Shown here: in pieces, positions 1 to 64,000 of the stretch
How positions within the stretch are numbered: the first letter of the stretch is position 1
How the letters are laid out: each line of letters begins with the position of its first letter
Origin: an uncultured bacterium
Lineage (GTDB): Bacteria > Fidelibacterota > Marinisomatia > Marinisomatales > JABMOV01
Reading direction: 5' to 3'
DNA: 64,000 bases
Assembly (NCBI GenBank): GCA_964344305.1
Contig: CAYFMT010000003.1
Location: forward strand, 71,790-135,789
The notes under the pieces: model-generated
Told to the model about the DNA's origin: nothing
What the model saw: the letters and a program-made list of their open reading frames with translations, nothing else
Database searches by the model: none
Program-made: the position numbers and the translations under genes

Positions 1-462
1 TAATGAACTCCCGGATAATCCATACAGTATTTTGTTGGGATTTCCCTGCAAATACACGTGGTTGTTTCCTTGCCATCTCGGTTTTCCCGGTAGAAATGTT
101 TCATCAGACACGAGGAAGGTATAATTCCTGTTTTCCAGACTATAACTCACAAGTGAATTGTATCGGCGATTCAAAAGAAAGTTGGCTGGTTTATACACAA
201 TATGCCTGCTGTCTGAAGACCAGCTGTGACCAAACCCGGAAGCAGGATCACTTGCTATTTCCATAACAGTGTTATTCTCAAGATTAAGAAGGTATAGACC
301 TTTGTAATTCGATGTTGTGAATGTCATGATTTTCATGTCAGGAGATACCTGGGGGTTTATCACTCCTGAAGATGATTGATAGATCAATTCATGAGATGGA
401 ACCTGGGACCAGAGCCCGGACAGTAGTCCAAGAAGAAGAACTTGAAGAATATTATGTTTCAT
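1..462 (-). CDS. Secreted PD40/TolB-like beta-propeller repeat protein; only the N-terminal 154 codons are present because the gene runs off the left edge
   Basis: Absent from the supplied ORF track because it has no in-window stop. Reverse-strand ATG at 462-460 is preceded by GAGG. My hand translation is MKHNILQVLLLGLLSGLWSQ (signal peptide), then VSPDMKIMTFTT..GLYLLNLENNTVMEIAS..HSWSSDSRHIVYK (PD40-like). The frame stays open to base 1. Confidence 0.55.
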   Translation of the reverse strand, partial: MKHNILQVLLLGLLSGLWSQVPSHELIYQSSSGVINPQVSPDMKIMTFTTSNYKGLYLLNLENNTVMEIASDPASGFGHSWSSDSRHIVYKPANFLLNRRYNSLVSYSLENRNYTFLVSDETFLPGKPRWQGNNHVYLQGNPNKILYGLSGSSL

Positions 463-508
463 GGAAGCCTCAAATAACTGAGGAGAAGTTAGATGGTTTA
501 TTGGAGAT

Positions 509-543
509 AAAAAAAGAGTCCCGACACATGGTGTCGGGACTCT
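509..543 (-). terminator. Rho-independent terminator of the 569..2899 gene
   Basis: Perfect inverted repeat AGAGTCCCGACAC (515-527) / GTGTCGGGACTCT (531-543) with a 3-nt loop. On the minus strand it is followed by a T-run (A-run 509-514 on +). It lies 26 nt past the stop codon. Confidence 0.85.
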
Positions 544-568
544 TCATCATACAGATTGTGAGAGTTGG

Positions 569-2899
569 TTATTTAACCAATAACATTCTGTTTGTTACCA
601 TTTGCTGTCCATCTGTCAATGTGTAGATGTACATACCACTGGCAAGCTGACCTGCATGGAAGTCAACATTGTGTCTTCCGATGGTGAGGTTTTCATTTAC
701 CAGGGTGGTAACCTGACGTCCAGTAATATCATAAACCGTCAATGTAACATGGCTATCTTTGTACAGTTCGAATTCGATAGTCGTTGTTGGGTTAAACGGA
801 TTTGGATAGTTCTGGGCCAGACTGAATGCACGGAGAATCTGTGGATCTTCCGGAGTTACACTGGCAGGTGCATACATGAATTTCGTGATTCGATTTCCAT
901 CAAAATCTGAAACGTATGCTGTCATGCCATCTGTGGAGAAGGCAATACCACGAGGAGCTCTGATGGTGTCACCCATGGCAGTGGTTCCAGCTGTGAAATC
1001 ACCTGTTGGTGTACCAATGGTACCAACAATCTGATGATTTGCGCCTGGATCCAACTCATACCAACCGGTGAAATCGCCATCGGCTACATCCCAGTATGTT
1101 CCTACCCATACGGTGCTGTCAAGACCCCAGTCAAGACTCTGTCCCCACATCACTTCATTGTAAAGAATATCCTTCAGCATGAATTCGCCTTCTGGACCAT
1201 CTTCACTGTAGTAGTGGAATACACCATTGTTATGGGTTCCACCATAGATACGGGCATGGTACAGGTTCATACCACTATTATCCACGAGTACATTTCGGGA
1301 AATGGCTGTGTTTGTACCATCATTGATCAGATTTACAAGATCTGGTGAATCTGCTGCTGCACCTGTGTAATCACTTGGCAGTCCCAATGATGCATCAAAT
1401 ACCCAAATTGGGTTTCCGCCTGGTACAACCTGTGTTACAAACATGTAGCCGTCTGCTGACATGGATGCTTCTGTGATAGATCCGGGGAAATCATACAATG
1501 CGCCTAAACCTTCACCGGTCTGGGCATTGATCTGCCATACATCATTGTAAGCAGAATACAGGATGTTCCCGTTGTTATCCAGAGACATTCCACGGCATCC
1601 GTTCCACATGGTGTCCACACGGGAACCAACGGTTACCATCTGGATCGGTGAAAATGATGCTTGGGATCCATCCGGCTCATAACAGTAGATGGGCTTGATC
1701 GGAATGGTGTCATTCGGCAATCCAAGGGTATCTGTATACCCATAGTAGCCTACCCATACTCGACCGTTGTTATCCACAACAACTGAATGAGGGTTTGGAC
1801 CTAATGCAAAATCACTGTCATAGGACCAATCGGACATGGTGGGTGCATCCTGTAAAGGAGCTCCGGCAAATCCAGTACCGTCATCCATGAATTTTGCAAT
1901 CCTGTTACCGTCAAAGTCAGCAACATAAGCCATGGTGCTGTCAAGGGAGAAGGCAATACCACGAGGAGCTCTGATGGTGTCACCCATGGCAGTGGTTCCA
2001 GCTGTGAAATCACCTGTTGGTGTACCAATGGTACCAACAATCTGATGATTTGCGCCTGGATCCAACTCATACCAACCGGTGAAATCGCCATCGGCTACAT
2101 CCCAGTATGTTCCTACCCATACGGTGCTGTCAAGACCCCAGTCAAGACTCTGTCCCCACATCACTTCATTGTAAAGAATATCCTTCAGCATGAATTCGCC
2201 TTCTGGACCATCTTCACTGTAGTAGTGGAATACACCATTGTTATGGGTTCCACCATAGATACGGGCATGGTACAGGTTCATACCACTATTATCCACGAGT
2301 ACATTTCGGGAAATGGCTGTGTTTGTACCATCATTGATCAGATTTACAAGATCTGGTGAATCTGCTGCTGCACCTGTGTAATCACTTGGCAGTCCCAATG
2401 ATGCATCAAATACCCAAATTGGGTTTCCGCCTGGTACAACCTGTGTTACAAACATGTAGCCGTCTGCTGACATGGATGCTTCTGTGATAGATCCGGGGAA
2501 ATCATACAATGCGCCTAAACCTTCACCGGTCTGGGCATTGATCTGCCATACATCATTGTAAGCAGAATACAGGATGTTCCCGTTGTTATCCAGAGACATT
2601 CCACGGCATCCGTTCCACATGGTGTCCACACGGGAACCAACGGTTACCATCTGGATCGGTGAAAATGATGCTTGGGATCCATCCGGCTCATAACAGTAGA
2701 TGGGCTTGATCGGAATGGTGTCATTCGGCAATCCAAGGGTATCTGTATACCCATAGTAGCCTACCCATACTCGACCGTTGTTATCCACAACAACTGAATG
2801 AGGGTTTGGACCTAATGCAAAATCACTGTCATACATCCACTCGCCGTAGAGAGCTGTGGCTGCCATGACAATCATTGCAACTATTAACAATCTCTTCAT
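569..2899 (-). CDS. T9SS-sorted secreted protein with two tandem NHL-like beta-propeller modules
   Basis: 776-aa ORF. Signal peptide MKRLLIVAMIVMAATALYG. NHL-like blades (DNNGRVWVG, DNNGNILYS, PRGIAFS..AYVADFDGNRIAKF) occur twice. The C-terminus NYPNPFNPTTTIEF...VYDITGRQV...SGMYIYTL...MLLVK is a type-A Por/T9SS sorting domain. GGAGG lies 5 nt upstream of the ATG. Confidence 0.85.
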   Translation of the reverse strand: MKRLLIVAMIVMAATALYGEWMYDSDFALGPNPHSVVVDNNGRVWVGYYGYTDTLGLPNDTIPIKPIYCYEPDGSQASFSPIQMVTVGSRVDTMWNGCRGMSLDNNGNILYSAYNDVWQINAQTGEGLGALYDFPGSITEASMSADGYMFVTQVVPGGNPIWVFDASLGLPSDYTGAAADSPDLVNLINDGTNTAISRNVLVDNSGMNLYHARIYGGTHNNGVFHYYSEDGPEGEFMLKDILYNEVMWGQSLDWGLDSTVWVGTYWDVADGDFTGWYELDPGANHQIVGTIGTPTGDFTAGTTAMGDTIRAPRGIAFSLDSTMAYVADFDGNRIAKFMDDGTGFAGAPLQDAPTMSDWSYDSDFALGPNPHSVVVDNNGRVWVGYYGYTDTLGLPNDTIPIKPIYCYEPDGSQASFSPIQMVTVGSRVDTMWNGCRGMSLDNNGNILYSAYNDVWQINAQTGEGLGALYDFPGSITEASMSADGYMFVTQVVPGGNPIWVFDASLGLPSDYTGAAADSPDLVNLINDGTNTAISRNVLVDNSGMNLYHARIYGGTHNNGVFHYYSEDGPEGEFMLKDILYNEVMWGQSLDWGLDSTVWVGTYWDVADGDFTGWYELDPGANHQIVGTIGTPTGDFTAGTTAMGDTIRAPRGIAFSTDGMTAYVSDFDGNRITKFMYAPASVTPEDPQILRAFSLAQNYPNPFNPTTTIEFELYKDSHVTLTVYDITGRQVTTLVNENLTIGRHNVDFHAGQLASGMYIYTLTDGQQMVTNRMLLVK
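935..2833. repeat. In-frame tandem direct repeat: 935-1822 is identical to 1946-2833 (888 bp, offset 1011 bp = 337 codons)
   Basis: Line-by-line comparison at offset 1011 shows identity breaking at 934/1945 and at 1823/2834. Antisense track ORFs 1034..1348 and 2045..2359 have identical translations. The 296-aa segment YDSDFALGPNPHS...RAPRGIAFS appears twice in the protein. Confidence 0.9.
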
Positions 2900-2990
2900 T
2901 TGTCCTCCATTTAAGGGGTTGTTATTTCCTAGGAAATTATGTCTTGAATAATAGGAGTTTCGATTTAATTATTCAATGCATAATTCTGTC

Positions 2991-5105
2991 TTATCGTATT
3001 ACGATAAACTTTCTAAAGGCTGAATCTCCTTTTGCAAATATTATTTCGTTGGTCTCCTCATCTACAATGTCCTCCATCACTTCAAAATAGGCAATGTAAA
3101 CCCCGGATACGACTACCTGTCGATACATGGTGGTTGAGTTCCATGCCTGGTCCCCGCTACCATCTGTATGTTCAATTTCGTCGATGAGATCACCACGTTC
3201 CGTAAAAATCTTAATGATGCATTTCCCCGGGATATCGTAAAACATGATTTTATCCGATTCACCAAGAAACTGCATTTTATTGTTCGATATGTGGTAAGGA
3301 TTTGGTACAACGCGAATTTGATCCAGGGATGTTCCCTGCTGTCTTTTTAAAAAGGCCGGTTTATTTGTCTTGGTGTAGAATCGAGAACTGTGCAAGGGTC
3401 CTGAAGGATTTGTTTCACCGGTAGTATTTCCACTTCCATCAGTCACGGAGACAATGTAATAATAGTATGAAAAACCGCGAATAGCTGACTCATCTGCGAA
3501 TTCGTAAATACCTGCTGGACCAGAATACAGGAGTTCATGAACCGTATCGGGTTTGGCCACAGCACGGTAAATCTCATAGCCTTCAAAATTCGGATCAGAT
3601 TCGGAAGGGCTTGCAATCCAGGACAGGAAAATCTTATCACCACCAGACTCTACATTAAATACCGGAGGAGGCATGGGCGGTTGTGGAATATTGAACCCGG
3701 AATCATAATTCCGTTTTGCGCGACTGAATGTGAGAAGGATTGAATCTTTTCCTGTATAAACCCATGAATTCTTGAATTCATCTGCATTGGATGTGGTACC
3801 ACCACCCGGAAGTGTATATGAACCGGAAGCATTGTTGTAGGTTTCCCCAACCCATTCGCACATTTGCCTGGAGAGCCCGTTAATACCTTCTGCCTCCACA
3901 ATGGTGATACTCTCTCCGTGGGCCAAATCAAATGGACCATACGTCATCATCACATTGGTCCCTCCTTCATCATTGTGTACCGTTGATGGATCAATACCAG
4001 GATATGAATCATAGGCACCATGGATTTCATCCATTCGTGTGCTTCCACCCTTGTCGCTTCCTCCATACGGATTTCCACTTAACATGGAATATAACCGAGT
4101 CATGTTCAGAGCATCTGTTGGTTGAATGTTTCCCACGGATGGGTATGTGTCACCTGCATGCCATCCAAGGAATACAGGTTGCATGGCATCATCGCTGGTG
4201 TCAATGGGACTTGAATCCACATGAATAGTTACAGACCCGATATGATGAGGCGATGTCAATCGACCGGAACCAGACAGGATTGGCGCCCCAACATTATCAA
4301 AGGCATTGGACGGATTTTGTCCCAACCAGCTGAACCCGCATCGGAGCCACTCAAGTATCCCGGATGACTCAGTGATTACATCATTCTGGTGGAGTGAATA
4401 ATCTTCTCCACGTCTGGTGACCCACATGTGCTTTCCCCAGGATGCTGGACCACCGGCATACCATGAGGCTTCCCGGCTGCCACTATAGCGGGTTCCCCAT
4501 CCTATTCGTACGCCTTTTAATGAATCATTCAACTCAATATCCTTATCCCAATCCGTGTTTCCAGTATTGGTAAAGGTAAAGACCTTGATGAAGTAATTGT
4601 CGTGGTACTGTTGTGAAAATGCATATACCGTACGATTCATGGTCAATCCCATGGATGTATTGACAATATTCACTACTTTTCTATCTGAAGGAATACTGGG
4701 ATCCACCTCATCAATATCACCGAAATACACACTGGAAATATTGGAACCATCAACATAGACAGATGGTGGCTCAAATTTCGCGATCTGTTTTAACTCCATT
4801 GGGAACATACTGAGTCCAACATAACTCAGGGCATAATACAACCCGTAATTCTCCCAGGAATTACCTTTATCATCGGTGAAATCTTCACAAGCAATCCAGG
4901 ATCGCTTAATAACGGCATTATCCTGAAACGAATAATCTGCCGGCCAGCGCATACCTTCATAGTACGTGTTGTTCCAGGCACGTTCAGATCCCCAGGCAGA
5001 AATATGGCTCTGGAGTGAGCCTACACGGATATACCGCTTGTCTGTTTCATTGACCTGGGCAAATGATATCCCTGTAATAATAGTTAATAGTAAAATCTTC
5101 TTCAT
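2991..5105 (-). CDS. Secreted ~700-aa protein of unknown function with FN3-like domain and divergent T9SS-CTD-like tail (partner 1 of the adjacent TonB-dependent receptor)
   Basis: 704-aa ORF with signal peptide MKKILLLTIITGISFAQ. Conserved block YAFSQQYHDNYFIKVFTFTNTG is shared with the paralog at 11023..13095. FN3-like segment (FLSWIASPSESDPNFEGYEIYRA...YYYYIVSV). Tail is VVPNPY...IKIFTERGDLI...SGVYIAYFEV...KFIVIR. The start overlaps the upstream stop (TAATG at 5103-5107). Confidence 0.8.
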   Translation of the reverse strand: MKKILLLTIITGISFAQVNETDKRYIRVGSLQSHISAWGSERAWNNTYYEGMRWPADYSFQDNAVIKRSWIACEDFTDDKGNSWENYGLYYALSYVGLSMFPMELKQIAKFEPPSVYVDGSNISSVYFGDIDEVDPSIPSDRKVVNIVNTSMGLTMNRTVYAFSQQYHDNYFIKVFTFTNTGNTDWDKDIELNDSLKGVRIGWGTRYSGSREASWYAGGPASWGKHMWVTRRGEDYSLHQNDVITESSGILEWLRCGFSWLGQNPSNAFDNVGAPILSGSGRLTSPHHIGSVTIHVDSSPIDTSDDAMQPVFLGWHAGDTYPSVGNIQPTDALNMTRLYSMLSGNPYGGSDKGGSTRMDEIHGAYDSYPGIDPSTVHNDEGGTNVMMTYGPFDLAHGESITIVEAEGINGLSRQMCEWVGETYNNASGSYTLPGGGTTSNADEFKNSWVYTGKDSILLTFSRAKRNYDSGFNIPQPPMPPPVFNVESGGDKIFLSWIASPSESDPNFEGYEIYRAVAKPDTVHELLYSGPAGIYEFADESAIRGFSYYYYIVSVTDGSGNTTGETNPSGPLHSSRFYTKTNKPAFLKRQQGTSLDQIRVVPNPYHISNNKMQFLGESDKIMFYDIPGKCIIKIFTERGDLIDEIEHTDGSGDQAWNSTTMYRQVVVSGVYIAYFEVMEDIVDEETNEIIFAKGDSAFRKFIVIR

Positions 5106-8100
5106 TAGAACTCTACCGTAAAACCAAACACGATATTTCTAGGGTTCAGAAATGTCACTGATCTCAGATTTGGCATATCTATATACGCATTTGTGTCGAG
5201 TATTTCCTGCTCTTCATCTGTTAAGTTATCGGGATCCACCGGGTCAAAGGCTCTGTAGGGAATATCATCCTCACGATATTTGCCCACTCGATCCGATCCC
5301 TTTTGAGATCCCTCCTCCCAATCAAAGCGAAGCGATTCCATATAAGCCAGGTAATCATAATTATCTGAGAAGCCAGCAGAATTGAGGTATTTATTATTGG
5401 TAACATTGGATATGTCCACGTATACCCTGAATCTGGATTTTTGAATCTCAAATGTCCGTGCAAGACGGAAGTCCAGATACCACTCATCTTTCCATTGAAC
5501 ATCATCCACAATGCCGGGTCTCTGATAAGGATTGTATGTATCATAACGCCCTGTCTCGTAATAGAAAATGTTGCTGAATACCCAGTTCTCTGCCGGCCTG
5601 ATACCAAATATTCTTGGACCAAATGAGTTCGGTGTCGTAAAGTTCATTACTGCATTTACATGGGGCTGGTAATCATGCCGAATGAGCTTTCGATTAACAA
5701 TATCCGATTCACGCTGAAGATTGGGGTCTTCGTAATAATTTGTAAAACCAAAATACCCTGACGTCTTTGATATATAGGTGAAATTGACGAAACCAGACAG
5801 AAAATCACCATGGACTTTTTCCAGGGTGAATTCAAAACCTCTGATATCCTCATAATTGTTGTTCGCTGCCTGGTTGTACTTCACAGAATTATTCAGATTC
5901 TGGTAGGTTATCCAGCCAATCTGGCCTGAAACATCTTTATAATATGCCACAAGGTTTATCAAATAGTCGTCATAAAATACCTGGGAATATCCAAGCTCGT
6001 ATGAAATGGTTTTCTCATACCTCAGGTTTGGGTTCCCAAGATTGGTAACGATACCATTTGATTCACGCTGGATGCCAAATCTGTACTGAGTACCCGGTTC
6101 GGAATAAAAATGTCCATAATTAAAGAACAATTTGGATACATCTGTCACTGGGAATGAGACACCAAGCCTTGGATGGAGTGAAAACTGTAGCTCTGATTCT
6201 TCCGTCTGGACTGAGTCTTCGATATCGTGACCCAATCCCTGACTCAGGTTTTTGTCATAAGGGTCCAGTGTATAAACAACAGTATTGGAATTGGATACCT
6301 CTCCACGCAACCCAATATTTGCAACAAATCCTTCGTACTCCATCTTATCCTGTGCATAAAGGGATAGTCGAAATGGCTGTACATTATACACCAGCGCACG
6401 ATTCCAGGTGGACATTCCAGGATTGCTGGCAAATGAATACACATCCAGGTTATTCTGGACGTACTCGAACCCGGTCTTGACCTGGTTTCGATTGTTCAGC
6501 TGATCGGCATAATCTGCTTTGATGATGAAACGTGAGTCCCTGGATTTATCCCTGCCAATATTCATCCATCCACCGATATTCATTCCATCAATGCCGGTCA
6601 CGCCATATCCCCAGTAACCGAATGGAGCCTCATCTACAAAATATCCATTGAATAATTCATGGGATTTTGCTGTATCCCGCAACGCGGTCTGGTACGTTTT
6701 GTAATAGGTTTTGCTCACCTGTGTCAGAATTTCGAAATACCGAGTTGAGCTGAGCATATGGGTGTATTTCATTCCATAGCCGGACATGAATATGGTGGTA
6801 GGTGAATAGTATCCGGGCATATAAATGATGCTGTTCCCACTGGAACTGTTAAGCAGGTTGGCTACAGACTGATCTGACTGCAACACATATCCTGTTGGAG
6901 TTGTGGTCCAGTTGTAGGGTGAAACCGAATGGGTTTCACCATAATTCCCAAGGATCATTAAATCAGCATTCTCGCTAATGTCCATATTCAACTTTAACCG
7001 TGTAGTCCAGCTGTTGTATCTGTCTTTGGAGAGAGGAAAAATATACATGGATTTTTCTGAATAATGAGTCAGATAAAACCTTGGGTTAAGTGCTTCAGGT
7101 CCGGGGATCGGTCCACCTATGGCAATATCATAGGTTCGGTCAGGTTCAGTGATATCCCCTTTCCGTCGATGTTCCCAGATGAATAACCGTTGTGCCTGCT
7201 CGGGAGAAAGGTCATTGTCCGGGTCAGCATCACCGAGTGTAGTTTCTGACACCACATTCCACCCTTCAAATTGTGGGTATTGGGCTTCAGTGTAATCATC
7301 CCAGACACCATTTTCCGTACCCGTCCAGCAAACGGCTGTATCCAGATATGGTCTCAAGAAATAGGAATCAGGATCAAAGACGGAGGGGCCAAAATGTTTG
7401 GGTCCTGCAGGTCTGTACTGTACAGCCATGGACCCGTGAAATCGATCCGGTCTACCTTCCTTGTTAACAATATTGATGATTCCAGAACGAATATTTCCAT
7501 ATTCTGCATTGAACCCACTGGATATAACCTGGATCTCTGATACACCCAGCAGCGATGTTGTGGTTACAGGAGAAAAACTTCTGGAGGTGTTTTGGAGAAA
7601 CCCATCCACATATACACCTGTCTGGGTAGAAGAACTGCCACGGATGGATAACCCATTCACACCGGCCTGCAAACCAATCACCTGATTGATATGATTTACA
7701 GGGATTTTTTCAATGACATCATCGGAAATATTGATTTTGCTTGAGGATACATCCGTTTCCACATAAGATCGTTCAGCGGTGACTGTCACTTCTGCCAGAC
7801 CAAGGGTCTCAAGCTGAAGCTGTCGATTGATGGTGGTTGTTTGATCGATATAGACAGGAACATCCTGGACAATAACATTTGTATACCCAATCATCTGGAT
7901 ATTCAGTGTGTATTCGCCCGGCGGGATATTCAATATGACAAAATGTCCGTTTGCATCCGTAACAGACCCGAGCTGGGTCTCGGAAAGGTAGATATTTACT
8001 CCTGGTAGTGGCTCTCCATTCTTATCGTCAGTGATGGTTCCGCCAATTTTACCCGTAATTCCAGCAAAGGTGACGGTCACCATCAAAACCAAAATAGTGC

Positions 8101-8119
8101 TTATTTTGGTTTTCACCAT
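5105..8119 (-). CDS. TonB-dependent outer-membrane receptor with N-terminal CarboxypepD_reg-like domain (TBDR 1)
   Basis: CarboxypepD_reg-like GKIGGTITDDKNGEPLPGVNIYL..ANGHFVILNIPPGEYTL. Plug-like IGLQAGVNGLSIRGSSSTQTGVYVDG. Long barrel ending in an aromatic residue (FGFTVEF). I moved the start from track position 8176 to ATG 8119 (MVKTKISTILVLMV, signal-like), 10 nt after the upstream stop. Confidence 0.85.
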   Translation of the reverse strand: MVKTKISTILVLMVTVTFAGITGKIGGTITDDKNGEPLPGVNIYLSETQLGSVTDANGHFVILNIPPGEYTLNIQMIGYTNVIVQDVPVYIDQTTTINRQLQLETLGLAEVTVTAERSYVETDVSSSKINISDDVIEKIPVNHINQVIGLQAGVNGLSIRGSSSTQTGVYVDGFLQNTSRSFSPVTTTSLLGVSEIQVISSGFNAEYGNIRSGIINIVNKEGRPDRFHGSMAVQYRPAGPKHFGPSVFDPDSYFLRPYLDTAVCWTGTENGVWDDYTEAQYPQFEGWNVVSETTLGDADPDNDLSPEQAQRLFIWEHRRKGDITEPDRTYDIAIGGPIPGPEALNPRFYLTHYSEKSMYIFPLSKDRYNSWTTRLKLNMDISENADLMILGNYGETHSVSPYNWTTTPTGYVLQSDQSVANLLNSSSGNSIIYMPGYYSPTTIFMSGYGMKYTHMLSSTRYFEILTQVSKTYYKTYQTALRDTAKSHELFNGYFVDEAPFGYWGYGVTGIDGMNIGGWMNIGRDKSRDSRFIIKADYADQLNNRNQVKTGFEYVQNNLDVYSFASNPGMSTWNRALVYNVQPFRLSLYAQDKMEYEGFVANIGLRGEVSNSNTVVYTLDPYDKNLSQGLGHDIEDSVQTEESELQFSLHPRLGVSFPVTDVSKLFFNYGHFYSEPGTQYRFGIQRESNGIVTNLGNPNLRYEKTISYELGYSQVFYDDYLINLVAYYKDVSGQIGWITYQNLNNSVKYNQAANNNYEDIRGFEFTLEKVHGDFLSGFVNFTYISKTSGYFGFTNYYEDPNLQRESDIVNRKLIRHDYQPHVNAVMNFTTPNSFGPRIFGIRPAENWVFSNIFYYETGRYDTYNPYQRPGIVDDVQWKDEWYLDFRLARTFEIQKSRFRVYVDISNVTNNKYLNSAGFSDNYDYLAYMESLRFDWEEGSQKGSDRVGKYREDDIPYRAFDPVDPDNLTDEEQEILDTNAYIDMPNLRSVTFLNPRNIVFGFTVEF

Positions 8120-8129
8120 AATGGCGACT

Positions 8130-9431
8130 CTAGAGTGAACGCCCGTGGTAAGGAGCACCCAAACGATCCATATCAACTCGATAAGGACCTTTTACTTCCG
8201 TCGGACTATAATCCCAGGTCACACCATCGGGTGGTACGGCAGAATTCTGGTTGTTTATGTACAGATATTTATCATTACCCCATGACATCTTTGATCCTGG
8301 AGCTTTGAACACTTCCTGGTAAAACGGTTCAGGTGTCGTGTATGGTGCCTGAACTAAATACAGGCCAGGTCCGAGACATTCATAGCAGGATGGATCCATA
8401 TAGTCAACACCAACAAACATATTTCCGCTTGCGTCAAAGGATAGATCCAACGGTTTGGTGGCATTGGCACCCAGGGCATCATCCCAGTCAATAACCAGTT
8501 CAGCAGGTGCCACAGAATCTGCTGAAATTATTTCGCATCTCCAGATACCATTTTGCACTGCCAGGGAATCATCTCCGGAGTAATCGCCTATCATGTAAAC
8601 ATAATCCTCAAACACACGAACAGAGTTAATCAGAATACCGTCCGGGAGAGTATCGGCAGGCACAAAATCAGTTTCACCGCTGTTAATGTCAATTTGATAT
8701 AATACATTTCGTTGGCCTCCTGCGTACAGAATGCCTGTAGAAGCAAAATCAAGGGCGTAGGCTTTTGTTCTATTTGGTAGATCAGCCCAGGCATCTTCTC
8801 TCCCACCTTCTTCAATTGTGTACACACTCTTATGATTCATGGCCATGTAGTATGTATCTGAAGGTCCCAATCGGATGGCAAATGCCTGGAGCCTTGGTGA
8901 GTAGTCACCGAATTCAAGCGAATCCACTTCACCATTGGAGAACACTCTGTATAGTATCTTATTGGATCGATCGGAAATGACCATATTCTCATCATTATCG
9001 ATTTCCAATCCCCAGAGGTTTGTACCCAAAGGATCAAACGTACCCCACTTAATTACAGGCGGGTACAATCCATAATTGTTCCATTCTCCAAATTCATAGG
9101 CACCTATAACGGCTACCTGGATTTTCACACTATCTGCCACAATATTGGGAGCCTTCACTACAAGCTCAGTCGCTGATGCTGACTGGACAATCCCTGTCGT
9201 CCCATTAAAGTAAACCAGGTTCTGATCCACTCTGGTGGAAAAATTCTGTCCCGTTATGGTAACGATTCCAATACCGGAAAAAGCAGAATCAGCAGGGGAC
9301 ACATTAGAAATAGTGGGGTCAGGAAGGACTTCCGGATTTTCTGAATAAATATTGTCTGGATAATCAGGTTCCTCACAAGAGAAGAAGCATCCTGCCAATA
9401 TGATAAGTGTGATGATAGGGATACGATTCAT
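8130..9431 (-). CDS. Lipoprotein with IPT/TIG-like Ig domain followed by beta-propeller-like region
   Basis: The track ORF extends to 9518, but ATG 9431 gives MNRIPIITLIILAGCFFSC (lipobox LAGC) and removes a 77-nt overlap. IPT/TIG-like ISNVSPADSAFSGIGIVTITGQNFS..VYFNG..ATELVVKAP. The remainder is repeat-rich (propeller-like). Confidence 0.75.
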   Translation of the reverse strand: MNRIPIITLIILAGCFFSCEEPDYPDNIYSENPEVLPDPTISNVSPADSAFSGIGIVTITGQNFSTRVDQNLVYFNGTTGIVQSASATELVVKAPNIVADSVKIQVAVIGAYEFGEWNNYGLYPPVIKWGTFDPLGTNLWGLEIDNDENMVISDRSNKILYRVFSNGEVDSLEFGDYSPRLQAFAIRLGPSDTYYMAMNHKSVYTIEEGGREDAWADLPNRTKAYALDFASTGILYAGGQRNVLYQIDINSGETDFVPADTLPDGILINSVRVFEDYVYMIGDYSGDDSLAVQNGIWRCEIISADSVAPAELVIDWDDALGANATKPLDLSFDASGNMFVGVDYMDPSCYECLGPGLYLVQAPYTTPEPFYQEVFKAPGSKMSWGNDKYLYINNQNSAVPPDGVTWDYSPTEVKGPYRVDMDRLGAPYHGRSL

Positions 9432-9441
9432 AAGATGACCT

Positions 9442-10464
9442 CTATAATGTGATTTGGAACGATAATTGTTGAACACTGTCAAAGATACCGAATGGTGTGA
9501 ACGCATAATCAATTCCAATGCCTGTATCTTTTCTTGCTACCTTGAAACCCACACCATATGTGAGACCACGTTCATCATAATTGCCGTAATAGCCTGTACG
9601 CAAATACAGAATACTCAAAGGATTGTATTCAATACCGATATGGGTCCTTTCGGAATAGGATCTGGGATGAAGTGCATCCACGGATAGCATGAATTTTGAA
9701 TCACGGTTCAATGGTGACTTAAGAAATGATAAAAATATAAAATCAGATAAGTCAATGGATGCACCAATGGAGAATGTTAATGGAAGTTGAAATCCTTCTG
9801 TCTGGTATTTGATCTCCTGTGAGAAATTTCTTACCATCATCCCGAAGGAAAAATCGTTCCAACCAGTTTCATAAAGCGTTCCAAAATCATACGCTAATGT
9901 GGATGCCCAGTTACGAATAACCTGATTGGTGGTATCCGTTTCAGGAACAACACTTCTGCCAAGATACTGATACGTGGATTTAATATGACCGCCAATTGAA
10001 AATTTATCTGAAAGTGACCTGGCATATCCCACACCCACAGCCAGAGCTGTTGGCTCAAAGATTTCTGTATCAATGTATCCCGGTTCATTGTTCCACACCA
10101 TGGTTCCCTGAACCTCGCCGTAATCCACTGACTGAACACTCAATGCAAATACGCCGAAATATCCATTATTGGGAGCAAAACCAACGCTTGCGGTGATATG
10201 GTTAATCCCAGCAATGAATTGATTCTGGCTGAAATTGGCAGATAACAGTTGTGTTGATCTGGCCATTCCAGCAGGATTAAAAAATACGGCATTGGATTGA
10301 CCTTTCATGGTGGTCATTGCTTCACCCATCCCCGTTGCTCGAGCATCAGAGGCTACACTCAGGAATTGAAATCCTGTTTGAGCCAGTTTGATATCTTCCG
10401 ACAGACCAATAGACAGGACGCTTAGTAGGATGAACCCATTTTTAAATATCTGTTTAGTGATCAT
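9442..10464 (-). CDS. PorV/PorQ-family-like outer-membrane beta-barrel protein
   Basis: 340 aa with a signal peptide. N-terminal TGFQFLSVASDARATGMGEAMTTM..NAVFFNPAGMA matches the hallmark PorV-family opening (..FL.I..DAR..GMG.A......NPA). Alternating beta-strand pattern; ends in a hydrophobic residue (..SFQITL; not the classic terminal Phe). Confidence 0.6.
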   Translation of the reverse strand: MITKQIFKNGFILLSVLSIGLSEDIKLAQTGFQFLSVASDARATGMGEAMTTMKGQSNAVFFNPAGMARSTQLLSANFSQNQFIAGINHITASVGFAPNNGYFGVFALSVQSVDYGEVQGTMVWNNEPGYIDTEIFEPTALAVGVGYARSLSDKFSIGGHIKSTYQYLGRSVVPETDTTNQVIRNWASTLAYDFGTLYETGWNDFSFGMMVRNFSQEIKYQTEGFQLPLTFSIGASIDLSDFIFLSFLKSPLNRDSKFMLSVDALHPRSYSERTHIGIEYNPLSILYLRTGYYGNYDERGLTYGVGFKVARKDTGIGIDYAFTPFGIFDSVQQLSFQITL

Positions 10465-10467
10465 AGC

Positions 10468-11010
10468 TTATTCCTTATTGAGTATAACCATTGCGAAACC
10501 GGAAGCATTCTCCATGATGAACTCAGTGAGATAATATCCTGTCGTGAGAGTATATTCCTGTCTGAATGCAATGTCTTCACTGCAATCAGCGACAGTTTCC
10601 AGATCCATCGCCATGTTTGTTACATCTGCAATTGTGTTATCGGCATCCCTTAGATTTATCTTCAGGTTTTTATTTGTATAAACAACATAATCACCTGCGG
10701 AAGATATCTGAATCACCGAATAACTGGTATCTGCACTTTTCGATACTTTAATCAACGTATCCGGGTAAAAAAGAATTTCAGCATTCCACGCTATTAAGGA
10801 ATCGATCCTCTCAGCGTTCCCGGTCCCAGAAGCATTGAGTGACAGTGAATCTTCCAATGCCAGTGATGGGAATTGATTAAAGGTGGTATCTGCCATGAAC
10901 ACGCCACACGCAGCACCATCCATTTCAGAAATCTCGTAGTCCTCATCCATATAATTATCACAGGAAATGATTAGCAAAGCTCCAATGATAATGTAACCTA
11001 TGTACTTCAT
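10468..11010 (-). CDS. Small lipoprotein, unknown function
   Basis: 180 aa. Lipobox in MKYIGYIIIGALLIISCDNY. No recognisable motifs. Separated from its neighbours by 3 and 12 nt. Confidence 0.65.
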   Translation of the reverse strand: MKYIGYIIIGALLIISCDNYMDEDYEISEMDGAACGVFMADTTFNQFPSLALEDSLSLNASGTGNAERIDSLIAWNAEILFYPDTLIKVSKSADTSYSVIQISSAGDYVVYTNKNLKINLRDADNTIADVTNMAMDLETVADCSEDIAFRQEYTLTTGYYLTEFIMENASGFAMVILNKE

Positions 11011-11022
11011 ACTTCTTTTCCT

Positions 11023-13095
11023 TTATCGGATAACGATGAATTTTTTAATTCCGGTGGACCCTTTTTCCACAAACTCTCCTGTTTTCCAGTCCGTGAAATC
11101 ATCCAGCACTTCGAAATGGGCAATATATAATCCTGACACCACCACCTGTCTTGAGGATGTAATGCTATTCCAGGCTTCATCGCCGCTTCCATCGGTATGA
11201 TCTATGGTATAAACCAGATCACCTCTTTCGGTAAATATCTTGATTCGGCAGGTGGGTGGAATATCCAGGAACATAATACGGTCAGGACCTCCATCCCCGT
11301 ACTGTAAATCCCTTGCCTTAATATTGTAAGGATTGGGAACAATCCGAATCCTGTCAAGAGTACCGGGTTGACGTTTCAGGAATGCAGGTGTATTTGTTCG
11401 TGTATAAAACAGGCTGCTCTCCATGGGTGTGCCAGGTGAGACATCATTCAATGAACCATCACTTACAGTTGTGACATAGTAATAATAATCAAAGCCACGG
11501 ATAGCCGATCGATCCTCGTAAATGGTTTCTCCAGGACCCAGCTCAGCAATGAGTTCAAATGTTGTATCCGGTACATGAATGGCCCTATACACATTGTACT
11601 CTGCAAAGGATGGATAGCTTTCGGCTGTGGCACTCCATTCAAGAATAATTCTGTCACCTCCTGAAGTAACCTGGAACAGATCAGGCGGAGGTGGTTCATG
11701 GGGCACATTGGATCCAGACTGCCATAGATCGTATGTATTCTGGGCACGTGTAAATGCCTGAAACAGAGAATCCTTTCCGGACATGACCAATTCATTTTTC
11801 TGTGTATTGCTGATAGCACCGCTAAGCCAATCGGCACCAACGGAATAATGTTTATCCCTGGACAAGCCGGCAACAGCCTCCACGGTCACAATGACAATAC
11901 TATCCCCTGGTGCCATATCATATGGACCGTACCCTCTACCCAGTGAATATCCTCCACCGGTGGATCCAAACTCATCTGCGTTGTCATCACCCACTTCCTC
12001 GGCATGACTCAAATTTGGGTGACCGGAACTCATGAGCAGGTATTCATCTGTCATTTTAGCCGCATTCAGGTGATTATTTCCGGAATTATAAGGACCATCT
12101 GAATCAGGGTAAGGAGTGGATGTAGGTTGATTTGGATCGTTGGAATGATCAGAAGGAGATACATCTGCATGAATAGTCATGACACCTACAAATTGTGAAG
12201 CCCCTAGTCGACCATCTCCTCCTGTATTTATATTTGGCGCTCCAATATTATCCCCGGAGCCGCTCCAACCTGAATGCAATCCATGCCAGGCGTAGGATGC
12301 CCTGAATGGAACCGATGTTCCTGCAGCATAATTACCATTTTCACCAATGACTTCATTCATGGTATTCCGACCCCAGGTGGCATTCTGCGGCATCCAGTAA
12401 TACCCGTAAGAACAGGCTTCCTTGGTCATGGCATATCGTTCCTGCCAGAAAATGTACACATCATCCAGCGTTAGACTGTGTGTGCTTCCACTAGTATTAT
12501 ATACACCGGTATTCTTAAACACATATTCCACGATATAATAATTGTCATGATAGGGTTGACTATAGGCATGGACTTTCCGGGTCATTGTGATACCCGTACT
12601 TGTGTTCAATGTGTTAATGATCATTCTGTCACCGGGAATGTTTTCATTCACATCATCTACCAGATCCGTGTAATCCAGTTCTGAGGCAGGCAGACCATCC
12701 ACGTACACTTGAGGGCGGGGATATCGCGCTACCAAACGAAAATCTGTTGGCATGAACTCTGACAATTCATCCAGAACCCTGGGACCTACATGAACCACTT
12801 TGTATTCATATTGTATCCCTGCAACAGGGTCGTTGTAATTCTTTGTCCCTATCCATAAGGCTTTCGCCGCTTTTACATCCTGATACCGAAATTGAGCCGG
12901 CCACATGAGACCATCCTGCTGATCAGGAATGAGATGACGGCGTCCCACTTCTATTTCACAGCCACCGCTGCTGAACCAGTCATGCAGCTGTCCAACAGAT
13001 ATCCAGCGGGATTCATCTGCCATGAGGATTGATGCTACCATGAGGAATAGGAGAATGGATAATCTTTTCATGTTTTTCATTGGGGTTACTTTCAT
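11023..13095 (-). CDS. Secreted ~700-aa protein of unknown function with FN3-like domain and divergent T9SS-CTD-like tail (partner 2; paralog of 2991..5105)
   Basis: 690 aa with signal peptide (MKRLSILLFLMVASILMA). Shared block HAYSQPYHDNYYIVEYVFKNTG. FN3-like (ILEWSATAESYPSFAEYNVYRA..YYYYVTTV). Tail is IVPNPY...IKIFTERGDLV...SGLYIAHFEV...KFIVIR. ATG lies 8 nt after the TBDR 2 stop. Confidence 0.8.
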   Translation of the reverse strand: MKVTPMKNMKRLSILLFLMVASILMADESRWISVGQLHDWFSSGGCEIEVGRRHLIPDQQDGLMWPAQFRYQDVKAAKALWIGTKNYNDPVAGIQYEYKVVHVGPRVLDELSEFMPTDFRLVARYPRPQVYVDGLPASELDYTDLVDDVNENIPGDRMIINTLNTSTGITMTRKVHAYSQPYHDNYYIVEYVFKNTGVYNTSGSTHSLTLDDVYIFWQERYAMTKEACSYGYYWMPQNATWGRNTMNEVIGENGNYAAGTSVPFRASYAWHGLHSGWSGSGDNIGAPNINTGGDGRLGASQFVGVMTIHADVSPSDHSNDPNQPTSTPYPDSDGPYNSGNNHLNAAKMTDEYLLMSSGHPNLSHAEEVGDDNADEFGSTGGGYSLGRGYGPYDMAPGDSIVIVTVEAVAGLSRDKHYSVGADWLSGAISNTQKNELVMSGKDSLFQAFTRAQNTYDLWQSGSNVPHEPPPPDLFQVTSGGDRIILEWSATAESYPSFAEYNVYRAIHVPDTTFELIAELGPGETIYEDRSAIRGFDYYYYVTTVSDGSLNDVSPGTPMESSLFYTRTNTPAFLKRQPGTLDRIRIVPNPYNIKARDLQYGDGGPDRIMFLDIPPTCRIKIFTERGDLVYTIDHTDGSGDEAWNSITSSRQVVVSGLYIAHFEVLDDFTDWKTGEFVEKGSTGIKKFIVIR

Positions 13096-13103
13096 GATAG
13101 ACT

Positions 13104-16100
13104 CTAAAAATTGTACGTGAAGTTGATTCCGAAGAAAATATCCCTGGGATACAGGAAAGTAAAGTATGTCTGATTTGGCATGTCAATATATGCTTTAGTT
13201 TCCAGCACTTCATCAACAAAAGAATCTTTCGCTTCTACCCAGGTCCCATTTGAATACTGGTAGTACGTCTCTTCGGTTTGATCCCAGTAAAGTGCTCGTT
13301 CATTTGGTGAACTGAGGTTCACAACATTGGGGACAGATTCTATGGGTTGAAATGCCACATCTTCATCACGAACATCGCCCGGTTGATCTTCTCCAGGAAT
13401 ATTACCGTACCCTAGATCATCTCCCTTGGAAGCTGGAAGATGTAATGATTGCATATAGAAATCATAATCATAGCTGTCTTCAAATGATTCTCTGGAAAAC
13501 TGTTTGAGGTTGAGCACGTTGTTCACTTCAGCAAAAAGCTTGACCGAGAAATTCTTCAATCTCAATACACGCGATACCTTCAAGTCCAATCCATAGGAAT
13601 CTTTCCACTGAAGATTGTACTGAATTCCACGGATATTATTTGGGTTGTAGGTGAACCAGGACCCACTTGTCCAACGACCAATGAAGTTTGCATTCCACTC
13701 TGCCAGTGGACGGAATCCGGCAATCTGAGGTCCAAAGTCTGATGGGGTAAAGAATGTGACATAGCTTTTTGCTCTTGGAATGGGCAATGGCTTGGCTTGA
13801 TAGGAATTATTCTTTTCATAATCCGCTTGATCGCTTGGATTCTGGTAGACTCGACCCAAATCAAAATACCCTGATGTAGAAACGCGGTACTCGTAATTCA
13901 CCATACCTGTAAACCAGTCACCAAATCTCTTACTCAATTCCACTTCAAATCCGCGAATATCCTCATACAGATTATTCGTCATGACGTAAGAATTGATCTT
14001 GCCGTCTGAGCTGATGATCCGTGTCCAGTCCTGCTCATTAGATACATCTTTATAATAGGCTGATAGATGCAGCAGGTACATATCCGAAAAAGCTCTGTCA
14101 AAACCAAGTTCATATGAAATGGTCTGAGCAGGATCAAGGCTTGGGTTTCCAAGATAGGAAATGGCGCCTACGCTGTTACGTTGTATACGATACGCTGCTT
14201 CTGATGTTGGAGATTGATTGTAGTGTCCATAATTAAAATACAATTTTGATACATCTGTTAAAGGATGTGATATAGCCAGACGAGGACTCAAAGTTGTAAC
14301 GGGATCCGCTTTCTTTGCATAGTCGGAATTCCACACATCATCCTCATCATAATAATAGAAATCCTTGTCAAAATTCTCGAATGTGAACCACTTTCCACTT
14401 GGATTGTAATATTCACCATTCAACCCAAGAATGGCTACCAGTCCTCGGAATTCTATTTTGTCCTGGATATAAGTATTCAATCGATTCGGATTCACCGAAA
14501 ATTCAGACCATCTATTACCTTCGGGCAGGACTTTATTGATTGACCCAAATTTCATGTCGATATTGTAAGAAATGAATTCAAATCCAGCCTTGATCTGATT
14601 GTTGGGTGTGATTTGATTTGTATAATCCCCTGCCAAGCTCACTGAAGATACTTCCGTGGAGTCCCTTGCAGTGGAAATGGGGCCACCCAGAGTGATTCCT
14701 CCATCCACGCTTGAGAGGAATTCCTGCTCAAACCCAAATGGTTGCTCATCGAGGGAAAATCCTGGGAATATTTCTGTCAGATCTACTGTATTCCTGAAAC
14801 GTCCCGGACCGGTTCGATAGGAGTTAAACGTTCGTTGAAGCCGAACCTCGTAAAAACTTTTCGAGGTGAGAATATGAGATAGTGTTACCCCGTAAGTGGA
14901 GTTAAAACGTTCCGTTTCAGAATAATAGTCATTGGTAAAAATTCTCCATGGAACCGTAAACCCAGTACGATCCGTAATGCTTGCAACTCCAGATACTGAT
15001 GTGAAATATGAGGTCCCCCCGGTGCGGGAAGCATTGGTAGCCGTTAACCCATTCCATAGTGCGGATACGGATAGTTTCATGTTATCAGAAATATCTGATG
15101 TAAGCTTCAACACATTGCCATAGGAATTCAAACCATCTGTTGAAAGCGGAAACAGGTATTGAGTGGATTCCTGGATTCGGGAATAATAGAATCGAAGATT
15201 ACCCAACATGGGACCGATAACAGGAATAGGACCGCCAAACCCAAAATCCATATTGATATCAGGTTTATGGATATTCCCATCCTTTCGGTATTGCCATTCG
15301 AAAATTCGTTTTGCAGCCGCTGGTGTTAAATCGTTGGTTGGATCATCATCTGACAACGTAGCCTGCGAGATAGCTATCCACCCATCGAAAGAGGTGAATT
15401 GTCGTTCATCGTATTCATCCCAGTTTGCGTTGGATGAACCATACCAGGCAGTAGAATCACTTAAATAAGGATATAGCCAGAATGAATTGGCACTGTAAAC
15501 GGATTCTCCAAAATGTTTCGCTGCAGGTGGGCTGTATTTATAGGTGAATGTACCAGAATACCTATCTGGATCCCCTTCTTTTGCCACCACATTGATAATT
15601 CCACCACGTACATTGCTGTATTCAGCATTAAACCCACCGGTTTGTACAGATACCTCCTGAATGGAGCTCAAGGGAATCCCTGTTACTGGTGCATCATTTC
15701 GTGCATCCCTGAGGGCAACACCATCCAGCATGAGCATGGTTTGATCAGAACCGCTTCCGCGAATACCAAGAGAAGATGTGATCCCTGCTTTCAACCCAAC
15801 TACCTGGCCCAGACTTGAGACTGGCAATTCCTCAATTTCATCTCCCGTAACACTGAGTTGACTTGCAGCAACATCCACTTTGATGACTCTATTTTGTGCA
15901 ATGACTTCAACACCTTCACCTTCAAGAATCTCTGTTTCAAGTGGCACGTCAATTGAGGTGGTTAAATCGATCTCAACACGGACTTCTTTTACGGTTGTAC
16001 GCTTGTAACCGATCATGGATACCGTGAGGTCATAATCACCGGGAGGAACATTTAAAATGGTATAATATCCTTCTATATCCGTAGCCGTACCCAAATACGT

Positions 16101-16259
16101 ATCTGTTACAACGATATTTACACCTGCCAGACCTTCACCGGTTTGTGCATCTGTAATTCGTCCCGAAATTTTTCCGGTAGTACCGGCCAGAAGTATGGAT
16201 GAAAGAAGTAAAAAGTAAGCGAAAAACGAAATTCTATTTTTTGTCATAGGACATTCCAT
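13104..16259 (-). CDS. TonB-dependent outer-membrane receptor with N-terminal CarboxypepD_reg-like domain (TBDR 2; paralog of 5105..8119)
   Basis: 1051 aa. GKISGRITDAQTGEGLAGVNIVV..EGYYTILNVPPGDYDL. Plug-like VGLKAGITSSLGIRGSGSDQTMLMLDG. C-terminal FGINFTYNF. Alternative start at ATG 16247 (MTKNRISFF). Confidence 0.85.
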   Translation of the reverse strand: MECPMTKNRISFFAYFLLLSSILLAGTTGKISGRITDAQTGEGLAGVNIVVTDTYLGTATDIEGYYTILNVPPGDYDLTVSMIGYKRTTVKEVRVEIDLTTSIDVPLETEILEGEGVEVIAQNRVIKVDVAASQLSVTGDEIEELPVSSLGQVVGLKAGITSSLGIRGSGSDQTMLMLDGVALRDARNDAPVTGIPLSSIQEVSVQTGGFNAEYSNVRGGIINVVAKEGDPDRYSGTFTYKYSPPAAKHFGESVYSANSFWLYPYLSDSTAWYGSSNANWDEYDERQFTSFDGWIAISQATLSDDDPTNDLTPAAAKRIFEWQYRKDGNIHKPDINMDFGFGGPIPVIGPMLGNLRFYYSRIQESTQYLFPLSTDGLNSYGNVLKLTSDISDNMKLSVSALWNGLTATNASRTGGTSYFTSVSGVASITDRTGFTVPWRIFTNDYYSETERFNSTYGVTLSHILTSKSFYEVRLQRTFNSYRTGPGRFRNTVDLTEIFPGFSLDEQPFGFEQEFLSSVDGGITLGGPISTARDSTEVSSVSLAGDYTNQITPNNQIKAGFEFISYNIDMKFGSINKVLPEGNRWSEFSVNPNRLNTYIQDKIEFRGLVAILGLNGEYYNPSGKWFTFENFDKDFYYYDEDDVWNSDYAKKADPVTTLSPRLAISHPLTDVSKLYFNYGHYNQSPTSEAAYRIQRNSVGAISYLGNPSLDPAQTISYELGFDRAFSDMYLLHLSAYYKDVSNEQDWTRIISSDGKINSYVMTNNLYEDIRGFEVELSKRFGDWFTGMVNYEYRVSTSGYFDLGRVYQNPSDQADYEKNNSYQAKPLPIPRAKSYVTFFTPSDFGPQIAGFRPLAEWNANFIGRWTSGSWFTYNPNNIRGIQYNLQWKDSYGLDLKVSRVLRLKNFSVKLFAEVNNVLNLKQFSRESFEDSYDYDFYMQSLHLPASKGDDLGYGNIPGEDQPGDVRDEDVAFQPIESVPNVVNLSSPNERALYWDQTEETYYQYSNGTWVEAKDSFVDEVLETKAYIDMPNQTYFTFLYPRDIFFGINFTYNF

Positions 16260-16384
16260 GCTTTTATTAGAATTGTGTTAGAGGAAGTTTTTATGAAATT
16301 GCCTGATAAATTTGTTGAAAATACCCAACCGAACCACAAATTTCAAGACAATGAGTTCTGATTTGATATAATCCGATTTCATGG

Positions 16385-17221
16385 TTAATCCATTTCTTGA
16401 AATGAATAAATCATTACCCCATCAAATAGTGGACCCTCCTGAGTGAAGTAGTAGTCCATGAAAGGTAGCTTTACAGTTTCCCCAGCTGTAGATGAGGCAT
16501 GCAATACGTACTTTTTATCAATGATCATACCCTCATGGGCAATAAGAATTCCTTTATCCATATACGACGTTCGTACGAATGCCACCCCACAAACCTTAGG
16601 TAGTCGTGAAAGCAAATCCTGATTAATGGATTTACTGGGGATGTAAAACGTATCCATGGGTTGTTCCCAGTCCAGCTTCAGAAATTCCGTATCATCCTTT
16701 TGCCTGTTCAGTGTAATCTGGACCGGTTTGAGTTTTGTATACGGCAACAGGGTTTCAGTGATATTTACGGTGTATGGATTATGGGATATCCGGTCCAGGG
16801 TATAATGCCAGCGAGACAAATAGGTTGGTTGCTTGAGACCAACCGGGTCTGCCTTGTAGTGGATATCAATCATTCTCTCTTTTGCCTGATCCCAGGAATT
16901 ACTGTGTGTAAACGCCATACAGGTTAACACATGTCCGGTGCAATCCGATACATCCATCCGAATAATAGGGTCGGGGTCCGGCTCCACCTCTTCCCCCAGT
17001 TTGAAAATTTCATAGGGTGTGCCTACACGCCACAGGGCAAATGCTCGCAATCGATCATGGTAATTAGGGAATGTTTCCTTGAATAGTGGTAATAATTCCG
17101 AAATCTCATCTTCTGTCAATGTGTAGGGTTTTGGCAGGGATGAAACCCACGTGTCGTCTGATTGTCCAATTAACAGTGACCCAAAAATGATTGTAGTAAT
17201 TACTATGGTTCTTTTGCCCAT
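16385..17221 (-). CDS. Secreted DUF1460-like (N-acetylmuramoyl-L-alanine amidase-like) protein
   Basis: 278 aa with a signal peptide. MDVSDCTGHVLTCMAF and ..GILIAHEGMIIDKKYVLHASS resemble the Cys- and His-containing blocks I associate with DUF1460. Recognised from memory only. Confidence 0.45.
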   Translation of the reverse strand: MGKRTIVITTIIFGSLLIGQSDDTWVSSLPKPYTLTEDEISELLPLFKETFPNYHDRLRAFALWRVGTPYEIFKLGEEVEPDPDPIIRMDVSDCTGHVLTCMAFTHSNSWDQAKERMIDIHYKADPVGLKQPTYLSRWHYTLDRISHNPYTVNITETLLPYTKLKPVQITLNRQKDDTEFLKLDWEQPMDTFYIPSKSINQDLLSRLPKVCGVAFVRTSYMDKGILIAHEGMIIDKKYVLHASSTAGETVKLPFMDYYFTQEGPLFDGVMIYSFQEMD

Positions 17222-18405
17222 CTATTTCTCCATTTCAGGTTGGGGTTTTGTTTTTCAAACCCAAGAGATTCATATACAGCAGAATGGATGCGCTGTCTCC
17301 AATCATAGTATTTTGGTGATTTCCACGACCGATTAGGATGCACGGCATTGGTGAGAAGAATGACTATCACATCATTTTCAGGGTCGATCCACATGGAGGT
17401 TCCTGTGTACCCTGTGTGTCCAAAGCTCTTGTCGCTCAAATAAACACCGCCGGATGCTAAACCAGAGGGACTATCCCAGCCCAGACATCTGGAGCTGCCT
17501 TCCCGGACGTTGGCGCGCCTGGTAAACAAATCAATGGTTTCCGGTAGGAAAACGCTCGTTCTGCCACTTTCACCTCCCCGAAGCATCATTTTTGAATACC
17601 GATAGAGATCATCTGCAGTGGAAAAAAGTCCAGCATGTCCAGTAACACCCCCCATGCTATGGGAGTTTTCATCGTGGACATACCCATGGATCAGTTCACT
17701 GGTGATGGCGCTGATTTCTGTTGGTACAATCCTGGATAACAAGATGGAATCGGGATAGATAGGAAAATACATGGTTCTATACATGCCTGCGGGACGAAAA
17801 ATGTTTTGGGTTAGGTAGTCATCTAATGTCGTTCTCGAGACCTTCTCAACCAGTTTTCCCAGTGTGATAAAGCCAATGTCCGAATACACCGTCGAATCAC
17901 CTGGAGAATACACAATTTCAGAATCCAGCACCGCTTTCAACCGATCCTGTGGGTCTCCATCCATTAGATAAAACTGCTTGAATGGTGGAAGTCCGGCTGT
18001 GTGGGTTAAAAGGTGACGAATGGTTATGTCCCGTTTATCTCCTTTTCGAAACTCCGGAATAAATTCCCGCACTGGATCATCCAGGTCGATAAATCCTTCT
18101 TCATACAACTTCATAACAGCAGATGTCGTACCCACAACCTTTGATATAGATGCGAGATCGAATATATCTGTGACCTGTGTGGGGACTGCTTTTTCGTAGG
18201 TATGGAAACCAAAGGAATTTTTATACAGGATTTCATCAGATGAACCTGCCACCAGAACAGCCCCTGGCCAGGCACTGTCTGCAACGGCATCCTCCATGAA
18301 CTGATCCAGTAGTTTGGAGTCAATTTCTTCTGAACAAAGTAAAGAAAATGAGAGAACAAAAATCCCAGGGAAAGAAATAAGTTTGAGATATTTGGACAGG
18401 ACCAT
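17203..18405 (-). CDS. Class-C beta-lactamase-family serine hydrolase (PBP/esterase-like)
   Basis: 400 aa with a signal peptide. SxxK (ASISKVVG), Y-S-D in the YxN position (TVYSDIGF), and HTG in the KTG position (FGHTGYTGTSMWIDP). Confidence 0.8.
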   Translation of the reverse strand: MVLSKYLKLISFPGIFVLSFSLLCSEEIDSKLLDQFMEDAVADSAWPGAVLVAGSSDEILYKNSFGFHTYEKAVPTQVTDIFDLASISKVVGTTSAVMKLYEEGFIDLDDPVREFIPEFRKGDKRDITIRHLLTHTAGLPPFKQFYLMDGDPQDRLKAVLDSEIVYSPGDSTVYSDIGFITLGKLVEKVSRTTLDDYLTQNIFRPAGMYRTMYFPIYPDSILLSRIVPTEISAITSELIHGYVHDENSHSMGGVTGHAGLFSTADDLYRYSKMMLRGGESGRTSVFLPETIDLFTRRANVREGSSRCLGWDSPSGLASGGVYLSDKSFGHTGYTGTSMWIDPENDVIVILLTNAVHPNRSWKSPKYYDWRQRIHSAVYESLGFEKQNPNLKWRNRWAKEP

Positions 18406-18449
18406 AGTATTGTAATTTATTGTGAGAAAAAGATATAAAGACAGGAAAG

Positions 18450-18857
18450 ATGCGACTAAAAACTATTCTTCTATTCTTCTCCCTGATGGTTATTTCATGC
18501 TCCACAAAAGAAGCGGAAAACCGGGTAGTAGAGACGTCATATCCAGACGGAACTCCAAAGCTGGTTCGCGTGTGCTATCCGGACTCAGTTAGCTTTGTAG
18601 AAATAAACTATTTCTATAACGGTATTAAAGAGAGGGAACGGACCCTAAAAAATGGGTACCCTCACGGTGCATGGAAAGAGTGGCATAAAAACGGTCAACT
18701 CAAGTTTGACAAATACTATAAAAATGGTGAGATGGATGGATCACAGAAAGCCTGGTATATGGATGGATCCATTTTCTTTGAGTCAATTTACGATAATGGA
18801 TCCCTGCTTAACCGGACCGTTTATAATCATGACGGATCCATTAGATCAACCAGGTAG
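18450..18857 (+). CDS. MORN-repeat-variant (YwqK-family-like) lipoprotein
   Basis: 135 aa. Lipobox LMVISCS. Repeats NGYPHGAWKEWHKNGQLKFDKYYKNGEMDGSQKAWYMDGSIFFESIYDNG. Confidence 0.7.
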   Translation: MRLKTILLFFSLMVISCSTKEAENRVVETSYPDGTPKLVRVCYPDSVSFVEINYFYNGIKERERTLKNGYPHGAWKEWHKNGQLKFDKYYKNGEMDGSQKAWYMDGSIFFESIYDNGSLLNRTVYNHDGSIRSTR

Positions 18858-18872
18858 CTGATTCAATATTAT

Positions 18873-19682
18873 CTACCAGTTTAGTACCTGCTTAAAGAAA
18901 AGAATATGATGCGGCAGAGTGGTGGTCCAGTACTCCCATGAGTGGGTGCCGGGACGCTCGGAATACACATGATCAATCCCACTGGACAACAGATTCGTGT
19001 GCATGTTTCGGTTTACATGGATGTACTTATCCTCCACACCACAGTCCAGAATCAGACGTGAATTAAATGGTGTAAGCATTTTTGATTGATACACGTTACT
19101 GATCTGATTCAAGTCTTCTATTATTTCCATCCCTGCCAAATTCCTGATATCGTTTGAAAACCTGGTCTGTGTCAAATCCATAACACCACTCATACTTCCT
19201 GCAGCACCAAATGTATCTGGAAATTGTGATGCTATATAAAAAGATCCATGTCCACCCATGCTAAGTCCCGTGATGGCTCTACCATTTCTGGATCTAACAG
19301 TTGAATAGTGAGTATCTATCCATGCCACTACTTCTTCACCAACATAAGTCCGAAATTGATTTTTATTATTTACTGGGCTATCCAAATACCAACCACTGTA
19401 TCCACCCTCCGGACACACAATGATGATGCTATACTGGTCGGATATCTTTCCCAGGTCCATTTTGTTGTTCCAGTCACTGAATCCACCACTCCATCCATGG
19501 AGCAGGTATAAAACCGGGAAGGTTTGGTCTGTTCTTTCATTGCCATCGGGAATCACTACAACATTTGATAAAAGTGAATCCATGGCTTCACTGTATATAC
19601 TGACTGTGTCAATAGTGGCGCCAAATGCGCCAGATACTATAGCAAGTATCAACACCAGCTGCCTGTGATATTTTGTGTTCAT
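18873..19682 (-). CDS. Secreted alpha/beta-hydrolase, 'putative esterase' (esterase D/CE1-like) family
   Basis: VLYLLHGWSGGFSDW and the nucleophile elbow GLSMGGHG. I prefer ATG 19682 (MNTKYHRQLVLILAIVSGAFGA, signal peptide) over the track start at 19730. Confidence 0.8.
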   Translation of the reverse strand: MNTKYHRQLVLILAIVSGAFGATIDTVSIYSEAMDSLLSNVVVIPDGNERTDQTFPVLYLLHGWSGGFSDWNNKMDLGKISDQYSIIIVCPEGGYSGWYLDSPVNNKNQFRTYVGEEVVAWIDTHYSTVRSRNGRAITGLSMGGHGSFYIASQFPDTFGAAGSMSGVMDLTQTRFSNDIRNLAGMEIIEDLNQISNVYQSKMLTPFNSRLILDCGVEDKYIHVNRNMHTNLLSSGIDHVYSERPGTHSWEYWTTTLPHHILFFKQVLNW

Positions 19683-19803
19683 TTTATTATTCTTATATAG
19701 ATTCTTATTGCCGGGTAAAAAAATAGACATGGGGAAAAACTACTAAACCTTTTATTTTTTCAGTCCAAATTATGACGAATAACCGATATTAACAGGAAAA
19801 TAA

Positions 19804-21297
19804 ATGCAATCCATCGCCATCATTCAGTACGATAACCATACCACAACCATTCCGAATGAATTCCTGATTTCAGATATTGAAATCAAGAATTTTACTCTTT
19901 CAGAATCGCAGGATCATGATTCCAATGGAATCATTGGATTGAAAGAAAAAACCCTTGGAGATGCCTTGAATCAGGTCCTCTCCGCCACTTCCGTGGATGG
20001 GATCATTTTCATCGACAATAAGGATTACAATGTTCGTCTGACCAACACCGCCCTGGAGCTAGTTGTTATTACATCCAGAAGACATCCTGGTTATGGATAC
20101 ATCTATTCCGACTACAAGGTTGTATCAGATGGAACTGAAAGTGAGATTCACCTTCTTCACCATCATATTGGGCGTGTCAGGGATAACCAGGATTACGGGA
20201 GGGTATTTTACTTCAATGTGGAAGCAGTGAAATCCGTTGGTGGATTTGATGCATCCTTACATTACAGTACATTGTATGATATTCGATTGAAACTCTCAGA
20301 GGAACATGAACCCGTTCACATTAGCAATCGTTATGATGGATCTCTTTATTCAGTGGAAATGTCCCGTTCTTCATCCAATGTGTTTGATTATCTCATGGCA
20401 TCCAAAGATGCGCAGCTTGAGGCTGAGCATGTGGTCACAGAACACCTGAAACGTATTGGGGCCTACCTTGCCCCTGGTGAGGGATACAATGCGCGTCCGG
20501 ATGTTTCTACTTCCTTGACTGCTTCCATCATTATTCCGGTCAATAATCGTCCTGAATTCATAGGCACAGCCATTCGTAGTGTCCAGGCGCAAACAGTGAA
20601 GGATGTGGAGATCATTGTCGTTGTGAACGGCGGTGAAAGCGACACCACCATCCAGGAAGTTGAAAAATACAGGCTTGGGGGCGAATACTATGATGCAAAC
20701 AAACCACCGGTACATTTGCTGGTACTTGATATTAATAATATCGGTCTATGTCTCAACCTCGGCAGCCTGAATGCAAAAGGGAAGTATTATGTTCAACTGG
20801 ATTCAGATGATCGTCTTAAACCAGATGCAGTACAAAAAATCGTAGACGTGTTCGAGTCTGATCCACATATCGGAATGGTTATAGGATCCTATGAAGTGTG
20901 GGAAAAAAATGAAGCAGGGGATTTATCCAGGATGGAAGAAATACCTGTTGTAACCCATGATGAATGGACTGAAGAAAATGGTAGAAATAACCTTCTCAGG
21001 ATTAATGGTGCAGGGGCACCACGCTCCATTCCCATCAACCTGATTCGAGACATGGGTTATTTTGGGATGAATGATGATCCTTATGCCAGAAACTATGGTG
21101 AAGATTATGACATGGTTCTGCATATTAGTGAACGATACAAAATCGGTCGTGTCTGGGATCCCATTTATGATGTTATCAGGCATGCCGGTGGTACTGATCA
21201 TGCCATTGACCAGCATACTGTGGACCGTAATGACAATGCAAAGGACAGAATGAGGTTAGAAGCAATACAACGCAGACAAAAAATGGGTGGAGAATAA
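19804..21297 (+). CDS. Family-2 glycosyltransferase with ~235-aa N-terminal domain of unknown function
   Basis: 497 aa. The C-terminal half has ASIIIPVNNRPEFIGTAIRSVQAQT..VEIIVVVNGG and QLDSDD (the DxD region of GT2). Confidence 0.75.
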   Translation: MQSIAIIQYDNHTTTIPNEFLISDIEIKNFTLSESQDHDSNGIIGLKEKTLGDALNQVLSATSVDGIIFIDNKDYNVRLTNTALELVVITSRRHPGYGYIYSDYKVVSDGTESEIHLLHHHIGRVRDNQDYGRVFYFNVEAVKSVGGFDASLHYSTLYDIRLKLSEEHEPVHISNRYDGSLYSVEMSRSSSNVFDYLMASKDAQLEAEHVVTEHLKRIGAYLAPGEGYNARPDVSTSLTASIIIPVNNRPEFIGTAIRSVQAQTVKDVEIIVVVNGGESDTTIQEVEKYRLGGEYYDANKPPVHLLVLDINNIGLCLNLGSLNAKGKYYVQLDSDDRLKPDAVQKIVDVFESDPHIGMVIGSYEVWEKNEAGDLSRMEEIPVVTHDEWTEENGRNNLLRINGAGAPRSIPINLIRDMGYFGMNDDPYARNYGEDYDMVLHISERYKIGRVWDPIYDVIRHAGGTDHAIDQHTVDRNDNAKDRMRLEAIQRRQKMGGE

Positions 21298-22488
21298 ATG
21301 GAAAAACCATTTCATCTTATTGGTATCGACGGTGGTGCTACGAAAGTATCTGTATGGGCTGTGCAGATATCAAGCAACGATGAAGTTGATCTATCAGCCA
21401 ATTCCACCACTCGTAACTATTCCGATGATCCAAGGTTTATTCAGGATTTTGTTCCGGTTGACATCACAACGCAATTATCAGAAATGAACAAGTCCATTCA
21501 CTTAACTGATAATGAACGTCAACAGGGACATGTTATTATTGAAACCTTTGCCCATGCCATAGAATCAATCGCTGTAAATCTTTCTGAAAAACCATTACTA
21601 ATTGGTGTTGGAATGCCTGGCCTGAAATCGACGGACAAACGTGGAATTGTGGCACTGGCCAATGGTCCAAGGATGCCTGAATTCGCCATGGGTTTGGAAG
21701 AGGAACTAAACAGGCGAAACATAGAACTACACCATCCGATCTCTCAAATTGGCAGTGATGCAGATTATTGCGGTATGGGTGAAGAATACGCAGGTGATGG
21801 GCAATTCAAACCTGTGCAAAATGCGTATTATCTCGGTGGTGGCACCGGTGCTGCAGATGCCATGAAGCTTCGTGGGAAGCTTACCCCTTTTGACCAAATG
21901 AAACCTTGGATCGCAAAAACGTGGGAAATGAAGAACCAGCTGGGTATCAGTCTAGAACGGTATGCGTCTGCAGGTGGAATCCAGTGGGTCTATGCAAACC
22001 ATTACTCCCACATGACAGTGGAATCCATGAATGAGAAAGGCATTTACCCTTCCCAGCTTCTGGACCTGGCGATCCAGGGCGATCCTGCAGCTGTGGATAC
22101 CTTTGACGATGTGAGCACAAACCTGGCTATGCTCCTGTTTGAGCGAATGACAACTGTATTCTCAGGGTGGCGTGATCTGTTCGAGTTTGTGAGTCCAGAT
22201 AAAGAGAACCCGGAAAAAGAACACGCTTATTCAGGAATTCTCCTTGATCGAATTATTATAGGTCAACGTCTCGGTGACCTCATCGAGCAATCACGTGCTT
22301 CACATATCCTTTGGGAGCAGATAAAGGGCAATCTTGAACATTTATTTGAAACCACCCGAGATTTAGAAAAGGTGTTTCGTGATCACTATTGTCCAGAGGG
22401 TTTGTTGAATGAATCCCTATTTACCACATCTCGCTTAAGGGAGGCTCCAGTGCTCGGTGCTGCAATGGAAGCCTATCTTTCTCAGTAA
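21298..22488 (+). CDS. BadF/BadG/BcrA/BcrD-type ATPase (GlcNAc/MurNAc-kinase-like sugar kinase)
   Basis: 396 aa. N-terminal phosphate-1 motif LIGIDGGATKVSV, later YLGGGTGAAD. The ATG immediately follows the GT2 stop (21295-21300, TAAATG). Confidence 0.7.
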   Translation: MEKPFHLIGIDGGATKVSVWAVQISSNDEVDLSANSTTRNYSDDPRFIQDFVPVDITTQLSEMNKSIHLTDNERQQGHVIIETFAHAIESIAVNLSEKPLLIGVGMPGLKSTDKRGIVALANGPRMPEFAMGLEEELNRRNIELHHPISQIGSDADYCGMGEEYAGDGQFKPVQNAYYLGGGTGAADAMKLRGKLTPFDQMKPWIAKTWEMKNQLGISLERYASAGGIQWVYANHYSHMTVESMNEKGIYPSQLLDLAIQGDPAAVDTFDDVSTNLAMLLFERMTTVFSGWRDLFEFVSPDKENPEKEHAYSGILLDRIIIGQRLGDLIEQSRASHILWEQIKGNLEHLFETTRDLEKVFRDHYCPEGLLNESLFTTSRLREAPVLGAAMEAYLSQ

Positions 22489-22489
22489 T

Positions 22490-23764
22490 ATGGTGTGTAT
22501 TTCTGATATAAGAACTGAGCCTCAAATTCGAGTAGGCGTTATACTTCCAGAGGATAATCTCACATCCGCTGACCTTTCTATCAAAATAAATGACAAAGAG
22601 GCTTCGTTACATCTTGACGTGCAGAATGACCTTCTAAAAATTGGCAGTGAAACTTTTGAGACGTACTCTACCTCCGTCCCATCTTCCAACATTCTCCTCA
22701 ATCACATTACCATGGAAAACATGGTTGCAGGTAGAGGGTTCCACTGGCAGAAATCTGTCCCTATGTCCTTCCCTGGGTCGCTGCATTTTTCTGTGATCAA
22801 TGGGTCCATTCTTGCTGTAAATGAATTGCCACTGGAACAATATCTCATGTGTGTTGCTACATCCGAGATGGGCACAGCATGTCCCGAAGCGCTCATCCAG
22901 GCTCAAACCATTGTAGCACGGTCATTTATTCTCGCCAATGCTGAGAAAAAGCATGATACACTGGGATTTGATTTTTGCAATGATGATTGCTGTCAGCGTT
23001 ATCATGGTATCGATGGATTGAGCAAACAATCCATGGCCGGCTCAGAATCAACCAGGGGATTGGTGTGCGACTACAAGGGTATTGTAGGTGATACACGCTA
23101 TTCAAAATCCTGTGGTGGAATGATGGAATCATTTGGAGCAGTCTGGAATGAACCAAACCCGAACTACTACGAAGTCAAGCCTGACCAATTTGACCATCTG
23201 GAACCTGTTGACCTGTCAAAGGAATCGGAGTTTTATCACTGGATTGAATCTCCCCCCTATTCGTTTTGCAGTCCTGATTTCATACCTGAAAACAACTTAT
23301 CACAATACCTGGGTGGTGTAGATGAATCTGGTAAATACTTTCGGTGGCAATTCACTTATACCCAGAACGACCTTGTATCTATGATTAATGATGCATCGAA
23401 GTCAAATTATATGAATATTCTTGCGTTAAAAGTGCTGAAACGCGGCGGATCAGGACGAATTATAAAAATGGAAATTCATGGCATTGATTCGGATGGGAAG
23501 CCATTGATTTTACCCCTTTCATCAGAGTATGAAATTCGTCGCCAACTTCATCCCGGATTTTTGTTCAGTTCTGCTTTTACTATTCATTACAATTCGCATA
23601 CAGAAAAAATACCTGATTCTATTACATTGAAAGGTGCCGGATGGGGTCATGGTGCCGGTTTGTGTCAAATTGGGGCCCTTGGAATGGCACTGGCAGGTCT
23701 TTCTGCAAAAGATATTGTTTTGCATTACTATCCAAATACTTCATTAACAAAATGTTACCAGTGA
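22490..23764 (+). CDS. SpoIID/LytB-domain protein (peptidoglycan lytic transglycosylase / amidase-enhancer family)
   Basis: RYSKSCGGMMES and GAGWGHGAGLCQIGALGMA match the conserved SpoIID C-terminal blocks. The track start 22457 overlaps the kinase gene by 32 nt, so I prefer ATG 22490 (MVCISD). Confidence 0.75.
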   Translation: MVCISDIRTEPQIRVGVILPEDNLTSADLSIKINDKEASLHLDVQNDLLKIGSETFETYSTSVPSSNILLNHITMENMVAGRGFHWQKSVPMSFPGSLHFSVINGSILAVNELPLEQYLMCVATSEMGTACPEALIQAQTIVARSFILANAEKKHDTLGFDFCNDDCCQRYHGIDGLSKQSMAGSESTRGLVCDYKGIVGDTRYSKSCGGMMESFGAVWNEPNPNYYEVKPDQFDHLEPVDLSKESEFYHWIESPPYSFCSPDFIPENNLSQYLGGVDESGKYFRWQFTYTQNDLVSMINDASKSNYMNILALKVLKRGGSGRIIKMEIHGIDSDGKPLILPLSSEYEIRRQLHPGFLFSSAFTIHYNSHTEKIPDSITLKGAGWGHGAGLCQIGALGMALAGLSAKDIVLHYYPNTSLTKCYQ

Positions 23765-23771
23765 GGACGTT

Positions 23772-25616
23772 ATGAGTCAAACCCAGAGATCACCCTGGTG
23801 GTGGATTCCATCCCTGTATTTTGCTGAAGGAATCCCTTATGCAGTCGTTATGCTTTTATCAGTTGTGTTATACAAACGAATGGGCGTTTCCAACACAGAT
23901 ATTGCATTGTACACAAGCTGGTTGTATCTCCCATGGGTTATCAAACCACTTTGGAGTCCTATTGTAGACATACTAAAAACCAAGCGTTGGTGGATTATCA
24001 TAACACAAATCTTAATTGGTGCAGGTCTCGGTGGTGTGGCTCTAACCATTCCATTACCTGCATTCTTCAAATTTACTCTGGCGTTTTTCTGGCTACTGGC
24101 ATTCAGTTCCGCCACCCATGATATTGCGGCTGACGGATTCTATATGCTGGGGTTATCGAAGCATGATCAGGCATGGTTTGTAGGCATAAGAAGTACATTT
24201 TATCGTATTGCCATCATCTTTGCTCAGGGAATCCTCATCATCTTTGCAGGGCTTATCGAATCTTCCACCGGGTTGGATACTGTGAACACAACCATTATAT
24301 CCAATCCTGAACCCGTAAAGCAAATGATCGACCCTTCAAGCTATGATAAGAAAATGGCTACACCGGGACAGGGAATTGTCTGTGTACCGGATACCTTGTT
24401 CATTTCCACCATTAAACAGGATGAAGATAAAATTGATGGTATTCTCACCATGGCAAAAACCTGGAATTCGAAGCAGGGTCAATTAAAGGAAAATCAGGTT
24501 TCCGGAAGTGAAAATGAGAATCAACAAGAGGGAATGTTCCATGGGTTCGTTCAATCCCTGGAATCATTTCTAACCAGATATTTTGGCGATACATTTAGCG
24601 GGGCCGGAAACACTACAGGAAATATTGGGCTCATGCTCGTATCGCTGGCAGAAAAACCGGAAGCAGGAAAAGAAGTTGTGGTGAATTTTGGTCGTGATTC
24701 CGGAGACAAAAGCTTTTCATGTATAGAAGGCGATCGGATGGTTTTCACCGAAAAGAACTGGGATAAACCCGTTATGGCAGTGATCCAGCTTGATCCAAAA
24801 TTAAAATCACGTTCCATGGCGACTTTCAGTGCGAAAGCCGGGAATATCCCATTGGCCTGGGCTGTAACATTTTTTGTTATCGCCGGATTGTTTGTTGTCT
24901 TCTTCATCTATCATAGAATCATCCTGCCAAAACCAGATGAAGATGTGGAACAAACCGATACACAATTCGGAAATCTGATGACCAATTTTTTCAATACATT
25001 CAAGGGATTCTTTACGAAAGAGAAAATTGGGATATCCATATTGTTTATCCTCATCTACCGTTTTGGTGAAGCCCAGCTTGTGAAAATCTCCCCCCTCTTT
25101 ATGCTTGATGCTTTTGAAGCTGGAGGACTGGCACTTACTACAGGGCAATACGGATTCATCTATGGTACTCTTGGAGCACTTGCATTGACACTGGGCGGGA
25201 TTCTCGGAGGCATCATGGCATCCAGACATGGATTGAAATACTGGATCCTCTGGATGGCTTTGGCCATGAAGTTCCCTGATGTTGTGTACGTATATCTTTC
25301 CTATGTCCAACCGGATAATTTCTTCTTTATCGCATCCTGTGTCACCATCGAACAATTCGGATATGGGTTCGGATTTACGGCTTATATGCTGTATATGATT
25401 ACGGTGGCGGAAGGTGAACACAAAACCGCCCACTATGCAATATGTACCGGATTCATGGCACTTGGAATGATGATTCCCGGCATGTTCAGTGGGTGGCTGC
25501 AGGAAATCATCGGATACCAACATTTCTTCATCTGGGTACTGTTGGGTACCATTCCCGGTTTGATCTTGCTAAAATGGCTGCCTATTGATCCGAATTTTGG
25601 AAAGAAAACATCATGA
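23772..25616 (+). CDS. ampG: AmpG-family MFS muropeptide permease with large central hydrophilic insertion
   Basis: 614 aa. N-terminus RSPWWWIPSLYFAEGIPYAVV is typical of AmpG/PAT-family permeases. About 6 hydrophobic helices lie on each side of a ~195-aa hydrophilic segment (aa ~163-358). Confidence 0.7.
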   Translation: MSQTQRSPWWWIPSLYFAEGIPYAVVMLLSVVLYKRMGVSNTDIALYTSWLYLPWVIKPLWSPIVDILKTKRWWIIITQILIGAGLGGVALTIPLPAFFKFTLAFFWLLAFSSATHDIAADGFYMLGLSKHDQAWFVGIRSTFYRIAIIFAQGILIIFAGLIESSTGLDTVNTTIISNPEPVKQMIDPSSYDKKMATPGQGIVCVPDTLFISTIKQDEDKIDGILTMAKTWNSKQGQLKENQVSGSENENQQEGMFHGFVQSLESFLTRYFGDTFSGAGNTTGNIGLMLVSLAEKPEAGKEVVVNFGRDSGDKSFSCIEGDRMVFTEKNWDKPVMAVIQLDPKLKSRSMATFSAKAGNIPLAWAVTFFVIAGLFVVFFIYHRIILPKPDEDVEQTDTQFGNLMTNFFNTFKGFFTKEKIGISILFILIYRFGEAQLVKISPLFMLDAFEAGGLALTTGQYGFIYGTLGALALTLGGILGGIMASRHGLKYWILWMALAMKFPDVVYVYLSYVQPDNFFFIASCVTIEQFGYGFGFTAYMLYMITVAEGEHKTAHYAICTGFMALGMMIPGMFSGWLQEIIGYQHFFIWVLLGTIPGLILLKWLPIDPNFGKKTS

Positions 25617-26731
25617 GTATTGCAAAGAGTGAACGGTTAATTGCGCTGGATGCCTTCAGGGGATTAACGATTGCCATGATGATTCTGGTGAATACTCCTG
25701 GAAGCTGGTCCTATGTCTATTCACCGCTTCGCCATGCAAAGTGGCATGGATGCACTCCAACTGACCTCGTGTTTCCATTTTTCTTGTTTATCGTCGGCAC
25801 AGCCATGGTGTTTTCATTCAAGAAATTTGATTATACTTTGAACAGGGATCTTGCGAAGAAAATAATCGGTCGAACCATAACCATCTTCGCATTCGGATTA
25901 ATCCTCAATGCCTACCCATTTATCCGACAGGAATGGGATTATTCCACATTGCGAATTCTAGGTGTCTTACAGAGAATCGCCCTTGCCTATGGTATCGCGG
26001 CATTTCTTATTCTACTTTTTGATTCAAAGAAACTATGGTATATCTCAGTTGGAATACTCTCAGTTTACTGGTTCATCATGTGGGCGTTTGGTGGCGATGA
26101 TCCGTACAGCCTGACAGGTAATGTGGCCAGGGTAATTGATATGGTCATCATTGGAGAATCCCATTTATGGAAAGGAATGGGATTACCCTTTGATCCAGAA
26201 GGTTTATTCAGTACCCTCCCGGCTATTGTCACTGTCATCCTTGGGTTTAAGACAGGTACCTGGATCAGGGATAATGGTGCCACAATATCCACTGTAAGAA
26301 ATATGATCATCTTTGGTGTATTCTGGATTTTCATTGGATGGGTCTGGGGTTGGTTTTTCCCCATTAACAAACAATTATGGACAAGTAGCTACGTCTTTTA
26401 TACTGCAGGATTGGCCACGGTTTTTCTGGCATTCTTCCTTTGGCTCATAGATATTAAAGGGTACAAAACCATAGCACAGCCATTCGTGGTGTTTGGATCC
26501 AATGCCATTTTTGTGTTTACAGCTTCCGGACTCTGGGTGAAATCTATTATTCGGTTTTCTTTCACATTCGAAGGTGAATCCGTCAACGGGTATACCTATT
26601 TATACAAATCGCTTTTCGTCCCTCTTGCAGGGAATATGAATGGCTCACTTCTATTTGCCATAACTCATATACTGGTATGGTGGCTGGTCCTTTACTGGCT
26701 TTACAGAAGAAACCTGTTCATCAAAATCTAA
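25613..26731 (+). CDS. Polytopic membrane acyltransferase, HGSNAT/DUF5009-DUF1624-like
   Basis: 372 aa. N-terminal ERLIALDAFRGLTIAMMILVN is the family signature. About 10 hydrophobic helices. ATGA start/stop overlap with the AmpG-like gene. Confidence 0.7.
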   Translation: MSIAKSERLIALDAFRGLTIAMMILVNTPGSWSYVYSPLRHAKWHGCTPTDLVFPFFLFIVGTAMVFSFKKFDYTLNRDLAKKIIGRTITIFAFGLILNAYPFIRQEWDYSTLRILGVLQRIALAYGIAAFLILLFDSKKLWYISVGILSVYWFIMWAFGGDDPYSLTGNVARVIDMVIIGESHLWKGMGLPFDPEGLFSTLPAIVTVILGFKTGTWIRDNGATISTVRNMIIFGVFWIFIGWVWGWFFPINKQLWTSSYVFYTAGLATVFLAFFLWLIDIKGYKTIAQPFVVFGSNAIFVFTASGLWVKSIIRFSFTFEGESVNGYTYLYKSLFVPLAGNMNGSLLFAITHILVWWLVLYWLYRRNLFIKI

Positions 26732-26732
26732 T

Positions 26733-27524
26733 ATGGATCTTGGAATAACAGGGAAAACGGCCCTTGTTTTCGCATCCACCAGAGGATTGGGGTACGGTGT
26801 CGCAAAAGCACTATCCATGGATCATGCAAATGTTGTTATCAGTGGACGAGATGAGAATCAATTGCACAATGCCATTCAATCTATTGAGAAAGAATCACAT
26901 TCATCTGTTTTTGGATTTTCATGTGATGTAACAGATCTTTCACAGCAAGATCGATTGTTCGAGTATTGTATAGAGAAAGCGGGCATGCCTGATATCCTCG
27001 TCTATAATGCAGGGGGCCCAAAGGCTGGTGATCCTGAATCGTTTAGTGCTCATGACTTTCAGGAAGCCTTTTCCAGAGGATTTGATCCAGCCGTCCATGC
27101 TATCAAGACTGTACTTCCTCATATGAAAAAAATGAAATGGGGTCGAATCCTTGCCATCACCAGTGTTTCGGTTAAACAGCCACTGGATGATCTTTTGCTT
27201 TCCAATACAACCAGATCGGCACTTACATCTTATATCAAAACCATATCCCGTCAGGTTGGAAACGATGGGATCACCGTTAACTCAATACTTCCCGGTCCCC
27301 ATGATACGGATCGATTAGCATCCCTGGCAGAATCCATTGCAGCCCAACATGACATCTCACCTGCAGATGCACTGAAAAGGCTCTCTAGTGATATCCCCGT
27401 TGGTCGTCCCGGTACCATCGATGAATTTGGTGCTGTTGCTGCGTTTTTATGTTCGAAACATGCTTCTTATATAACCGGCCAGGCTATTGTGCATGATGGT
27501 GGCGGGGTAAGGGCCGTATTTTGA
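26733..27524 (+). CDS. Short-chain dehydrogenase/reductase (FabG-like)
   Basis: 263 aa. Rossmann motif GKTALVFASTRGLGYGVAKAL, NAGG, C-terminal YITGQAIVHDGG. Confidence 0.8.
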   Translation: MDLGITGKTALVFASTRGLGYGVAKALSMDHANVVISGRDENQLHNAIQSIEKESHSSVFGFSCDVTDLSQQDRLFEYCIEKAGMPDILVYNAGGPKAGDPESFSAHDFQEAFSRGFDPAVHAIKTVLPHMKKMKWGRILAITSVSVKQPLDDLLLSNTTRSALTSYIKTISRQVGNDGITVNSILPGPHDTDRLASLAESIAAQHDISPADALKRLSSDIPVGRPGTIDEFGAVAAFLCSKHASYITGQAIVHDGGGVRAVF

Positions 27525-28273
27525 GACTCACTGTTTTTATTACGGGTGCAAGCAGCGGTATTGGTGAATATCTGGCCTATCACTATGCTCGTCAGGGTTG
27601 CATCATTGGATGTTTCGCTCGCCGGGAATCTCTACTGTTCGAAATTCAGGTAAAATGCAAGGACCTGGGTGGAACAGTGGTAGTATATCCCGGTGATACA
27701 TCTAATGAAATTCAGGTCAAATCGGCAATCGAGGATTTTGCAAGTCAACAAGGCAGACTTGATATTGTATATGCCAATGCAGGAATTGGAGGAGCCGATC
27801 CAATTTGGAAAGGTGAAACAAAAGGGATTCATCATATTCTAAATGTCAATATTCACGGTGTTGTAAATACCGTGTATCATGCGGTACCGATCATGATTAA
27901 ACAACAGTCCGGAATGATTGGAGTGGTGAGTTCCGTCGCTGCTTTCAAAGGGTTACCTCGTCATGGGACCTATTCAGGATCAAAAGCGGCCATTCGGAAA
28001 ATGGTGGATGGATGGCGGTACGACCTTATTCGAAACAATATACAAATTACAACCATCCATCCCGGGTTCATCGATACGCCCATGGTGAAAAACAACAAAT
28101 TCATGCCATTCCTCATGGATGTGGAAACGGCCGTAATAAAAATTGTCAAAGCAATGGAATCCGGTAGGAAATCCTATATTTTCCCCTGGCAGTGGCGATG
28201 GGTAATTCCCTTGATGAAAATTGTCCCAGACTGGGTGATAAATGCAATTTACCTTGGTAAAATAAAGAAATAA
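27521..28273 (+). CDS. Short-chain dehydrogenase/reductase
   Basis: 250 aa. ITGASSGIGEYLA (TGxxxGxG), NAGIG, YSGSKAA (YxxxK). TTG start overlaps the upstream TGA (TTGA). Confidence 0.8.
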   Translation: MRLTVFITGASSGIGEYLAYHYARQGCIIGCFARRESLLFEIQVKCKDLGGTVVVYPGDTSNEIQVKSAIEDFASQQGRLDIVYANAGIGGADPIWKGETKGIHHILNVNIHGVVNTVYHAVPIMIKQQSGMIGVVSSVAAFKGLPRHGTYSGSKAAIRKMVDGWRYDLIRNNIQITTIHPGFIDTPMVKNNKFMPFLMDVETAVIKIVKAMESGRKSYIFPWQWRWVIPLMKIVPDWVINAIYLGKIKK

Positions 28274-28312
28274 AAAAACGCCACATTGAATCCATGTGGC
28301 GTTTTTCGTTTT
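28274..28312. terminator. Bidirectional rho-independent terminator between convergent genes
   Basis: AAAAACGCCACAT (28274-28286) / ATGTGGCGTTTTT (28294-28306) with a 7-nt loop. The A-run and T-run flanks allow function on both strands. Confidence 0.9.
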
Positions 28313-28325
28313 ATAGATTATTTGA

Positions 28326-31300
28326 TTATTTAATCAGCATCATCTTTCTGGTTTCTGAATAAGTGTCTGTCATCATTCTTATGAAATACACACCACTGGG
28401 ATGTGAATCTGCGTTCCAGACAACCTTGTATTTTCCTGCAGGCTGATGTTCATGTATAAGTTGATCCACTTCGCGACCAAGTGTATTGTAGACAATCACC
28501 GATACAAATCCATCCTCTGGTAGATCATACCTCAGCTCTGTAGTGGGATTAAATGGATTTGGATAGTTTTGCGACAACGCATAACTGTCGGGTATTTCCG
28601 CTCCGATTATGATGGAAAGGATCTCTGTACTAACCTCGCTGGGATCACTTTCATTTCCATTGAAATCGGACGTGGTGACCATATACGAGTATGCATGACC
28701 TACAGTTACATTTGCATCCACAAAAATGGTGTCACCAGTCATACCTAATTCAGTAAAAGCACCGTTATCCACTGACCTGTACAAGGAGAAATGGTGGAAG
28801 TCTTCTTCCAGAGCTGGTCTCCATGATAATATGACTTCACCATTGCCTGGTTGTACATCAGCCATGAGCCCAACGGGTGGCATTGGATGGAGGTTGTCTA
28901 TGGAGTACCCGGCAAAGGGTTCTGAATCATAGAACTCCCACGGATTGAATGTGTGAGCCGTCACTCGGAAAATCGACCAGTAGGATTCATCCGGTCCGGT
29001 TATGTGGTTAGAATCAATCAATGTTGGTGCAACAACACTATAGGGTTCCATCCCATGATAGGGTACGGTTGTGATGTATTCCCAAAGCATGAAATCGTCG
29101 CCCTGCAACAGTCTCCATATACTGAATTCCGTCCAAGGCATATCACCAGGTGTATCTGCGGGATGCCATGCCACATGAACCTGTTTTCCCTGATCATTCC
29201 TCACATCAAAGATCGCCATAATCTGCGGATTGTGCATTGGCTGATATATTTCAAGCACGACACTTGCGGTATCATATTCATCCACGTAGACCATTTCATA
29301 TTGCGAATTTCCAAATCCTGGCGCATGGGCAATAACGTGGAAGGTATCGCTGGGAACATTCATGAAGAAATAACCATCAGTGGTGGTGGAAGCATAGCCC
29401 TCATAAAAATGTCCGAACGCATACACATCTGCACCAATGATGGGGGTACCCGTTTCTCCATCGTACACAAATCCCTCTATTCCAGCATTGGTAACAATTT
29501 CCTGTAAGTAGAAATCCATCTGGATATTGTTATTGTTGATGTCTATTAATTCCATTCCCTGGATATAGCCATCCTTCCACACATGGAGGCCGTACATTCC
29601 ATTTGGGAGGTCGAATTCGTAGTAACCATCAGGACCCGTCCACATTTCGTTCCAGAATGAGTCATTTCCAACCTGAACTTGAGCATCCGCCAATGGAGAA
29701 CCATTTTGATCATATATATATCCGAAGACCATTCCATCCACGGCAAATTGATCCAGGTAGAAATCCATCTGCAATGTATTGTTTTGGATAACAACATGTT
29801 CAAAGGTCTGCAGATAATAGCCTTCAGCACCAACATTCACAGTGTACTCACCGTTTGGGAGCGGTAAATAATAACTCCCATCTTCCCAGGTACCTGTTCC
29901 AAATCCATCCATATTGTTGTGAGCATTGACCCACGCTATTGGAAGGGGATCCATTGTAGCAGCATCGAAAACCATTCCTTCTATACCACCAGCAACGGTT
30001 GAGAGGTAAATATCAGCATTCATGTTTCCGGAAAATACAGGATTGGGATCAGAGTCAACGACAATATTGGGTGGCAAGTCATCCCAGTCTATTCCAATAT
30101 GGTACCCACCAAATTGATCTGCCATGGATGATACGGGTAATTCAAAGTATCCATTGTAATTCACCATGGTGGACGTCCATCCAATTTCGGACCAACCATT
30201 CATATCCACGCCACCCCATGGGGTACCGTCAAGGTATACGGTTCCGGCAATGAGATTGTCTGTGGAGTAAGCCATGAATTCTACCCAGAGAGTATCATCC
30301 TCAAATACGTCTACTGTTATGCCCTGTGGAACCAGAAAGTCTGGAAGCAGATCCCAGTCATGCAGACCCAGGTCCCAGGTTCCTTCTTCGAGTCCGATGA
30401 AAAAGTATCCATCTTCGTCCGTATCACTGAAATAGGGTTCATCCTTTACATGGACTTCAACATCCGGTATGGGCGTTCCCATTTCATCAAGAACTAATCC
30501 TTCAACACCTGATGTTGGAAGGTAAAAATAGAAATCAAATCCCATGAGGTGATCCACAACCGGTATATCAAAGTATGACGTGTCGGGGACCATACCGCCT
30601 GTAACATTAATGTAATCAAATGCCATGAGTGACCACAATCCTGAATCCGGCACAAAGTTCTGGAAGTTCCCACTGGCATCCGTCACCGTCATCCACTCAT
30701 CGGATTCTTCATCATCTCCCTCCATAGGGAATGAAATGATAATGATGTTGGCCATTGGGGGATCCACCTGGCCTGAGAATGAAAATGGGCTTTCCATTGG
30801 ATCAATATGCAGCGAAGCAACGTCAGAACTTGAATCCTCTATTGCTTTATAGAAAAGTGTCAGGTTTGAAACCATGTGGGGTCCATCGCTGTCATCAATA
30901 TATTCTTCATAAATCCCCATAGCAGGGTTTTCGTCATCCATGCCATTATCTACTATACTATGATATTCTTCCAGGTTGAAGTCCATGGCAGGATCCAAAA
31001 TGCCATCCCCATCCATATCAATCCACATTTCAGCATCAGCCTCGTAGACACCATCAGGAAAATCAACAGTAATGGTAAAGGGTTCTCCCTGAAGGATGAT
31101 AGCATCATCCATACCATTGATGAGTACATCAATTCCATCAGTTGTTGTTCCACCACTGCCTTCAAAATCTGTGGACCCATCATCCTGATAAGCATAGTTG
31201 AATTCGATCCATGGATTATTCCAATCAAGACCGGCTGAACCTGTGATCTCAACCAGAACGTAGTGGTGTGTGGTGCGCGTAAATACAACCCAGAGATTCC

Positions 31301-31904
31301 CTGGTTCTACAGGTTGGCCACCATTTCCACCCTGCCAGTCCCACGAGATGTCTGTCCAGGTTCCTGTACCTGTATCAGGCACAGACGACACCATATCCAT
31401 GGAGCTGTCTGGTGACAGGTAAAAAAGCGGACTTGGATTAGCAAACGCTGTTCCTAACCAGCTGTCGCTTCCAAAGTTTGCTCCTTCATTCCCTGACAGG
31501 ATTATATCCATTCCGAGGGTATCAGACCCATTCATCCCGGTAGCGAAATTGAAATACAGTGAGTCGGGATGATTGGCGATTCGACCTGATCCGTAGAAGA
31601 CACTTCGGTTTTCCTCTCGAGAATTGCCAGACCGGTCTGTCCATCCCATGGATAAATCCGGCAGTGAAATTTTCCTCGTTTGAGGACGTATCTTATGTTG
31701 ATCAGTCGAGATTTTTTCAGCAGTCGAAAAATGCTGAAACAGGTTTGATTGGTCATGCATCAGTTTCATTTGCTGCATGTCTTGTTGAATGTCAACTGGA
31801 GACTGTTGGATTGCTTCTGTTTCCCCGGCCATCATCATAGAACAAAACACCATGATTGAAATACCCAGGACAGTTCTCATTGACTTCATGTATTTAGTAA
31901 ACAT
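28326..31904 (-). CDS. Large acidic T9SS-sorted secreted protein with repeated CarboxypepD_reg/Cna-B-like beta-sandwich modules
   Basis: The track ORF starts at GTG 31910. AAGGAGA abuts that GTG, so ATG 31904 (MFTKYMKSM..) is better spaced. Repeated GxEGxVxD..G.P...A.V modules (GVEGLVLDEMGTPIPDVEV, GIEGMVFDAATMDPLPIAWV, VDGMVFGYIYDQNGSPLADAQV, GIEGFVYDGETGTPIIGADV). FN3-like segment. C-terminal NYPNPFNPTTELRYDL...SGVYFIRM...KMMLIK. Confidence 0.85.
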   Translation of the reverse strand: MFTKYMKSMRTVLGISIMVFCSMMMAGETEAIQQSPVDIQQDMQQMKLMHDQSNLFQHFSTAEKISTDQHKIRPQTRKISLPDLSMGWTDRSGNSREENRSVFYGSGRIANHPDSLYFNFATGMNGSDTLGMDIILSGNEGANFGSDSWLGTAFANPSPLFYLSPDSSMDMVSSVPDTGTGTWTDISWDWQGGNGGQPVEPGNLWVVFTRTTHHYVLVEITGSAGLDWNNPWIEFNYAYQDDGSTDFEGSGGTTTDGIDVLINGMDDAIILQGEPFTITVDFPDGVYEADAEMWIDMDGDGILDPAMDFNLEEYHSIVDNGMDDENPAMGIYEEYIDDSDGPHMVSNLTLFYKAIEDSSSDVASLHIDPMESPFSFSGQVDPPMANIIIISFPMEGDDEESDEWMTVTDASGNFQNFVPDSGLWSLMAFDYINVTGGMVPDTSYFDIPVVDHLMGFDFYFYLPTSGVEGLVLDEMGTPIPDVEVHVKDEPYFSDTDEDGYFFIGLEEGTWDLGLHDWDLLPDFLVPQGITVDVFEDDTLWVEFMAYSTDNLIAGTVYLDGTPWGGVDMNGWSEIGWTSTMVNYNGYFELPVSSMADQFGGYHIGIDWDDLPPNIVVDSDPNPVFSGNMNADIYLSTVAGGIEGMVFDAATMDPLPIAWVNAHNNMDGFGTGTWEDGSYYLPLPNGEYTVNVGAEGYYLQTFEHVVIQNNTLQMDFYLDQFAVDGMVFGYIYDQNGSPLADAQVQVGNDSFWNEMWTGPDGYYEFDLPNGMYGLHVWKDGYIQGMELIDINNNNIQMDFYLQEIVTNAGIEGFVYDGETGTPIIGADVYAFGHFYEGYASTTTDGYFFMNVPSDTFHVIAHAPGFGNSQYEMVYVDEYDTASVVLEIYQPMHNPQIMAIFDVRNDQGKQVHVAWHPADTPGDMPWTEFSIWRLLQGDDFMLWEYITTVPYHGMEPYSVVAPTLIDSNHITGPDESYWSIFRVTAHTFNPWEFYDSEPFAGYSIDNLHPMPPVGLMADVQPGNGEVILSWRPALEEDFHHFSLYRSVDNGAFTELGMTGDTIFVDANVTVGHAYSYMVTTSDFNGNESDPSEVSTEILSIIIGAEIPDSYALSQNYPNPFNPTTELRYDLPEDGFVSVIVYNTLGREVDQLIHEHQPAGKYKVVWNADSHPSGVYFIRMMTDTYSETRKMMLIK

Positions 31905-32016
31905 CTTCACTCTCCTTGTCCGACGATTAAATGTGGAAAAACTTACCGGACTATCCGATTTGGGATTGTGATAATAGTCACTGTAAATCTGAGAGTATGG
32001 TTTTGTTTGATCTAGA

Positions 32017-32301
32017 TCAAATCAGGAAGGATTGATCGGCGAATTTTGCCAGATCAAAATCAAGATGGGTGATTCCATTTGCATCATGGGTGGACAGGGA
32101 AACAGTCACCTGACAATATCCAATTAATATATCAGGATGGTGACCCATTGTTTCAGCCTGTTCTGCAAGTTTATTCACAAATGAAATACTATCAAGATAG
32201 GACTCAAATTGGAACGTCTTTTCAATGACCTCTCCTGTATATGACCATTCAGGAAAGTCATTGAGTCGTTGTTTAATATCTGCTTCTGTGAAAGGGTTCA
32301 T
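32017..32301 (-). CDS. phhB: Pterin-4-alpha-carbinolamine dehydratase (PCD/DCoH)
   Basis: 94 aa. W....I.K.F.F..........NKLAEQAETMGHHPDILIGYCQVTVSLSTHDANGIT..D is the PCD signature (GHHPD). Confidence 0.85.
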   Translation of the reverse strand: MNPFTEADIKQRLNDFPEWSYTGEVIEKTFQFESYLDSISFVNKLAEQAETMGHHPDILIGYCQVTVSLSTHDANGITHLDFDLAKFADQSFLI

Positions 32302-32302
32302 A

Positions 32303-33649
32303 CTATGTTGCCGGGATCAGTTTCTGAAACACTGACCGAAGCCAGATAACACTAATGGTTATGGCCACAACCGAAGATACCATCATGGAATACCAAACCC
32401 ATTCCACAGGTTTACCCATGACTTGAGTAAATAGGATGGCAAGAGGGACCGAAACTATGAGTACACGGGTAAGCGTGATGATCAATTGGGGCATACCGTA
32501 TCCCAATCCCTGCAAGGTTCGACCAACATTCATCCCGATAGAAATCAATGGATAAATAATGCTGATCAATTTCAGGTATTTAGTTCCAATCGCCAGGATT
32601 GCCTCGTTTTCAGTGAAAATAGTCATGATCCATGGCGATGAAATAAAAATAATGACCGATAGGACCACCGTAATTGTGAAGGCGCGACTAATGCCATACC
32701 GAACGGTTATTTTCAACAGATCAAACTCCTTTGCACCGTAAAACATACCAACAAGTGTTGTTAGAGCCGTTCCAATTCCCATGATGGGCAGAAAAATAAT
32801 CATGTCGACACGACCAGCAACCTGGTAGGCCGCCACTGCTTCAGATGAAAATGAAGCAAGAATTCTGTTAAATACACCCCCACCTGTTGCCATAATGACC
32901 ATGGATAGGGATGCAGGAATGCCTACCTTGATGATATCTAGAATGATTTCACTTGAAAAATGAAAATCCTTCATTTTGAAAGAGACATAGGTATGATCTT
33001 TGACGAAAAGCATGTATGAAAATATAAGGAATACGGTTATTTGACTGATGGCAGTTGCGACCGCGGCCCCCTGTACACCCATTTCCAGATAAAAAATAAA
33101 GAATGGATCAAGGATAATATTCAAAATCGTTCCAAATCCTGCTACATACATGGGGAGTTTCATATCCCCCTCTCCGGATAGAATGGATCGAAAGAAACCA
33201 GAGAAAACCATAAACGGCAAACCCAAGCATATGATTTTCAGGTATTGCCAGCCATAAATCAGTATCTGGTTTTCCGCTCCAAGGAATTGAAGCATGGTTT
33301 CACCTCGCCAGAAACCAATCCCACTGAGTGTTGTGCTAATGAGTAGAGCAATTAACAGTGCGTGCTCTGCAGCATTGTCAGCGCTCCTTTTCCGATCTGC
33401 TCCAATGTACCGTGCTATGGTTGCCGTTACGCCTGCACCAAGTCCCATGGTCATTCCAAGTACCAGGAAGAACAGTGGCATATTAAAGGCAACAGCAGCG
33501 ATGGCATCTCCACCAAGGCGGCCAATGAAAATCATATCAACGACAGTATAAACCGTGTGGACAGCCATCCCTGTCATGACGGGGATGGCCAATGTCCAAA
33601 TTGCTTTCTTGGGATTGCTTTTAAATGTATCCAGGCGTGATGTTTTCAT
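32303..33649 (-). CDS. MATE-family multidrug/toxin efflux transporter
   Basis: 448 aa with about 12 TM helices. N-terminus ..AIWTLAIPVMTGMAVHTVYTVVDMIFIGRLGGDAIAAV is typical of the MatE repeat. Confidence 0.85.
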   Translation of the reverse strand: MKTSRLDTFKSNPKKAIWTLAIPVMTGMAVHTVYTVVDMIFIGRLGGDAIAAVAFNMPLFFLVLGMTMGLGAGVTATIARYIGADRKRSADNAAEHALLIALLISTTLSGIGFWRGETMLQFLGAENQILIYGWQYLKIICLGLPFMVFSGFFRSILSGEGDMKLPMYVAGFGTILNIILDPFFIFYLEMGVQGAAVATAISQITVFLIFSYMLFVKDHTYVSFKMKDFHFSSEIILDIIKVGIPASLSMVIMATGGGVFNRILASFSSEAVAAYQVAGRVDMIIFLPIMGIGTALTTLVGMFYGAKEFDLLKITVRYGISRAFTITVVLSVIIFISSPWIMTIFTENEAILAIGTKYLKLISIIYPLISIGMNVGRTLQGLGYGMPQLIITLTRVLIVSVPLAILFTQVMGKPVEWVWYSMMVSSVVAITISVIWLRSVFQKLIPAT

Positions 33650-33778
33650 TGGTACTGCATTTGTTGGAGGCGGCGAATATACACACGGACTTCCCTATGG
33701 TATCCGATACTATTTAGATCAATGTAATAATAGTCGATGCGATAAAATGGAAACCACCAACGGTGGTTGAGATTATCC

Positions 33779-33988
33779 TCAGGTAAACCCGGAAGATGGG
33801 TTGCAACCAGCCCCTGATGAGATTGTACTTCCTTTTCCTACAGAAACCATGGGGGCACTTAGCAATCGTTTGGATGTCCTTTCTCCGCAATTCGGACATG
33901 ATATTTCGCTGTCATCAACAGAACTGGAAAAAACCAGTTCCTCAAATACATGCTCACAAGTCAAGCATTTATAATCAAACATCGGCAT
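33779..33988 (-). CDS. FmdB-family zinc-ribbon protein
   Basis: 69 aa. MPMFDYKCLTCEHVFEELV...ISCPNCG (CxxC...CxxC). AGGAGA upstream. Confidence 0.8.
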   Translation of the reverse strand: MPMFDYKCLTCEHVFEELVFSSSVDDSEISCPNCGERTSKRLLSAPMVSVGKGSTISSGAGCNPSSGFT

Positions 33989-34153
33989 GAGATTTTTCTC
34001 CTGCTTCTCTTGGTGAGTTCTTTTTGGCTTCGTTCATTTCATCCACCGGATGCATAGTTGGAGACTGTCATGTAGGCACTCCCATTTTTGGCAGTACAAT
34101 TCTGTTTATTACATACCACGCTGCAAAAATGAGGATGATGGACAACGTGTCGC

Positions 34154-34540
34154 TCATACAGCATCCACAGATTCCTTCAGGAGTGCATTGACATGTTGTG
34201 CGACTTCATCCATGCCATCTATCTCAGTAATGGATAGCATTTTCCGAGCATCAATGGCTGAAATTGTTGTTGTTGTGTCCTCATTCTCCCAGAGGATAAC
34301 ATTGCATGGCAACAACAATCCCACTTCCAATTCTGTTTTAAGTGCCTGATGGGCTATGGGTGGATTACATGCTCCAAGGATTTTGTATTTTTGAAATGAG
34401 ACATCAAGTTTCTCTTTCATGGTCTTTTTGACATCAATTTCCGTAATGACCCCAAACCCATTTGACTTCAATGTCTCACGAATCTTTTCATCTGCCTTTT
34501 CGAATGGCATGGAAATCTGTCTCTGATACCCATAATTCAT
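34154..34540 (-). CDS. DUF302-domain protein
   Basis: FGVITEIDVKKTMKEKL...YKILGACNPPIAHQAL......LLPCNVILWE matches the DUF302 pattern. I use ATG 34540 (MNYGYQ), 1 nt after the upstream stop, instead of the track start 34597. Confidence 0.7.
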   Translation of the reverse strand: MNYGYQRQISMPFEKADEKIRETLKSNGFGVITEIDVKKTMKEKLDVSFQKYKILGACNPPIAHQALKTELEVGLLLPCNVILWENEDTTTTISAIDARKMLSITEIDGMDEVAQHVNALLKESVDAV

Positions 34541-34541
34541 A

Positions 34542-34751
34542 TTAATTCTTTTCTCGTTTATCGGAAGGAAATGCCCATAACAATCCCACCAATGCACCGT
34601 AAGCCGTAGAGTTTAACGGATCGCTGGTAATACCGCAGGTTCCTGTCCTACATCCAATAAAGGCGTAAAAACCATACCCTAATACGGCACCGATGAGAAC
34701 ACCGAGACTCATGGCCTTCCAACGTGCTTTAATGTTTTGAATAAGTTTCAT
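34542..34751 (-). CDS. Small two-helix membrane protein with GCxxGxCG motif (DUF6132-like)
   Basis: 69 aa. LGVLIGAVLGYGFYAFIGCRTGTCGITSDPLNSTAYGALVGLLWAF. The family name is recalled from memory and held with low certainty. Alternative start at ATG 34712. Confidence 0.5.
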   Translation of the reverse strand: MKLIQNIKARWKAMSLGVLIGAVLGYGFYAFIGCRTGTCGITSDPLNSTAYGALVGLLWAFPSDKREKN

Positions 34752-34929
34752 TTAATCCTTTGATGATGGAATCAATATTTGTTACACCTTTTTCTTCAGC
34801 CTGTTCTCGAATGGTGCCCCAGATGGGTTCGCCGCATCGAATGCATACTATACCGGATTCTGCAAGTGGACGTACAGCTTCTGGATAGTCACGAACCACA
34901 TCTTCAATGTACATGTCTGCTGTAATCAA
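34729..34929 (-). CDS. DUF1858 / hybrid-cluster-protein-associated redox-disulfide-domain protein
   Basis: 66 aa. MITADMYIEDVVRDYPEAVRPLAESGIVCIRCGEP...TIREQAEEKGV..DSIIKGLN (CxxC). Confidence 0.65.
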   Translation of the reverse strand: MITADMYIEDVVRDYPEAVRPLAESGIVCIRCGEPIWGTIREQAEEKGVTNIDSIIKGLNETYSKH

Positions 34930-34940
34930 TATCTGCTTCC

Positions 34941-35186
34941 TTATTTTAAATCCAGCACTTTGAAAAGTCGATCTGATACATCCTCAGGAATTTCCTGATC
35001 ACTCTCCGCTGATCGATACAGCTTTATTGTCTGCTGGACACTGTCCACATAAATTTTACAATCTGGACATTCTTCCATATGATTGGCCACTTCCTGGATA
35101 ATGTCTGCATCGAAATTTTTCCCTAGCTGTATCTCAACCATATCCAGAATGTCTTTTTTGTGATGATGTCCAGGTTTATGCTTCAT
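34941..35186 (-). CDS. Soluble zinc-binding anti-sigma factor (ZAS, HxxxCxxC)
   Basis: 81-86 aa (ATG 35186 or GTG 35201). ANHMEECPDC is the HxxxCxxC motif. A His cluster GHHH lies ~27 residues upstream. No TM segment. Overlaps the sigma gene's 3' end. Confidence 0.7.
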   Translation of the reverse strand: MKHKPGHHHKKDILDMVEIQLGKNFDADIIQEVANHMEECPDCKIYVDSVQQTIKLYRSAESDQEIPEDVSDRLFKVLDLK

Positions 35187-35781
35187 CAGGTAACCCCACA
35201 CATTTAAGATGATTTGCCAGTTGATCTCGTAAAAACAGCCTCGCTCTCATGAGTCGGACTTTCACATTTGCTTCAGAAATGTTCAGCACCGTACTGGTAT
35301 CACGAGTGGACATATTCTCTAAATCCCTCAGGACAAACACGGTTCTGTAATTGTCAGGTAATTCTTCCATTGCCTGGGATAGACAGTGTCTGAATGATTC
35401 ATCATCCAGTTTTTCTTCCAGATGATCTGGCCAGTCACTTAACTGATATCCCTTGAAAGTCTGGAATTCAGGTTCATCAATTGATACTGTTTTATCCGAC
35501 TGTTTCTTCTCACGCAGTTTTCCCAATGCCACATTAGTAGCCACACGATACAACCATGTGTAGAAAGATGACTTTCCTGAAAAGGTGTGGATTTTTTTCA
35601 TCATGAGGATAAATGTCTCCTGCAGGACATCTTCTGCATCCTCTTCATGGCGCATAATGCGTAAAGCCAGGCTGTATATCCTTGAGGAATAGGTCCTGAC
35701 CAGAGTTGCGATGGCTGCCTTATCACCGGATTTGGCTTTCTCCACTACAGTCGTTTCATTAAAAGATTCATTGGGTTTCAT
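35176..35781 (-). CDS. ECF-type RNA polymerase sigma-70 family factor
   Basis: 201 aa. Region 2 (EDAEDVLQETFILMMKK..FYTWLYRVATN) and region 4 HTH (YRTVFVLRDLENMSTRDTSTVLNISEANVKVRLMRAR). Confidence 0.9.
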   Translation of the reverse strand: MKPNESFNETTVVEKAKSGDKAAIATLVRTYSSRIYSLALRIMRHEEDAEDVLQETFILMMKKIHTFSGKSSFYTWLYRVATNVALGKLREKKQSDKTVSIDEPEFQTFKGYQLSDWPDHLEEKLDDESFRHCLSQAMEELPDNYRTVFVLRDLENMSTRDTSTVLNISEANVKVRLMRARLFLRDQLANHLKCVGLPDEA

Positions 35782-35838
35782 GTTACGGCGATCTGATTAC
35801 TTCGGATTTGATGAAATGATACTGGATTGGTTACACGA

Positions 35839-37641
35839 TCAGGCCGGGCTAAATGGCCAGAGAGTTGGGATCATGATTATGGCCAAAAACCACAAGATAA
35901 ATGCCAGAGGGATACCCATTCGAAAATAATCCTTAAACTTGTATCCTCCTGGTCCATACACCATCAGGTTGGTTTGATACCCTACCGGAGTTATGAACGA
36001 TGCAGAAGCGGCAAAACAAATCACGAAGACAAAAGGTCTTGGATCCAGTCCCATCTGGGCAGCCAGGGATAGTGCCACAGGTGTCATGATAATTGCAGTG
36101 GCTGCGTTAGAGGATATTTCTGTCAATATCATGGTGAGAAGATATAGCAGGGCTATTAATACATAAGGTCCCAGATCAGCCGGGAATGAACTGGACAGAG
36201 TGATCAACCATCCACCAATCCATTCAGCCGTCCCAGATGATTGAATGACGGTCCCCAGTGGAATAAGTGCGGCTATCAGGATGATGACCTGCCAGCGTAT
36301 GGCACGATAAGATTCATTGGGTGTGATTAGTTTTAAAACCCATAAAACGGCAACGGCAATGAGGGCACCTTTTAGAATGGGAACTATCTGGAATGCTGCC
36401 AGCAGTACAATGAATACTATCAATGAGAGACTCATCCACCAGAAACGATGTTTCACGAGCTTGGATTTCACTTCCTCAAATACAATGAAGTCGCCACTGT
36501 TTCCCATGGATTCGATTTTGTCTTTTGGACCATAAACCAGCAATGAGTCAAATGCAGAAAGAATTGTATGAGCGATTTTTTTCCTAAGGATTTCCCCCTC
36601 TTTACGTATCGCAAGGACAAAGGTCCCAAATCGTCTTCTAAAATTGATTTCCTTTAAATTTTTACCGATGAGATCGGAACTTTGGGTTATGAGCAGTTCC
36701 ACTAAAAGGTTGTCCCTGTGTTCTAGCTCTTCCTCATTCAATTTCTGGTCAGTAAGCATGGCGACTTTTTCAACCTCCCGCATGCTCACAAAACTATCCA
36801 GAGATCCCCTGACAATTAGAATATCCCCTGGTTCAAGGACCGTATTTCTAATGTTGGACGTGATATGCTGCCCCGATCGCAGGATGTCTATTACTGTTAC
36901 ATCATAATTGTGGTTCAAATTACGTTCAAGACAAGTCCGTCCAATCAAAGGGGAATCTTCTAGGATTTTTAATTCAGTTAAGAACCCTCCCATGTGATAG
37001 GATTTTGTTAAACTGGTTGCAACAGTTCGGGAAGGCAATAATCGTCTGGAAAACAGAATGATGAATGTAATTCCAACCCCAACGATGATCACACCATACT
37101 TTGTGAATTCAAACATGCCCAATGGGCCTTGCCCGGGATATTGAATCAGGATGGAATTCACAAGAAGGTTTGTGGATGTTCCCACCAGCGTCATGGTTCC
37201 ACCCAGAATGGCGGCATAGGACAGTGGAATTAACAGCTTTGATGGACTCATGCCATAGGATTGTGCAATTCGGATGGTGACTGGAATGAATATGGCTACA
37301 ATGGCTGTATTGTTGACTAATGATGATGCAATGGCAATAGAGACCAGGTACACAATTAACCCTAAAGTCATGGATCTGGAAATCATTTGGTTTATCTTTA
37401 CAACCATGTATTCAAGCACATGGGTTTTTTCAATGGCGCTGGTTAGAATAAATAATAGTGCGATTGTAATGACCGCAGGATTCGCAAACCCGGAAATAGC
37501 TTCTTCTGGAGAAAGAAAGCCACCAATCAATAGCAAGGCAAGAATGAATACTGCTGTGACATCAATGGGGAATTTTTCTGTTACAAACAGAAGGAATGCC
37601 AGAAAAACAATGGCAAGGACGATGGCAATTTCGATAGTCAT
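35839..37641 (-). CDS. SLC13/DASS-family anion permease with two central TrkA-C (RCK-C) domains
   Basis: 600 aa. Hydrophobic halves flank two TrkA-C-like segments (VTVIDILRSGQHITSNIRNTVLEPGDILIVRGS and FVLAIRKEGEILRKKIAHTILSAFDSLLVYGP). Confidence 0.8.
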   Translation of the reverse strand: MTIEIAIVLAIVFLAFLLFVTEKFPIDVTAVFILALLLIGGFLSPEEAISGFANPAVITIALLFILTSAIEKTHVLEYMVVKINQMISRSMTLGLIVYLVSIAIASSLVNNTAIVAIFIPVTIRIAQSYGMSPSKLLIPLSYAAILGGTMTLVGTSTNLLVNSILIQYPGQGPLGMFEFTKYGVIIVGVGITFIILFSRRLLPSRTVATSLTKSYHMGGFLTELKILEDSPLIGRTCLERNLNHNYDVTVIDILRSGQHITSNIRNTVLEPGDILIVRGSLDSFVSMREVEKVAMLTDQKLNEEELEHRDNLLVELLITQSSDLIGKNLKEINFRRRFGTFVLAIRKEGEILRKKIAHTILSAFDSLLVYGPKDKIESMGNSGDFIVFEEVKSKLVKHRFWWMSLSLIVFIVLLAAFQIVPILKGALIAVAVLWVLKLITPNESYRAIRWQVIILIAALIPLGTVIQSSGTAEWIGGWLITLSSSFPADLGPYVLIALLYLLTMILTEISSNAATAIIMTPVALSLAAQMGLDPRPFVFVICFAASASFITPVGYQTNLMVYGPGGYKFKDYFRMGIPLAFILWFLAIIMIPTLWPFSPA

Positions 37642-37700
37642 TTCAGTCGCTCACCTGTTGAATAAGCTGGGTGATCATAATAAGGTTATGAATCTATTAA

Positions 37701-39395
37701 TCAGTTTCCTACTTCATCAATCTGGGATGGGCTCATGAATTGATTAGCGTATTCCAGATAGATCTTCTTATCCACAAAAACATCAAACAAATCCGGATCA
37801 ATATGGGCATCATTTCGCATGAATCCAAGAATCCGCATGGCCTGGCTTAATGTCTTGCCCTTTTTATATGGACGATCCGCCGCCGTTAATGCTTCGAATA
37901 TATCTGCAATAGCCATGATCCTGGCCTGGACAGACATTTCATCTCTTGTGAGACCCATAGGATACCCCGTACCATCCAGTTTTTCGTGGTGACCTCCGGC
38001 ATATTCCGGTACACGTTGCAAATGTTTGGGATATGGAAGCTCATTCAACATATTGATGGTCTGAACAATATGGTCATTGATGACTTTGCGTTCTTCATGT
38101 GTCAAGGTCCCGCGCGCAATATGAAGATTGTATAACTCATTCTCATCGAGGATTGGTTTGTTTATTCCATTATCCTTCCATGTATACGAGGTGGCAATCT
38201 TAGTAACCCTGTCCTTAAGCTCCTGACTCATAAATTCACCACCCACATTGCATTCTGCAATGAAGTCAAAATCTTCCCTGATTTTCTGGATGGATTTTTT
38301 GAGATTTTTCCGAATGGTTCGAATACGTTTCTTTGTATCATCATCAGATAAGGAATCATCTCGTTCTGCCTTGAGTTGTGCTTTCAGGGCGCGAACTTCA
38401 GCATCCCTGACCAATACTTCAAAACGTACTTTAACCGTATCAATTCTATCGTATATCGTTTCCAGTTTTGTGGATTTATCCACCACATACTCCGGTGTAG
38501 TCACTTTTCCACAATCATGAAGCCATGCTGCAATCTTTAGTTCATACATTTCTTCTTCGGTAAAGCTTATATCTGCCATAGGACCATCATCCATGTTGTG
38601 CACGGCTTCTGCGAGCATAAGTGTTATGGCTGGAACTCGCTCACAATGACCACCTGTATATGGTGATTTTGCGTCAATAGCCGATGCAATCAATTTGATG
38701 AATGACTCGAATAAAACTTCAAGGTCCTTAATAAGGTTTTTATTCGTGATCACCACGGCAGCCTGACCCGCAAGACCTTCAACCAGTTTTTGAACCTCTT
38801 TTGAAAAAGATATAGTTTCTCCAGAACCAGAATCAGTCGCATTAAGCAATTGCAATACACCTATGATTTCGTCCTGGTGGTTTTTCAAAGGCACTGTTAA
38901 AAATGATTTAGATCTATAACCTGTTTTTTCATCGAATGACTTCGTCCCGCTAAAATCAAATCCTTCCACCTCGTAGGCATCTTCAATATTGACGGTTTCA
39001 CCTGTCAGACCAACATAAGCAGCATTCATGGATGTATTGGGCTTTCCATCTTCACCATAGAGACGAACAGGGTAAAACGGAATATCCTTTCCAGATGTGC
39101 CTCCCATATGGAAATTGAGTGAGTCAGTCATCATAATCTCGAATTTCAGCCGCTGGTCATCCGTCATCATATACAGGGTGCCACCATCCGCATTGGTGAT
39201 ACGCTTTGCTTCCAACAGAATCATTTCCAGCAATCGATCCATGTTTTTTTCTTTTGTTAAAGACAGACCGATCTCAGATAATCGGTTGATTTGTGAGTTC
39301 AGATACTGAATGTATTTGCGCAGGTTCTCCGGAGCCTTATCAAGGGCCGCTGAAATTTCTTCCGGAGACAAATGAAAATGGGAATTGTTCTTCAT
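37701..39395 (-). CDS. GAF-domain / HD-GYP-domain protein (putative c-di-GMP phosphodiesterase)
   Basis: 564 aa. GAF-like N-half (LLEMILLEAKRITNADGGTLYMM..). HD (AAWLHDCGKV) and HHEKLDGTGYP motifs. Confidence 0.85.
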   Translation of the reverse strand: MKNNSHFHLSPEEISAALDKAPENLRKYIQYLNSQINRLSEIGLSLTKEKNMDRLLEMILLEAKRITNADGGTLYMMTDDQRLKFEIMMTDSLNFHMGGTSGKDIPFYPVRLYGEDGKPNTSMNAAYVGLTGETVNIEDAYEVEGFDFSGTKSFDEKTGYRSKSFLTVPLKNHQDEIIGVLQLLNATDSGSGETISFSKEVQKLVEGLAGQAAVVITNKNLIKDLEVLFESFIKLIASAIDAKSPYTGGHCERVPAITLMLAEAVHNMDDGPMADISFTEEEMYELKIAAWLHDCGKVTTPEYVVDKSTKLETIYDRIDTVKVRFEVLVRDAEVRALKAQLKAERDDSLSDDDTKKRIRTIRKNLKKSIQKIREDFDFIAECNVGGEFMSQELKDRVTKIATSYTWKDNGINKPILDENELYNLHIARGTLTHEERKVINDHIVQTINMLNELPYPKHLQRVPEYAGGHHEKLDGTGYPMGLTRDEMSVQARIMAIADIFEALTAADRPYKKGKTLSQAMRILGFMRNDAHIDPDLFDVFVDKKIYLEYANQFMSPSQIDEVGN

Positions 39396-39528
39396 ATCAA
39401 TCTAGACCTTACTTGGATGAAATCTAGTAAGAGTTTTTCCCATTCTCAACAGATTGAACACTTGTTTTCTATGTGGATTCTTGGAAGTGGGAACGGATAC
39501 TATAATAAAAACCTTCCTATATTTTCAC

Positions 39529-42500
39529 ATGGAAAAACAGGCGCTACAGCAGATTAACCAATTCATTAAATCCGCTGAGAAAAATCAAATAATTCCTGCC
39601 GTCAGTCTTCTAGACATGGGTCAAATGCTTCTTGATCAGGAATCGGATATAGTTATCATCCATTCTTTTCTGGAACTGGGTCATTTTTCCATCATCAACC
39701 AGATATTTGCAGATTCACCTTACTTGAATGAATGGCTCGACCTCCTGGTGAAACTCATAAAAAAATCCGGTTACCATATAGGGTTCTGCCTGCAACAGCG
39801 TGTGGAGCGGTACGGGGACAAGCCACTATTTCTTCTGCCTCATGGCAGGGATGTGACACCTGTAACGTATTCAGATGCCTGGTCACAGATAGGCAGGATT
39901 GGATCATCCATCCATGCTATTTCAGTGAATGAATCAAGACCGGTGATTGGTATTTTTACACCGAATTCTCATCATGGTGCTATGGTGGATCTGGCATGTC
40001 TCAGTTTTGGTTTTCGCATCATTCCTATCCCGGCAAACGTGCCCCTGGAATACCTGAAATTCATCATCGAACATGGTGGGGTTACCCACATGTTTGCCGG
40101 AGGATCGACTCAGGTGAATCTTGTGTTTCAGTTACAAAAAATTGGACAATTGCCACACACCATTTTTTTACCAGGGGTAGAGGAGACTGAATCTGAAATT
40201 TTAAGCTGGGAGACTTTTCTGTCAGTATCCCCTGAAAATCTGTTTGATGCTCCGGTGCCATCGGATATGGATGAAACAGTATCGATTATGTATACCTCGG
40301 GAACAACAGCCAATCCAAAGGGGATCATCTTTGATCATACAAATATTATGTCTAAACGATTTGCCCGAGCCCTGGCCCTGCCAAAAATATCCAGTGATGA
40401 TACTTATCTATCGTATTTACCCCTGTTTCATACATTCGGGCGATTTCTTGAATTGACAGGTGCCATTTTCTGGGGAGCAACGTATACATTCGCTGAGTCC
40501 CCATCTTTCAAATCCCTTGTAAAGGATTTTTCTTTAGTTAAACCATCCATTTTTATCAGTATCCCAAAACGATGGCAACAGATTTATGATACTGTCATGG
40601 AATCCAATAATAATGCAACAACTTCAAAAGAGGATCTGAGAAAGTTTCTTCAAAAAACCACGGGGAAACATTTGAAGTGGGGATTGTCTGCTGCAGGGTA
40701 TCTTGACCCCGTTGTATTTACCTTTTTTCAAGATCATGGAATTCAATTGCTCAGTGGATACGGAATGACCGAAGCCACAGGTGGTATCCTTATGACACCA
40801 CCTGGAGATTATGTGCAGGATTCTGTGGGTAAGCCATTGCCTGGTATTGAAGCAAAGCTCGGCGAGGAAAATGAACTATTGATTGAAGGGCCGTACGTAT
40901 CCAAGGGATATTATCCAAAGTCTCCTGAGGGTACCTTCGTCGATGGCTGGTTCCGAACCGGTGATGTTTTTAGAGAAAAAAAGGGTCATTTCTATATCAT
41001 CGACCGAATAAAGGAGATATATAAGAATAGCCGCGGCCAGACCATCTCCCCTCAAAAAATTGAAAATATGTTCAAGGATTTTGATGCAGTAAAATCAGCA
41101 TTTCTGGTAGGGGATGGCCTCGAGTACAATACAGTGCTGATATATCCTGCCACGGATCAGATACCCAATGAGATTAATAGGGATGATCGTGACGCAATTC
41201 ACGAATACTTTAATACACTAGTACAATCCGTTAACAGCTTTCTACCATCCTATGAACGGGTGGTGAGTTACATAATCATTGAAAGAGATTTTTCAGCCGA
41301 AAAAGGAGAATTGACACCTAAAAACACCTATAAACGGAAAATTATCCTGTCTCATTTTTCCAGAGAGATTGAATCCATGTACAGGAAGGAGTATTCAGTC
41401 CTGTCCCATGAGCAGTGCGAAATCAGGTTCCCAAACTGGTTACTGAGAGAAAAAGGAATGCTGCGAACAGATTATGTCTGGGACGGAAAAACAATCTCAT
41501 GCGAAAAAACAAAAGAATCTCTTCATCTGGAATTCGATGAAAAAACCATACAGATTGGTGACTATATCTATGAGATATCCTACCCTGTGCTGGACCTGGA
41601 TACGTTTATTCGATTACCACAACTTTGGTTGGGAAACGGTCCATTTACTGAATTTGTTGGATCTTCGGTTTTTCGCATACATAAATCAGACAGGTCCACC
41701 AATGTTATCCTTATCGAGGAATCCATCTTCAATCAACAGGTTCAATCAATTACCCTGTCCCCTGCGTTTAAGACAGATGTTCGGAAGGATCGGTTTACAC
41801 TGGAAAATTTTCATATCTCAGCAAAAGTACTGCATCAGAAGCGTAGTGTTGACAACTCAACAGCCATGAATCATCTATCCCGGGCTATTCAGCTGGAAAC
41901 AGGACAGATGCAGCAAATTGCGAAAAATGTACTGCTAAGAATGCGATATCATCCTTCACCCAGATTGAGATTACGGGCTATTGAACAATTATTATCTAGT
42001 CTATCAGGAAATGAATTCATAAATCTATTCCTGGAAACTCATGATTTTGCATTCAATCTGGATTTAACTGACGAACTTGATATCGATGCCCGACTGCTCA
42101 CCAATAGTCATTTTCAGGCAATCCTATCTTACTTGAAGTATATGCGCTTCAATATCCATGAATTTGATGGAAAAGGATTGTCAATGGCCAGTGTGCTATT
42201 AGGATGTCTTGTACAATACTGTACGGACCATCCCGCTTCTTATATTTTTGCTCGGTCAGAGATAAACTGGTGGAAAATGTTATCTCCTGAGGAAAATATC
42301 CGATTACATGCCCGTAAAATGGAATATCAACTGACCCACGATTTAAGAAACTGGATAGGTGATAATACTCATATTGCAATCGATATGGACACCGGACGCG
42401 AGTATAACTGGTCCGATGTACTGGCATTCGACTCTACCGTTGAAGAGAAACACAGGGAGGTACTGACAAAGGTCTTCGTTGAAACATCCATCGTGAAAGA

Positions 42501-44136
42501 AACCATTTTTCTCATAACCAAAAGGCAATTGGTTCAACTCAATGATATTCCACAAAACGGTATCTGGATATCTCTGTTGGGACAGCGTCATGGTAAAAGT
42601 GTATTTCGTGTTCTAGTCCAGACCCGCTCTCAAAAGGCATTCAATTTTGTCATCAACTATAACGAACATTTGGATACATCATTTTTCGAAGACGAAATCC
42701 AGTGGCTTCTTGTGATGGGTTCAGATGAAAAAGGACGGAAACTTGTTGAAAAGTTTGGGGGTTACTGGTCCGAATATTCACTATATACTGAAGAATATAT
42801 CCCTGGTGAAACGCTCCACCAATACCTGGATCGACACCGAGATGAGATTGGCAAGAAACAGGCAATAGATAGATGGCAAATGCGCTGGCTTCACTTTATA
42901 TGGAATGGATGCATGGCCTACATTGATTTCTGGTACAGAACCGGGTATACACTTGGAATTCAATCTCCATCACCAAAGAATTTGATCATTCCTGAATATG
43001 ATTATACTTCAGGCACCCGCCTTATTTCAATTTCCGGCAGGGATGCCCAGACGGATATCACCTCCCTGTTATTTGGTTTGTACGAACAGTTTATTCTTGA
43101 AACGGAATCTGAGTTTACCGGGCTTGAACATATGTCTGACTGGGAAGTGATCTTTACAGCACTTATTCAAGTCATATCTGTTAAATCCGGATTGATGTTG
43201 CTGAATGAATTCAAACAGGATATTGAAAAAGATAAATGGAAAATCAGAGCCAAAAGTCATGGCTTAAACTCAAATAGAATATCACGGTATATTTCAGATA
43301 TCGATGATTTTGGAGTATTGACAAAGCAGGTGACATTTGCTGCCCTAAGGTTTAATCGATGGATGGAGCTAAATCAGGAAGCTACCAAGGAAGCTCGTGG
43401 AACCGTACTCCTGGATTTATACAAGGATTATCATTTAAGGGATCTCATTGATGATTACCCTGAAACCAGAATTCGCTTCTTCCTGTTGACATGCTTCAAG
43501 AATGCAAGCTCAATGCTTACCAATAAACTTTTACGATTGCAGAAGGATGTGAGGGCAAGGAGAATTTCTTTGGAGGACCTGGATTTTCAAATTCAAGGTT
43601 TGATTGAAACCATGGACCTGTCTGAAGAGGATGAATACTTCCTGACACGCCTGTTGTTTGAGCATGTTCAGGCGTCGGATTTTGGGAAACTCGTAACATG
43701 GGACACGGGACATCAAGGTCATTTAGATCTTATCAGTATTGTAGAGGATTCAATGTCAAACCGATACAGAATTCGACCTGCTTTCCATCCGAAAGAAATT
43801 GCTGCTTTTTATGGTATTCTATCTAAAGCAAATATGAAGACATCTTTTCATCAGAAACACCAATTCCTCCTGCTGATTACCTCATCGGACCACATCATAG
43901 GAGGTATTTACTGGAAGGATGCAGGAAATAAAACGGCTTATCTTGAACGTATTGTTATTTCCTATGAGTACAGGAAGAAGAATTTAAGTACCACATTGCT
44001 GAGTGAATTTTTCCAGCGACTTATTCACCTGAATTTTCAGCATGTTACAGTTGGATATTTCCAGGCAGGTCTATTTTATAAGCATGGATTTTCTATAGAT
44101 AAACAATTTGGCGGACTTGTAAAACACTTGAAATAA
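39529..44136 (+). CDS. Giant fusion protein: AMP-forming long-chain acyl-CoA synthetase domain + ~750-aa unknown region (possible kinase-like fold) + C-terminal GNAT-like acyltransferase
   Basis: The track ORF starts at TTG 39454; the first ATG is 39529 (MEKQALQQ). ACSL motifs MYTSGTTANPKG, SGYGMTEATGG, GWFRTGDV, IIDRIKEIYK, ELTPKNTYKRK. C-terminal IIGGIYWKD..AYLERIVISYEYRKKNLSTTLLSEFFQRL..HGF is GNAT-like. One uninterrupted frame. Confidence 0.75.
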   Translation: MEKQALQQINQFIKSAEKNQIIPAVSLLDMGQMLLDQESDIVIIHSFLELGHFSIINQIFADSPYLNEWLDLLVKLIKKSGYHIGFCLQQRVERYGDKPLFLLPHGRDVTPVTYSDAWSQIGRIGSSIHAISVNESRPVIGIFTPNSHHGAMVDLACLSFGFRIIPIPANVPLEYLKFIIEHGGVTHMFAGGSTQVNLVFQLQKIGQLPHTIFLPGVEETESEILSWETFLSVSPENLFDAPVPSDMDETVSIMYTSGTTANPKGIIFDHTNIMSKRFARALALPKISSDDTYLSYLPLFHTFGRFLELTGAIFWGATYTFAESPSFKSLVKDFSLVKPSIFISIPKRWQQIYDTVMESNNNATTSKEDLRKFLQKTTGKHLKWGLSAAGYLDPVVFTFFQDHGIQLLSGYGMTEATGGILMTPPGDYVQDSVGKPLPGIEAKLGEENELLIEGPYVSKGYYPKSPEGTFVDGWFRTGDVFREKKGHFYIIDRIKEIYKNSRGQTISPQKIENMFKDFDAVKSAFLVGDGLEYNTVLIYPATDQIPNEINRDDRDAIHEYFNTLVQSVNSFLPSYERVVSYIIIERDFSAEKGELTPKNTYKRKIILSHFSREIESMYRKEYSVLSHEQCEIRFPNWLLREKGMLRTDYVWDGKTISCEKTKESLHLEFDEKTIQIGDYIYEISYPVLDLDTFIRLPQLWLGNGPFTEFVGSSVFRIHKSDRSTNVILIEESIFNQQVQSITLSPAFKTDVRKDRFTLENFHISAKVLHQKRSVDNSTAMNHLSRAIQLETGQMQQIAKNVLLRMRYHPSPRLRLRAIEQLLSSLSGNEFINLFLETHDFAFNLDLTDELDIDARLLTNSHFQAILSYLKYMRFNIHEFDGKGLSMASVLLGCLVQYCTDHPASYIFARSEINWWKMLSPEENIRLHARKMEYQLTHDLRNWIGDNTHIAIDMDTGREYNWSDVLAFDSTVEEKHREVLTKVFVETSIVKETIFLITKRQLVQLNDIPQNGIWISLLGQRHGKSVFRVLVQTRSQKAFNFVINYNEHLDTSFFEDEIQWLLVMGSDEKGRKLVEKFGGYWSEYSLYTEEYIPGETLHQYLDRHRDEIGKKQAIDRWQMRWLHFIWNGCMAYIDFWYRTGYTLGIQSPSPKNLIIPEYDYTSGTRLISISGRDAQTDITSLLFGLYEQFILETESEFTGLEHMSDWEVIFTALIQVISVKSGLMLLNEFKQDIEKDKWKIRAKSHGLNSNRISRYISDIDDFGVLTKQVTFAALRFNRWMELNQEATKEARGTVLLDLYKDYHLRDLIDDYPETRIRFFLLTCFKNASSMLTNKLLRLQKDVRARRISLEDLDFQIQGLIETMDLSEEDEYFLTRLLFEHVQASDFGKLVTWDTGHQGHLDLISIVEDSMSNRYRIRPAFHPKEIAAFYGILSKANMKTSFHQKHQFLLLITSSDHIIGGIYWKDAGNKTAYLERIVISYEYRKKNLSTTLLSEFFQRLIHLNFQHVTVGYFQAGLFYKHGFSIDKQFGGLVKHLK

Positions 44137-44141
44137 ATCAG

Positions 44142-44224
44142 TACCGGGAAAGGGACTCGAACCCTCACATCCAAAGGATACCAGATCCTAAATCTGGCGC
44201 GTCTACCAATTCCGCCATCCCGGT
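44142..44224 (-). tRNA. tRNA-Leu (anticodon UAG), class II with long variable arm; CCA not encoded
   Basis: The reverse complement reads ACCGGGA TG GCGGAATTGGTAGACGCG CCAGA-TTTAGGA-TCTGG TATCCTTTGGATGT GAGGGTTCGAGTCCCTT TCCCGGT A. Acceptor stem is 7/7 paired, the anticodon loop is TT-TAG-GA, and the D-arm is near-identical to the E. coli tRNA-Leu pattern. Confidence 0.9.
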
Positions 44225-44265
44225 AGTAATAAAACGGGTGAAATTACATGTTCACGATATTGCGC

Positions 44266-44300
44266 AAAATAAAAAAGGGCATCACATGGATGCCCTTTTT
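44266..44300 (-). terminator. Rho-independent terminator of the 44322..47663 gene
   Basis: GGGCATC (44277-44283) / GATGCCC (44289-44295) with a 5-nt loop, extended by A/T pairs. On the minus strand the stem is followed by TTTTTTATTTT. Confidence 0.85.
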
Positions 44301-44321
44301 CGTAATCATTTCTATATACGA

Positions 44322-47300
44322 TTATTTGATGTAAAGCATTTTCTTGGTGCTAGTGAATTGACCAGCTTTGATCTGGTAAAGATATACACCGGCACTTACT
44401 TCACGTCCATAATCATCTGTTGCATCCCATTTAACATATCGGTGTCCGGCATCCTGTGATTCATTCACAAGTGTACGTACCTGACGTCCCATAAGGTCAA
44501 ACACTGATATGGAAACAGTCGCTTTTTCTTTTAAGTCATATTGAATCAATGTGGTTGGGTTGAACGGATTTGGATAGTTTTGATGCAATGCGAATTCTTC
44601 TGGAATTACCGTCATATCATTGTCATCCACGCCAACGCCACCAGTTTCCATAATACCGTATCCTACTTTCCAGGAGAATAATGGTTGGACATTGATATCA
44701 GCAGCACTGACCATATCAAAGTACATCAGTACATTGTCATCACCAGCTACCTGTCCCTGAACAGAAAGAATTGATCCATCACCTGGAACAATACCAGTGG
44801 AAAATTCATATCCAAGTGCTCCGAATGAACCATCTTCCTGTTCCCCGGAACTTCCATCCATGGTTCCACTTGCAAAACGACCTGTCGGTGTCATGCTAAG
44901 GACTGTGTAATTCATAGGAACATCCAGCATGCGCACATCAAAAACAAACACAGGTACAGTGTTATCCAATGCTACATCAAATGTAACCACATTGTTTTCG
45001 TCTGGAGCAGTTACATTTTCTATTGAGAATAATGCTTCCGGTGTTCCAGCATAGAGATGTGATTCCACCACTTCTGTGTGCATTGGGAGATAGTTGATAT
45101 CAGATACGACCAATTCATTGATATTTGGCAGAAGCTGAATTTCTGTTCCAGGAGGAGTATCTCCATTAATCAATAGCGTGATATCAGCCAATTTTCCAGT
45201 TCCTGCTGGAATCGGGTTCTGCAATGTATTATCAAACATGATTAACCTGACCTCACCATCAACAAAGGACAATGAAGTAGTCCAGGAAGAGAAGTCAATA
45301 TAGTCTGTTGGTGTGAGGAAGTAAGGTGTGATATGATTGGGTGTACCTGAGAAGAACACCTGAATGCCATAAATATCCTGGGTTGAACTCAGAACAAATG
45401 GTACATCAATTAACGCCCCTGGATCACCAATTCCATGACCAAAGAACAATGTCTGTGTTTCGATGGTAACGTGGAATTCACCAGCTTCAGATGTCCATGG
45501 CATTTCATTGTTGCTTAAATCAAGAACACTGGCGGTTGTGAAATCAACAGTTGCAATTCCTTCTTCGTCGCTGAATCCGCGAACGATAATCTGACAGATG
45601 GATCCATCACCAGCTGCGAGGGATGTTCCAAGGCTTATACCTGTGATAGCCATGTCTCCACTTGGAAGGTCCACAACGTCCAAACTCCATGTTGAGGTCC
45701 GACCAGTTGATAAAATGGCTTCTGCAATGAAATAGTCAGGAATATCAGAAATTTCAAAATAGAAGAAGCTTATTTCTGTTTCATTTTCCAGGTAGATATC
45801 CAGTGTATCCGTGAACCCAGATAATGCGGCCCCATCACTGATAGATAATTCGATCCATTCCAGAGGTGTTGCCATCACTTCGTTTGAAGGTCCTGACTCA
45901 CCACCAGGTGTGTACTCAGCTGTGACATAATAGTAATAATCAACACTATTGGAAACATCCGTGTCAAGGTAATCTGTAACATCTGGTCCAAATGTATTCA
46001 GCAGTGAGAAACTCTGGTTATTCCCAGCTGAGCGATACAGGTTAAATCCAGATAATTCCCTGCTGGCATTTTCTGGTTCAGGTGAGATTGGATTTTCCCA
46101 ATCCACTTTCATTTCGTAACTGATACCATTTGGATACTGATCCACTACATCAGCCTTATCAGCTGTAATGACCCATTGACCTAATTCATTGAAATCGAAA
46201 TGAACGACACGATCAATCTGCGCACCGGAGAAGTTCATGGAAATATCATCCACTGCCCATCCGGACGACCAGCCGCCATTATCGTTTGAATGGAATGCCA
46301 CGTAGAGTTGAGGTGTACCGGCATACCCGGATAAATCAACAGTTTCATTCACCCATTCAGCAGACGCAGTAATCGAAGCGACTTCTGTGAAATTGTTACC
46401 ATCTGTGCTGACTTCGATATGGGCAGTCTGTCCATATGCGCCATCAAAATACGATTCAAAGTTTAATGTAATCATCTGTGCACCACCGGCATTAATGGAT
46501 GGTGTAATCAGGTAGTCAACTGAACCATCATCATCAGCAGCATCGTCGTTGGAACACGCGTAAAGAGTATGAGGTGGTATTGTCCACCAATCACTGGAAC
46601 CATCAGCCGTCACAAACCAGCCAATGGCTGAGTTTGTTGTCATAGTCCAACTGTCTGGTATAACACCTGCTTCAAAATCTTCTCCAAAACTTTCTGGGAT
46701 AGGTCCATAAGGCGCATCCCACATTAATGGGATTTGGGCATCCAGACCGGACACTGCCTCCAGGTTATGTGGTTCTTCAATGTATCCAGGAGTCACATGT
46801 ACTACACCGGAATCTGCTGCAGCAATCCAGTAGGATCCACCAATTCCATCAACAGCAACAGGTTCAAAAATTTCAACATTCACATAGCCTTCAAACGCGT
46901 TGTAATGAACTTCAAAATCAAGGGTAAGAACGGCACCAGTACCAACGGCGATATCCGTATTATTGGTATTATAGACAAGAATTCTTGTGCCAGTGGCCAC
47001 TTCTGATGTTTCCACAGTAAACCCATCGGTTCTCGTGGTCGTTGCTGCAGATAAGAAGTCCAGATCATTCGGAAAATCTTTTACATCAAGTTGAAACCCA
47101 CCAACGGGACCATCATTTTCCATATCCAGGGCGATAGTGACGGTTTCAAGAACATCAGCTTCCGCATCTCCTAAATCAAATGATACAACTTCACCAATCT
47201 GTACGCCGCCAGCAGAGCCGGAAGATGCGAGGAGGGATCCACTACCGTCACTGACAACTAGACCAGAAATAGACATATCAATTACAGCGGAAAGGACATC

Positions 47301-47663
47301 AGCCCCATCAAATCCCAACCACATGATTGTATCAGACCCAGCAGGGATTGTACCTGCACTGGCAGGGTTGTAGAACACAACACGTGTTGTCATGTCTGAG
47401 AGCTGGTTGAATTCACCAACGAATTCTGTGTATTCCCCGGTGCTAATAGAGGTCATGGATATCCATGCAGGATCCAGTGATAAATCAAATTGGACGCCAC
47501 CTACTTCATCTGTTGGACTATTTATTACAACCGGAACCCAGATATCTTCCGTGTAGCCATCCACTTCTGTGTCAAGTACATCCAGTGTAACCTGACCCAT
47601 CGTGGGTACAAGCGCAAATAGTATGATCAGTGTCAGTGATAATTTCTTCCAGATAATCCTCAT
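44322..47663 (-). CDS. Large T9SS-sorted surface protein with several cohesin-like modules, a MAM/choice-of-anchor-J-like domain and FN3
   Basis: The track ORF starts at TTG 47678. ATG 47663 (MRIIWKKLSLTLIILFALV) has GGAGGGAG upstream. Cohesin-like signatures VGGVQFDLSLDP and VGGFQLDVKDFP, plus three further similar modules. C-terminal NYPNPFNPTTLIQYDL..VFDLMGRQV..AGVYLYQI..KMLYIK. Confidence 0.8.
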   Translation of the reverse strand: MRIIWKKLSLTLIILFALVPTMGQVTLDVLDTEVDGYTEDIWVPVVINSPTDEVGGVQFDLSLDPAWISMTSISTGEYTEFVGEFNQLSDMTTRVVFYNPASAGTIPAGSDTIMWLGFDGADVLSAVIDMSISGLVVSDGSGSLLASSGSAGGVQIGEVVSFDLGDAEADVLETVTIALDMENDGPVGGFQLDVKDFPNDLDFLSAATTTRTDGFTVETSEVATGTRILVYNTNNTDIAVGTGAVLTLDFEVHYNAFEGYVNVEIFEPVAVDGIGGSYWIAAADSGVVHVTPGYIEEPHNLEAVSGLDAQIPLMWDAPYGPIPESFGEDFEAGVIPDSWTMTTNSAIGWFVTADGSSDWWTIPPHTLYACSNDDAADDDGSVDYLITPSINAGGAQMITLNFESYFDGAYGQTAHIEVSTDGNNFTEVASITASAEWVNETVDLSGYAGTPQLYVAFHSNDNGGWSSGWAVDDISMNFSGAQIDRVVHFDFNELGQWVITADKADVVDQYPNGISYEMKVDWENPISPEPENASRELSGFNLYRSAGNNQSFSLLNTFGPDVTDYLDTDVSNSVDYYYYVTAEYTPGGESGPSNEVMATPLEWIELSISDGAALSGFTDTLDIYLENETEISFFYFEISDIPDYFIAEAILSTGRTSTWSLDVVDLPSGDMAITGISLGTSLAAGDGSICQIIVRGFSDEEGIATVDFTTASVLDLSNNEMPWTSEAGEFHVTIETQTLFFGHGIGDPGALIDVPFVLSSTQDIYGIQVFFSGTPNHITPYFLTPTDYIDFSSWTTSLSFVDGEVRLIMFDNTLQNPIPAGTGKLADITLLINGDTPPGTEIQLLPNINELVVSDINYLPMHTEVVESHLYAGTPEALFSIENVTAPDENNVVTFDVALDNTVPVFVFDVRMLDVPMNYTVLSMTPTGRFASGTMDGSSGEQEDGSFGALGYEFSTGIVPGDGSILSVQGQVAGDDNVLMYFDMVSAADINVQPLFSWKVGYGIMETGGVGVDDNDMTVIPEEFALHQNYPNPFNPTTLIQYDLKEKATVSISVFDLMGRQVRTLVNESQDAGHRYVKWDATDDYGREVSAGVYLYQIKAGQFTSTKKMLYIK

Positions 47664-47872
47664 GGACTCCCTCCACAACTATGTCTATTTGTAAAACCTT
47701 TGGTTTTCTGTAAAACCTTCTGAAATAATGAAGGCATTTTACCAGTATAATCGCTCTTAAGCAATAAATGAAAGTAATCATATTCTAGTCTAAATCCAGC
47801 AAAAAAATAAAGATCATACATAGCACTATAAAACTATGACCTAACGCACAAGATCACGGGATCACATGGACC

Positions 47873-50800
47873 CTAGGCCTGCGTATACCCTCTGCTTAGA
47901 TACTGTTCGAGTTTTTTATACTTTATGGTAATTTTTTCACCTGAAGGGCTAATGACCGTCACTTTTTCATTTCTGCCAATTTTTTCCTGTACAACAACTG
48001 GATTTCTGGTCTTTGATGCCTGTGCTGCTTCCTGTCGATTGTCACTTCCTCCGGCAAAACCCATACCCGAAGTGTCAGCATGCTGCACCTGCACATTTCG
48101 CACCTGGGGCTGTTTTTGTGTCAATGGGATTCCGGTTCCCTGAATCTGGGTACGGTATAGTCGCTGGATAGTCTGGGCATTCATATCAGATATCATCTCC
48201 TGAAACATTTGAAATCCTTCAGATTTGTACTCCAGGAGTGGGTTTTTTTGTCCGTAAGCCCTCAAGTTAATTCCTTCTCGCAATTGATCCATACCATATA
48301 AATGATCTTTCCATTTCTCATCGATAGTGCGCAGAATAACATATCGCTCAAACCCTCGCATGAAATCTTCAGGGACAAGCGATTCCCTGGCCTGATAGAC
48401 CCCGTGTGCTTCATCGATCAAATACTGTCTAACCTCATCAGGTTTTATATCCTGAATGGGTTTGACTTTTTCGATTGATTCACGTGACGCATCCACTAGA
48501 ATATGGGATGAAATTTTTTGCTGCAGACTGTCCCAGTCCCAGTTCTCTGGATGATCATGTTCGTATTGAGCCAATTCCTCATCAATAAATGATTCCATTA
48601 TCTCCAGAACAGTATCTTTCATGTTTTTACCATGAAGTGCTTGATCCCTGATATCATAAACCACTTGACGCTGCTGATTCATGACATCATCGTATTCCAA
48701 TAGGTGCTTTCTGATACCGAAATTCCGTCCTTCTACCTTCTTTTGTGCATTTTCAATCGCTCGTGTAACCATCCCATGGGTAATGACCTCGCCTTCCTCC
48801 AATCCCATCCTATCCATTACGGATGCAATGCGATCGCTGCTGAATAACCTCATGAGGTCGTCCTCAAGGGACAGGTAAAAACGTGATGAGCCCGGATCGC
48901 CCTGCCTGCCAGCTCGACCACGTAACTGAAGGTCAATCCTTCGGGATTCATGCCTCTCTGTTCCGATAATATGAAGTCCACCAAGCTCTTTGACTTCTGC
49001 TCCAAGTTTGATGTCAGTCCCTCGGCCAGCCATATTTGTTGCAATTGTCACACCTGAACGCTGGCCTGCTCTTGCGACAATCTCGGCTTCACTCTGATGC
49101 TGTTTTGCATTCAATACATTATGGGGGATTCCCCGTCTTTTCAGCATTCTGGAAAGCAATTCAGATACTTCAACTGTAATGGTACCGACAAGTGTCGGTT
49201 GACCATTTTTGTAACAATCAGCAATTTCATCAACCACCGCGTTGTACTTCTCTCGCTTTGTTTTATAGATGACATCATTCATGTCATTTCGGATCACGGA
49301 AACATTGGTTGGAATGACCGTTACGTCAAGATTATAAATAGATCCGAGTTCTTCTGCCTCTGTTTCCGCTGTTCCAGTCATCCCTGATAATTTATCATAT
49401 AACCTGAAATAATTCTGTATGGTGATGGTTGCGAGGGTCTGGGTTTCACGTTCAATGGATACATTTTCCTTCGCTTCCAGCGCCTGGTGAAGTCCGTCAC
49501 TATAACGCCTTCCAGGAAGTACACGACCAGTAAACTCATCCACAATAAGTACTTTGCCGTTCTGCACTACATAGTCCACGTCTTTCTCATATAGTGTATA
49601 AGCCCTCAGCAGTTGGTTAATGGTGTGGATTTTGCTGCTTCTTTCAGCATGAAGCTGATGTGCTTTTTCCTTTTCCTGTAGTCTTTCTGTATCGGTCAGG
49701 TCGGTTTTCTCATCAATATCATGCATGAGCTCAGCTATGTCTGGAATAATAAATGTTTCAGGATTATCCGGAGCCAGAACTTTTCTACCCTTGTCCGTGA
49801 TATCGATAATATGTGATTTCTCCTCAATGGAAAAAAACAGGTCCTCATCTACTTCATGCATACGTTTATCGCGCATGTATTCAGATTCAATTCCATGTGC
49901 CAATTGTTTGGTCCCAGATTCCTGGAATATTTTCATCAACTGTCTATGTTTTGGATACCCCCTGCTCGCCTGAAGTAACTTGTACCCTGCTTCTTTATCT
50001 TTGCCATCCTTAATCAGGTTTTCTGCTTCACGAACGAGATCAGAAACAAGGGAGTTTTGTTTTCGAACAAGGTTTTGAATCAATGGTCTTAATTCTTTTG
50101 ATTTGTTATCAGTTGGCGTGTCAACAGCACCAGAAATGATAAGTGGTGTTCGAGCTTCATCAATCAGAACACTGTCCACCTCATCCACAATGGCAAAAGA
50201 ATGACCGCGCTGAACCTGATCCTCTGGAGAAAGGGACATATTATCGCGCAGATAATCGAAGCCAAACTCATTATTGGTTCCATAGGTAATATCTTTTTTA
50301 TACTCTTCTCTCCGCTGTGAATTATCCATGTTATTGAGTATAAATCCCACAGATAAGCCCAACCGTTTATAAACTTCTCCCATCCATTCCGCATCACGCT
50401 GTGCCAGGTAATCATTGACGGTAATAACATGGACCCCCCTGCCTGTTAATGCATTCAGGTAAATGGGTAATGTCGCCACGAGCGTCTTTCCCTCACCCGT
50501 CTTCATTTCAGCCACTTTTCCATTGTGGAGAACAATGGACCCAATGAGCTGTACATCGTATGGAACCATGTCCCAGGTGATGGTTTGCCCAACGCATTTC
50601 CAGGATGATCCAACCATTCGACGGCAAGTTTCCTTTACAATAGCAAATGCCTCAGGAAGGATACTGTCGAGCGTTTCCTGCTCAGAAAGAAGTAATCGCT
50701 TACTGGTTTCATCCTTATCCCAGCCCTTTTCATCCGCTTCCTTTTCCAGGGATGCCCATTTATCCTGAAGTAAGGTCCTGAATTCCTGGGTACGATTGAC

Positions 50801-50929
50801 CAGATCCTCATCTGTTTTTGACTCCAGGGTTTTGTAAACATCATTGATCTCCTCGACCAGTGGATAGAGAGATTTCACCTCCCTGTCTGACTTCGTACCA
50901 AAGATCTTTTTTAATATTGCCTGTACCAT
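47873..50929 (-). CDS. secA: Preprotein translocase ATPase SecA
   Basis: 1018 aa. MKTGEGKTLVATLP (Walker A), VDEVDSVLIDEARTPLIISG, TNMAGRGTDIKLG, GRAGRQGDPGSS. Confidence 0.97.
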   Translation of the reverse strand: MVQAILKKIFGTKSDREVKSLYPLVEEINDVYKTLESKTDEDLVNRTQEFRTLLQDKWASLEKEADEKGWDKDETSKRLLLSEQETLDSILPEAFAIVKETCRRMVGSSWKCVGQTITWDMVPYDVQLIGSIVLHNGKVAEMKTGEGKTLVATLPIYLNALTGRGVHVITVNDYLAQRDAEWMGEVYKRLGLSVGFILNNMDNSQRREEYKKDITYGTNNEFGFDYLRDNMSLSPEDQVQRGHSFAIVDEVDSVLIDEARTPLIISGAVDTPTDNKSKELRPLIQNLVRKQNSLVSDLVREAENLIKDGKDKEAGYKLLQASRGYPKHRQLMKIFQESGTKQLAHGIESEYMRDKRMHEVDEDLFFSIEEKSHIIDITDKGRKVLAPDNPETFIIPDIAELMHDIDEKTDLTDTERLQEKEKAHQLHAERSSKIHTINQLLRAYTLYEKDVDYVVQNGKVLIVDEFTGRVLPGRRYSDGLHQALEAKENVSIERETQTLATITIQNYFRLYDKLSGMTGTAETEAEELGSIYNLDVTVIPTNVSVIRNDMNDVIYKTKREKYNAVVDEIADCYKNGQPTLVGTITVEVSELLSRMLKRRGIPHNVLNAKQHQSEAEIVARAGQRSGVTIATNMAGRGTDIKLGAEVKELGGLHIIGTERHESRRIDLQLRGRAGRQGDPGSSRFYLSLEDDLMRLFSSDRIASVMDRMGLEEGEVITHGMVTRAIENAQKKVEGRNFGIRKHLLEYDDVMNQQRQVVYDIRDQALHGKNMKDTVLEIMESFIDEELAQYEHDHPENWDWDSLQQKISSHILVDASRESIEKVKPIQDIKPDEVRQYLIDEAHGVYQARESLVPEDFMRGFERYVILRTIDEKWKDHLYGMDQLREGINLRAYGQKNPLLEYKSEGFQMFQEMISDMNAQTIQRLYRTQIQGTGIPLTQKQPQVRNVQVQHADTSGMGFAGGSDNRQEAAQASKTRNPVVVQEKIGRNEKVTVISPSGEKITIKYKKLEQYLSRGYTQA

Positions 50930-51370
50930 TTATCCATCAAGTTCTTTTTGTTCATTCATTTCTCTGTATACCGCATCCAGGATTCCATTGATGAACCCGG
51001 GACTCTCATCACTACTGTACTCCCTTGCAATTTCTATGGCCTCTGCAATGGACACTTTTGGTGGAACAGATTCCATCAAGTAAATTTCACAAATAGCCAA
51101 CATCAAGATAAGCCGATCCAGCCTGGCAACCCGTTCAAACCGCCAGTTCTCAAGGAATTTCTGTATTTTCTCTTCAGCCCAGGCCTGATGGTCCAACGTC
51201 TTCGAAAATAAGTCCGATACAAACTGACTATTTTTGTTATCAAAGTCGTATCGTTCAAGAATGTCCTCCAGAACTTTTTCTGCATCATCCTGGGATATTT
51301 CCAGGGCAAAAAGAGCCTGGAGGACAGCCTCTCGCGCAATTCGTCTGGGATGCTTATTAGACGTTGTCAC
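50930..51370 (-). CDS. nusB: Transcription antitermination factor NusB
   Basis: 146 aa. RRIAREAVLQALFALE...; typical NusB length; abuts the secA start. Confidence 0.9.
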   Translation of the reverse strand: MTTSNKHPRRIAREAVLQALFALEISQDDAEKVLEDILERYDFDNKNSQFVSDLFSKTLDHQAWAEEKIQKFLENWRFERVARLDRLILMLAICEIYLMESVPPKVSIAEAIEIAREYSSDESPGFINGILDAVYREMNEQKELDG

Positions 51371-52469
51371 GCTTGCTCATGGTATTCTTCCGTGGAAGAT
51401 ACACATTTTTCAGTTTTGCCAGGTCTTCCATTCTTTTTTCTGCTACCCGGTTCCCAGCAATATGCGTTGGAATATTTTCTTCGTCAGATACTTTAAATAT
51501 CTTCAGCAGCGTATCGTACACACCATCTGCCTGACTGAAAGCCCGTTCGCGATTATAGCCTTCAATTTCATTAGCAACATTGATCAATCCACCACTGTTG
51601 ATGGCATAATCAGGGGCATATAGGATTCCCTTATCCTTCACTTTTTGGCCATGATCAGATTCATTTTCAAGCTGATTGTTTGCTGCACCAGCAATGATGG
51701 AGCATTTCAGCTGATTTAGTGTTTTATCATTAATGGTTGCACCGAGTGCACAAGGAGCATAGATATCCACATCAAGACCATAGATTTCATCCAGTTCAAC
51801 CACTGTGGCTCCGAATTCATTTTTAACCGCTTCAAGTGATGCCTTGTCTACATCAGAAACATAGAGTTCAGCGCCACTATCATGCAAATGTTTGCAGAGA
51901 TGATATCCTACATGCCCAACCCCTTGAACAGATACTTTTAAACCAGTAAGACTACCCTTTCCAAGTTGATGTTTTACAGCAGCCTGCATACCGACAAATA
52001 CACCGTAAGCCGTCACAGGTGATGGATCACCGCTTCCGCCAAGTGCCCTTGAGATACCCGTTACATATTGGGTTTCCATTCGAACCCATTCCATGTCCCG
52101 GACACTTGTACCCACATCTTCTGCAGTGATATATCTTCCACCTAATCCTTCAATAAATCTTCCAAATGAACGGAAAAGCAGTTCCGATTTCTCCGTCTTT
52201 GCATCACCAATGATAATGGATTTTCCACCACCAAGATTCAGACCGGCGAGGGCAGCCTTGTAGCTCATTCCCCTTGATAATCGAAGGACATCCCGCATGG
52301 CTTCCTGTTCTGTTGCATATGGAAGCATGCGACACCCCCCCAGTGCAGGTCCTATGGTCGTATCATGAATGGCAATAATGGATTTCAGTCCTGTATCTGG
52401 ATCATTACAAAATACCACCTGTTCGTGGCTCTTCTTGTTCATGGATTGAAACACGTCTGACATGATCAT
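51357..52469 (-). CDS. ldh: Leucine (Glu/Leu/Phe/Val-family) dehydrogenase
   Basis: 370 aa. IIAIHDTTIGPALGGCRM, catalytic-Lys block LNLGGGKSIIIGD, Rossmann VQGVGHVGYHL. Confidence 0.85.
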   Translation of the reverse strand: MIMSDVFQSMNKKSHEQVVFCNDPDTGLKSIIAIHDTTIGPALGGCRMLPYATEQEAMRDVLRLSRGMSYKAALAGLNLGGGKSIIIGDAKTEKSELLFRSFGRFIEGLGGRYITAEDVGTSVRDMEWVRMETQYVTGISRALGGSGDPSPVTAYGVFVGMQAAVKHQLGKGSLTGLKVSVQGVGHVGYHLCKHLHDSGAELYVSDVDKASLEAVKNEFGATVVELDEIYGLDVDIYAPCALGATINDKTLNQLKCSIIAGAANNQLENESDHGQKVKDKGILYAPDYAINSGGLINVANEIEGYNRERAFSQADGVYDTLLKIFKVSDEENIPTHIAGNRVAEKRMEDLAKLKNVYLPRKNTMSKRDNV

Positions 52470-52479
52470 TCCTTTCAGG

Positions 52480-53616
52480 TTAATCGTATTCTTTTAATAA
52501 CTCGCGTGCAATGACCAATTCCTGGATTTCACTGGTCCCTTCATAGATCTGTGTGATTTTTGCATCTCTCATCAGTCGTTCGACACCTGTTTCCTGCATG
52601 TACCCATATCCCCCATGAATCTGGACACATTCCCTGGAAGCATCTACCGCTGTCTGTGATGCAAAGAGTTTGGCCATTGCAGCTTCTTTTGAAAATGGTA
52701 CGTGGTTATCTTTCATTCCGGCTGCACGATGAATCAACAACCGTGCTGCTTCCACATTCGTTCCCATGGTGGCGATTTTTGATTGGATGGCACCAAATTC
52801 ACCGATGGGTTTACCAAATTGTTTGCGTTCCTTTGCATATGATACACTTTTTTCAAGTGCTGCCTGAGCAATACCCAGTGCCTGTGAGGCAATTCCTATT
52901 CGACCGCCATTTAGAGTGTTCATGGCTACACGGAACCCATGTCCCGGGTCACCAATCATGTTTTTCGCAGGAACACGGCAATTGTCAAAATAGAGTTCAC
53001 AGGTATCCGAACCACGGATTCCAAGTTTGTTCTCCTTTTCTCCTGTTGCAAAACCGGGTGTTCCCTTTTCTACAATAAAAGTGGAAATTCCTTTATACCC
53101 CACACCCTTTTCCGTAATGGCAAATACCAGAACTAGATCAGATGTTATGCCGTTAGTTACCCAGTTCTTCGTTCCATTGAGAATATAATGGTCGTCATCT
53201 TTTTCGGCGGTCGTTCTCATGTTGCTGGCATCAGAACCGGATTGGGGTTCACTTAAACTGAATGCTCCCAGCATTTCACCTGAAGCCAGTTTTGTCAAAT
53301 AATACTTTTTTTGACTTTCATTTGCCCAATCGAGGAAAATTTGACACACAAGGGAATTATTCACTGACATGACCACTGCGGCCGATGCATCTACACGTGA
53401 AATTTCTTCCATGGCAATTACGTAACTCAAGGCATCCATCCCTGCACCATTCCACTGCTCAGGAACCATGACTCCCATGAAACCAAGTTCTCCCATCATG
53501 GTGATCTGGTCCTTTGGGAATGTTGCCGTATCATCCCTTTCGATTACTCCAGGACTTAGATGGTCCATAGCGAATTCACGGGCAGTTTGTTTGATGAGAC
53601 TATGTTCTTCTTTCAT
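52480..53616 (-). CDS. Acyl-CoA dehydrogenase (short/branched-chain type)
   Basis: 378 aa. LSEPQSGSDA, WVTNG, C-terminal QIYEGTSEIQELVIAR. Confidence 0.9.
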   Translation of the reverse strand: MKEEHSLIKQTAREFAMDHLSPGVIERDDTATFPKDQITMMGELGFMGVMVPEQWNGAGMDALSYVIAMEEISRVDASAAVVMSVNNSLVCQIFLDWANESQKKYYLTKLASGEMLGAFSLSEPQSGSDASNMRTTAEKDDDHYILNGTKNWVTNGITSDLVLVFAITEKGVGYKGISTFIVEKGTPGFATGEKENKLGIRGSDTCELYFDNCRVPAKNMIGDPGHGFRVAMNTLNGGRIGIASQALGIAQAALEKSVSYAKERKQFGKPIGEFGAIQSKIATMGTNVEAARLLIHRAAGMKDNHVPFSKEAAMAKLFASQTAVDASRECVQIHGGYGYMQETGVERLMRDAKITQIYEGTSEIQELVIARELLKEYD

Positions 53617-53620
53617 GACC

Positions 53621-54805
53621 TTACGCCACTCGCTTGATTATAAGTGCTGATGCTTCACCACCACCAATGCACAGTGTCGCCAATCCCAATTCAGATTTTG
53701 TTTTTTCCATACTGTGTACAAGTGTGGTAAGGATACGTGCGCCGGATGCGCCAATGGGATGTCCTATGGCAATGGCTCCTCCATGAATGTTGACTTTTGT
53801 AACATCCAGGTTTAAATCATCTATGGCGACCATGGCGACAGGAGCAAATGCCTCATTTATTTCCCACAGATCAATATCATCCGCTCGCAATCCTGCTTTG
53901 TTCATTGCTTTATTTACGGCTAAGACCGGAGCGGTTGTAAACCATTCGGGTTCCTGTGCCGCTGAGGCCTGTGAAATGATCTGAAAGATGGGATTATTGC
54001 CTGTTACCGATTCACGGGACTGCACAAGAATGGCTGCTGCACCATCATTTATTTTTGATGCATTGGCGGCGGTAATCGTGCCATCTTTTTCAAACGCTGG
54101 TCTTAATGCAGGCATTTTATCGAAATTGGCTCGACCCGGTTCCTCGTCAGTATCAATGAAGAAAGGGTCTCCTTTGCGCTGTTTGACTTCCACCGCTGTA
54201 ATCTCATGAATAAATGCATCCTGCGACTGCGCTGTCATGGCTTTTTCATAGGATGATTTTGCAAATGCATCCTGGTCTTCTCTGGAATAGTGGCGATCTC
54301 TGGCACATATTTCAGCACAATTTCCCATATGGATATTGTTGTATACATCCCATAATCCATCTTTAATCATGGAGTCTTGAATTTCACCATGCCCCAGACG
54401 ATAACCGGTTCGTGCCTTGGGCAGGATATACGGTGCCTGCGTCATGTTTTCCATGCCACCTGCAATGATAATATCTGCGTCTCCAGCCTGAATGGATTGA
54501 GCAGCTAACATCACCGACTTTAAACCTGATCCACACATTTTATTTATGGTCAGGCATTCAACAGTATTAGGAATTCCAGCGCCAAGTGCAGCCTGTCGAG
54601 CCGGTGCCTGACCGAGCCCGGATGCGAGCACGTTGCCCATGATGACTTCCTGGATCGAAGCAGGATCAATGTCTGATGAATCCAGGACAGCCCGAATGGC
54701 AATGGACCCAAGTCGAGGGGCAGAAATGGTTGACAGGGTACCTTGAAATGACCCAACTGGAGTCCGTTTTGCGGATGAAATAACAACATCACGAAGGGAT
54801 GACAT
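53621..54805 (-). CDS. Acetyl-CoA C-acetyltransferase (thiolase II)
   Basis: NKMCGSGLKSV (nucleophilic Cys), NIHGGAIAIGHPIGASGARIL, CIGGGEASAL. I moved the start to ATG 54805 (MSSLRDVVI), which has AGGAAGGA ~7 nt upstream. The track's 37-aa N-terminal extension has no thiolase counterpart. Confidence 0.9.
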   Translation of the reverse strand: MSSLRDVVISSAKRTPVGSFQGTLSTISAPRLGSIAIRAVLDSSDIDPASIQEVIMGNVLASGLGQAPARQAALGAGIPNTVECLTINKMCGSGLKSVMLAAQSIQAGDADIIIAGGMENMTQAPYILPKARTGYRLGHGEIQDSMIKDGLWDVYNNIHMGNCAEICARDRHYSREDQDAFAKSSYEKAMTAQSQDAFIHEITAVEVKQRKGDPFFIDTDEEPGRANFDKMPALRPAFEKDGTITAANASKINDGAAAILVQSRESVTGNNPIFQIISQASAAQEPEWFTTAPVLAVNKAMNKAGLRADDIDLWEINEAFAPVAMVAIDDLNLDVTKVNIHGGAIAIGHPIGASGARILTTLVHSMEKTKSELGLATLCIGGGEASALIIKRVA

Positions 54806-55062
54806 GTACATGTCCTTCCTGTTTAGGTTTGGGATGGGAATTGGTATAAACAGGTTTTCCTGGTTGGATAGGAATATCCAATCCAGTTGAAAACCGGCAA
54901 GAAAACATATGTTCAATAAACGTGTACATCAGCAATACATCTACGTCGTATCCTGATAGAAATAATCCCTATCAGGGAACCATTTTAGCGAAGCAATAAG
55001 TTACCAATTATCCATGGTTAACATGAAAGCTTTTTCACGCTTTACCAGGTCATTTTTATCTG

Positions 55063-56001
55063 TTATCCGTTGGAATCATCGTAGGCACGAATAATATCGC
55101 GTACAAGCTGATGACGGACCACATCCGTTTCGGATAGAAAAGAGAAGCCGATGCCATCTATACCCTTTAAAACCGTCATTACCTGTTTTAACCCGGATTC
55201 CGTTTTCTTAGGAAGATCAATCTGAGTGATATCACCAGTAATAATGGCTTTTGAATTAACACCCAATCGTGTAAGAAACATCTTCATTTGCATGGATGTA
55301 GCATTCTGGGCTTCATCCAGAATGAGAAAGGCATTGTTTAACGTGCGTCCACGCATATAGGCTAATGGAATCACTTCTATGATATTTTTCTCCAGCAATG
55401 GTTTCAGTCGGGTCTTTGGCATTAAGTCTCCAAGTGCATCATACAATGGTGTTAAGTACGGATCCACTTTCTCACGAAGATCTCCAGGAAGAAATCCTAG
55501 ATTCTCACCAGCTTCCACGGCAGGGCGGCACAGAACAATCCTGTCAACCTCGTGGTTATCCAGTGCTGCTACCGCAAATGCCACTGCCAGGTATGTTTTA
55601 CCTGTCCCGGCAGGACCGATACTGAAAACAATATCATTACTCCTGACCATGGATACATAATGCTCTTGTCCCTCAGAACGGGGAATGATGGCTCCCTTCC
55701 TGCCATAATGTATGGTGTTGTCTGGTTGACCAGGTGTGTGGCCATTCTCAGCTTTTATAATCCCTGCCAGTCCTTTTACATCTTTTGGTGCCAGGCTGGA
55801 TTTCCGACTCAATGTTTGTGCCATTTCATGTAAAAGCTCGTGAACTGCCGATACAGAATCGTTAGAGCCATCAATTGTTACTGACTGTCCGCGTGCAATC
55901 ACCTTGACATTAAATGATTCCTCGATCAAATGCAAATGAGCGTCTGCCACTCCGAAGAGAATGGAGCAATCTATGCCCTTAAAATCAATTGTCTTTTTCA
56001 T
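55063..56001 (-). CDS. phoH: PhoH-family ATPase (YbeZ-like)
   Basis: 312 aa. Walker A GPAGTGKTYLAVA, LILDEAQN, ITGDITQIDLP. Confidence 0.9.
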   Translation of the reverse strand: MKKTIDFKGIDCSILFGVADAHLHLIEESFNVKVIARGQSVTIDGSNDSVSAVHELLHEMAQTLSRKSSLAPKDVKGLAGIIKAENGHTPGQPDNTIHYGRKGAIIPRSEGQEHYVSMVRSNDIVFSIGPAGTGKTYLAVAFAVAALDNHEVDRIVLCRPAVEAGENLGFLPGDLREKVDPYLTPLYDALGDLMPKTRLKPLLEKNIIEVIPLAYMRGRTLNNAFLILDEAQNATSMQMKMFLTRLGVNSKAIITGDITQIDLPKKTESGLKQVMTVLKGIDGIGFSFLSETDVVRHQLVRDIIRAYDDSNG

Positions 56002-56065
56002 TCCAATCCAGTTATGGTATTTTTCATATTGAATTTACATCATTCTACGACGGAAAATACAACAG

Positions 56066-56923
56066 ATGCCTAACCGAAAAAGTTGCGGAGTGCCTCTCCT
56101 GATTCTGTTCACTGTTATGTGTACACAATCATGCACTCAATCCAGGACCCATGTTATCAACGAAGGTAGAAAACATAATATTGCGTATTTAATAGAAGAA
56201 GGCAACCGACTCTGGGCTCAGAGAACCGATCCTTCCATGATAATTAAAGCAAGAAATCTCTTAACATCTGCCCACAATGAAGATCCGACCAATCTGGAGT
56301 TATCCATCCTACTCAGCAGGATCTACTACTTCGAAGCGCATTATTTGCAAACTGATGCAATACTACAGGATAGTCTTTTTTATATTGGAAAAACTATAGC
56401 CGAGAGAGGACTAAAATCTGCTCTTGATTATCCAGTGGATGATTCAACTTCCATGTTGCAGATGCTACCAAAAACAGAGCAGACACATATTGGTCTTTTA
56501 TATTGGTGGGCTGCAAATTATGGAAGTTACCTGATTAAGAAACCAGTCCTGGAACGACTGGAACATCGCGAAACCTTCGAGGAAATTCTCCATCATATTC
56601 TGTTGCTTAATCCCAATTACCATTATGGTGGTCCCTACCGATTGTTTGGTGTTTTTTATGCAAGAATTCCCGGGGTCGATGTCACCCGATCTGGAGTCTA
56701 TTTTGATCAGGCTATTTCAGCATATCCCGAGTATTTTTCCTCAAAAGTGTTAAAAGCGCAATTTTTCCTGACCAAAGCAGGACATCGTGAACAATTCAGT
56801 ACTCTATTGAATGAAGTCATTCATGGAGATCCAACTGAAATTCCAGAGATCATGCCTGAAAACCTGTTCGAACAAAAACTTGCTGAGCAATTATTGTCAG
56901 AGGAAGCATTATTATTTGAATGA
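56066..56923 (+). CDS. Helical (TPR-like) lipoprotein, unknown function
   Basis: 285 aa. Lipobox-like LILFTVMCTQSC. Helix-rich sequence. ATGA overlap with plsY. Confidence 0.6.
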   Translation: MPNRKSCGVPLLILFTVMCTQSCTQSRTHVINEGRKHNIAYLIEEGNRLWAQRTDPSMIIKARNLLTSAHNEDPTNLELSILLSRIYYFEAHYLQTDAILQDSLFYIGKTIAERGLKSALDYPVDDSTSMLQMLPKTEQTHIGLLYWWAANYGSYLIKKPVLERLEHRETFEEILHHILLLNPNYHYGGPYRLFGVFYARIPGVDVTRSGVYFDQAISAYPEYFSSKVLKAQFFLTKAGHREQFSTLLNEVIHGDPTEIPEIMPENLFEQKLAEQLLSEEALLFE

Positions 56924-57549
56924 TTGAATCACACCTTATCAAAATACTGATTTCCATTGGTGTTGGATATATCCTTGGGAATATCCAGACCAGCTATATC
57001 CTGGCAAAATTAGTCCGACAGACAGATATCCGCGAAAAAGGTTCCGGCAATGCAGGGGCATCCAATGCTGTGATGGTTCTAGGGTGGTGGGCAGGAGTCA
57101 TTACATTTCTGGTCGATGTCCTAAAAGGCTTTGCTGCTGTGACAGTTATTGCCCGACTTTTCCCGGATAATGGTGATTTGGCTATTTTAGCCGGTGCTTT
57201 TTCCATCATTGGACATATTTTTCCGGTGCTTCTACAGTTCAAGGGTGGAAAAGGAATTGCCACCATTATAGGTGTAGTATTTGGTTTTGATCCAGGTATT
57301 GGACTTGTGTTGCTTTGCATTATGGGAATTGCATTGTTGGTCAGCCGATATGTCGTGGTGGCGTCACTGATTTCATTGATCCTGCTACCGGCTATAGTCT
57401 TTTTTCTTGGTTATTCCACAACCGGCGTTTTGATTACTATTGGAGTGTCACTTATTGGCATAATCAAGCACCAGGAGAATATTGAAAACCTGATGACGGG
57501 GAAAGAAACATCCCTGGACGCTGTACTTCCCAGGTCAAAAACAGACTAG
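56920..57549 (+). CDS. plsY: Glycerol-3-phosphate acyltransferase PlsY
   Basis: 209 aa. GSGNAGASN, GHIFPV..FKGGKG, multiple TM helices. Confidence 0.9.
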   Translation: MIESHLIKILISIGVGYILGNIQTSYILAKLVRQTDIREKGSGNAGASNAVMVLGWWAGVITFLVDVLKGFAAVTVIARLFPDNGDLAILAGAFSIIGHIFPVLLQFKGGKGIATIIGVVFGFDPGIGLVLLCIMGIALLVSRYVVVASLISLILLPAIVFFLGYSTTGVLITIGVSLIGIIKHQENIENLMTGKETSLDAVLPRSKTD

Positions 57550-57598
57550 GATTCAAGTGCCAAATACAATTGTATATAATTCAATGAGAGGTGTCTAG

Positions 57599-58000
57599 AT
57601 GGCAAAAACAAGAATTGTAAAAGAATTTATGTCAAAGAAGCTGGTAACCTTTACTCCAGGGATGAGTGTCTACCAGGCAATGAAGGAATTATTGGATAAA
57701 CGCATATCAGGTGGACCAGTTCTGAATGAAAAAAGCGAGATTATTGGTATGCTATCCGAATATGATTGCCAGAAGACACTACTCAATGCGACATACAATA
57801 ATTATCCTCCTGATCATGTAGAAGATGTGATGTCCAGGGATGTTGAAACGGTGGATGCCCATTTAAGTATTCATGATCTTGCCCAAAAATTTATTACCGA
57901 AAGACGCAGACGTTATCCAGTCCAGGAAGATGGGAAACTCATCGGTCAAATCAGTCGGCGAGATGTTTTGATTGCAATGCAATCACTCAGAGAAGAATAG
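57599..58000 (+). CDS. CBS-domain pair protein
   Basis: 133 aa. Two CBS repeats (MSKKLVTFTP..ISGGPVLN and MSRDVETVDA..RRRYPVQEDGKLIGQISRRDVL). Confidence 0.8.
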   Translation: MAKTRIVKEFMSKKLVTFTPGMSVYQAMKELLDKRISGGPVLNEKSEIIGMLSEYDCQKTLLNATYNNYPPDHVEDVMSRDVETVDAHLSIHDLAQKFITERRRRYPVQEDGKLIGQISRRDVLIAMQSLREE

Positions 58001-58035
58001 AAAAGAGTCTCAGGGTTCTTCCCTGATACTATCCG

Positions 58036-59784
58036 CTACGATTTATTTCGTAAGGCTATCCCAAGTTCTTTTAGCTGTTCTTCTGATACTTGACTTGGGG
58101 AACCATCCATTAAGGATAAGGCTGATGTTGTTTTGGGGAAAGCGATGACATCGCGAATATTTTCTGTCCCTGCCAGAAGCATGACTAATCGGTCAAATCC
58201 AAAGGCTATACCGCCATGGGGCGGTGCACCGTAGGTGAGGGCATCAAGTAAAAATCCAAATTTTGCCTTTGCTTCTTCCTGCTCAATTCCCAAAAGATCA
58301 AATACCTTTTGCTGAAGTTGAGTGTCATGGATTCTGATGGACCCACCTCCAATTTCGTACCCGTTCATCACGATGTCATATCCTCTGGAAAGTACCTCAC
58401 CTGGATTTGAATCCAATGCTGAGATAGCATCCTGTTTTGGTGCGGTAAATGGATGATGCATTGCTAGATATCGCTCTGCATCCTTATCCCAGTCAAACAT
58501 TGGGAAGTCCACGATCCAAACAGGTTTGAAATCACCTCTATTTATCATGTCATCCCGTTTAGCTACTTCAACTCGTAACGCTCCCAGGGATGCATGAACC
58601 ACTTCCGTAGAATCCCCTACCATCAATAAAATATCATTTTCTTTCAATCCCAGGTCCACCATCATGGCTTTTTGAAGATGATCATCGAAGAATTTGGATA
58701 TTCCGCCTGAAAAATTTCCTTCCACGATTTTTACCCACGCAAGACCTTTGGCTCCGTATGGCTTCACAAAGTCCGTTAGCTGATCTATGATCTTTCTTGA
58801 ATAGCCTTCCGCATTAGGAACGACAATGCATTTCACATTTTCTGCGGTTTTAAATGCGTTGAATTCTGATTGATTCGTGTATGACTTAATATCCTTTAAT
58901 TCCAGACTAAATCTTAAATCAGGACGGTCAGAACCATAACGATCCATGGCTTCCTGATAGGTCATACGAGGAAACGTTTCTGGTAAACCGACTCCCATCA
59001 CTTCCTGAAAAACAGTTCGCGTTAATTCTGTGCAAATAGAAATGATATCTTCTTCATCAATGAAGGACATTTCAATATCAATTTGAGTAAACTCCGGCTG
59101 TCTGTCTGCCCTTAAATCCTCATCCCGGAAACATTTCACAATCTGGAAATACCGATCGAATCCTGATATCATCAGTAATTGCTTGTATGTCTGGGGTGAT
59201 TGTGGCAAGGCATAAAATCGACCGTGATGAATGCGACTGGGTACGAGATAATCCCTTGCTCCCTCAGGAGTTGATTTCATTAGAACCGGAGTCTCAACTT
59301 CCATAAATCGATGATCTGAGAGAAATTTTCGTGTCACCTGGTAGGTTTTATGACGTATATCAAGATTTCTCTGTAATTCTTCAGTGCGCAATTCCAGGTA
59401 ACGATATTTTAACCGGAAATCTTCTGTGGCACTTTCACGATCCGAAATCATGAATGGCAAAGGTTCTGTTTCATTTAGTACTATGAGTTCAGTAACTGCT
59501 ACTTCAATTTCTCCAGTATCCAGATCCGGATTTGATGATGCCCGCTCCCGCACTGCTCCGGTTATGTTGATAACATCTTCAATGGATAGTTTTTTTACTT
59601 GTTCAAAATCACCAGAAAAATCTTCGGAATCAAATACGATTTGAGTTTTACCGTATCGATCTCTCAGATCAATAAATATAACCTGACCGTGAAGTCGAAC
59701 CGTATGAATCCATCCATTGAGAGAGACGGACCCCCCTGCATTATTTTTTCTTAATTCACCGCATGTGTGTGTGCGTTTAAACAT
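58036..59784 (-). CDS. aspS: Aspartate--tRNA ligase
   Basis: 582 aa. FRDEDLRADRQPEFTQID (motif 2), GGGSIRIH, GFDRLVMLL (motif 3). GAGGAG lies 5-6 nt upstream of the ATG. Confidence 0.95.
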   Translation of the reverse strand: MFKRTHTCGELRKNNAGGSVSLNGWIHTVRLHGQVIFIDLRDRYGKTQIVFDSEDFSGDFEQVKKLSIEDVINITGAVRERASSNPDLDTGEIEVAVTELIVLNETEPLPFMISDRESATEDFRLKYRYLELRTEELQRNLDIRHKTYQVTRKFLSDHRFMEVETPVLMKSTPEGARDYLVPSRIHHGRFYALPQSPQTYKQLLMISGFDRYFQIVKCFRDEDLRADRQPEFTQIDIEMSFIDEEDIISICTELTRTVFQEVMGVGLPETFPRMTYQEAMDRYGSDRPDLRFSLELKDIKSYTNQSEFNAFKTAENVKCIVVPNAEGYSRKIIDQLTDFVKPYGAKGLAWVKIVEGNFSGGISKFFDDHLQKAMMVDLGLKENDILLMVGDSTEVVHASLGALRVEVAKRDDMINRGDFKPVWIVDFPMFDWDKDAERYLAMHHPFTAPKQDAISALDSNPGEVLSRGYDIVMNGYEIGGGSIRIHDTQLQQKVFDLLGIEQEEAKAKFGFLLDALTYGAPPHGGIAFGFDRLVMLLAGTENIRDVIAFPKTTSALSLMDGSPSQVSEEQLKELGIALRNKS

Positions 59785-59801
59785 GGTATCTCCTCATGAA
59801 A

Positions 59802-59835
59802 CAAAAACCGCCTCACAAATAATTATGAAGCGGCG
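59802..59835 (-). terminator. Rho-independent terminator after atpC
   Basis: CCGCCTCA (59808-59815) / TGAAGCGG (59826-59833) with one C-A mismatch and a 10-nt loop. On the minus strand it is followed by TTTTTGTTT. Confidence 0.7.
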
Positions 59836-59862
59836 AAAAATAGGAATGATGTGCGAAATTCC

Positions 59863-60257
59863 TTAGCGTTTCGCAACCTTCAATCGATTCAGTGCTCGGG
59901 ACAATGCTGCAAGCGCACGATTAATATCAATTCCTGAATGTTCTTTCAAGCGTTCTTTTGCTTTCTGTGCAGCTTTTTCAGCACGAGATATATCAATCTC
60001 CTCAGCGTTTTCTGCTGATTCAACCAGCAACAGGACCTTATCTCCTTGAATGTCAGCAACTCCTCCGCCGGTTGCAAGGAAAAACTCTCGTTTTTCCCGT
60101 GTGATTTTAATTTCACCAACATCAAGGGCAATGATAGCTGAAGTATGGTCTTTCATCACACCGAATGACCCGTCCATGCCCGGACAGCGAACATAAGAAA
60201 CTGCTCCTTCATCCAGGATGCGTGTGGGTGTCACTATTTCAAGTTTAAAAGTACTCA

Positions 60258-60258
<1 letters not shown>
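59863..60258 (-). CDS. atpC: F1 ATP synthase epsilon subunit
   Basis: 131 aa. MSTFKLEIVTP....; position immediately after atpD (1-nt overlap at 60258). Confidence 0.9.
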
Positions 60259-61661
<1,403 letters not shown>

Positions 61662-61666
61662 TTACC

Positions 61667-62524
61667 TTAGTTTAGTGCTTCTGCCCCGCTGACAATTTCC
61701 AGCATCTCTGTTGTAATGGATGCCTGCCGGGCTTTATTGAATTCAAGTTGTAATGCTTTTATCATATCGGATGCGTTGCCAGTTGCATTTTCCATTGCCA
61801 CCATACGGGTAGCCTGTTCGCTGGCAAATGATTCCAGTAAAAATTGCCAGATCTGTACATTCACATGGCGTGGTACAAGTATTTTGACAATGTCATCTCG
61901 GAAAGGTTCATATAACCGTTCTCCCATGGAAGGAGTACTCTCTTCAATCTCATACTCCAGTGGTAACAGTCTTTCTTTTACAATTTCCTGTACGGCGACA
62001 TTTTTAAATTCATTGTAGTAAACGTGGATTTCATCCACATGACCCTGGATGAAATGCTGTACAATATACTCTCCTATTTGCATGGCATAGTTGAAATCCA
62101 GATCGTTCCAGAAATCCAGAAATTCATCTGTTATGTGATAGCCACGACGTTTAAAATGATCCCTTGCTTTTTTACCGATACATACAAGATCAACATTTTC
62201 CCTGCCCAGTTCATCCAGATCATGTTGCACTTTTTTAATGATATTCGTGTTGAATGATCCAGCCAGTCCACGATCTGAAGTAATCACTACTAATGCTGTG
62301 CGTTTTACTTCTCGTTTCTCCAGTAGAGGTAAAAGAGAGCGATCTACATCCGGGAGCAACCCCTGGATGACATCATGAAGCTTGTGTGTATATGGACGTG
62401 CCTGCTCCATTCGTTCCTGTGCTCTACGCATTTTTGCCGCCGCAACCATTTTCATGGCCTTGGTAACCTGCTGAATGCTTTTTACAGACTTAATCCGGTT
62501 TCGAATATCTTTTAAGTTTGCCAT
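61667..62524 (-). CDS. atpG: F1 ATP synthase gamma subunit
   Basis: 285 aa. MANLKDIRNRIKSVKSIQQVTKAMKMVAAAK; C-terminal ITTEMLEIVSGAEAL. Confidence 0.95.
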   Translation of the reverse strand: MANLKDIRNRIKSVKSIQQVTKAMKMVAAAKMRRAQERMEQARPYTHKLHDVIQGLLPDVDRSLLPLLEKREVKRTALVVITSDRGLAGSFNTNIIKKVQHDLDELGRENVDLVCIGKKARDHFKRRGYHITDEFLDFWNDLDFNYAMQIGEYIVQHFIQGHVDEIHVYYNEFKNVAVQEIVKERLLPLEYEIEESTPSMGERLYEPFRDDIVKILVPRHVNVQIWQFLLESFASEQATRMVAMENATGNASDMIKALQLEFNKARQASITTEMLEIVSGAEALN

Positions 62525-62527
62525 AGA

Positions 62528-64000
62528 TCAGGCAGCAAATCCCTTTGAGAATTCATCACAGGCCTTCAGCAATGTATCGTTTGTCTCATCGCTTATCTGC
62601 CCTTCTTTTCTAATGGCATCCAAAGCGGATTTATAATTGCTTTCCAGATAAGTGAGAAAACCATTTTCAAACTCATTCACTCGATCCAGACCAATATTAT
62701 CCAGGTACCCATTGTTTGCAGCAAAAATGATGGACACCTGTCTTTCAACTTCCATGGGAGCATATTGATTTTGCTTCAGGATCTCAACCATTCGACGACC
62801 ACGCGTAAGCTGTTGCTGGGTGGTTTTATCCAGGTCTGAACCAAATTTTGCAAACGCTTCCAATTCACGGAATTGTGCCAGGTCCAACCTTAACATACCA
62901 GCAGCTTTTTTCATGGCCTTGATTTGTGCATTTCCTCCCACACGTGATACCGAGATACCCACATCAATGGCGGGGCGAACACCTGAATTAAATAAATTAC
63001 CTTCCAGATAAATCTGTCCATCCGTAATGGAAATAACATTGGTCGGAATATAGGCAGATACGTCGCCTTCCTGAGTCTCAATAATGGGCAATGCTGTTAA
63101 GGAGCCACCGCCAAGATCATCAGACAACTTTGACGCTCTTTCCAGTAAACGACTATGAAGATAGAACACATCTCCAGGGAATGCTTCACGACCTGGTGGG
63201 CGACGTAAAACGAGTGACATCTGTCTGTATGCAACAGCCTGTTTTGAAAGATCATCGTATACAATGAGGGCATGCTTTCCATTATCCCTGAAATATTCAC
63301 CCATGGCACATCCAGAATAGGGAGCAATGTACTGCATGGGGGCAGGGTCAGACGCATTGGCCGCAACCACGGTTGTGTATTCCATGGCACCGGCCTGCTC
63401 CAGTTCCGCTACAACACGTGCAACAGTGGATGCTTTCTGGCCAATGGCCACATAAATACAAAAAACAGGATCATCAGTATCGTGCGTATATTTCTGATTA
63501 ATAATGGTATCAATTGCTACCGCGGTTTTTCCTGTCTGCCTGTCGCCAATGATTAATTCACGCTGTCCACGTCCAATGGGAATCATACTGTCAACGGATT
63601 TTAATCCCGTTTGAAGAGGCTCAACCACTGGCTGTCGCTGCATGACACCTAACGCCTTGCGTTCAATTGGCAGTGAATGTTTTGTATCAATCGGACCATT
63701 TCCATCCATGGGCAATCCAAGTGGATTCACCACACGACCGGCCATAGCCTCTCCCACAGGAACTTCCACCACGCGACCGGTTCGTTTCGCCAGATCACCT
63801 TCTTTTACGAGACTGCTGTCGCCAAATAATACCAGACCAACATTGTCATCCTCGAGGTTTAAGGCCATTCCAAAAACACCGTTTGGCAGCTCAACCAGTT
63901 CCGAGCTAACAACATTTTCGAGCCCGCTCACACGAGCGACACCATCACCAACTTCAATGACTTCACCGACTTCATTCACGTCAATTTCTACATTGAATTT
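62528..64000 (-). CDS. atpA: F1 ATP synthase alpha subunit, N-terminus truncated by the right window edge
   Basis: [15 protein letters not shown] (Walker A). The track's 'M' at 63979 is an internal GTG. The frame stays open to base 64000 (..[24 protein letters not shown]), as expected for AtpA. Confidence 0.95.

Follow-up and report, generated by a model that had tools for sequence, protein, structure and literature searches.

RecA-dependent gene conversion keeps duplicated bacterial genes alike, with tufA/tufB in Salmonella and the rRNA operons as examples. [quoted passage not shown] 2021, PMC8201768). The locus described here probably shows a known kind of evolution: two propeller domains of a single predicted T9SS cargo gene that are identical over 888 bp of DNA, lying in the 64,000-nucleotide stretch of uncultured Fidelibacterota (Marinimicrobia) DNA that we analysed (hereafter, the window).

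The repeat is contained within a single 776-aa open reading frame on the minus strand (569-2899), whose product is identical to the NCBI database protein P0112. Its domains run in the order predicted signal peptide, NHL-type beta-propeller, 22-aa linker, propeller again and T9SS C-terminal sorting domain (CTD). In the direction of transcription, the features of the gene are as follows:

2904..2908, minus strand: ribosome-binding site GGAGG, lying 4 nt before the ATG, from reading the sequence.
569..2899, minus strand: complete gene, 776 aa (open reading frame with SGL, NHL, Por_Secre_tail and TIGR04183 matches).
2843..2899, minus strand: predicted signal peptide, aa 1-19, MKRLLIVAMIVMAATALYG (hydrophobic N-terminus, modelled helix at residues 2-15).
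1946..2833, minus strand: repeat copy A, propeller module 1 core, aa 23-318 (888/888 against copy B).
1889..1945, minus strand: 3' tail of module 1 (aa 319-337), unconverted, comprising the closing two strands of the last blade; its identity with the tail of module 2 is about 63-69%.
1823..1888, minus strand: inter-propeller linker, aa 338-359, MDDGTGFAGAPLQDAPTMSDWS, with no counterpart elsewhere in the gene.
935..1822, minus strand: repeat copy B, propeller module 2 core, aa 360-655 (888/888 against copy A).
878..934, minus strand: 3' tail of module 2 (aa 656-674), likewise unconverted, from comparison with the module 1 tail.
572..808, minus strand: T9SS type-A C-terminal sorting domain, aa 698-776 (PF18962 at residues 698-771; TIGR04183; modelled beta-sandwich).
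513..545, minus strand: 24 nt past the stop codon, intrinsic-terminator-like hairpin whose 15 bp stem includes 8 GC pairs, with a T-run behind it.

Direct comparison of window positions 935-1822 and 1946-2833 gave 888 identical bases out of 888. The offset of 1011 bp corresponds to 337 codons, placing the two copies in frame, and the 888-bp repeat is the sole exact run of 12 bases or more at this offset. Past 1823, copy-to-copy identity falls to background (about 25-30%). On the other side, beyond 935/1946, it declines via a partly similar stretch in which 870-934 and 1881-1945, encoding LDSTMAYVADFDGNRIAKFM and TDGMTAYVSDFDGNRITKFM respectively, share 41 of 65 bases (63%). The copies are separated by a 123-bp spacer (1823-1945), whose 1823-1888 part is without a counterpart on either side. 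In the translation, a 296-aa segment (YDSDF...GIAFS) is present twice in the 776-aa product, so that 296 of the approximately 316 residues of each module are identical. An initial sequence-only reading had described a repeat lying in frame inside a propeller gene for T9SS cargo, with an identical core, a 296-aa segment occurring twice and homologous but diverged edges of ~65 bp. That description proved right to the base, and the exact alignment gave 0 mismatches, with none of the scattered substitutions through the core that the reading had named as counting against it. The antisense open reading frames 1034-1348 and 2045-2359, which it had noted as identical, do both encode the same 104 aa; we rejected them as genes, as they are mirror products of the repeat. 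Chance cannot account for an exact repeat of 888 bp, and no other long repeats were found within the 64-kb window. A mobile element or insertion was also rejected: inverted repeats and a transposase are absent, and the unit is in frame and forms a homologous domain.

Both sequence and fold identify the repeated unit as a six-bladed beta-propeller of the NHL/SGL type. Pfam matches to SGL (41.7 bits, cutoff 26.3) and NHL (37.5 bits, cutoff 20) exceed the curated thresholds, PDB profile matches to the Pizza6 and PknD NHL propellers reach E values down to 4e-16, and an AF2 model of the one-module form (pLDDT 86) displays all-beta blades in a propeller fold. In this model an N-terminal strand (residues 20-29) adjoins the last blade, a long low-confidence insertion occupies residues 170-182, and the CTD forms a beta-sandwich at residues about 368-437. 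The module 1 tail contains modelled strands at 323-328 and 333-340. A model of the full-length two-propeller protein reached pLDDT 63 and pTM 0.47 and, given its shallow alignment of eight sequences, is unusable for inter-propeller geometry. At the extreme C-terminus, where type-A T9SS cargo carries its sorting domain, the protein matches both Por_Secre_tail (PF18962, 40.4 bits, cutoff 27, residues 698-771 of 776) and TIGR04183 (41.3 bits, cutoff 23), and the hydrophobic N-terminus and its modelled helix suggest a signal peptide. Pfam detects no domains in the 776-aa protein besides the two propellers and the CTD. The window holds several more CTD-bearing proteins, together with a PorV-like open reading frame at 9442-10464 that scores just under its cutoff (26.2 bits against 27). 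The protein is probably secreted by the type IX system and attached to the surface, where it may bind a ligand or exert a lactonase/lyase-like activity beside a SusC-like transporter. A Foldseek search of the one-module model against the PDB matched only generic propellers and gave no functional assignment; no catalytic or ligand residues could be assigned.

Counting modules in orthologues, as the sequence-only reading had proposed, places the two-propeller form in an evolutionary context. A two-propeller gene is present at the same locus in at least eight other Fidelibacterota lineages (61-76% amino-acid identity), and the shared neighbourhood comprises a TIG protein, a SusC-like outer membrane protein, a ~700-aa unknown protein, the two-module gene itself, a Tricorn-like protein and Amidase_3. 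The module count in all these related lineages is exactly two, the module endpoints are the same throughout, and the linker is homologous in every two-module lineage (21-22 aa, pattern xDGxxxxxxPxQxxPxxxxW). More distant relatives contain a single propeller at the same locus, e.g. P0007 (46% identity, same synteny). Exact intragenic repeats of 848-963 bp occur in five further lineages, represented by six further contigs: 957 bp in L003/L018 and L012, 963 bp in L004/L015, 884 bp in L011, 848 bp in L016 and 850 bp in L014. Three lineages contain diverged modules, at 86% (L005/L013), 79% (L017) and 92% (L020) identity.

These data show that the duplication is old, and recombination has probably re-homogenised its copies in many related lineages, i.e. 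the modules probably undergo concerted evolution. In a neighbour-joining tree of module DNA, the first and second modules (m1 and m2) from any one genome pair as sisters in 8/8 species-level lineages (bootstrap 72-100%), and module identity is 79-100% within a genome versus 62-74% between lineages. Substitutions appear in both copies at once: in the assembler-reported copies of L012 and L018 (91% alike, dS 0.42), 84/84 core differences are found in both modules, as are 4/4 fixed core differences in the assembler-reported copies of L011 and L016 (99% alike). The 29 tail differences between L011 and L016 are instead positional, and the m1 and m2 tails must therefore be older than the split between these two lineages. 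Similarly, L013 and L014 have a positional tail signature in common (DGLTA in m1, DGQTA in m2), despite which the L014 core is homogenised; the duplication thus predates their split (dS about 0.7). Together with synteny, endpoints and linker, these signatures place the duplication before speciation. The 3' ends of the identical tracts differ among lineages, and in some the 3' edge of the repeat escapes homogenisation. Where the modules have diverged, m1 versus m2 dN/dS is 0.05-0.06, and this strong purifying selection on both copies indicates that both propellers are functional.

The history that we propose begins with a single in-frame tandem duplication in the ancestor of this Fidelibacterota clade. 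The ~1-kb halves would then have been homogenised repeatedly within each genome by homologous recombination between them, whether by non-reciprocal gene conversion or by successive unequal exchanges between sister chromosomes, so that copies stay identical or nearly so within a genome and diverge freely between lineages. In the window, the last homogenised tract would span 888 bp, starting at the 5' limit of the homology and reaching codon 318, with the final 57-65 bp of each module, at the repeat edge, having escaped and stayed diverged. Conversion may have lapsed in the lineages whose modules share 79-92% identity. The same high identity would make RecA-type deletion to one module easy. Very recent gene conversion or unequal crossing-over had been one alternative raised from the sequence; the comparative data support it for the homogenisation, which is recent and recurrent, and date the duplication itself further back. 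A very recent, lineage-specific tandem duplication without gene conversion would also leave zero substitutions over 888 bp, but we consider it highly improbable. Duplication of a 1011-bp unit would leave all 1011 bases identical, whereas only 888 are, the remaining 123 bp being a spacer without an identical counterpart, and a simple tandem duplication was rejected on these grounds. Furthermore, the tails are homologous yet only 63-69% identical, and the same architecture and linker recur in eight other lineages at divergence beyond synonymous saturation; at least nine independent events with the same endpoints would be required.

Short-read assembly bears on both the number of modules and the exactness of their identity. 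Over 12.8 kb, MEGAHIT contigs from at least three samples of project PRJEB17505, which includes runs ERR2281800, ERR2281803 and ERR2281804, match the window at 100.000% identity, and they contain one module. A literature search for this project found no paper. In the three samples shown (L001, L002 and L021, MEGAHIT k127) the contig corresponds to the window minus exactly one 1011-bp unit, the rest being 100% identical; one-module MEGAHIT contigs total four to five. Depending on the assembler, the protein obtained from one population is thus 439 aa or 776 aa long, and short-read metagenome protein catalogues will consequently misreport domain number and inter-domain identity for such genes. 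The one-module contigs reflect collapse of the repeat or else a deletion allele that is real, possibly the product of RecA-type deletion, and are ambiguous as first evidence for the copy-number variation predicted from the sequence; the two-module form may not be the dominant genotype in the PRJEB17505 samples. An assembly expansion, in which the genome carries one module and the second copy arises from an assembler loop edge of a rare variant or close strain, would explain these contigs. It would also fit database contigs of 179,261 and 180,128 nt, which suggest two assemblies of the same data, and the general expectation that, barring a loop edge of low depth, an exact repeat of 888 bp should interrupt the contig of a unitig assembler. 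Nonetheless, we judge such an expansion unlikely. The spacer is real in-frame coding sequence, with a linker homologous in eight other lineages and a tail that forms a propeller strand, and it must lie between two copies of the strain's own repeat. The linker sequence can only have originated in reads, so the sample does contain a two-module allele; even under an expansion this sequence would be a real allele, merely not the major one. In addition, all related lineages possess two modules, and the commoner short-read error is the collapse of exact repeats. The assembly artefact that the sequence-only reading had considered therefore fails as an expansion from nothing, and retains its force for exactness and copy number. 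A chimera with another species was rejected, as the nearest other lineage (73-74% DNA identity) is too distant to share k-mers at both repeat ends. Scans of JGI metagenomes by protein alignment and with a 31-nt linker probe returned no match, the population being absent from that collection. A 92-aa junction peptide likewise found no match among the cluster representatives searched, here the one-module form, and this result is hence uninformative.

With respect to exactness, all exact-repeat orthologue contigs with a traceable source are short-read SPAdes assemblies (NODE_ names). The SPAdes MAGs with 848-963-bp repeats are GCA_964491015.1, GCA_046861395.1, JBHHTW01, CAYTPW01 and CAZJWP01. In metaSPAdes, SNP bubbles are removed and a simple loop is walked through, and copies about 97-99.9% alike would be printed as 100%. 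No lineages with module identity of 93-99.9% were seen, which fits an ascertainment effect as well as biology, and the assembler may account for some of the perfect identity. The copies might therefore be only near-identical in the cell (e.g. 97-99.5%), with concerted evolution real and less complete than it appears, a possibility that we take seriously without favouring it. In L016 the extra differences between m1 and m2 are confined to the roughly 40 nt next to the diverged tail, a region in which closed bubbles are impossible, and L020, the sole contig from neither SPAdes nor MEGAHIT, has modules at 92% identity in which the longest exact patch measures 71 nt. Set against this, 0 mismatches are found in all six lineages, and the MEGAHIT repeat copy is identical too, though MEGAHIT also merges bubbles. 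Less than perfect identity would leave the main conclusion of concerted evolution unchanged.

If the identity holds true on single molecules, the gene would provide a clean natural case of long-term concerted evolution inside one bacterial gene, affecting a complete 1-kb globular domain. At least six lineages replicate the homogenisation and three have escaped it. For uncultured marine or anoxic bacteria, the family could thus serve to estimate how fast conversion proceeds, how long its tracts are and at what divergence copies escape. We can also envisage, though we rather doubt, that the identity is maintained as useful, providing a recombination switch among one-, two- and perhaps three-propeller forms that is reversible in the population, with the one-module contigs representing a real coexisting short form. 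In that case, forms of a T9SS surface protein working with a SusC-like transporter would be switchable, and persistence of the identity past synonymous saturation would be the sign of a selected and long-lived evolvability trait whose target is an entire globular domain.

Among described proteins, the module resembles the NHL-repeat six-bladed propellers (the PknD sensor domain, the designed Pizza6 and the SGL/lactonase superfamily) in profile, Pfam matches and modelled fold. PorZ of Porphyromonas gingivalis (PDB 5m11) has the same order of propeller, propeller and CTD, and ranked third in the Foldseek search of the one-module model (TM-scores 0.41/0.27, 14% identity). Its propellers, however, are seven-bladed and mutually unlike, and most homologues of the two-propeller gene carry one propeller. 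A PorZ-like T9SS component was rejected, the similarity being no better than to WD40 or Pizza propellers, and nothing indicates orthology to PorZ or a role in the secretion machinery.

As in concerted evolution of the tufA/tufB type, the copies are near-identical within a genome while orthologues diverge, tract ends are sharp, and copies escape past a divergence threshold. Unlike tufA and tufB, the propeller copies share a single reading frame, each making up half of it and only 123 bp from the other, which also makes deletion to one possible, and the edge of the repeat escapes conversion. In common with Periscope Proteins, the gene encodes a protein of probable cell-surface location with a folded domain repeated in tandem at very high DNA identity, in this case in just two copies. 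Several differences separate the two systems. The propeller unit is about 316 aa (about 1 kb) compared with 80-130 aa for a Periscope Ig-like stalk domain; no rod or stalk projecting a separate distal domain was detected by Pfam or in the model, the globular propeller repeat being the sole functional domain. The two-copy state is conserved across lineages, whereas repeat number varies widely in Periscope Proteins, and the host is an uncultured member of the Fidelibacterota that probably exports the protein through the T9SS, unlike the Periscope Proteins listed above. Overall, identical adjacent domains break the usual rule of neighbour-domain divergence in both cases, and the locus would extend this Periscope exception to propellers and T9SS cargo.

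Comparing the window with itself shows no difference between the two copies of the repeat, 935-1822 and 1946-2833, at any of their 888 positions. Both lie within a single minus-strand open reading frame. The sequence-only reading had described an in-frame tandem duplication inside a T9SS cargo gene, and that description proves real and correct. The core contains no mismatches, identity between the offset copies drops to background past 1823, and the low-coordinate flank (870-934 versus 1881-1945) is homologous yet diverged, with 41 of 65 positions identical. At the 1011-bp offset there is no further exact run of 12 or more bases, the remaining 66 bp of spacer (1823-1888) match neither side, and the rest of the 64-kb window holds no second long repeat. 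Two identical antisense ORFs, also remarked upon in that reading, are by-products of the repeat. The proposed identity as a T9SS cargo propeller gene is upheld by Pfam (SGL and NHL propeller signatures, C-terminal Por_Secre_tail) and NCBIfam (T9SS type-A sorting domain). The gene and its product are organised as follows.

569-2899, minus strand: ORF of 776 aa
5' of the ORF: GGAGG
513-545, 3' of the ORF: strong terminator-like hairpin
aa 1-19: predicted signal peptide
aa 21-337: propeller 1
aa 338-359: linker
aa 358-674: propeller 2
between propeller 2 and the CTD: short spacer
aa 698-776: CTD

A profile of 63 single-module homologues matched the PDB NHL propellers Pizza6 and PknD, and AlphaFold gave a good model for the one-module form (pLDDT 86), with a single beta-propeller and, after it, a beta-sandwich CTD. 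This model also has an N-terminal strand at aa 20-29 and last-blade strands at 312-340. The identical tract (aa 23-318 and 360-655) takes in all of each propeller except the final blade's last two strands. Foldseek searches with the model returned generic propellers only.

The propeller gene lies directly downstream of genes for a SusC-like outer-membrane protein and a 704-aa partner without an assigned family. Two paralogous cassettes of this type, SusC-like protein then ~700-aa partner, occupy 2991-8176 and 11023-16259. Their SusC-like proteins (1023 and 1051 aa) carry CarboxypepD_reg and Plug domains. The partners matched no Pfam or NCBIfam family, are 40% identical to each other over their full length (E 7e-148), and may represent an undescribed SusD-replacing family in Fidelibacterota. 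Between the cassettes, 9442-10464 encodes a PorV-like outer-membrane protein (26.2 bits, just below the Pfam cutoff of 27). Several further T9SS-CTD proteins are present (including 28326-31910 and 44322-47678), as is a 1560-aa ORF (39454-44136) fusing an AMP-binding, acyl-CoA synthetase-like region to a C-terminal GNAT acetyltransferase domain, immediately followed by the window's sole tRNA, tRNA-Leu (44141-44224).

Comparing module counts among orthologues, as the earlier reading had suggested, gives two in the Fidelibacterota/Marinimicrobia MAG clade and one in most homologues, which are about 430-460 aa long and 31-47% identical. One of the latter, P0007, has the same gene order as the window locus, so a single propeller is likely to be ancestral. 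Its locus (L023, ENA ERZ24794672 NODE_15869, 7001-8311; 46% identity; order TIG, SusC-like, 716-aa partner) marks the pre-duplication state. Within the clade, the two-propeller form occupies the same locus (61-76% amino-acid identity to the window protein) with linkers of equal length and common pattern (xDGxxxxxxPxQxxPxxxxW). The duplication was therefore a single event that preceded the divergence of these lineages, and is itself ancient.

Similarity of the two modules in orthologues on other database contigs

L003 (= L018): 957 bp exact
L012: 957 bp exact
L004 (= L015): 963 bp exact
L011: 884 bp exact
L016: 848 bp exact
L014: 850 bp exact
L005 (= L013): 86% identical
L017: 79% identical
L020: 92% identical, second module frameshifted

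A tree built from module DNA pairs the two modules of each genome as sisters in every species-level lineage (bootstrap 72-100), and between lineages module identity is just 62-74%. L012 and L018 are 91% alike (dS 0.42), and all 84 of their core substitutions occur in both copies; the same holds for all four core differences between L011 and L016 (99% alike). The 29 differences in the 3' tails of the latter pair are instead positional, first-module tails matching each other and second-module tails likewise, and L013 and L014 share such a positional signature despite the homogenised core of L014. The identical tract varies between lineages at its 3' end: it takes in the whole module in L003, L004 and L012, and falls 57-110 bp short of this in the window, L011, L016 and L014. 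Where module pairs have diverged, dN/dS between them is about 0.05, and both modules are therefore functional. Taken together, these are textbook marks of an old duplication repeatedly hit by gene conversion or unequal recombination, with escape at the edges and occasionally in full; the recent conversion or unequal crossing-over first proposed is thus supported by sister modules, paired substitutions and variable tract ends. Two frameshifts affect module 2 of L020 (JAADFQ010000204.1, 3001-5337, an FCB-group MAG), module 1 being intact, and reflect either decay of the second copy or an error in assembling a near-repeat.

The other possibility raised, an assembly artefact, stands only in part. 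The window protein is identical to P0112, whose NCBI contig measures 180,128 nt. MEGAHIT contigs L001 (179,261 nt), L002 and L021 (ENA PRJEB17505) match window 1-12,899 at 100.000% identity apart from lacking exactly one 1011-bp unit, so copy number differs between two assemblies of the same population. An assembler could not have invented the spacer, which maintains the reading frame and shows homology to linkers from other lineages; a two-module allele therefore exists, whether or not it is the sole allele. On meeting a repeat of this kind, a unitig assembler would be expected to end the contig and not to bypass the loop, a hint that a one-module allele may really be dominant in the PRJEB17505 samples. 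The short one-module contig L021 (ERZ930069, k127_122792), matching window 762-3622, differs at 3521, 2878, 2877 and 2842, the last turning codon 20 of the propeller gene from GAG to a TAG stop; because three of these are G/C-to-T changes, sequencing error, and not a pseudogenised variant, may be the cause. In another lineage, L019 (RFIZ01000137.1, MEGAHIT k99, 3016 nt) starts at most two codons from the 5' boundary of the repeated module and extends into the CTD, and looks like a repeat-induced contig break.

Every exact-repeat orthologue contig bears a SPAdes NODE_ name. Since metaSPAdes collapses SNP bubbles and traverses simple loops, a reported 100% may represent anything above about 97%. 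None of the lineages compared has a module identity of 93-99.9%, a gap that fits an assembler ascertainment effect and equally a positive feedback in conversion, where copies that are identical go on converting and diverged ones no longer do. The claim of perfect identity is less secure for these reasons; that of concerted evolution is not weakened, as the non-identical lineages and the paired substitutions support it too. A selected copy-number switch of the T9SS propeller seems unlikely. The phenomenon is of a known type; what is added is its replication across many uncultured lineages, together with a demonstration that the choice of assembler alters the reported protein.

Classical bacterial concerted evolution is known from tufA/tufB and rRNA operons, which the window gene resembles, differing in that the process acts inside one reading frame. 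PorZ has the same domain order and nothing more specific in common by Foldseek. The closest known concept is that of the Periscope Proteins, a class of surface proteins (SasG, Rib, Esp and CdrA among them) with tandem domains that are nearly identical and whose DNA identity is held to permit intragenic recombination and length variation (PMC8201768). Unlike these, the window gene encodes no stalk and has only two copies, constant in number across lineages, and we do not count it a member; what it shares with them is identical adjacent domains and a surface location, the latter predicted for the window protein.

Follow-up and report, generated by a model that had tools for sequence, protein, structure and literature searches.

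Organization of the operon

The window, a 64,000-nucleotide stretch of DNA from an uncultured member of the Fidelibacterota (contig CAYFMT010000003.1), contains a real, tightly packed operon. Seven open reading frames run from 16259 to 2991, all on the minus strand, as do the other features of the locus described below. Our check of the reading frames recovered each of them, and every junction between them, as in the initial annotation, which had described seven co-directional genes with gaps of no more than 12 nt. The genes that it listed are thus all present, but the operon is read from 16259 downwards, so the pair it had called TBDR1 and partner1 comes first. In order of transcription, the products are a TonB-dependent transporter (TBDR-A), its partner (partner-A), a small lipoprotein (l), a PorV-like barrel (V), a second lipoprotein (I), and a paralogous transporter and partner (TBDR-B and partner-B). 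We refer to the transporter and partner families as T and P.

The junctions are short throughout. TBDR-A and partner-A are separated by 8 nt (13096-13103), partner-A and l by 12 nt (11011-11022), and l and V by 3 nt (10465-10467). The V/I and I/TBDR-B gaps are 10 nt each (9432-9441 and 8120-8129), given ATG starts at 9431 and 8119, both of which yield good signal peptides. TBDR-B and partner-B overlap in a TAATG stop/start (5103-5107).

An eighth gene, N (2899 to 569), is very probably part of this operon because it begins 91 nt beyond partner-B with its own GGAGG site, occurs in the conserved block at 45 loci, and is followed by the sole strong terminator. This intrinsic terminator (513..545), which would close the operon, consists of a 15-bp stem, of which 8 pairs are G-C, and a T-run after it, lies 24 nt past the N stop codon, and is the only strong one that the minus strand has from 16259 down to 500. 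The seven genes of the proposed seven-gene operon stand, but the count is most likely eight. The 125-nt gap before TBDR-A (16260..16384) is the presumed promoter site. It contains no Rfam riboswitch, and a sigma-70-type scan returned one 9-of-12 match (TTGAAA-17-TATTTT, 16346..16318, minus strand). Across the region there were 28 such matches compared with 47.8 in shuffled sequence, so none is significant and no promoter was identified. The block sits among housekeeping genes.

The transporters lie outside the SusC family

Both TBDRs are true TonB-dependent transporters. TBDR-A (13104..16259, 1051 aa) comprises a signal peptide, a CarboxypepD_reg domain (Pfam, residues 31-118), a TonB-box-like strand, a plug (residues 128-215) and a beta-barrel ending in F. 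TBDR-B (5105..8119) is 1004 aa long when read from the ATG at 8119; for the identical contig, the gene caller had placed the start 13 codons further upstream. The two share 38% identity over their full length and both carry CarboxypepD_reg and Plug, in agreement with the reading of them as paralogs built to one plan. The Plug model PF07715 scores 31.0 and 27.4 bits in the two TBDRs (Pfam cutoff 23.9), and CarboxypepD_reg and Plug are found in 26 out of 26 T family members.

The barrel was recognized from the family and from structure. Neither PF00593 nor PF14905 matched the window's own TBDRs, and among the 26 members PF00593 matched three (best E 1e-23) and PF14905 two. Searched as a profile, the T family matches Cir, PqqU, YncD and PfeA in their plug regions and PhuR over part of its barrel. 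The AF2 model of TBDR-A (pLDDT 84.8, pTM 0.81) retrieves more than 40 solved TonB-dependent transporters (TBDTs) in Foldseek, with E values of 1e-23 to 1e-18 and TMt up to 0.78. These family matches and the predicted fold together identify a C-terminal TBDT barrel.

Between the N-terminal domain and the plug runs a strand with the family consensus GExVxVxA, in which V119 is nearly invariant and A121 invariant across 43 homologues. It reads VEVIA in TBDR-A (residues 117-121, 15897..15911) and VTVTA at the expected position in TBDR-B (residues 111-115, 7775-7789). From position and motif, we consider both TonB-box-like. The SusC family model TIGR04056 scores 62.3 and 66.2 bits against a cutoff of 368.25, and the match is limited to model positions 2-133, corresponding to the N-terminal domain. 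The TMt is 0.47-0.51 to SusC chains compared with 0.6-0.78 to siderophore and B12 transporters (classical TBDTs). Both proteins are thus placed outside the SusC family.

The partners form a previously unclassified family

Partner-A (11023..13095, 690 aa) and partner-B (2991..5105, 704 aa) are paralogs with 40% identity. They belong to a previously unclassified family of ~700-residue proteins that are neither SusD-like nor lipoproteins. Each of the two has a three-domain build, with a supersandwich-like domain at the N terminus, FN3 in the middle and a T9SS type-A tail that is homologous, though divergent. In partner-A, a Sec signal peptide precedes the N-terminal beta-rich domain (28-465), FN3 (470-548) and a C-terminal beta-sandwich (583-690). 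The initial annotation had noted a common YSQ motif, an FN3-like segment and tails of 108 aa; the YSQxYHDNY motif is present at residues 178-186 in A and 163-171 in B, and the two tails (583-690 and 597-704, the latter at nt 2994-3317) have the same length.

Partner-A has 817 homologues. No Pfam or NCBIfam family matched either window partner, in line with the earlier view that the partners fall in no recognized family. Neither a SusD family match in the window proteins or 45 homologues nor a SusD among the Foldseek matches was found, and the partner-A AF2 model (pLDDT 87, pTM 0.83) is beta-rich, which bears out the claim that they are unrelated to SusD. A lipobox-like motif is present in only 7 of 135 P members and is read as spurious. 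Taken together, the missing Pfam match, the beta-rich model and the absence of a lipobox place P outside SusD/RagB.

Foldseek matched partner-A only to GH94-type N-terminal supersandwich domains and FN3. Structurally, the N-domain is only weakly similar to carbohydrate-related folds (TM 0.22-0.27 at full length, rmsd of at least 9 Å). Family models and Foldseek returned no catalytic domain or enzyme family, so the profile search suggested by the initial annotation brought up neither SusD nor a characterized enzyme. Apart from N195, Q323, K433, D442 and S443, the residues kept across all N-domain architectures are mostly G, P and W, and no obvious catalytic acid pair is among them. The N-domain is also found fused to BNR/sortilin propellers or beta-helix repeats, and in proteins of >1000 aa with a Pfam-passing Por_Secre_tail. 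Solitary partners, with no transporter nearby, adjoin a sulfatase or a GDSL esterase.

The partner tail resembles a type IX sorting domain

The tail of partner-A (residues 583-690, 11026..11349) aligns with the canonical C-terminal domain (CTD) of the N family in hhalign with 93.9% probability (E 1.6e-7). Residues P587, N588, P589, G655, Y657, K685 and R690 are invariant, giving the motifs PNP, GxY and a terminal K/R, and the AF2 model has seven strands in residues 584-688. By beta-sandwich homology and by motif, the tail thus resembles a type-A CTD. This homology is visible at the profile level only. TIGR04183 and PF18962 gave no match at E <= 0.01 for either window partner, and among the 45 homologues one matched Por_Secre_tail (E 0.057) and seven CHU_C (best E 0.0019), all below threshold. 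The best match of a P tail to a curated model is that of the C-terminal 115 aa of partner-B to the PorZ C-terminus, and it is weak (E 2e-4). Because the tail fails all curated cutoffs and has insertions, it may not work as a T9SS signal.

Three other window proteins pass Por_Secre_tail, and therefore the organism carries T9SS type-A cargo signals. We infer from the sequences that P would be secreted by the T9SS and retained at the surface. Of the suggestion that partners are delivered by T9SS rather than by lipidation, the CTD homology and the lack of a lipobox hold, but the curated T9SS thresholds are not reached.

The barrel, the lipoproteins and the propeller protein

The locus encodes its own PorV-like barrel, as had been proposed. 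V (9442..10464, 340 aa) is an outer-membrane beta-barrel that scores 180.3 bits with the PorV/PorQ family model NF033709 (cutoff 90), covering positions 1-325 of 326, and its family profile matches F. johnsoniae PorV (6h3i_F, E 3.8e-15). It falls below the equivalog cutoffs for PorV (NF033710, 69 vs 250), PorQ (NF033711, 81 vs 220) and PorV2 (NF052325, 44 vs 325). V is thus a distinct paralogue within the PorV/PorQ family.

The two lipoproteins, a 180-aa protein and one with an IPT domain and a propeller, were correctly recognized, and both have lipoboxes. The small lipoprotein l (10468..11010, 180 aa) has the lipobox LIISC followed by acidic residues; it has no match in Pfam, NCBIfam or curated models, and a homologue occupies the same slot at 38 loci. 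Lipoprotein I (8130..9431, 433 aa) combines IPT/TIG (Pfam TIG, 39-110) with an NHL/PknD-like beta-propeller. Its profile matches NHL/PknD-derived propellers and 3hrp, it is found in 63 loci, and its lipobox Cys is invariant. N (569..2899, 776 aa) joins an NHL/SGL beta-propeller (Pfam SGL, NHL) to a canonical T9SS type-A sorting domain (Por_Secre_tail 40.4 bits, cutoff 27; TIGR04183 41.3 bits, cutoff 23). The N gene contains an internal 1011-nt duplication.

The block is conserved across distant phyla

Six gene families, and only these, are found again and again in 84 loci, which represent at least six phylum-level lineages. The complete block spans several little-studied bacterial phyla, with occurrences in Fidelibacterota/Marinimicrobia, Calditrichota, KSB1, Ignavibacteriales, WOR-3 and Delongbacteria, with block proteins sharing >50% identity across phyla. 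Because it is conserved in dozens of distant genomes, the arrangement is beyond chance. The neighbourhood of transporter and partner is kept in related genomes, as anticipated: T lies directly before P in 120 out of 126 cases (median gap ~15 nt), with 76 A-A pairs, 44 B-B pairs and none mixed. V is located at most 3.5 kb downstream of an A-type partner in 62 of 67 loci. In two of the five exceptions (L029 and L031) V lies further downstream in the block, and the remaining three partners are without T as well. Extra T-P-V triplets occur at L020, L024, L025, L034, L037 and L038.

The distance matrices of TBDR-A and partner-A correlate with r = 0.94, the highest of all pairs. For the B pair, the mirror-tree analysis gave no cognate-specific signal (0.87 for TBDR-B with partner-B vs 0.88 for TBDR-B with partner-A). 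The 120/126 adjacency, the absence of mixed pairs, the TAATG overlap, the position of V in 62/67 loci, the triplets and the r of 0.94 lead us to regard T, P and V as functionally coupled. Of the block proteins, P is the best conserved, with a mean p-distance of 0.40-0.42 vs 0.45-0.46 for T. In SusC/D systems the opposite pattern between partner and transporter is expected. The conservation of P above T may reflect constraint from some role other than being a substrate-specific lid.

No conserved enzyme, CAZyme, regulator or inner-membrane transporter was found beside the block across the 84 loci, and therefore it is not a polysaccharide-utilization locus (PUL) in the strict sense, which combines a susC/susD tandem with CAZymes and a regulator. 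The label 'PUL-like' goes too far, given the same lack of conserved genes and the placement of the TBDRs outside SusC. Flanking genes for a hybrid sensor kinase and a GHL10 enzyme occur beside the block in one Melioribacteraceae genome.

Comparison with known systems

We found no published description of such a block. It shares with SusC/SusD (RagA/RagB) a CarboxypepD_reg transporter followed directly by the gene of a coupled extracellular partner, further surface lipoproteins in the operon, and several paralogous modules per genome. It differs in that T fails the SusC model and is structurally no nearer to SusC than to other TBDTs, P is beta-rich with a T9SS-type tail and no lipid whereas SusD is a helical TPR protein, conserved CAZymes and regulators are lacking, and a PorV/PorQ paralogue is included.

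Likenesses to T9SS attachment systems are of another kind. In the Porphyromonas attachment complex, PorZ is held by PorQ and PorU by PorV. SprB, a type-B CTD protein, has its PorP/SprF partner SprF encoded downstream. As in those systems, a CTD protein here has a dedicated barrel gene just downstream, with T-P-V triplets duplicated as units, and the uncleaved PorZ C-terminus is the best, though weak, curated match of the P tail. Unlike the block, however, none of them includes a TBDT, and V scores below the PorV and PorQ equivalog cutoffs as well as that of PorV2. In the HasA-HasR hemophore system the gene of a secreted protein likewise adjoins the TBDT that receives its ligand, but P is far larger and multi-domain, carries no T1SS signal but a T9SS-type tail, has no heme-related genes beside it, and occurs 1:1 with type-matched transporters.

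In concept, the block is also similar to the non-SusD lids of Bacteroides non-SusC TBDTs, such as BtuG, XusB and DUF4876, which are conserved neighbours predicted to capture substrate at the outer face (10.1101/2023.03.17.533168). Many of these lids have beta-rich folds, propellers for example. All lids described by Price, Deutschbauer and Arkin are lipoproteins (bioRxiv 10.1101/2023.03.17.533168), and P shows the adjacency of that group but not its lipobox. It also differs in belonging to another, uncurated family with predicted T9SS delivery, and the block is located mainly outside the class Bacteroidia (Fidelibacterota, Calditrichota, KSB1, Ignavibacteriales, WOR-3). Neither of the block's own lipoproteins, l and I, adjoins T in the usual gene order.

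A proposed TonB-powered uptake complex

On balance, we lean towards the locus encoding a self-contained TonB-powered outer-membrane uptake complex, with a T9SS-delivered surface partner as its cap and with auxiliary binders. TBDR-A and TBDR-B would each be co-translated with their cognate ~700-aa extracellular partner. P would be exported by Sec, cross the outer membrane through the T9SS by means of its type-A-like domain, and be kept on the cell surface as the capture or cap subunit of its own transporter, the job done in Bacteroides by SusD, BtuG and XusB. It is gene order that suggests P as a substrate binder sitting on the TBDR, and likewise V as its shuttle or anchor. Encoded just after P, V would most likely handle or tether it through the C-terminal domain, in the manner of PorQ-PorZ and PorV-PorU. 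The surface lipoproteins I and l and the T9SS-exported N may serve as auxiliary binders. The P-T and P-V contacts, the import activity and the nature of the substrate are thus predictions. Known uptake loci usually include an enzyme, a regulator or an inner-membrane transporter, and their lack of conservation here counts against uptake.

A possible but rather unlikely account is that P is a T9SS-secreted enzyme, or a released hemophore-like scavenger, acting away from T, which would import the product or ligand while V served P and N as their T9SS shuttle. Cleavage after export is the norm for canonical type-A CTDs, the N-domain occurs in free-standing T9SS proteins as well as in solitary partners, the fold is distantly related to glycoside phosphorylase domains, and an enzyme or specific binder is expected to be, as P is, the most conserved product of its block. 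However, the searches matched P to no catalytic domain or enzyme family, the conserved residues are mostly G, P and W and offer no obvious catalytic acid pair, and the strict type-matched adjacency and translational coupling suggest a 1:1 stoichiometry that is more typical of a complex. We find it more doubtful that the block is a T9SS-tied surface or envelope assembly (an attachment or anchoring platform, adhesion or a surface layer) in which the TBDR-like barrels act as anchors or signal transducers. T retains the hallmarks of an active TBDT (TonB-box-like strand, plug and full barrel), up to three or four T-P pairs occur per genome, as uptake systems but not core machinery multiply, and the accessory lipoproteins resemble surface binding proteins. 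An assembly would nonetheless fit the absence of conserved catabolic, regulatory and inner-membrane transport genes, the housekeeping surroundings, the >50% identity across phyla, T9SS features in four of the eight products (the PorV/PorQ barrel and three CTD-type proteins), and the weak likeness of the P tail to the uncleaved PorZ tail.

An ordinary SusC/SusD PUL, with a very divergent SusD overlooked when the sequence was read, is hardly credible and was rejected. The TBDRs do share CarboxypepD_reg with SusC and match TIGR04056 over that region, and the kinase and GHL10 enzyme flanking the block in the Melioribacteraceae genome would suit a PUL. The test results speak against it: the 62-66 bits vs 368, confined to model positions 2-133; a T structure that resembles SusC (TMt 0.47-0.51) no more than it does siderophore/B12 transporters (0.6-0.78); the confident beta-rich model of P, with neither a SusD/TPR match nor a lipobox; and the lack of a CAZyme conserved with the block.

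If the locus is an uptake complex, as we favour, its cargo would probably be an organic molecule that is either large or scarce, and a glycan is our leading guess. The resemblance of the P N-domain to the non-catalytic N-domain of GH94 phosphorylases hints at a glycan, as do the BNR/sortilin or beta-helix fusions, the IPT and NHL lipoprotein, and the sulfatase and GDSL neighbours of solitary partners. One genome has at least four modules (L020 and L086), which fits diversification by substrate.

Results

The operon lies entirely on the minus strand of the window. Its first gene in transcription order encodes a TonB-dependent transporter (TBDR-A, or T-A; 16259-13104, 1051 aa). It is followed by the genes for its ~700-aa partner (P-A; 13095-11023, 690 aa), a small lipoprotein (l; 11010-10468, 180 aa), a PorV-like barrel (V; 10464-9442, 340 aa), an IPT/propeller lipoprotein (I; 9431-8130, 433 aa), a second transporter (TBDR-B, or T-B; 8119-5105, 1004 aa) and its partner (P-B; 5105-2991, 704 aa). 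Successive genes are separated by 8, 12, 3, 10 and 10 nt, and the last two share a TAATG stop/start overlap. The initial annotation had described these same junctions in a seven-gene operon; the packing was borne out, but the operon probably extends further. A co-directional gene (N; 2899-569, minus strand, 776 aa) encodes a beta-propeller of NHL/SGL type that ends in a canonical T9SS type-A tail, and the 91-nt spacer that separates it from partner-B contains a GGAGG site. The sole strong terminator on the minus strand from 16259 to 500, an intrinsic-type 15-bp hairpin with a T-run (545..513), lies 3' of N, so the operon most likely comprises eight genes. The N gene carries a recent tandem internal duplication (871-1170 and 1882-2181, minus strand; 300-nt copies, 92% identical, spacing 1011 nt), which accounts for its 776 aa here compared with ~450 aa in most orthologues. 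An Rfam search for a riboswitch or other RNA control that could reveal the substrate returned nothing but a distant tRNA, and the upstream promoter region showed no clear conservation when compared with the nearest relatives.

Both transporters contain CarboxypepD_reg and Plug domains (Pfam) and are 38% identical over their full length. The barrels of the window transporters had no Pfam match; among 26 members of the family, three matched PF00593 (best E 1e-23) and two matched PF14905. The family profile matches Cir, PqqU, YncD and PfeA in the plug and PhuR in part of the barrel. The AF2 model of TBDR-A (pLDDT 84.8, pTM 0.81) matched solved TonB-dependent transporters with E-values of 1e-23 to 1e-18, and its TM-scores were 0.6-0.78 to siderophore/B12 transporters versus 0.47-0.51 to SusC chains. 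A conserved GExVxVxA strand occupies the expected place of the TonB box (VEVIA at residues 117-121 in A, VTVTA at 111-115 in B). With the SusC/RagA model TIGR04056 the score was no more than 62-66 bits (cutoff 368), confined to the N-terminal domain. Taken together, the domains, family profile, fold matches and TIGR04056 shortfall identify T-A and T-B as true TonB-dependent transporters outside the SusC family.

The two partners, which share 40% identity, are non-lipidated three-domain proteins with a Sec signal peptide and no lipobox, whose tail is a homologue of T9SS sorting domains. In a confident AF2 model of partner-A (pLDDT 87, pTM 0.83), the N-terminal domain (about residues 28-412) is beta-rich and is followed by a helical segment (413-460), FN3 (473-545) and a C-terminal domain for which seven strands are predicted (584-688). 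Foldseek comparison of this model with the PDB retrieved FN3 and a weak likeness to the non-catalytic N-terminal supersandwich of GH94 phosphorylases and of cyclic glucan synthase (E-values of 5e-8 to 1e-5, full-length TM 0.22-0.27), and neither SusD nor a catalytic domain. As no Pfam or NCBIfam family matched the partners and FN3 alone was matched in a PDB sequence-profile search, we ruled out that they are SusD proteins or known enzymes, in agreement with the initial annotation, which had found them unlike SusD and without a known family.

That annotation had also assigned a T9SS C-terminal domain to the partners, a claim that holds at the level of profile homology and fails at the curated cutoffs. 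The tail of N passes the curated models (PF18962, 40.4 bits, cutoff 27; TIGR04183, 41.3 bits, cutoff 23), and the organism bears T9SS type-A sorting signals on further proteins of the window. The partner tail matched Por_Secre_tail in 1 of 45 homologues and CHU_C in 7 of 45, all below cutoff, with the PorZ C-terminus as the best match to a curated model (E 2e-4). When its profile was aligned with that of the canonical N-family tail, the probability was 93.9% (E 1.6e-7), and PNP, GxY and terminal K/R positions are invariant. Based on this homology and these motifs, the partner tail is a divergent homologue of the T9SS type-A sorting domain and, judged from its sequence, a putative sorting signal. 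The tail is the best-conserved part of P (0.67 vs 0.56). One may argue that this is too conserved for a cleaved signal; the argument has no force because the canonical domain of the N family is equally biased (0.58 vs 0.49).

V is a PorV/PorQ paralogue, as had been proposed for this locus: it passes the PorV/PorQ family model (180 bits, cutoff 90) and none of the PorV, PorQ and PorV2 equivalogs, and its profile matches the solved Flavobacterium PorV (E 3.8e-15). In several lineages (homologous loci L009 1547-2554, L050 3625-4602 and L088 3277-4206; also L019, L021, L044 and L048), a second, distant paralogue of the PorV family, sharing 27-28% identity with V, is encoded ~2 kb upstream of the block; the window has none there. 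I is a lipoprotein that combines an IPT domain with an NHL/PknD-like propeller, and l is a lipoprotein of no recognisable family. Acidic residues typically follow the lipobox Cys in l, I and the 338-aa lipoprotein that takes the same slot in Neomarinimicrobiota; such residues are a mark of surface export in Bacteroidota.

The wider window is ordinary chromosome, with genes for SecA, AspRS, ATP synthase and fatty-acid metabolism. Immediately before the operon (16385-25616) are genes resembling those of peptidoglycan turnover and recycling: an AmiA-like amidase (16385-17221), a beta-lactamase-fold protein (17203-18405), GT2 (19804-21297), a ROK-like protein (21298-22488), SpoIID (22457-23764) and an MFS permease (23772-25616). 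NamZ adjoins the block in one Fidelibacterota locus (L008), and the only cultured Fidelibacterota strain (Fidelibacter) feeds on exogenous muropeptides (PMC11652737). We did not adopt a role in the uptake of peptidoglycan fragments. These neighbours are missing in Calditrichota, Ignavibacteriales and WOR-3, and any link to the transporter block is therefore speculative. Elsewhere, the window encodes two predicted T9SS cargo proteins, one of 1194 aa with three CarboxypepD_reg repeats and Por_Secre_tail (28326-31910, minus strand) and one of 1118 aa with cohesin-like and MAM-like regions and FlgD_ig/Por_Secre_tail (44322-47678, minus strand). It also encodes an unusually long 1560-aa fusion of an AMP-binding (acyl-CoA synthetase-like) enzyme with a C-terminal GNAT acetyltransferase domain (39454-44136, plus strand), whose gene stops 4 nt short of a convergent tRNA-Leu (44141-44224, minus strand).

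Partner-A has 817 homologues in a 90%-clustered protein collection, the best 120 of which are 51-100% identical; where they are named at all, it is as 'fibronectin' or 'hypothetical'. A scan of species-representative genomes confirmed at least 572 matching stretches. The best 80 of these belong to Fidelibacterota, Neomarinimicrobiota (Marinimicrobia), Calditrichota (including a MAG labelled Caldithrix abyssi), KSB1, Melioribacteraceae/Ignavibacteriales, WOR-3 and Delongbacteria. Among the matches listed, a Fidelibacterota MAG (81% identity) is the closest relative with a name, and the window probably derives from that lineage.

We placed the eight window proteins on 84 loci, across which the whole block recurs with a few variants of order: T-P-(l)-V-I-(N)-T-P-(N), T-P-V-T-P-I-N and T-P-T-P-V-I-N. 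In 120 of 126 cases a transporter gene lies immediately 5' of the partner gene (median gap ~15 nt), and the pairs are always of matching type (76 A-A, 44 B-B, none mixed). The adjacency claimed from the window alone is thus conserved. The initial annotation had named a SusD-like or enzymatic partner and a loss of this adjacency as outcomes that would speak against it; we looked for both and observed neither. Of 67 loci, 62 have V no more than 3.5 kb downstream of the A-type partner. In two of the remaining five (L029 and L031) V still belongs to the block but is farther downstream, and in the other three the partner stands alone, with no transporter either. In inheritance, duplication and arrangement, T, P and V behave as one unit, and T and P are translationally coupled. 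An extra T-P-V triplet is found in six loci (L020, L024, L025, L034, L037 and L038), which suggests that the triplet is the unit of duplication, and one MAG has at least four modules (L020 and L086). In these KSB1 and Melioribacteraceae genomes the extra triplet, with a PorV-like gene, is a third and more divergent one that adjoins the standard block, and Melioribacteraceae have one PorV-like gene per transporter-partner pair.

Clustering all flanking ORFs of the 84 loci against each other recovered P (84), T (77), V (70), I (63), N (45) and l (38) as recurring families, and no recurring enzyme, regulator or inner-membrane transporter. The sole PUL-like regulatory or enzymatic context that we saw is in a complete Melioribacteraceae genome (L006), where a Reg_prop/Y_Y_Y sensor kinase and a GerE response regulator (2743-6548) precede the block and a GHL10 enzyme with a T9SS tail (21301-22064) follows it. 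The mean p-distance is 0.40-0.42 for P versus 0.45-0.46 for T, so P is the better conserved; the opposite order would be expected of SusC/D systems. Mirror-tree correlations are 0.94 for the A pair versus 0.87-0.88 for the B pair, a support for co-evolution of the A pair only that is not decisive.

The partner N-terminal domain (query residues 28-465) was searched against 1.84 billion cluster representatives and retrieved 454 proteins at E <= 1e-3, including 160 at E <= 1e-30. Beyond the ~700-aa form, it occurs before Chlam_PMP/beta-helix repeats and a tail in proteins of 1450-1600 aa (P0122, P0135 and P0247; 1476-1604 aa), and between a BNR/sortilin propeller and a tail in proteins of 1050-1275 aa (P0149, P0151 and P0179; 1091-1275 aa). 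Por_Secre_tail was matched in all seven long proteins scanned, in four of them above the Pfam cutoff, across both architectures. Loci L089-L091 represent these long proteins, two of which were located, both as stand-alone genes with no neighbouring transporter. Solitary ~700-aa partners with neither a transporter nor a PorV-like neighbour are found at L042 (9968-12049), L045 (9959-12079) and L064 (9965-12073), the last two in the same MAG. Beside them are genes for a sulfatase with an F5/8 domain, a NAGPA-CTD protein, a GxDLY/GDSL esterase and a PfkB kinase. Because it is found in proteins with Por_Secre_tail and near other CTD proteins, the domain can be regarded as a T9SS cargo module, and the genes and domains that accompany it are suggestive of glycans. 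The residues conserved in all architectures are mostly G, P and W, together with N195, Q323, K433, D442 and S443; no obvious catalytic acid pair is among them, a mild argument against an enzyme.

Discussion

Bacteroidota take up glycans, peptides, vitamins and siderophores through TonB-dependent transporters with surface lids. To our knowledge, all lids described so far are lipoproteins. The reading that we favour, with some reservation, is that the block encodes a TonB-dependent uptake complex with an extracellular partner delivered by T9SS. P would cross the outer membrane via T9SS and be kept on the surface, bound to its own T, which it would cap or serve as a capture subunit. V may act as the shuttle or tether of P, by analogy with PorZ-PorQ, PorU-PorV and SprB-SprF, in which T9SS cargo is held by a cognate barrel; I, l and N may be accessory binders, and the cargo could be a large organic molecule, possibly a glycan. 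Several observations count against such a complex: the partner tail scores under the curated T9SS cutoffs, conservation is stronger in P than in T, only the A pair gives a specific mirror-tree signal, and no catabolic genes accompany the block. We put forward more tentatively a stronger version, in which the block is an ancient, phylum-spanning alternative to SusCD. Here the T9SS-exported lid would be held non-covalently by a dedicated PorV/PorQ paralogue via an uncleaved CTD, and the A and B pairs and the two propeller proteins would form one hetero-oligomeric surface complex. If so, the block would be a main entry route for large nutrients in Marinimicrobia/Fidelibacterota, Calditrichota, KSB1 and Ignavibacteria, and the first instance of T9SS building part of an import machine.

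Among the alternatives, P could be a secreted enzyme or released scavenger and no bound lid at all, as its stand-alone relatives and strong conservation might suggest; P has no catalytic signature, however, and is paired strictly 1:1 with T, and we regard this as unlikely. We give still less weight to a non-import surface assembly or one related to T9SS: the many T9SS-type components and a context free of enzymes and regulators fit it, whereas T retains the full anatomy of a transporter and the modules are multiplied inside genomes. That the block is a cryptic SusCD PUL is scarcely credible, since family scores, fold and lack of a lipobox all refute it.

The favoured uptake complex would work much like SusCD, with a transporter and a surface partner, although the transporters fall outside SusC and the partners outside SusD. 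It would likewise resemble the non-SusD lipoprotein lids of Bacteroides, such as BtuG, XusB and DUF4876 (bioRxiv 10.1101/2023.03.17.533168), except that P is not a lipoprotein. The pairing of P with V is similar to that of T9SS cargo with cognate barrels, but those known systems lack a transporter. A transporter with a surface partner is known; what is new is the uncurated partner family, its apparent delivery by T9SS and the resident PorV paralogue. We found no prior description of the block in open-access full texts, including papers on Caldithrix, Melioribacter, Fidelibacter and Marinimicrobia; subscription-only literature was outside the search.

The block is real and strongly conserved, and it apparently lacks an earlier description. 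It indicates a different assembly route, with a partner from T9SS that is possibly tethered by a PorV paralogue. It is retained at >50% protein identity across abundant, poorly understood lineages, among them Calditrichota, KSB1, Ignavibacteria and, in the dark ocean and subsurface, Marinimicrobia/Fidelibacterota; how these lineages take up high-molecular-weight substrates is largely unknown. The hypothesis is accessible via cultured carriers, that is Caldithrix abyssi (by the label of its MAG) and relatives in Melioribacteraceae and Fidelibacterota, and the eight-gene block can serve as a marker for genome annotation. A ~700-aa 'fibronectin/hypothetical' family with hundreds of members and no Pfam/NCBIfam model thereby gains a concrete proposed role.

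What the first reader, a model, noticed from the sequence alone, without database searches (positions are those of the whole stretch)
39529..44136. 1535-aa single-polypeptide fusion of an AMP-forming acyl-CoA synthetase, a ~750-aa uncharacterised region and a GNAT-like acyltransferase
The N-terminal third has every long-chain acyl-CoA synthetase core motif (MYTSGTTANPKG, SGYGMTEATGG, GWFRTGDV, IIDRIKEIYK, ELTPKNTYKRK). The last ~95 residues look like a GNAT core (IIGGIYWKD...AYLERIVISYEYRKKNLSTTLLSEFFQRL...HGF). Between them (~41400-43860) lies a long region I cannot assign, in one uninterrupted frame.

The known bifunctional acyl-CoA synthetase/GNAT proteins (Pat type) use the NDP-forming synthetase fold, not this AMP-forming one.

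Two hypotheses follow. One is substrate channelling: fatty acid to acyl-CoA, then N-acylation of an amine or amino acid, as in lipoamino-acid synthesis. The other is built-in acylation control of the synthetase itself, since AMP-forming synthetases are classically regulated by GNAT acetylation of their A10 lysine.

The gene is divergently transcribed from the GAF/HD-GYP gene across a 133-nt gap that contains a perfect TATAAT at 39501-39506.
Basis: partly seen in the sequence, partly recalled or inferred. Interest (0 to 1): 0.7.

Follow-up and report, generated by a model that had tools for sequence, protein, structure and literature searches.

The report
Acyl-CoA synthetase–pseudokinase–GCN5-like acyltransferase fusion protein
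This is a real, intact 1,535-residue bacterial protein from a widespread but unstudied family that joins an acyl-CoA-making enzyme, through a helical scaffold and a probably inactive kinase-like domain, to a histone-acetyltransferase-like domain, so it may be a new kind of bacterial protein-acylation enzyme.

Summary
Positions 39529-44136 (+) hold one uninterrupted 1,535-codon gene with an AMP-forming acyl-CoA synthetase at the N-terminus and a GNAT at the C-terminus.

It is not an assembly artefact. The same three-part protein recurs in at least 411 clusters (50% identity) across eight or more phyla: Marinimicrobia, Calditrichota, Ignavibacteriota, KSB1, Bacteroidota, Gemmatimonadota, Acidobacteriota, Eisenbacteria and Myxococcota, including cultured Anaeromyxobacter terrae.

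Structure prediction resolves the "unassignable" ~780 residues into:
- a small beta domain
- a HEAT-like helical solenoid
- a kinase-like fold that lacks the catalytic Lys/Asp/Asp (a probable pseudokinase), with a conserved helical extension
- a ~20-residue flexible linker

The GNAT is specifically GCN5-like (family profile vs Tetrahymena GCN5, E = 1e-12). It is not Pat-, MtPat- or AcuA-like.

Synthetase catalytic residues are 99-100% conserved, but long-chain specificity is unproven.

Recurrent neighbours are citrate synthase (22 of 80 loci, six or more phyla) and GAF/HD-GYP (15 of 22 Marinimicrobia loci).

Most likely function: a synthetase coupled to a tethered protein-lysine acyltransferase. 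Built-in self-regulation is the main rival. No literature or curated family describes the protein. I rate it a new variant of a known kind, and the function is untested.

The parts
39529..44136 (+). Complete CDS, 1,535 aa plus stop: synthetase, beta domain, HEAT-like solenoid, kinase-like domain, linker and GNAT
   Evidence: ORF, start codon, stop-free probability. (more than 120 collinear homologs).
39529..39789 (+). N-terminal extension (aa 1-87). Poorly conserved, no family match.
   Evidence: no Pfam hit. (17-51% identity to homologs, the lowest of all segments).
39790..40914 (+). ANL (AMP-binding) N-terminal domain, aa 88-462. Contains A3 MYTSGTTANPKG (aa 254-265, window 40288-40323) and A5 GYGMTEATGG (aa 410-419).
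   Evidence: PF00501, E = 1.3e-56. (K264 in 73/74; E415 in 74/74).
41029..41388 (+). ANL C-terminal subdomain (AMP-binding_C_3), aa 501-620, with the A10-like segment E594-L-T596-P-K598-N-T-Y-K602-R603-K. The A7 motif GWFRTGD (473-479) and A8 motif IIDRIKEIYKNSRGQTISP (490-508) lie just upstream.
   Evidence: PF23562, E = 5e-13. (D479, R493, K495, K499, E594, T596 and R603 in 74/74; K598 in 73/74; K602 variable).
41401..41703 (+). Small beta-rich domain directly after the synthetase (aa 625-725). G677, Y681 and N703 are invariant; P635, W637, P697, W700 and F709 are about 96% conserved.
   Evidence: pLDDT ~90, beta strands. (conservation). No fold match obtained.
41758..42360 (+). Alpha-helical solenoid, HEAT/ARM-like (aa ~744-944)
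   Evidence: all-helical, pLDDT ~90. (weak HEAT/HEAT_2/ARM Pfam hits in 3-4 of 25 members). (Vps34, PI3K, mTOR and LRRK2 helical-plus-kinase proteins are the top Foldseek hits).
42358..43128 (+). Kinase-like fold core (aa ~944-1200): beta1-beta3, alphaC, beta4-beta5, hinge EEYIPGETL, alphaE, and loop SPSPKNLIIPEYDY. It lacks the canonical beta3 Lys, HRD Asp and DFG Asp, so it is a probable pseudokinase.
   Evidence: pLDDT 90.8, pTM 0.88. (283 PDB hits at E <= 1e-3; Bud32 TM 0.50-0.64, Eph/EGFR/JAK, corramycin phosphotransferase, PsiK). (residue distributions). (no sequence-level kinase match).
43129..43665 (+). Helical extension packed on the kinase-like C-lobe (aa ~1201-1379). It carries the best-conserved patch outside the synthetase: R1274, W1278 (100%), N1282, Y1301, R1314, T1321 (99%), F1323.
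   Evidence: helices, pLDDT above 90. (conservation).
43666..43728 (+). Predicted disordered linker (aa 1380-1400) that tethers the GNAT
   Evidence: the only segment with pLDDT below 50: fragment residues 756-776.
43735..44133 (+). GCN5-like GNAT domain (aa ~1403-1535). Conserved D1407, R1416, E1423 (99%), G1458-G1459, beta4 acid E1473 (E/D in 69/74) and R1497. Motif A reads RKKNLS here, against R-x-x-G-x-G/S/A in 80% of the family.
   Evidence: Pfam. (GCN5 TM 0.62-0.66). (family profile vs Tetrahymena GCN5, E = 1.1e-12)..
37701..39395 (-). Divergent neighbour: GAF + HD-GYP (HD_5) protein. A recurrent but not universal partner.
   Evidence: Pfam. (divergent upstream in 15 of 22 Marinimicrobia loci; also in 2 Gemmatimonadota). 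(near the distant member P0254). Absent in L001.
39501..39506 (+). TATAAT hexamer in the 133-nt intergenic gap. Present, but not supported as a promoter.

Best explanation
The gene encodes a cytosolic multidomain enzyme of a widespread, uncharacterised family. A catalytically intact AMP-forming acyl-CoA synthetase is permanently coupled to a GCN5-like protein acyltransferase.

Proposed mechanism:
1. The N-terminal ANL domain adenylates a carboxylate and makes its CoA thioester. The chain length is unknown and the sequence is ACSL-like. Motif conservation supports this step; no activity was tested.
2. The acyl-CoA is used locally by the C-terminal GNAT, which hangs on a ~20-residue flexible linker, to N-acylate lysines of a protein. 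The target may be partner proteins held by the HEAT-like and pseudokinase platform, the enzyme's own synthetase domain, or both. This step is inferred.
3. The beta domain, HEAT-like solenoid and kinase-like module have lost the kinase catalytic residues. They act as a scaffold and/or ligand sensor that sets when the two activities are coupled. This step is inferred.

The net effect would be to convert carboxylate, ATP and CoA availability into protein acylation at the acetyl-CoA/TCA node.
For: Both catalytic ends are always present.
- All full-length members, down to 25% identity, keep AMP-binding, AMP-binding_C_3 and GNAT.
- Shorter hits are truncated gene calls that start inside the synthetase.

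The synthetase looks active.
- K264, E415, D479, R493, K495, K499, E594, T596, K598 and R603 are 99-100% conserved in 74 sequences.
- The synthetase is the most conserved segment of the protein.

The GNAT looks active and protein-directed.
- It passes the Pfam cut-offs.
- Motif A is canonical in 80% of members, and a beta4 Glu/Asp is kept in 93%.
- In the window's own clade it is the best-conserved domain: 77% identity to P0003 against 63% overall.
- The family profile hits Tetrahymena GCN5 at E = 1.1e-12, and also yeast Gcn5, KAT2A and PCAF. The next solved GNAT is at 1e-6, and Pat, MtPat and AcuA are absent from the top 60. Foldseek TM to GCN5 is 0.62-0.66.

The middle looks like a scaffold or sensor.
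- The models are confident (pLDDT 87 and 91).
- The kinase fold is supported by 283 PDB hits, but the beta3 Lys, HRD Asp and DFG Asp are missing.
- The only disordered segment is the linker before the GNAT.

Genomic context points to central carbon metabolism and signalling.
- Citrate synthase, an acetyl-CoA consumer, is next to the gene in 22 of 80 loci in six or more phyla, in two different arrangements.
- Signalling genes recur nearby: GAF/HD-GYP and PAS/REC histidine kinases.

The protein is probably cytosolic: it has no signal peptide or membrane helix.
Against: - No biochemical data exist. The acid substrate, the acyl donor used by the GNAT and the acceptor are all unknown.
- An ACSL-like synthetase may make long-chain acyl-CoA, whereas GCN5-type GNATs prefer acetyl or other short acyl groups. 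Such a mismatch would favour the self-regulation rival, in which the GNAT uses cellular acetyl-CoA.
- In the window's own clade the first Gly of the CoA-binding motif A is replaced: RKKNLS, with N, H or D at that position.
- The kinase-fold call rests on a predicted structure only. TM-scores are modest (at most 0.64) and there is no sequence-level match.
- Gene context is not conserved in many lineages, and this window has no citrate synthase.
Confidence: 0.38

Rival explanations
1. Self-regulated synthetase. The protein's job is simply acyl-CoA synthesis. The tethered GNAT uses cellular acetyl-CoA to acetylate the synthetase's own catalytic lysine in the A10 region (K598 or K602) and switch it off. 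The HEAT and pseudokinase module is the sensor that decides when. This would be a fusion of a regulator with its substrate, equivalent to the Pat-Acs, AcuA-AcsA and MtPat-FadD pairs.
For: - Acetylation of the A10 lysine of AMP-forming synthetases, including FadD-type enzymes, by GNATs is the best-established role of bacterial multidomain GNATs (PMC4053389, PMC11255334, PMC11254643).
- The GNAT is of the protein-KAT type and sits on a flexible linker.
- K598 is 99% conserved.
- A large non-catalytic module fits a sensor role.
- Signalling genes lie nearby.
Against: - The GNAT profile does not resemble Pat, MtPat or AcuA.
- The A10 region lacks the PxxxxGK motif that those enzymes recognise. The position expected for the canonical Lys (602) is K/R/N-variable.
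- A simple on/off switch would not obviously need an invariably fused ~780-aa module.
- No deacetylase is a conserved neighbour.
Confidence: 0.27
2. Small-molecule N-acylation by substrate channelling. A fatty acid is converted to acyl-CoA, and the GNAT then acylates an amino acid or amine to give a lipoamino acid or similar metabolite.
For: - The synthetase product belongs to the same class as the GNAT donor.
- Both domains are always fused.
- The synthetase has ACSL-like motifs.
Against: - The GNAT is most similar to GCN5 histone/protein acetyltransferases, not to small-molecule or N-acyl-amino-acid synthase-type enzymes.
- The protein has no membrane association.
- No lipid-biosynthesis genes are conserved neighbours.
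- A 780-aa HEAT and pseudokinase platform is atypical for a biosynthetic enzyme.
Confidence: 0.12
3. Pat-like sensor acetyltransferase. The GNAT acetylates other proteins, such as citrate synthase or other metabolic enzymes, using cellular acetyl-CoA. The synthetase domain serves mainly as a metabolite-binding regulatory domain, like the inactive NDP-forming domain of Pat, rather than as a supplier of acyl-CoA.
For: - There is an architectural analogy with class I KATs (PMC11254643).
- The GNAT is GCN5-like.
- Citrate synthase is a recurrent neighbour.
Against: Every catalytic residue of the synthetase is 99-100% conserved, and it is the most conserved part of the protein. Pat's synthetase-like domain, by contrast, lacks activity. 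That pattern argues for real catalysis.
Confidence: 0.13
4. Artefact: an assembly or frameshift fusion of separate genes, or a non-functional ORF.
For: None found. Read-level support could not be examined.
Against: - An identical protein occurs on 4 contigs from three sources.
- More than 120 collinear homologs exist, and the middle region keeps a conserved length of 759-798 aa.
- The same architecture occurs in eight or more phyla, including an isolate genome.
- The chance of a stop-free frame of this length is about 6e-39.
Confidence: 0.01

Closest known systems
Class I (type I/II) bacterial lysine acetyltransferases: Pat / PatZ / YfiQ / Pka
   Same: Both are large multidomain proteins that combine an acyl-CoA-synthetase-type domain with a C-terminal GNAT and are linked to the acetyl-CoA node.
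   Different: Pat's large domain has the NDP-forming (succinyl-CoA-synthetase-like) fold and lacks activity (PMC11254643). Here the domain is AMP-forming (ANL fold) with all catalytic residues conserved. Pat has no HEAT or kinase-like module. Pat's GNAT is not among the top 60 PDB matches of this family's GNAT profile.
GNAT-synthetase regulatory pairs: AcuA-AcsA, MtPat (Rv0998)-Acs/FadD, SePat-Acs
   Same: In both cases a GNAT and an AMP-forming acyl-CoA synthetase act together. [quoted passage not shown]
   Different: In those systems the two are separate polypeptides, the sensor is a cNMP-binding, ACT or NDP-forming domain, and the target is a PxxxxGK A10 lysine. Here everything is one chain, the candidate sensor is a HEAT and pseudokinase module, and the A10 region reads ELTPKxT/SxxRK.
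GCN5/PCAF (KAT2) histone acetyltransferase catalytic domain
   Same: This is the best sequence-profile match of the GNAT domain. Tetrahymena GCN5 scores E = 1.1e-12 over about 105 residues, including GCN5's C-terminal W-x-GYIKD segment. Yeast Gcn5, KAT2A and PCAF are also hit. Foldseek TM is 0.62-0.66.
   Different: GCN5 is eukaryotic, works within SAGA/ADA complexes and carries a bromodomain. The conserved beta4 acid here lies two residues after the position aligned to GCN5's catalytic Glu. In the window, motif A reads RKKNLS.
ACSL/FadD-type acyl-CoA synthetases (PF00501 + PF23562; COG1022) and carboxylic acid reductase A-domains
   Same: It has the ANL fold and the A3, A5, A7 and A8 motifs. 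It also has the FACS-signature-like segment DGWFRTGDVFREKKGHFYIIDRIKE and an AMP-binding_C_3 C-subdomain.
   Different: Scores are far below every NCBIfam curated cut-off (best 164 bits against 476). The nearest PDB relatives reach only E ~1e-25. The protein carries a ~910-aa C-terminal extension. The substrate is unknown.
Kinase-fold proteins with a helical solenoid (Vps34/PI3K/mTOR, LRRK2) and minimal atypical kinases (Bud32/RIO); pseudokinases in general
   Same: The predicted topology matches: five-stranded N-lobe, alphaC, hinge and helical C-lobe, preceded by a helical solenoid. Vps34, PI3K and mTOR are the top hits for the 911-aa model. Bud32 and Eph/EGFR are the top hits for the isolated domain.
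   Different: There is no sequence-level similarity. The canonical beta3 Lys, HRD Asp and DFG Asp are absent. TM-scores are modest: 0.2-0.3 for the PI3K-type proteins and at most 0.64 for Bud32.

Membership tests
ANL superfamily (AMP-forming acyl-CoA synthetases) | Pfam AMP-binding domain scoring above the gathering cut-off | tested here: met
   PF00501 scores 192.5 bits against a cut-off of 29.9. PF23562 scores 49.9 against 20.8.
ANL superfamily (AMP-forming acyl-CoA synthetases) | Core motifs: A3 P-loop (T/S-G-T-T-G-x-P-K-G), A5 (G-Y-G-x-T-E), A7 (T-G-D) and A8 (D-R-x-K) | tested here: met
   MYTSGTTANPKG, GYGMTEATGG, GWFRTGD and IIDRIKEIYK are all present. K264 is conserved in 73/74; E415, D479, R493 and K495 in 74/74.
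ANL superfamily (AMP-forming acyl-CoA synthetases) | Catalytic A10 lysine in the C-terminal subdomain | tested here: inconclusive
   K598 is 99% conserved. K602, the position expected from the canonical GK, is K/R/N-variable. No structural superposition was possible.
Long-chain fatty-acid--CoA ligase (NCBIfam equivalogs and subfamilies) | Score above the curated NCBIfam cut-off | tested here: not met
   The best hit is PRK06187 at 164 bits against a cut-off of 476. FadD11 scores 148 against 950.
GNAT superfamily | Pfam GNAT domain above the gathering cut-off, and a GNAT fold | tested here: met
   Acetyltransf_10 scores 30.4 against 23.6. Acetyltransf_1 scores 24.5 against 20.7. Foldseek TM to GNAT structures is 0.6-0.67.
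GNAT superfamily | Motif A CoA-pyrophosphate loop, Q/R-x-x-G-x-G/A | tested here: inconclusive
   The family has G at the first position in 59 of 74 members and G/S/A at the second. The window reads R-K-K-N-L-S, with Gly replaced by Asn. The backbone conformation may be kept, but this was not tested.
GCN5/KAT2-type protein acetyltransferases | Specific sequence similarity to the GCN5 HAT core beyond generic GNAT similarity | tested here: met
   The family profile hits Tetrahymena GCN5 at E = 1.1e-12 (51 bits). The next solved GNAT is at 1e-6.
GCN5/KAT2-type protein acetyltransferases | Catalytic Glu in beta4 at the GCN5 position, a bromodomain, and protein-lysine activity | tested here: inconclusive
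   The conserved E/D1473 (69/74) lies 2 residues after the aligned position. No bromodomain was found. Activity cannot be tested with these tools.
Pat-type (class I) lysine acetyltransferases | NDP-forming acyl-CoA synthetase-like domain fused to the GNAT | tested here: not met
   The synthetase domain is AMP-forming (PF00501). No NDP-forming or succinyl-CoA-ligase family is hit. The definition comes from PMC11254643.
Protein kinase-like superfamily | Bilobal kinase fold | tested here: met
   This rests on a predicted structure only. The model has pLDDT 90.8 and pTM 0.88. It gives 283 PDB hits at E <= 1e-3; every hit in the displayed top 50 is a kinase-fold protein, with TM up to 0.64.
Protein kinase-like superfamily | Catalytic residues (beta3 Lys, HRD/catalytic Asp, DFG Asp), or membership of a kinase sequence family | tested here: not met
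   There is no conserved Lys in beta3. The catalytic-loop segment reads SPSPKN and the DFG position reads RLISIS. No kinase Pfam hit occurs in 25 members. No PDB kinase is hit by the profile.
Anti-phage defence systems (PADLOC) | Match to any defence-protein model | tested here: not met
   No families are hit at E <= 0.01.

The most novel reading that the evidence does not exclude
The family could be a self-sufficient bacterial protein-acylation machine. Its parts list parallels the eukaryotic Acs2 to SAGA axis: an acyl-CoA synthetase that supplies the donor, a HEAT-repeat and PI3K-like pseudokinase scaffold (as Tra1/TRRAP is in SAGA), and a GCN5-type acetyltransferase, all in one chain.

It would write acyl marks on target proteins, possibly citrate synthase or other central-metabolism enzymes, using acyl-CoA it makes itself. 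That would be a sixth, unrecognised architectural type of bacterial lysine acyltransferase. It might also be evolutionarily related to the GCN5 lineage rather than merely analogous.
Probability: 0.15. Interest if true: 0.85.

Novelty: new variant of a known kind. Interest (0 to 1): 0.62.

Why it matters
Bacterial protein acylation is currently explained by five GNAT architecture types (PMC11254643). None contains an active AMP-forming synthetase or a kinase-like module.

This family is present in at least 411 sequence clusters and eight or more phyla. These include the abundant deep-ocean Marinimicrobia and soil Acidobacteriota, Gemmatimonadota and Myxococcota. It is labelled only "GNAT family N-acetyltransferase".

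If the synthetase feeds the GCN5-like domain, the family would be the first example of an acyltransferase that makes its own acyl-CoA donor. Carboxylate availability would then be linked directly to protein modification at the acetyl-CoA/TCA node.

It would also add a large bacterial pseudokinase and HEAT scaffold of about 780 aa, for which no Pfam model exists, to the catalogue of signalling modules.

A cultured carrier, Anaeromyxobacter terrae, makes the hypotheses experimentally testable.

Tried and rejected
Searches and tests that led nowhere:
- **Sequence assignment of the middle region.** Pfam and NCBIfam on the whole protein and on segments, phmmer and two family profiles against PDB sequences, and Pfam on 25 diverse members at E <= 1 gave nothing. 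The only hits were weak HEAT matches and a spurious NB-ARC hit at the G-loop-like HGKS.
- **A word-indexed homolog search with the middle alone** found only fragments of the same family.
- **Natural variants lacking the synthetase or the GNAT.** The 900-1,200-aa hits are truncated gene calls that start inside the synthetase.
- **The sigma-70 promoter claim.** The TATAAT has no -35 partner and promoter-like sites are not enriched. No terminator follows the gene.
- **Citrate synthase in this window.** None was found.
- **Anti-phage defence membership.** No match.
- **Literature.** Five full-text searches found no description of this architecture.

Ideas considered and rejected:
- NRPS-like or siderophore adenylation enzyme: there is no carrier-protein domain.
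- Active kinase: the catalytic residues are absent.
- Walker-A NTPase: the spacing of GQRHGKS is wrong, the predicted structure there is a beta-hairpin, and the motif is not conserved.

Full report
**1. Observation**

The window carries one uninterrupted ORF on the plus strand. The ORF listing gives 39454-44136. At the window's composition (43% GC) a stop-free run of 1,535 codons has a probability of about 6e-39.

Pfam confirms both ends:
- AMP-binding, aa 88-462, E = 1.3e-56
- AMP-binding_C_3, aa 501-620, E = 5e-13
- GNAT models over aa 1417-1521, above their gathering cut-offs

Nothing significant covers aa ~625-1400 in Pfam, NCBIfam or PDB sequences.

The 133-nt gap to a divergent GAF + HD-GYP gene (37701-39395) and the TATAAT at 39501-39506 are both real. 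The hexamer has no -35 partner, and promoter-like matches in the region are not above shuffled expectation (13 against 15.3).

The ATG at 39529 matches the N-termini of the closest homologs. The public gene call for the identical protein (P0001, 1,549 aa) starts at a GTG 14 codons upstream.

**2. Not an artefact, and not rare**

- The identical protein is on four contigs from NCBI, Logan and ENA.
- More than 120 full-length homologs (43-64% identity, 1,515-1,549 aa) share the architecture. They come mostly from Marinimicrobia/Fidelibacterota MAGs and are named only "GNAT family N-acetyltransferase" or "long-subunit acyl-CoA synthetase/GNAT".
- The middle region has a tightly conserved length of 759-798 aa.
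- An exhaustive profile search with the middle region alone, against 1.84 billion representatives, found 411 clusters at E <= 1e-3 and 171 at E <= 1e-30. Most are 1,470-1,710 aa with the middle at the same position.
- Distant members (25-35% identity) keep AMP-binding, AMP-binding_C_3 and GNAT.
- Shorter hits begin inside the synthetase and are truncated gene calls, so no natural variant lacking either enzymatic end was seen.
- A scan of GTDB species genomes returned 80 near-full-length loci. They come from Marinimicrobia, Calditrichota, Ignavibacteriota, KSB1, Bacteroidota, Gemmatimonadota, Acidobacteriota, Eisenbacteria and Myxococcota, including the isolate Anaeromyxobacter terrae SG22. The tool reported at least 580 relatives, but some of those may be plain synthetases.

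**3. Anatomy of the "unassignable" middle**

An AlphaFold2 model of aa 625-1535, built with a 40-sequence alignment, is confident: mean pLDDT 87 and pTM 0.71. The only disordered stretch is aa 1380-1400.

Foldseek against the PDB put Vps34, PI3K, mTOR and LRRK2 first. These are helical solenoid plus kinase-domain proteins, at E = 1e-5 to 1e-4 but with low global TM. GCN5-type GNATs followed, with TM 0.62-0.66.

The kinase-like part was remodelled alone (aa 944-1379; pLDDT 90.8, pTM 0.88). It gave 283 PDB hits at E <= 1e-3, and every hit in the displayed top 50 is a kinase-fold protein: Bud32 (TM 0.50-0.64), Eph/EGFR/JAK/FGFR kinases, corramycin phosphotransferase and PsiK. The secondary-structure order is the canonical one: beta1-3, alphaC, beta4-5, hinge, long alphaE, then short strands.

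The chain therefore reads:
- N-terminal extension (aa 1-87)
- ANL synthetase (aa 88-620)
- beta domain (aa 625-725)
- HEAT-like solenoid (aa ~744-944; weak HEAT/ARM Pfam hits in a few members)
- kinase-like fold (aa ~944-1200) with a helical extension (aa ~1200-1379)
- flexible linker (aa 1380-1400)
- GNAT (aa ~1403-1535)

**4. Which parts look catalytic**

I aligned 74 full-length members (25-63% identity to the window).

*Synthetase.* This is the most conserved segment. K264 (A3), E415 (A5), D479 (A7), R493/K495/K499 (A8), E594, T596, K598 and R603 are conserved at 99-100%. The position expected for the canonical A10 "GK" lysine (602) varies (K 29, R 26, N 15 of 74), so which lysine is catalytic remains open.

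*Kinase-like domain.* There is no conserved beta3 Lys. The catalytic-loop segment reads SPSPKN, with no HRD Asp. The DFG position reads RLISIS. Only R1027, G1077, N1151, D1158 and S1167 are reasonably conserved. It is best read as a pseudokinase. The strongest conservation in this module lies in the helical extension: R1274, W1278 (100%), N1282, Y1301, R1314, T1321 (99%). This is unexplained.

*Beta domain.* G677, Y681 and N703 are invariant.

*GNAT.* It keeps D1407, R1416, E1423 (99%), G1458-G1459, a beta4 acid (E/D1473 in 69/74) and R1497. Motif A is canonical (R-x-x-G-x-G/S/A) in 80% of members. In the window's clade it reads RKKNLS, with N, H or D at the first Gly. Even so, the GNAT is the best-conserved domain between the window protein and its closest homolog (77% against 63% overall), so it is under constraint.

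**5. What kind of GNAT and what kind of synthetase**

A 21-sequence profile of the GNAT domain hits Tetrahymena GCN5 at E = 1.1e-12 (51 bits). The match covers about 105 residues and includes GCN5's C-terminal W-x-GYIKD segment (here FGGLVK). The next solved GNAT scores 1e-6. Yeast Gcn5, KAT2A and PCAF are also hit. Pat/PatZ, MtPat and AcuA are not in the top 60. This favours a protein-lysine acceptor over a small amine.

The synthetase is ACSL-like by its motifs and its AMP-binding_C_3 subdomain. It scores far below every curated NCBIfam cut-off (best 164 bits against 476). Its nearest solved relatives are carboxylic acid reductase A-domains, feruloyl/fatty-acyl-CoA synthetases and luciferases, at only E ~1e-25 to 1e-21. 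Chain-length specificity is therefore unknown.

**6. Genomic context**

The gene looks monocistronic in the window. A GAF/HD-GYP gene lies divergently upstream and a T9SS cargo protein lies convergently downstream.

I clustered the flanking ORFs of 82 loci, identified the clusters with Pfam and measured spacings. Two neighbours recur.

*Citrate synthase (PF00285, E = 3e-95).* It appears in 22 of 80 loci across six or more phyla, usually immediately adjacent. It is co-directional upstream in Ignavibacteriota and Bacteroidota (gaps 80-640 nt). It is convergent downstream in Gemmatimonadota, Acidobacteriota and unclassified MAGs (gaps ~0-475 nt).

*GAF + HD-GYP.* It is divergent upstream in 15 of 22 Marinimicrobia loci (gaps 42-407 nt). 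It is also present in two Gemmatimonadota loci and near a 25%-identity member.

One distant member overlaps, by 4 nt, the end of two PAS/REC histidine-kinase genes. Other contexts are unrelated. A Marinimicrobia homolog at 47% identity keeps the surrounding synteny but lacks the GAF/HD-GYP gene. This window has no citrate synthase.

**7. Mechanism**

What is shown:
- two enzyme domains with intact signatures are invariably fused
- a large folded, non-catalytic-looking module lies between them
- the GNAT is tethered by a flexible linker and is GCN5-like
- the protein is probably cytosolic, with no signal peptide or membrane helix

What is inferred as the best model: the synthetase makes an acyl-CoA that the tethered GNAT uses to acylate protein lysines, on partners held by the HEAT and pseudokinase platform and/or on itself. 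The platform acts as scaffold or sensor. The citrate synthase association points to the acetyl-CoA/TCA node.

The main rival is a self-regulated synthetase, in which the GNAT acetylates the A10 lysine with cellular acetyl-CoA. It is supported by the well-known Pat/AcuA/MtPat-synthetase relationship (PMC4053389, PMC11255334). It is also supported by a possible mismatch between an ACSL-like product and a GCN5-like donor preference.

Lipoamino-acid synthesis is disfavoured by the GCN5-like nature of the GNAT and by the lack of membrane or lipid-pathway context.

A Pat-like role with a merely regulatory synthetase domain is disfavoured by the near-perfect conservation of the synthetase catalytic residues.

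**8. Comparison with what is known, and novelty**

The 2024 review of bacterial acetylation lists five KAT architecture types. The multidomain ones contain an inactive NDP-forming synthetase-like domain or a small effector-binding domain (PMC11254643). None has an AMP-forming synthetase or a kinase-like module.

Five full-text searches found no description of this architecture. No defence-system model matches it.

The parts are familiar (ANL, HEAT, kinase fold, GNAT) and the closest concept, a synthetase-type domain plus a GNAT, is known. I therefore rate it a new variant of a known kind rather than categorically new. The family is large, phylogenetically broad and functionally unannotated, and its ~780-aa middle module has no sequence-family model.

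The most novel reading not excluded is a single-chain bacterial counterpart of the eukaryotic Acs2 to SAGA (Tra1 pseudokinase + Gcn5) logic.

**9. Verdict**

- The function is unknown but experimentally tractable.
- Interest is 0.62.

Noticed in passing
window 39487-39531: The public gene call for the identical protein (P0001, 1,549 aa) starts at GTG 39487. Homolog N-termini support the ATG at 39529, 14 codons downstream. With the GTG start, the TATAAT hexamer would lie inside the coding sequence.
   Followed up: partly
window 43339-43497 (aa ~1271-1323): Outside the synthetase, the most conserved patch of the whole family lies in the helical bundle behind the kinase-like C-lobe: R1274, W1278 (100%), N1282, Y1301, R1314, T1321 (99%). 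It is not in the nucleotide pocket. Its function is unknown; it could be a docking or ligand site.
   Followed up: partly
window 41401-41703 (aa 625-725): A small beta-rich domain directly follows the mobile synthetase C-subdomain. G677, Y681 and N703 are invariant and P635, W637, P697, W700 and F709 are about 96% conserved. No fold match or family was obtained.
   Followed up: partly
L025, L028, L029, L031, L033, L039, L049, L054, L059 (upstream); L024, L038, L042, L047, L063, L066 (downstream): Citrate synthase is the immediate neighbour of the family gene in Ignavibacteriota, Bacteroidota, Gemmatimonadota, Acidobacteriota and unclassified MAGs. It occurs in two different orientations. It is absent from this window.
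   Followed up: yes
L085:2499-6004: In one distant member (P0262, 25% identity), the gene start overlaps by 4 nt the end of a pair of PAS/REC hybrid histidine-kinase genes. This suggests co-transcription with signalling proteins.
   Followed up: no
L086:3330-5156: In another distant member's locus (P0230), a stand-alone 608-aa AMP-binding + AMP-binding_C_3 synthetase lies 845 nt upstream on the same strand. It may be a paralog of the fused domain.
   Followed up: no
window 5105-8176 and 13104-16259 (minus strand), with 2991-5105 and 11023-13095: There are two SusC-like TonB-dependent receptors (CarboxypepD_reg + Plug). Each is followed by a ~700-aa ORF with no Pfam hit, possibly a divergent SusD-like partner.
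   Followed up: no
window 569-2899, 28326-31910 and 44322-47678 (minus strand): Three large proteins carry T9SS C-terminal sorting domains: NHL/SGL; three CarboxypepD_reg domains; and cohesin/MAM/FlgD-Ig. A weak PorV-like ORF lies at 9442-10464.
   Followed up: no
window 51357-54916 (minus strand): A Glu/Leu/Phe/Val dehydrogenase, an acyl-CoA dehydrogenase and a thiolase form a cluster, which suggests branched-chain amino-acid or fatty-acid degradation. The acyl-CoA dehydrogenase and thiolase are syntenic with the homologous Marinimicrobia locus L001, which has an Aminotran_4 gene at the dehydrogenase position.
   Followed up: partly
window 21298-22488 and 25613-26731 (plus strand): Two ORFs of 396 and 372 aa have no Pfam match. 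They lie within a plus-strand gene cluster that also holds a family-2 glycosyltransferase and an MFS/BT1-like transporter.
   Followed up: no
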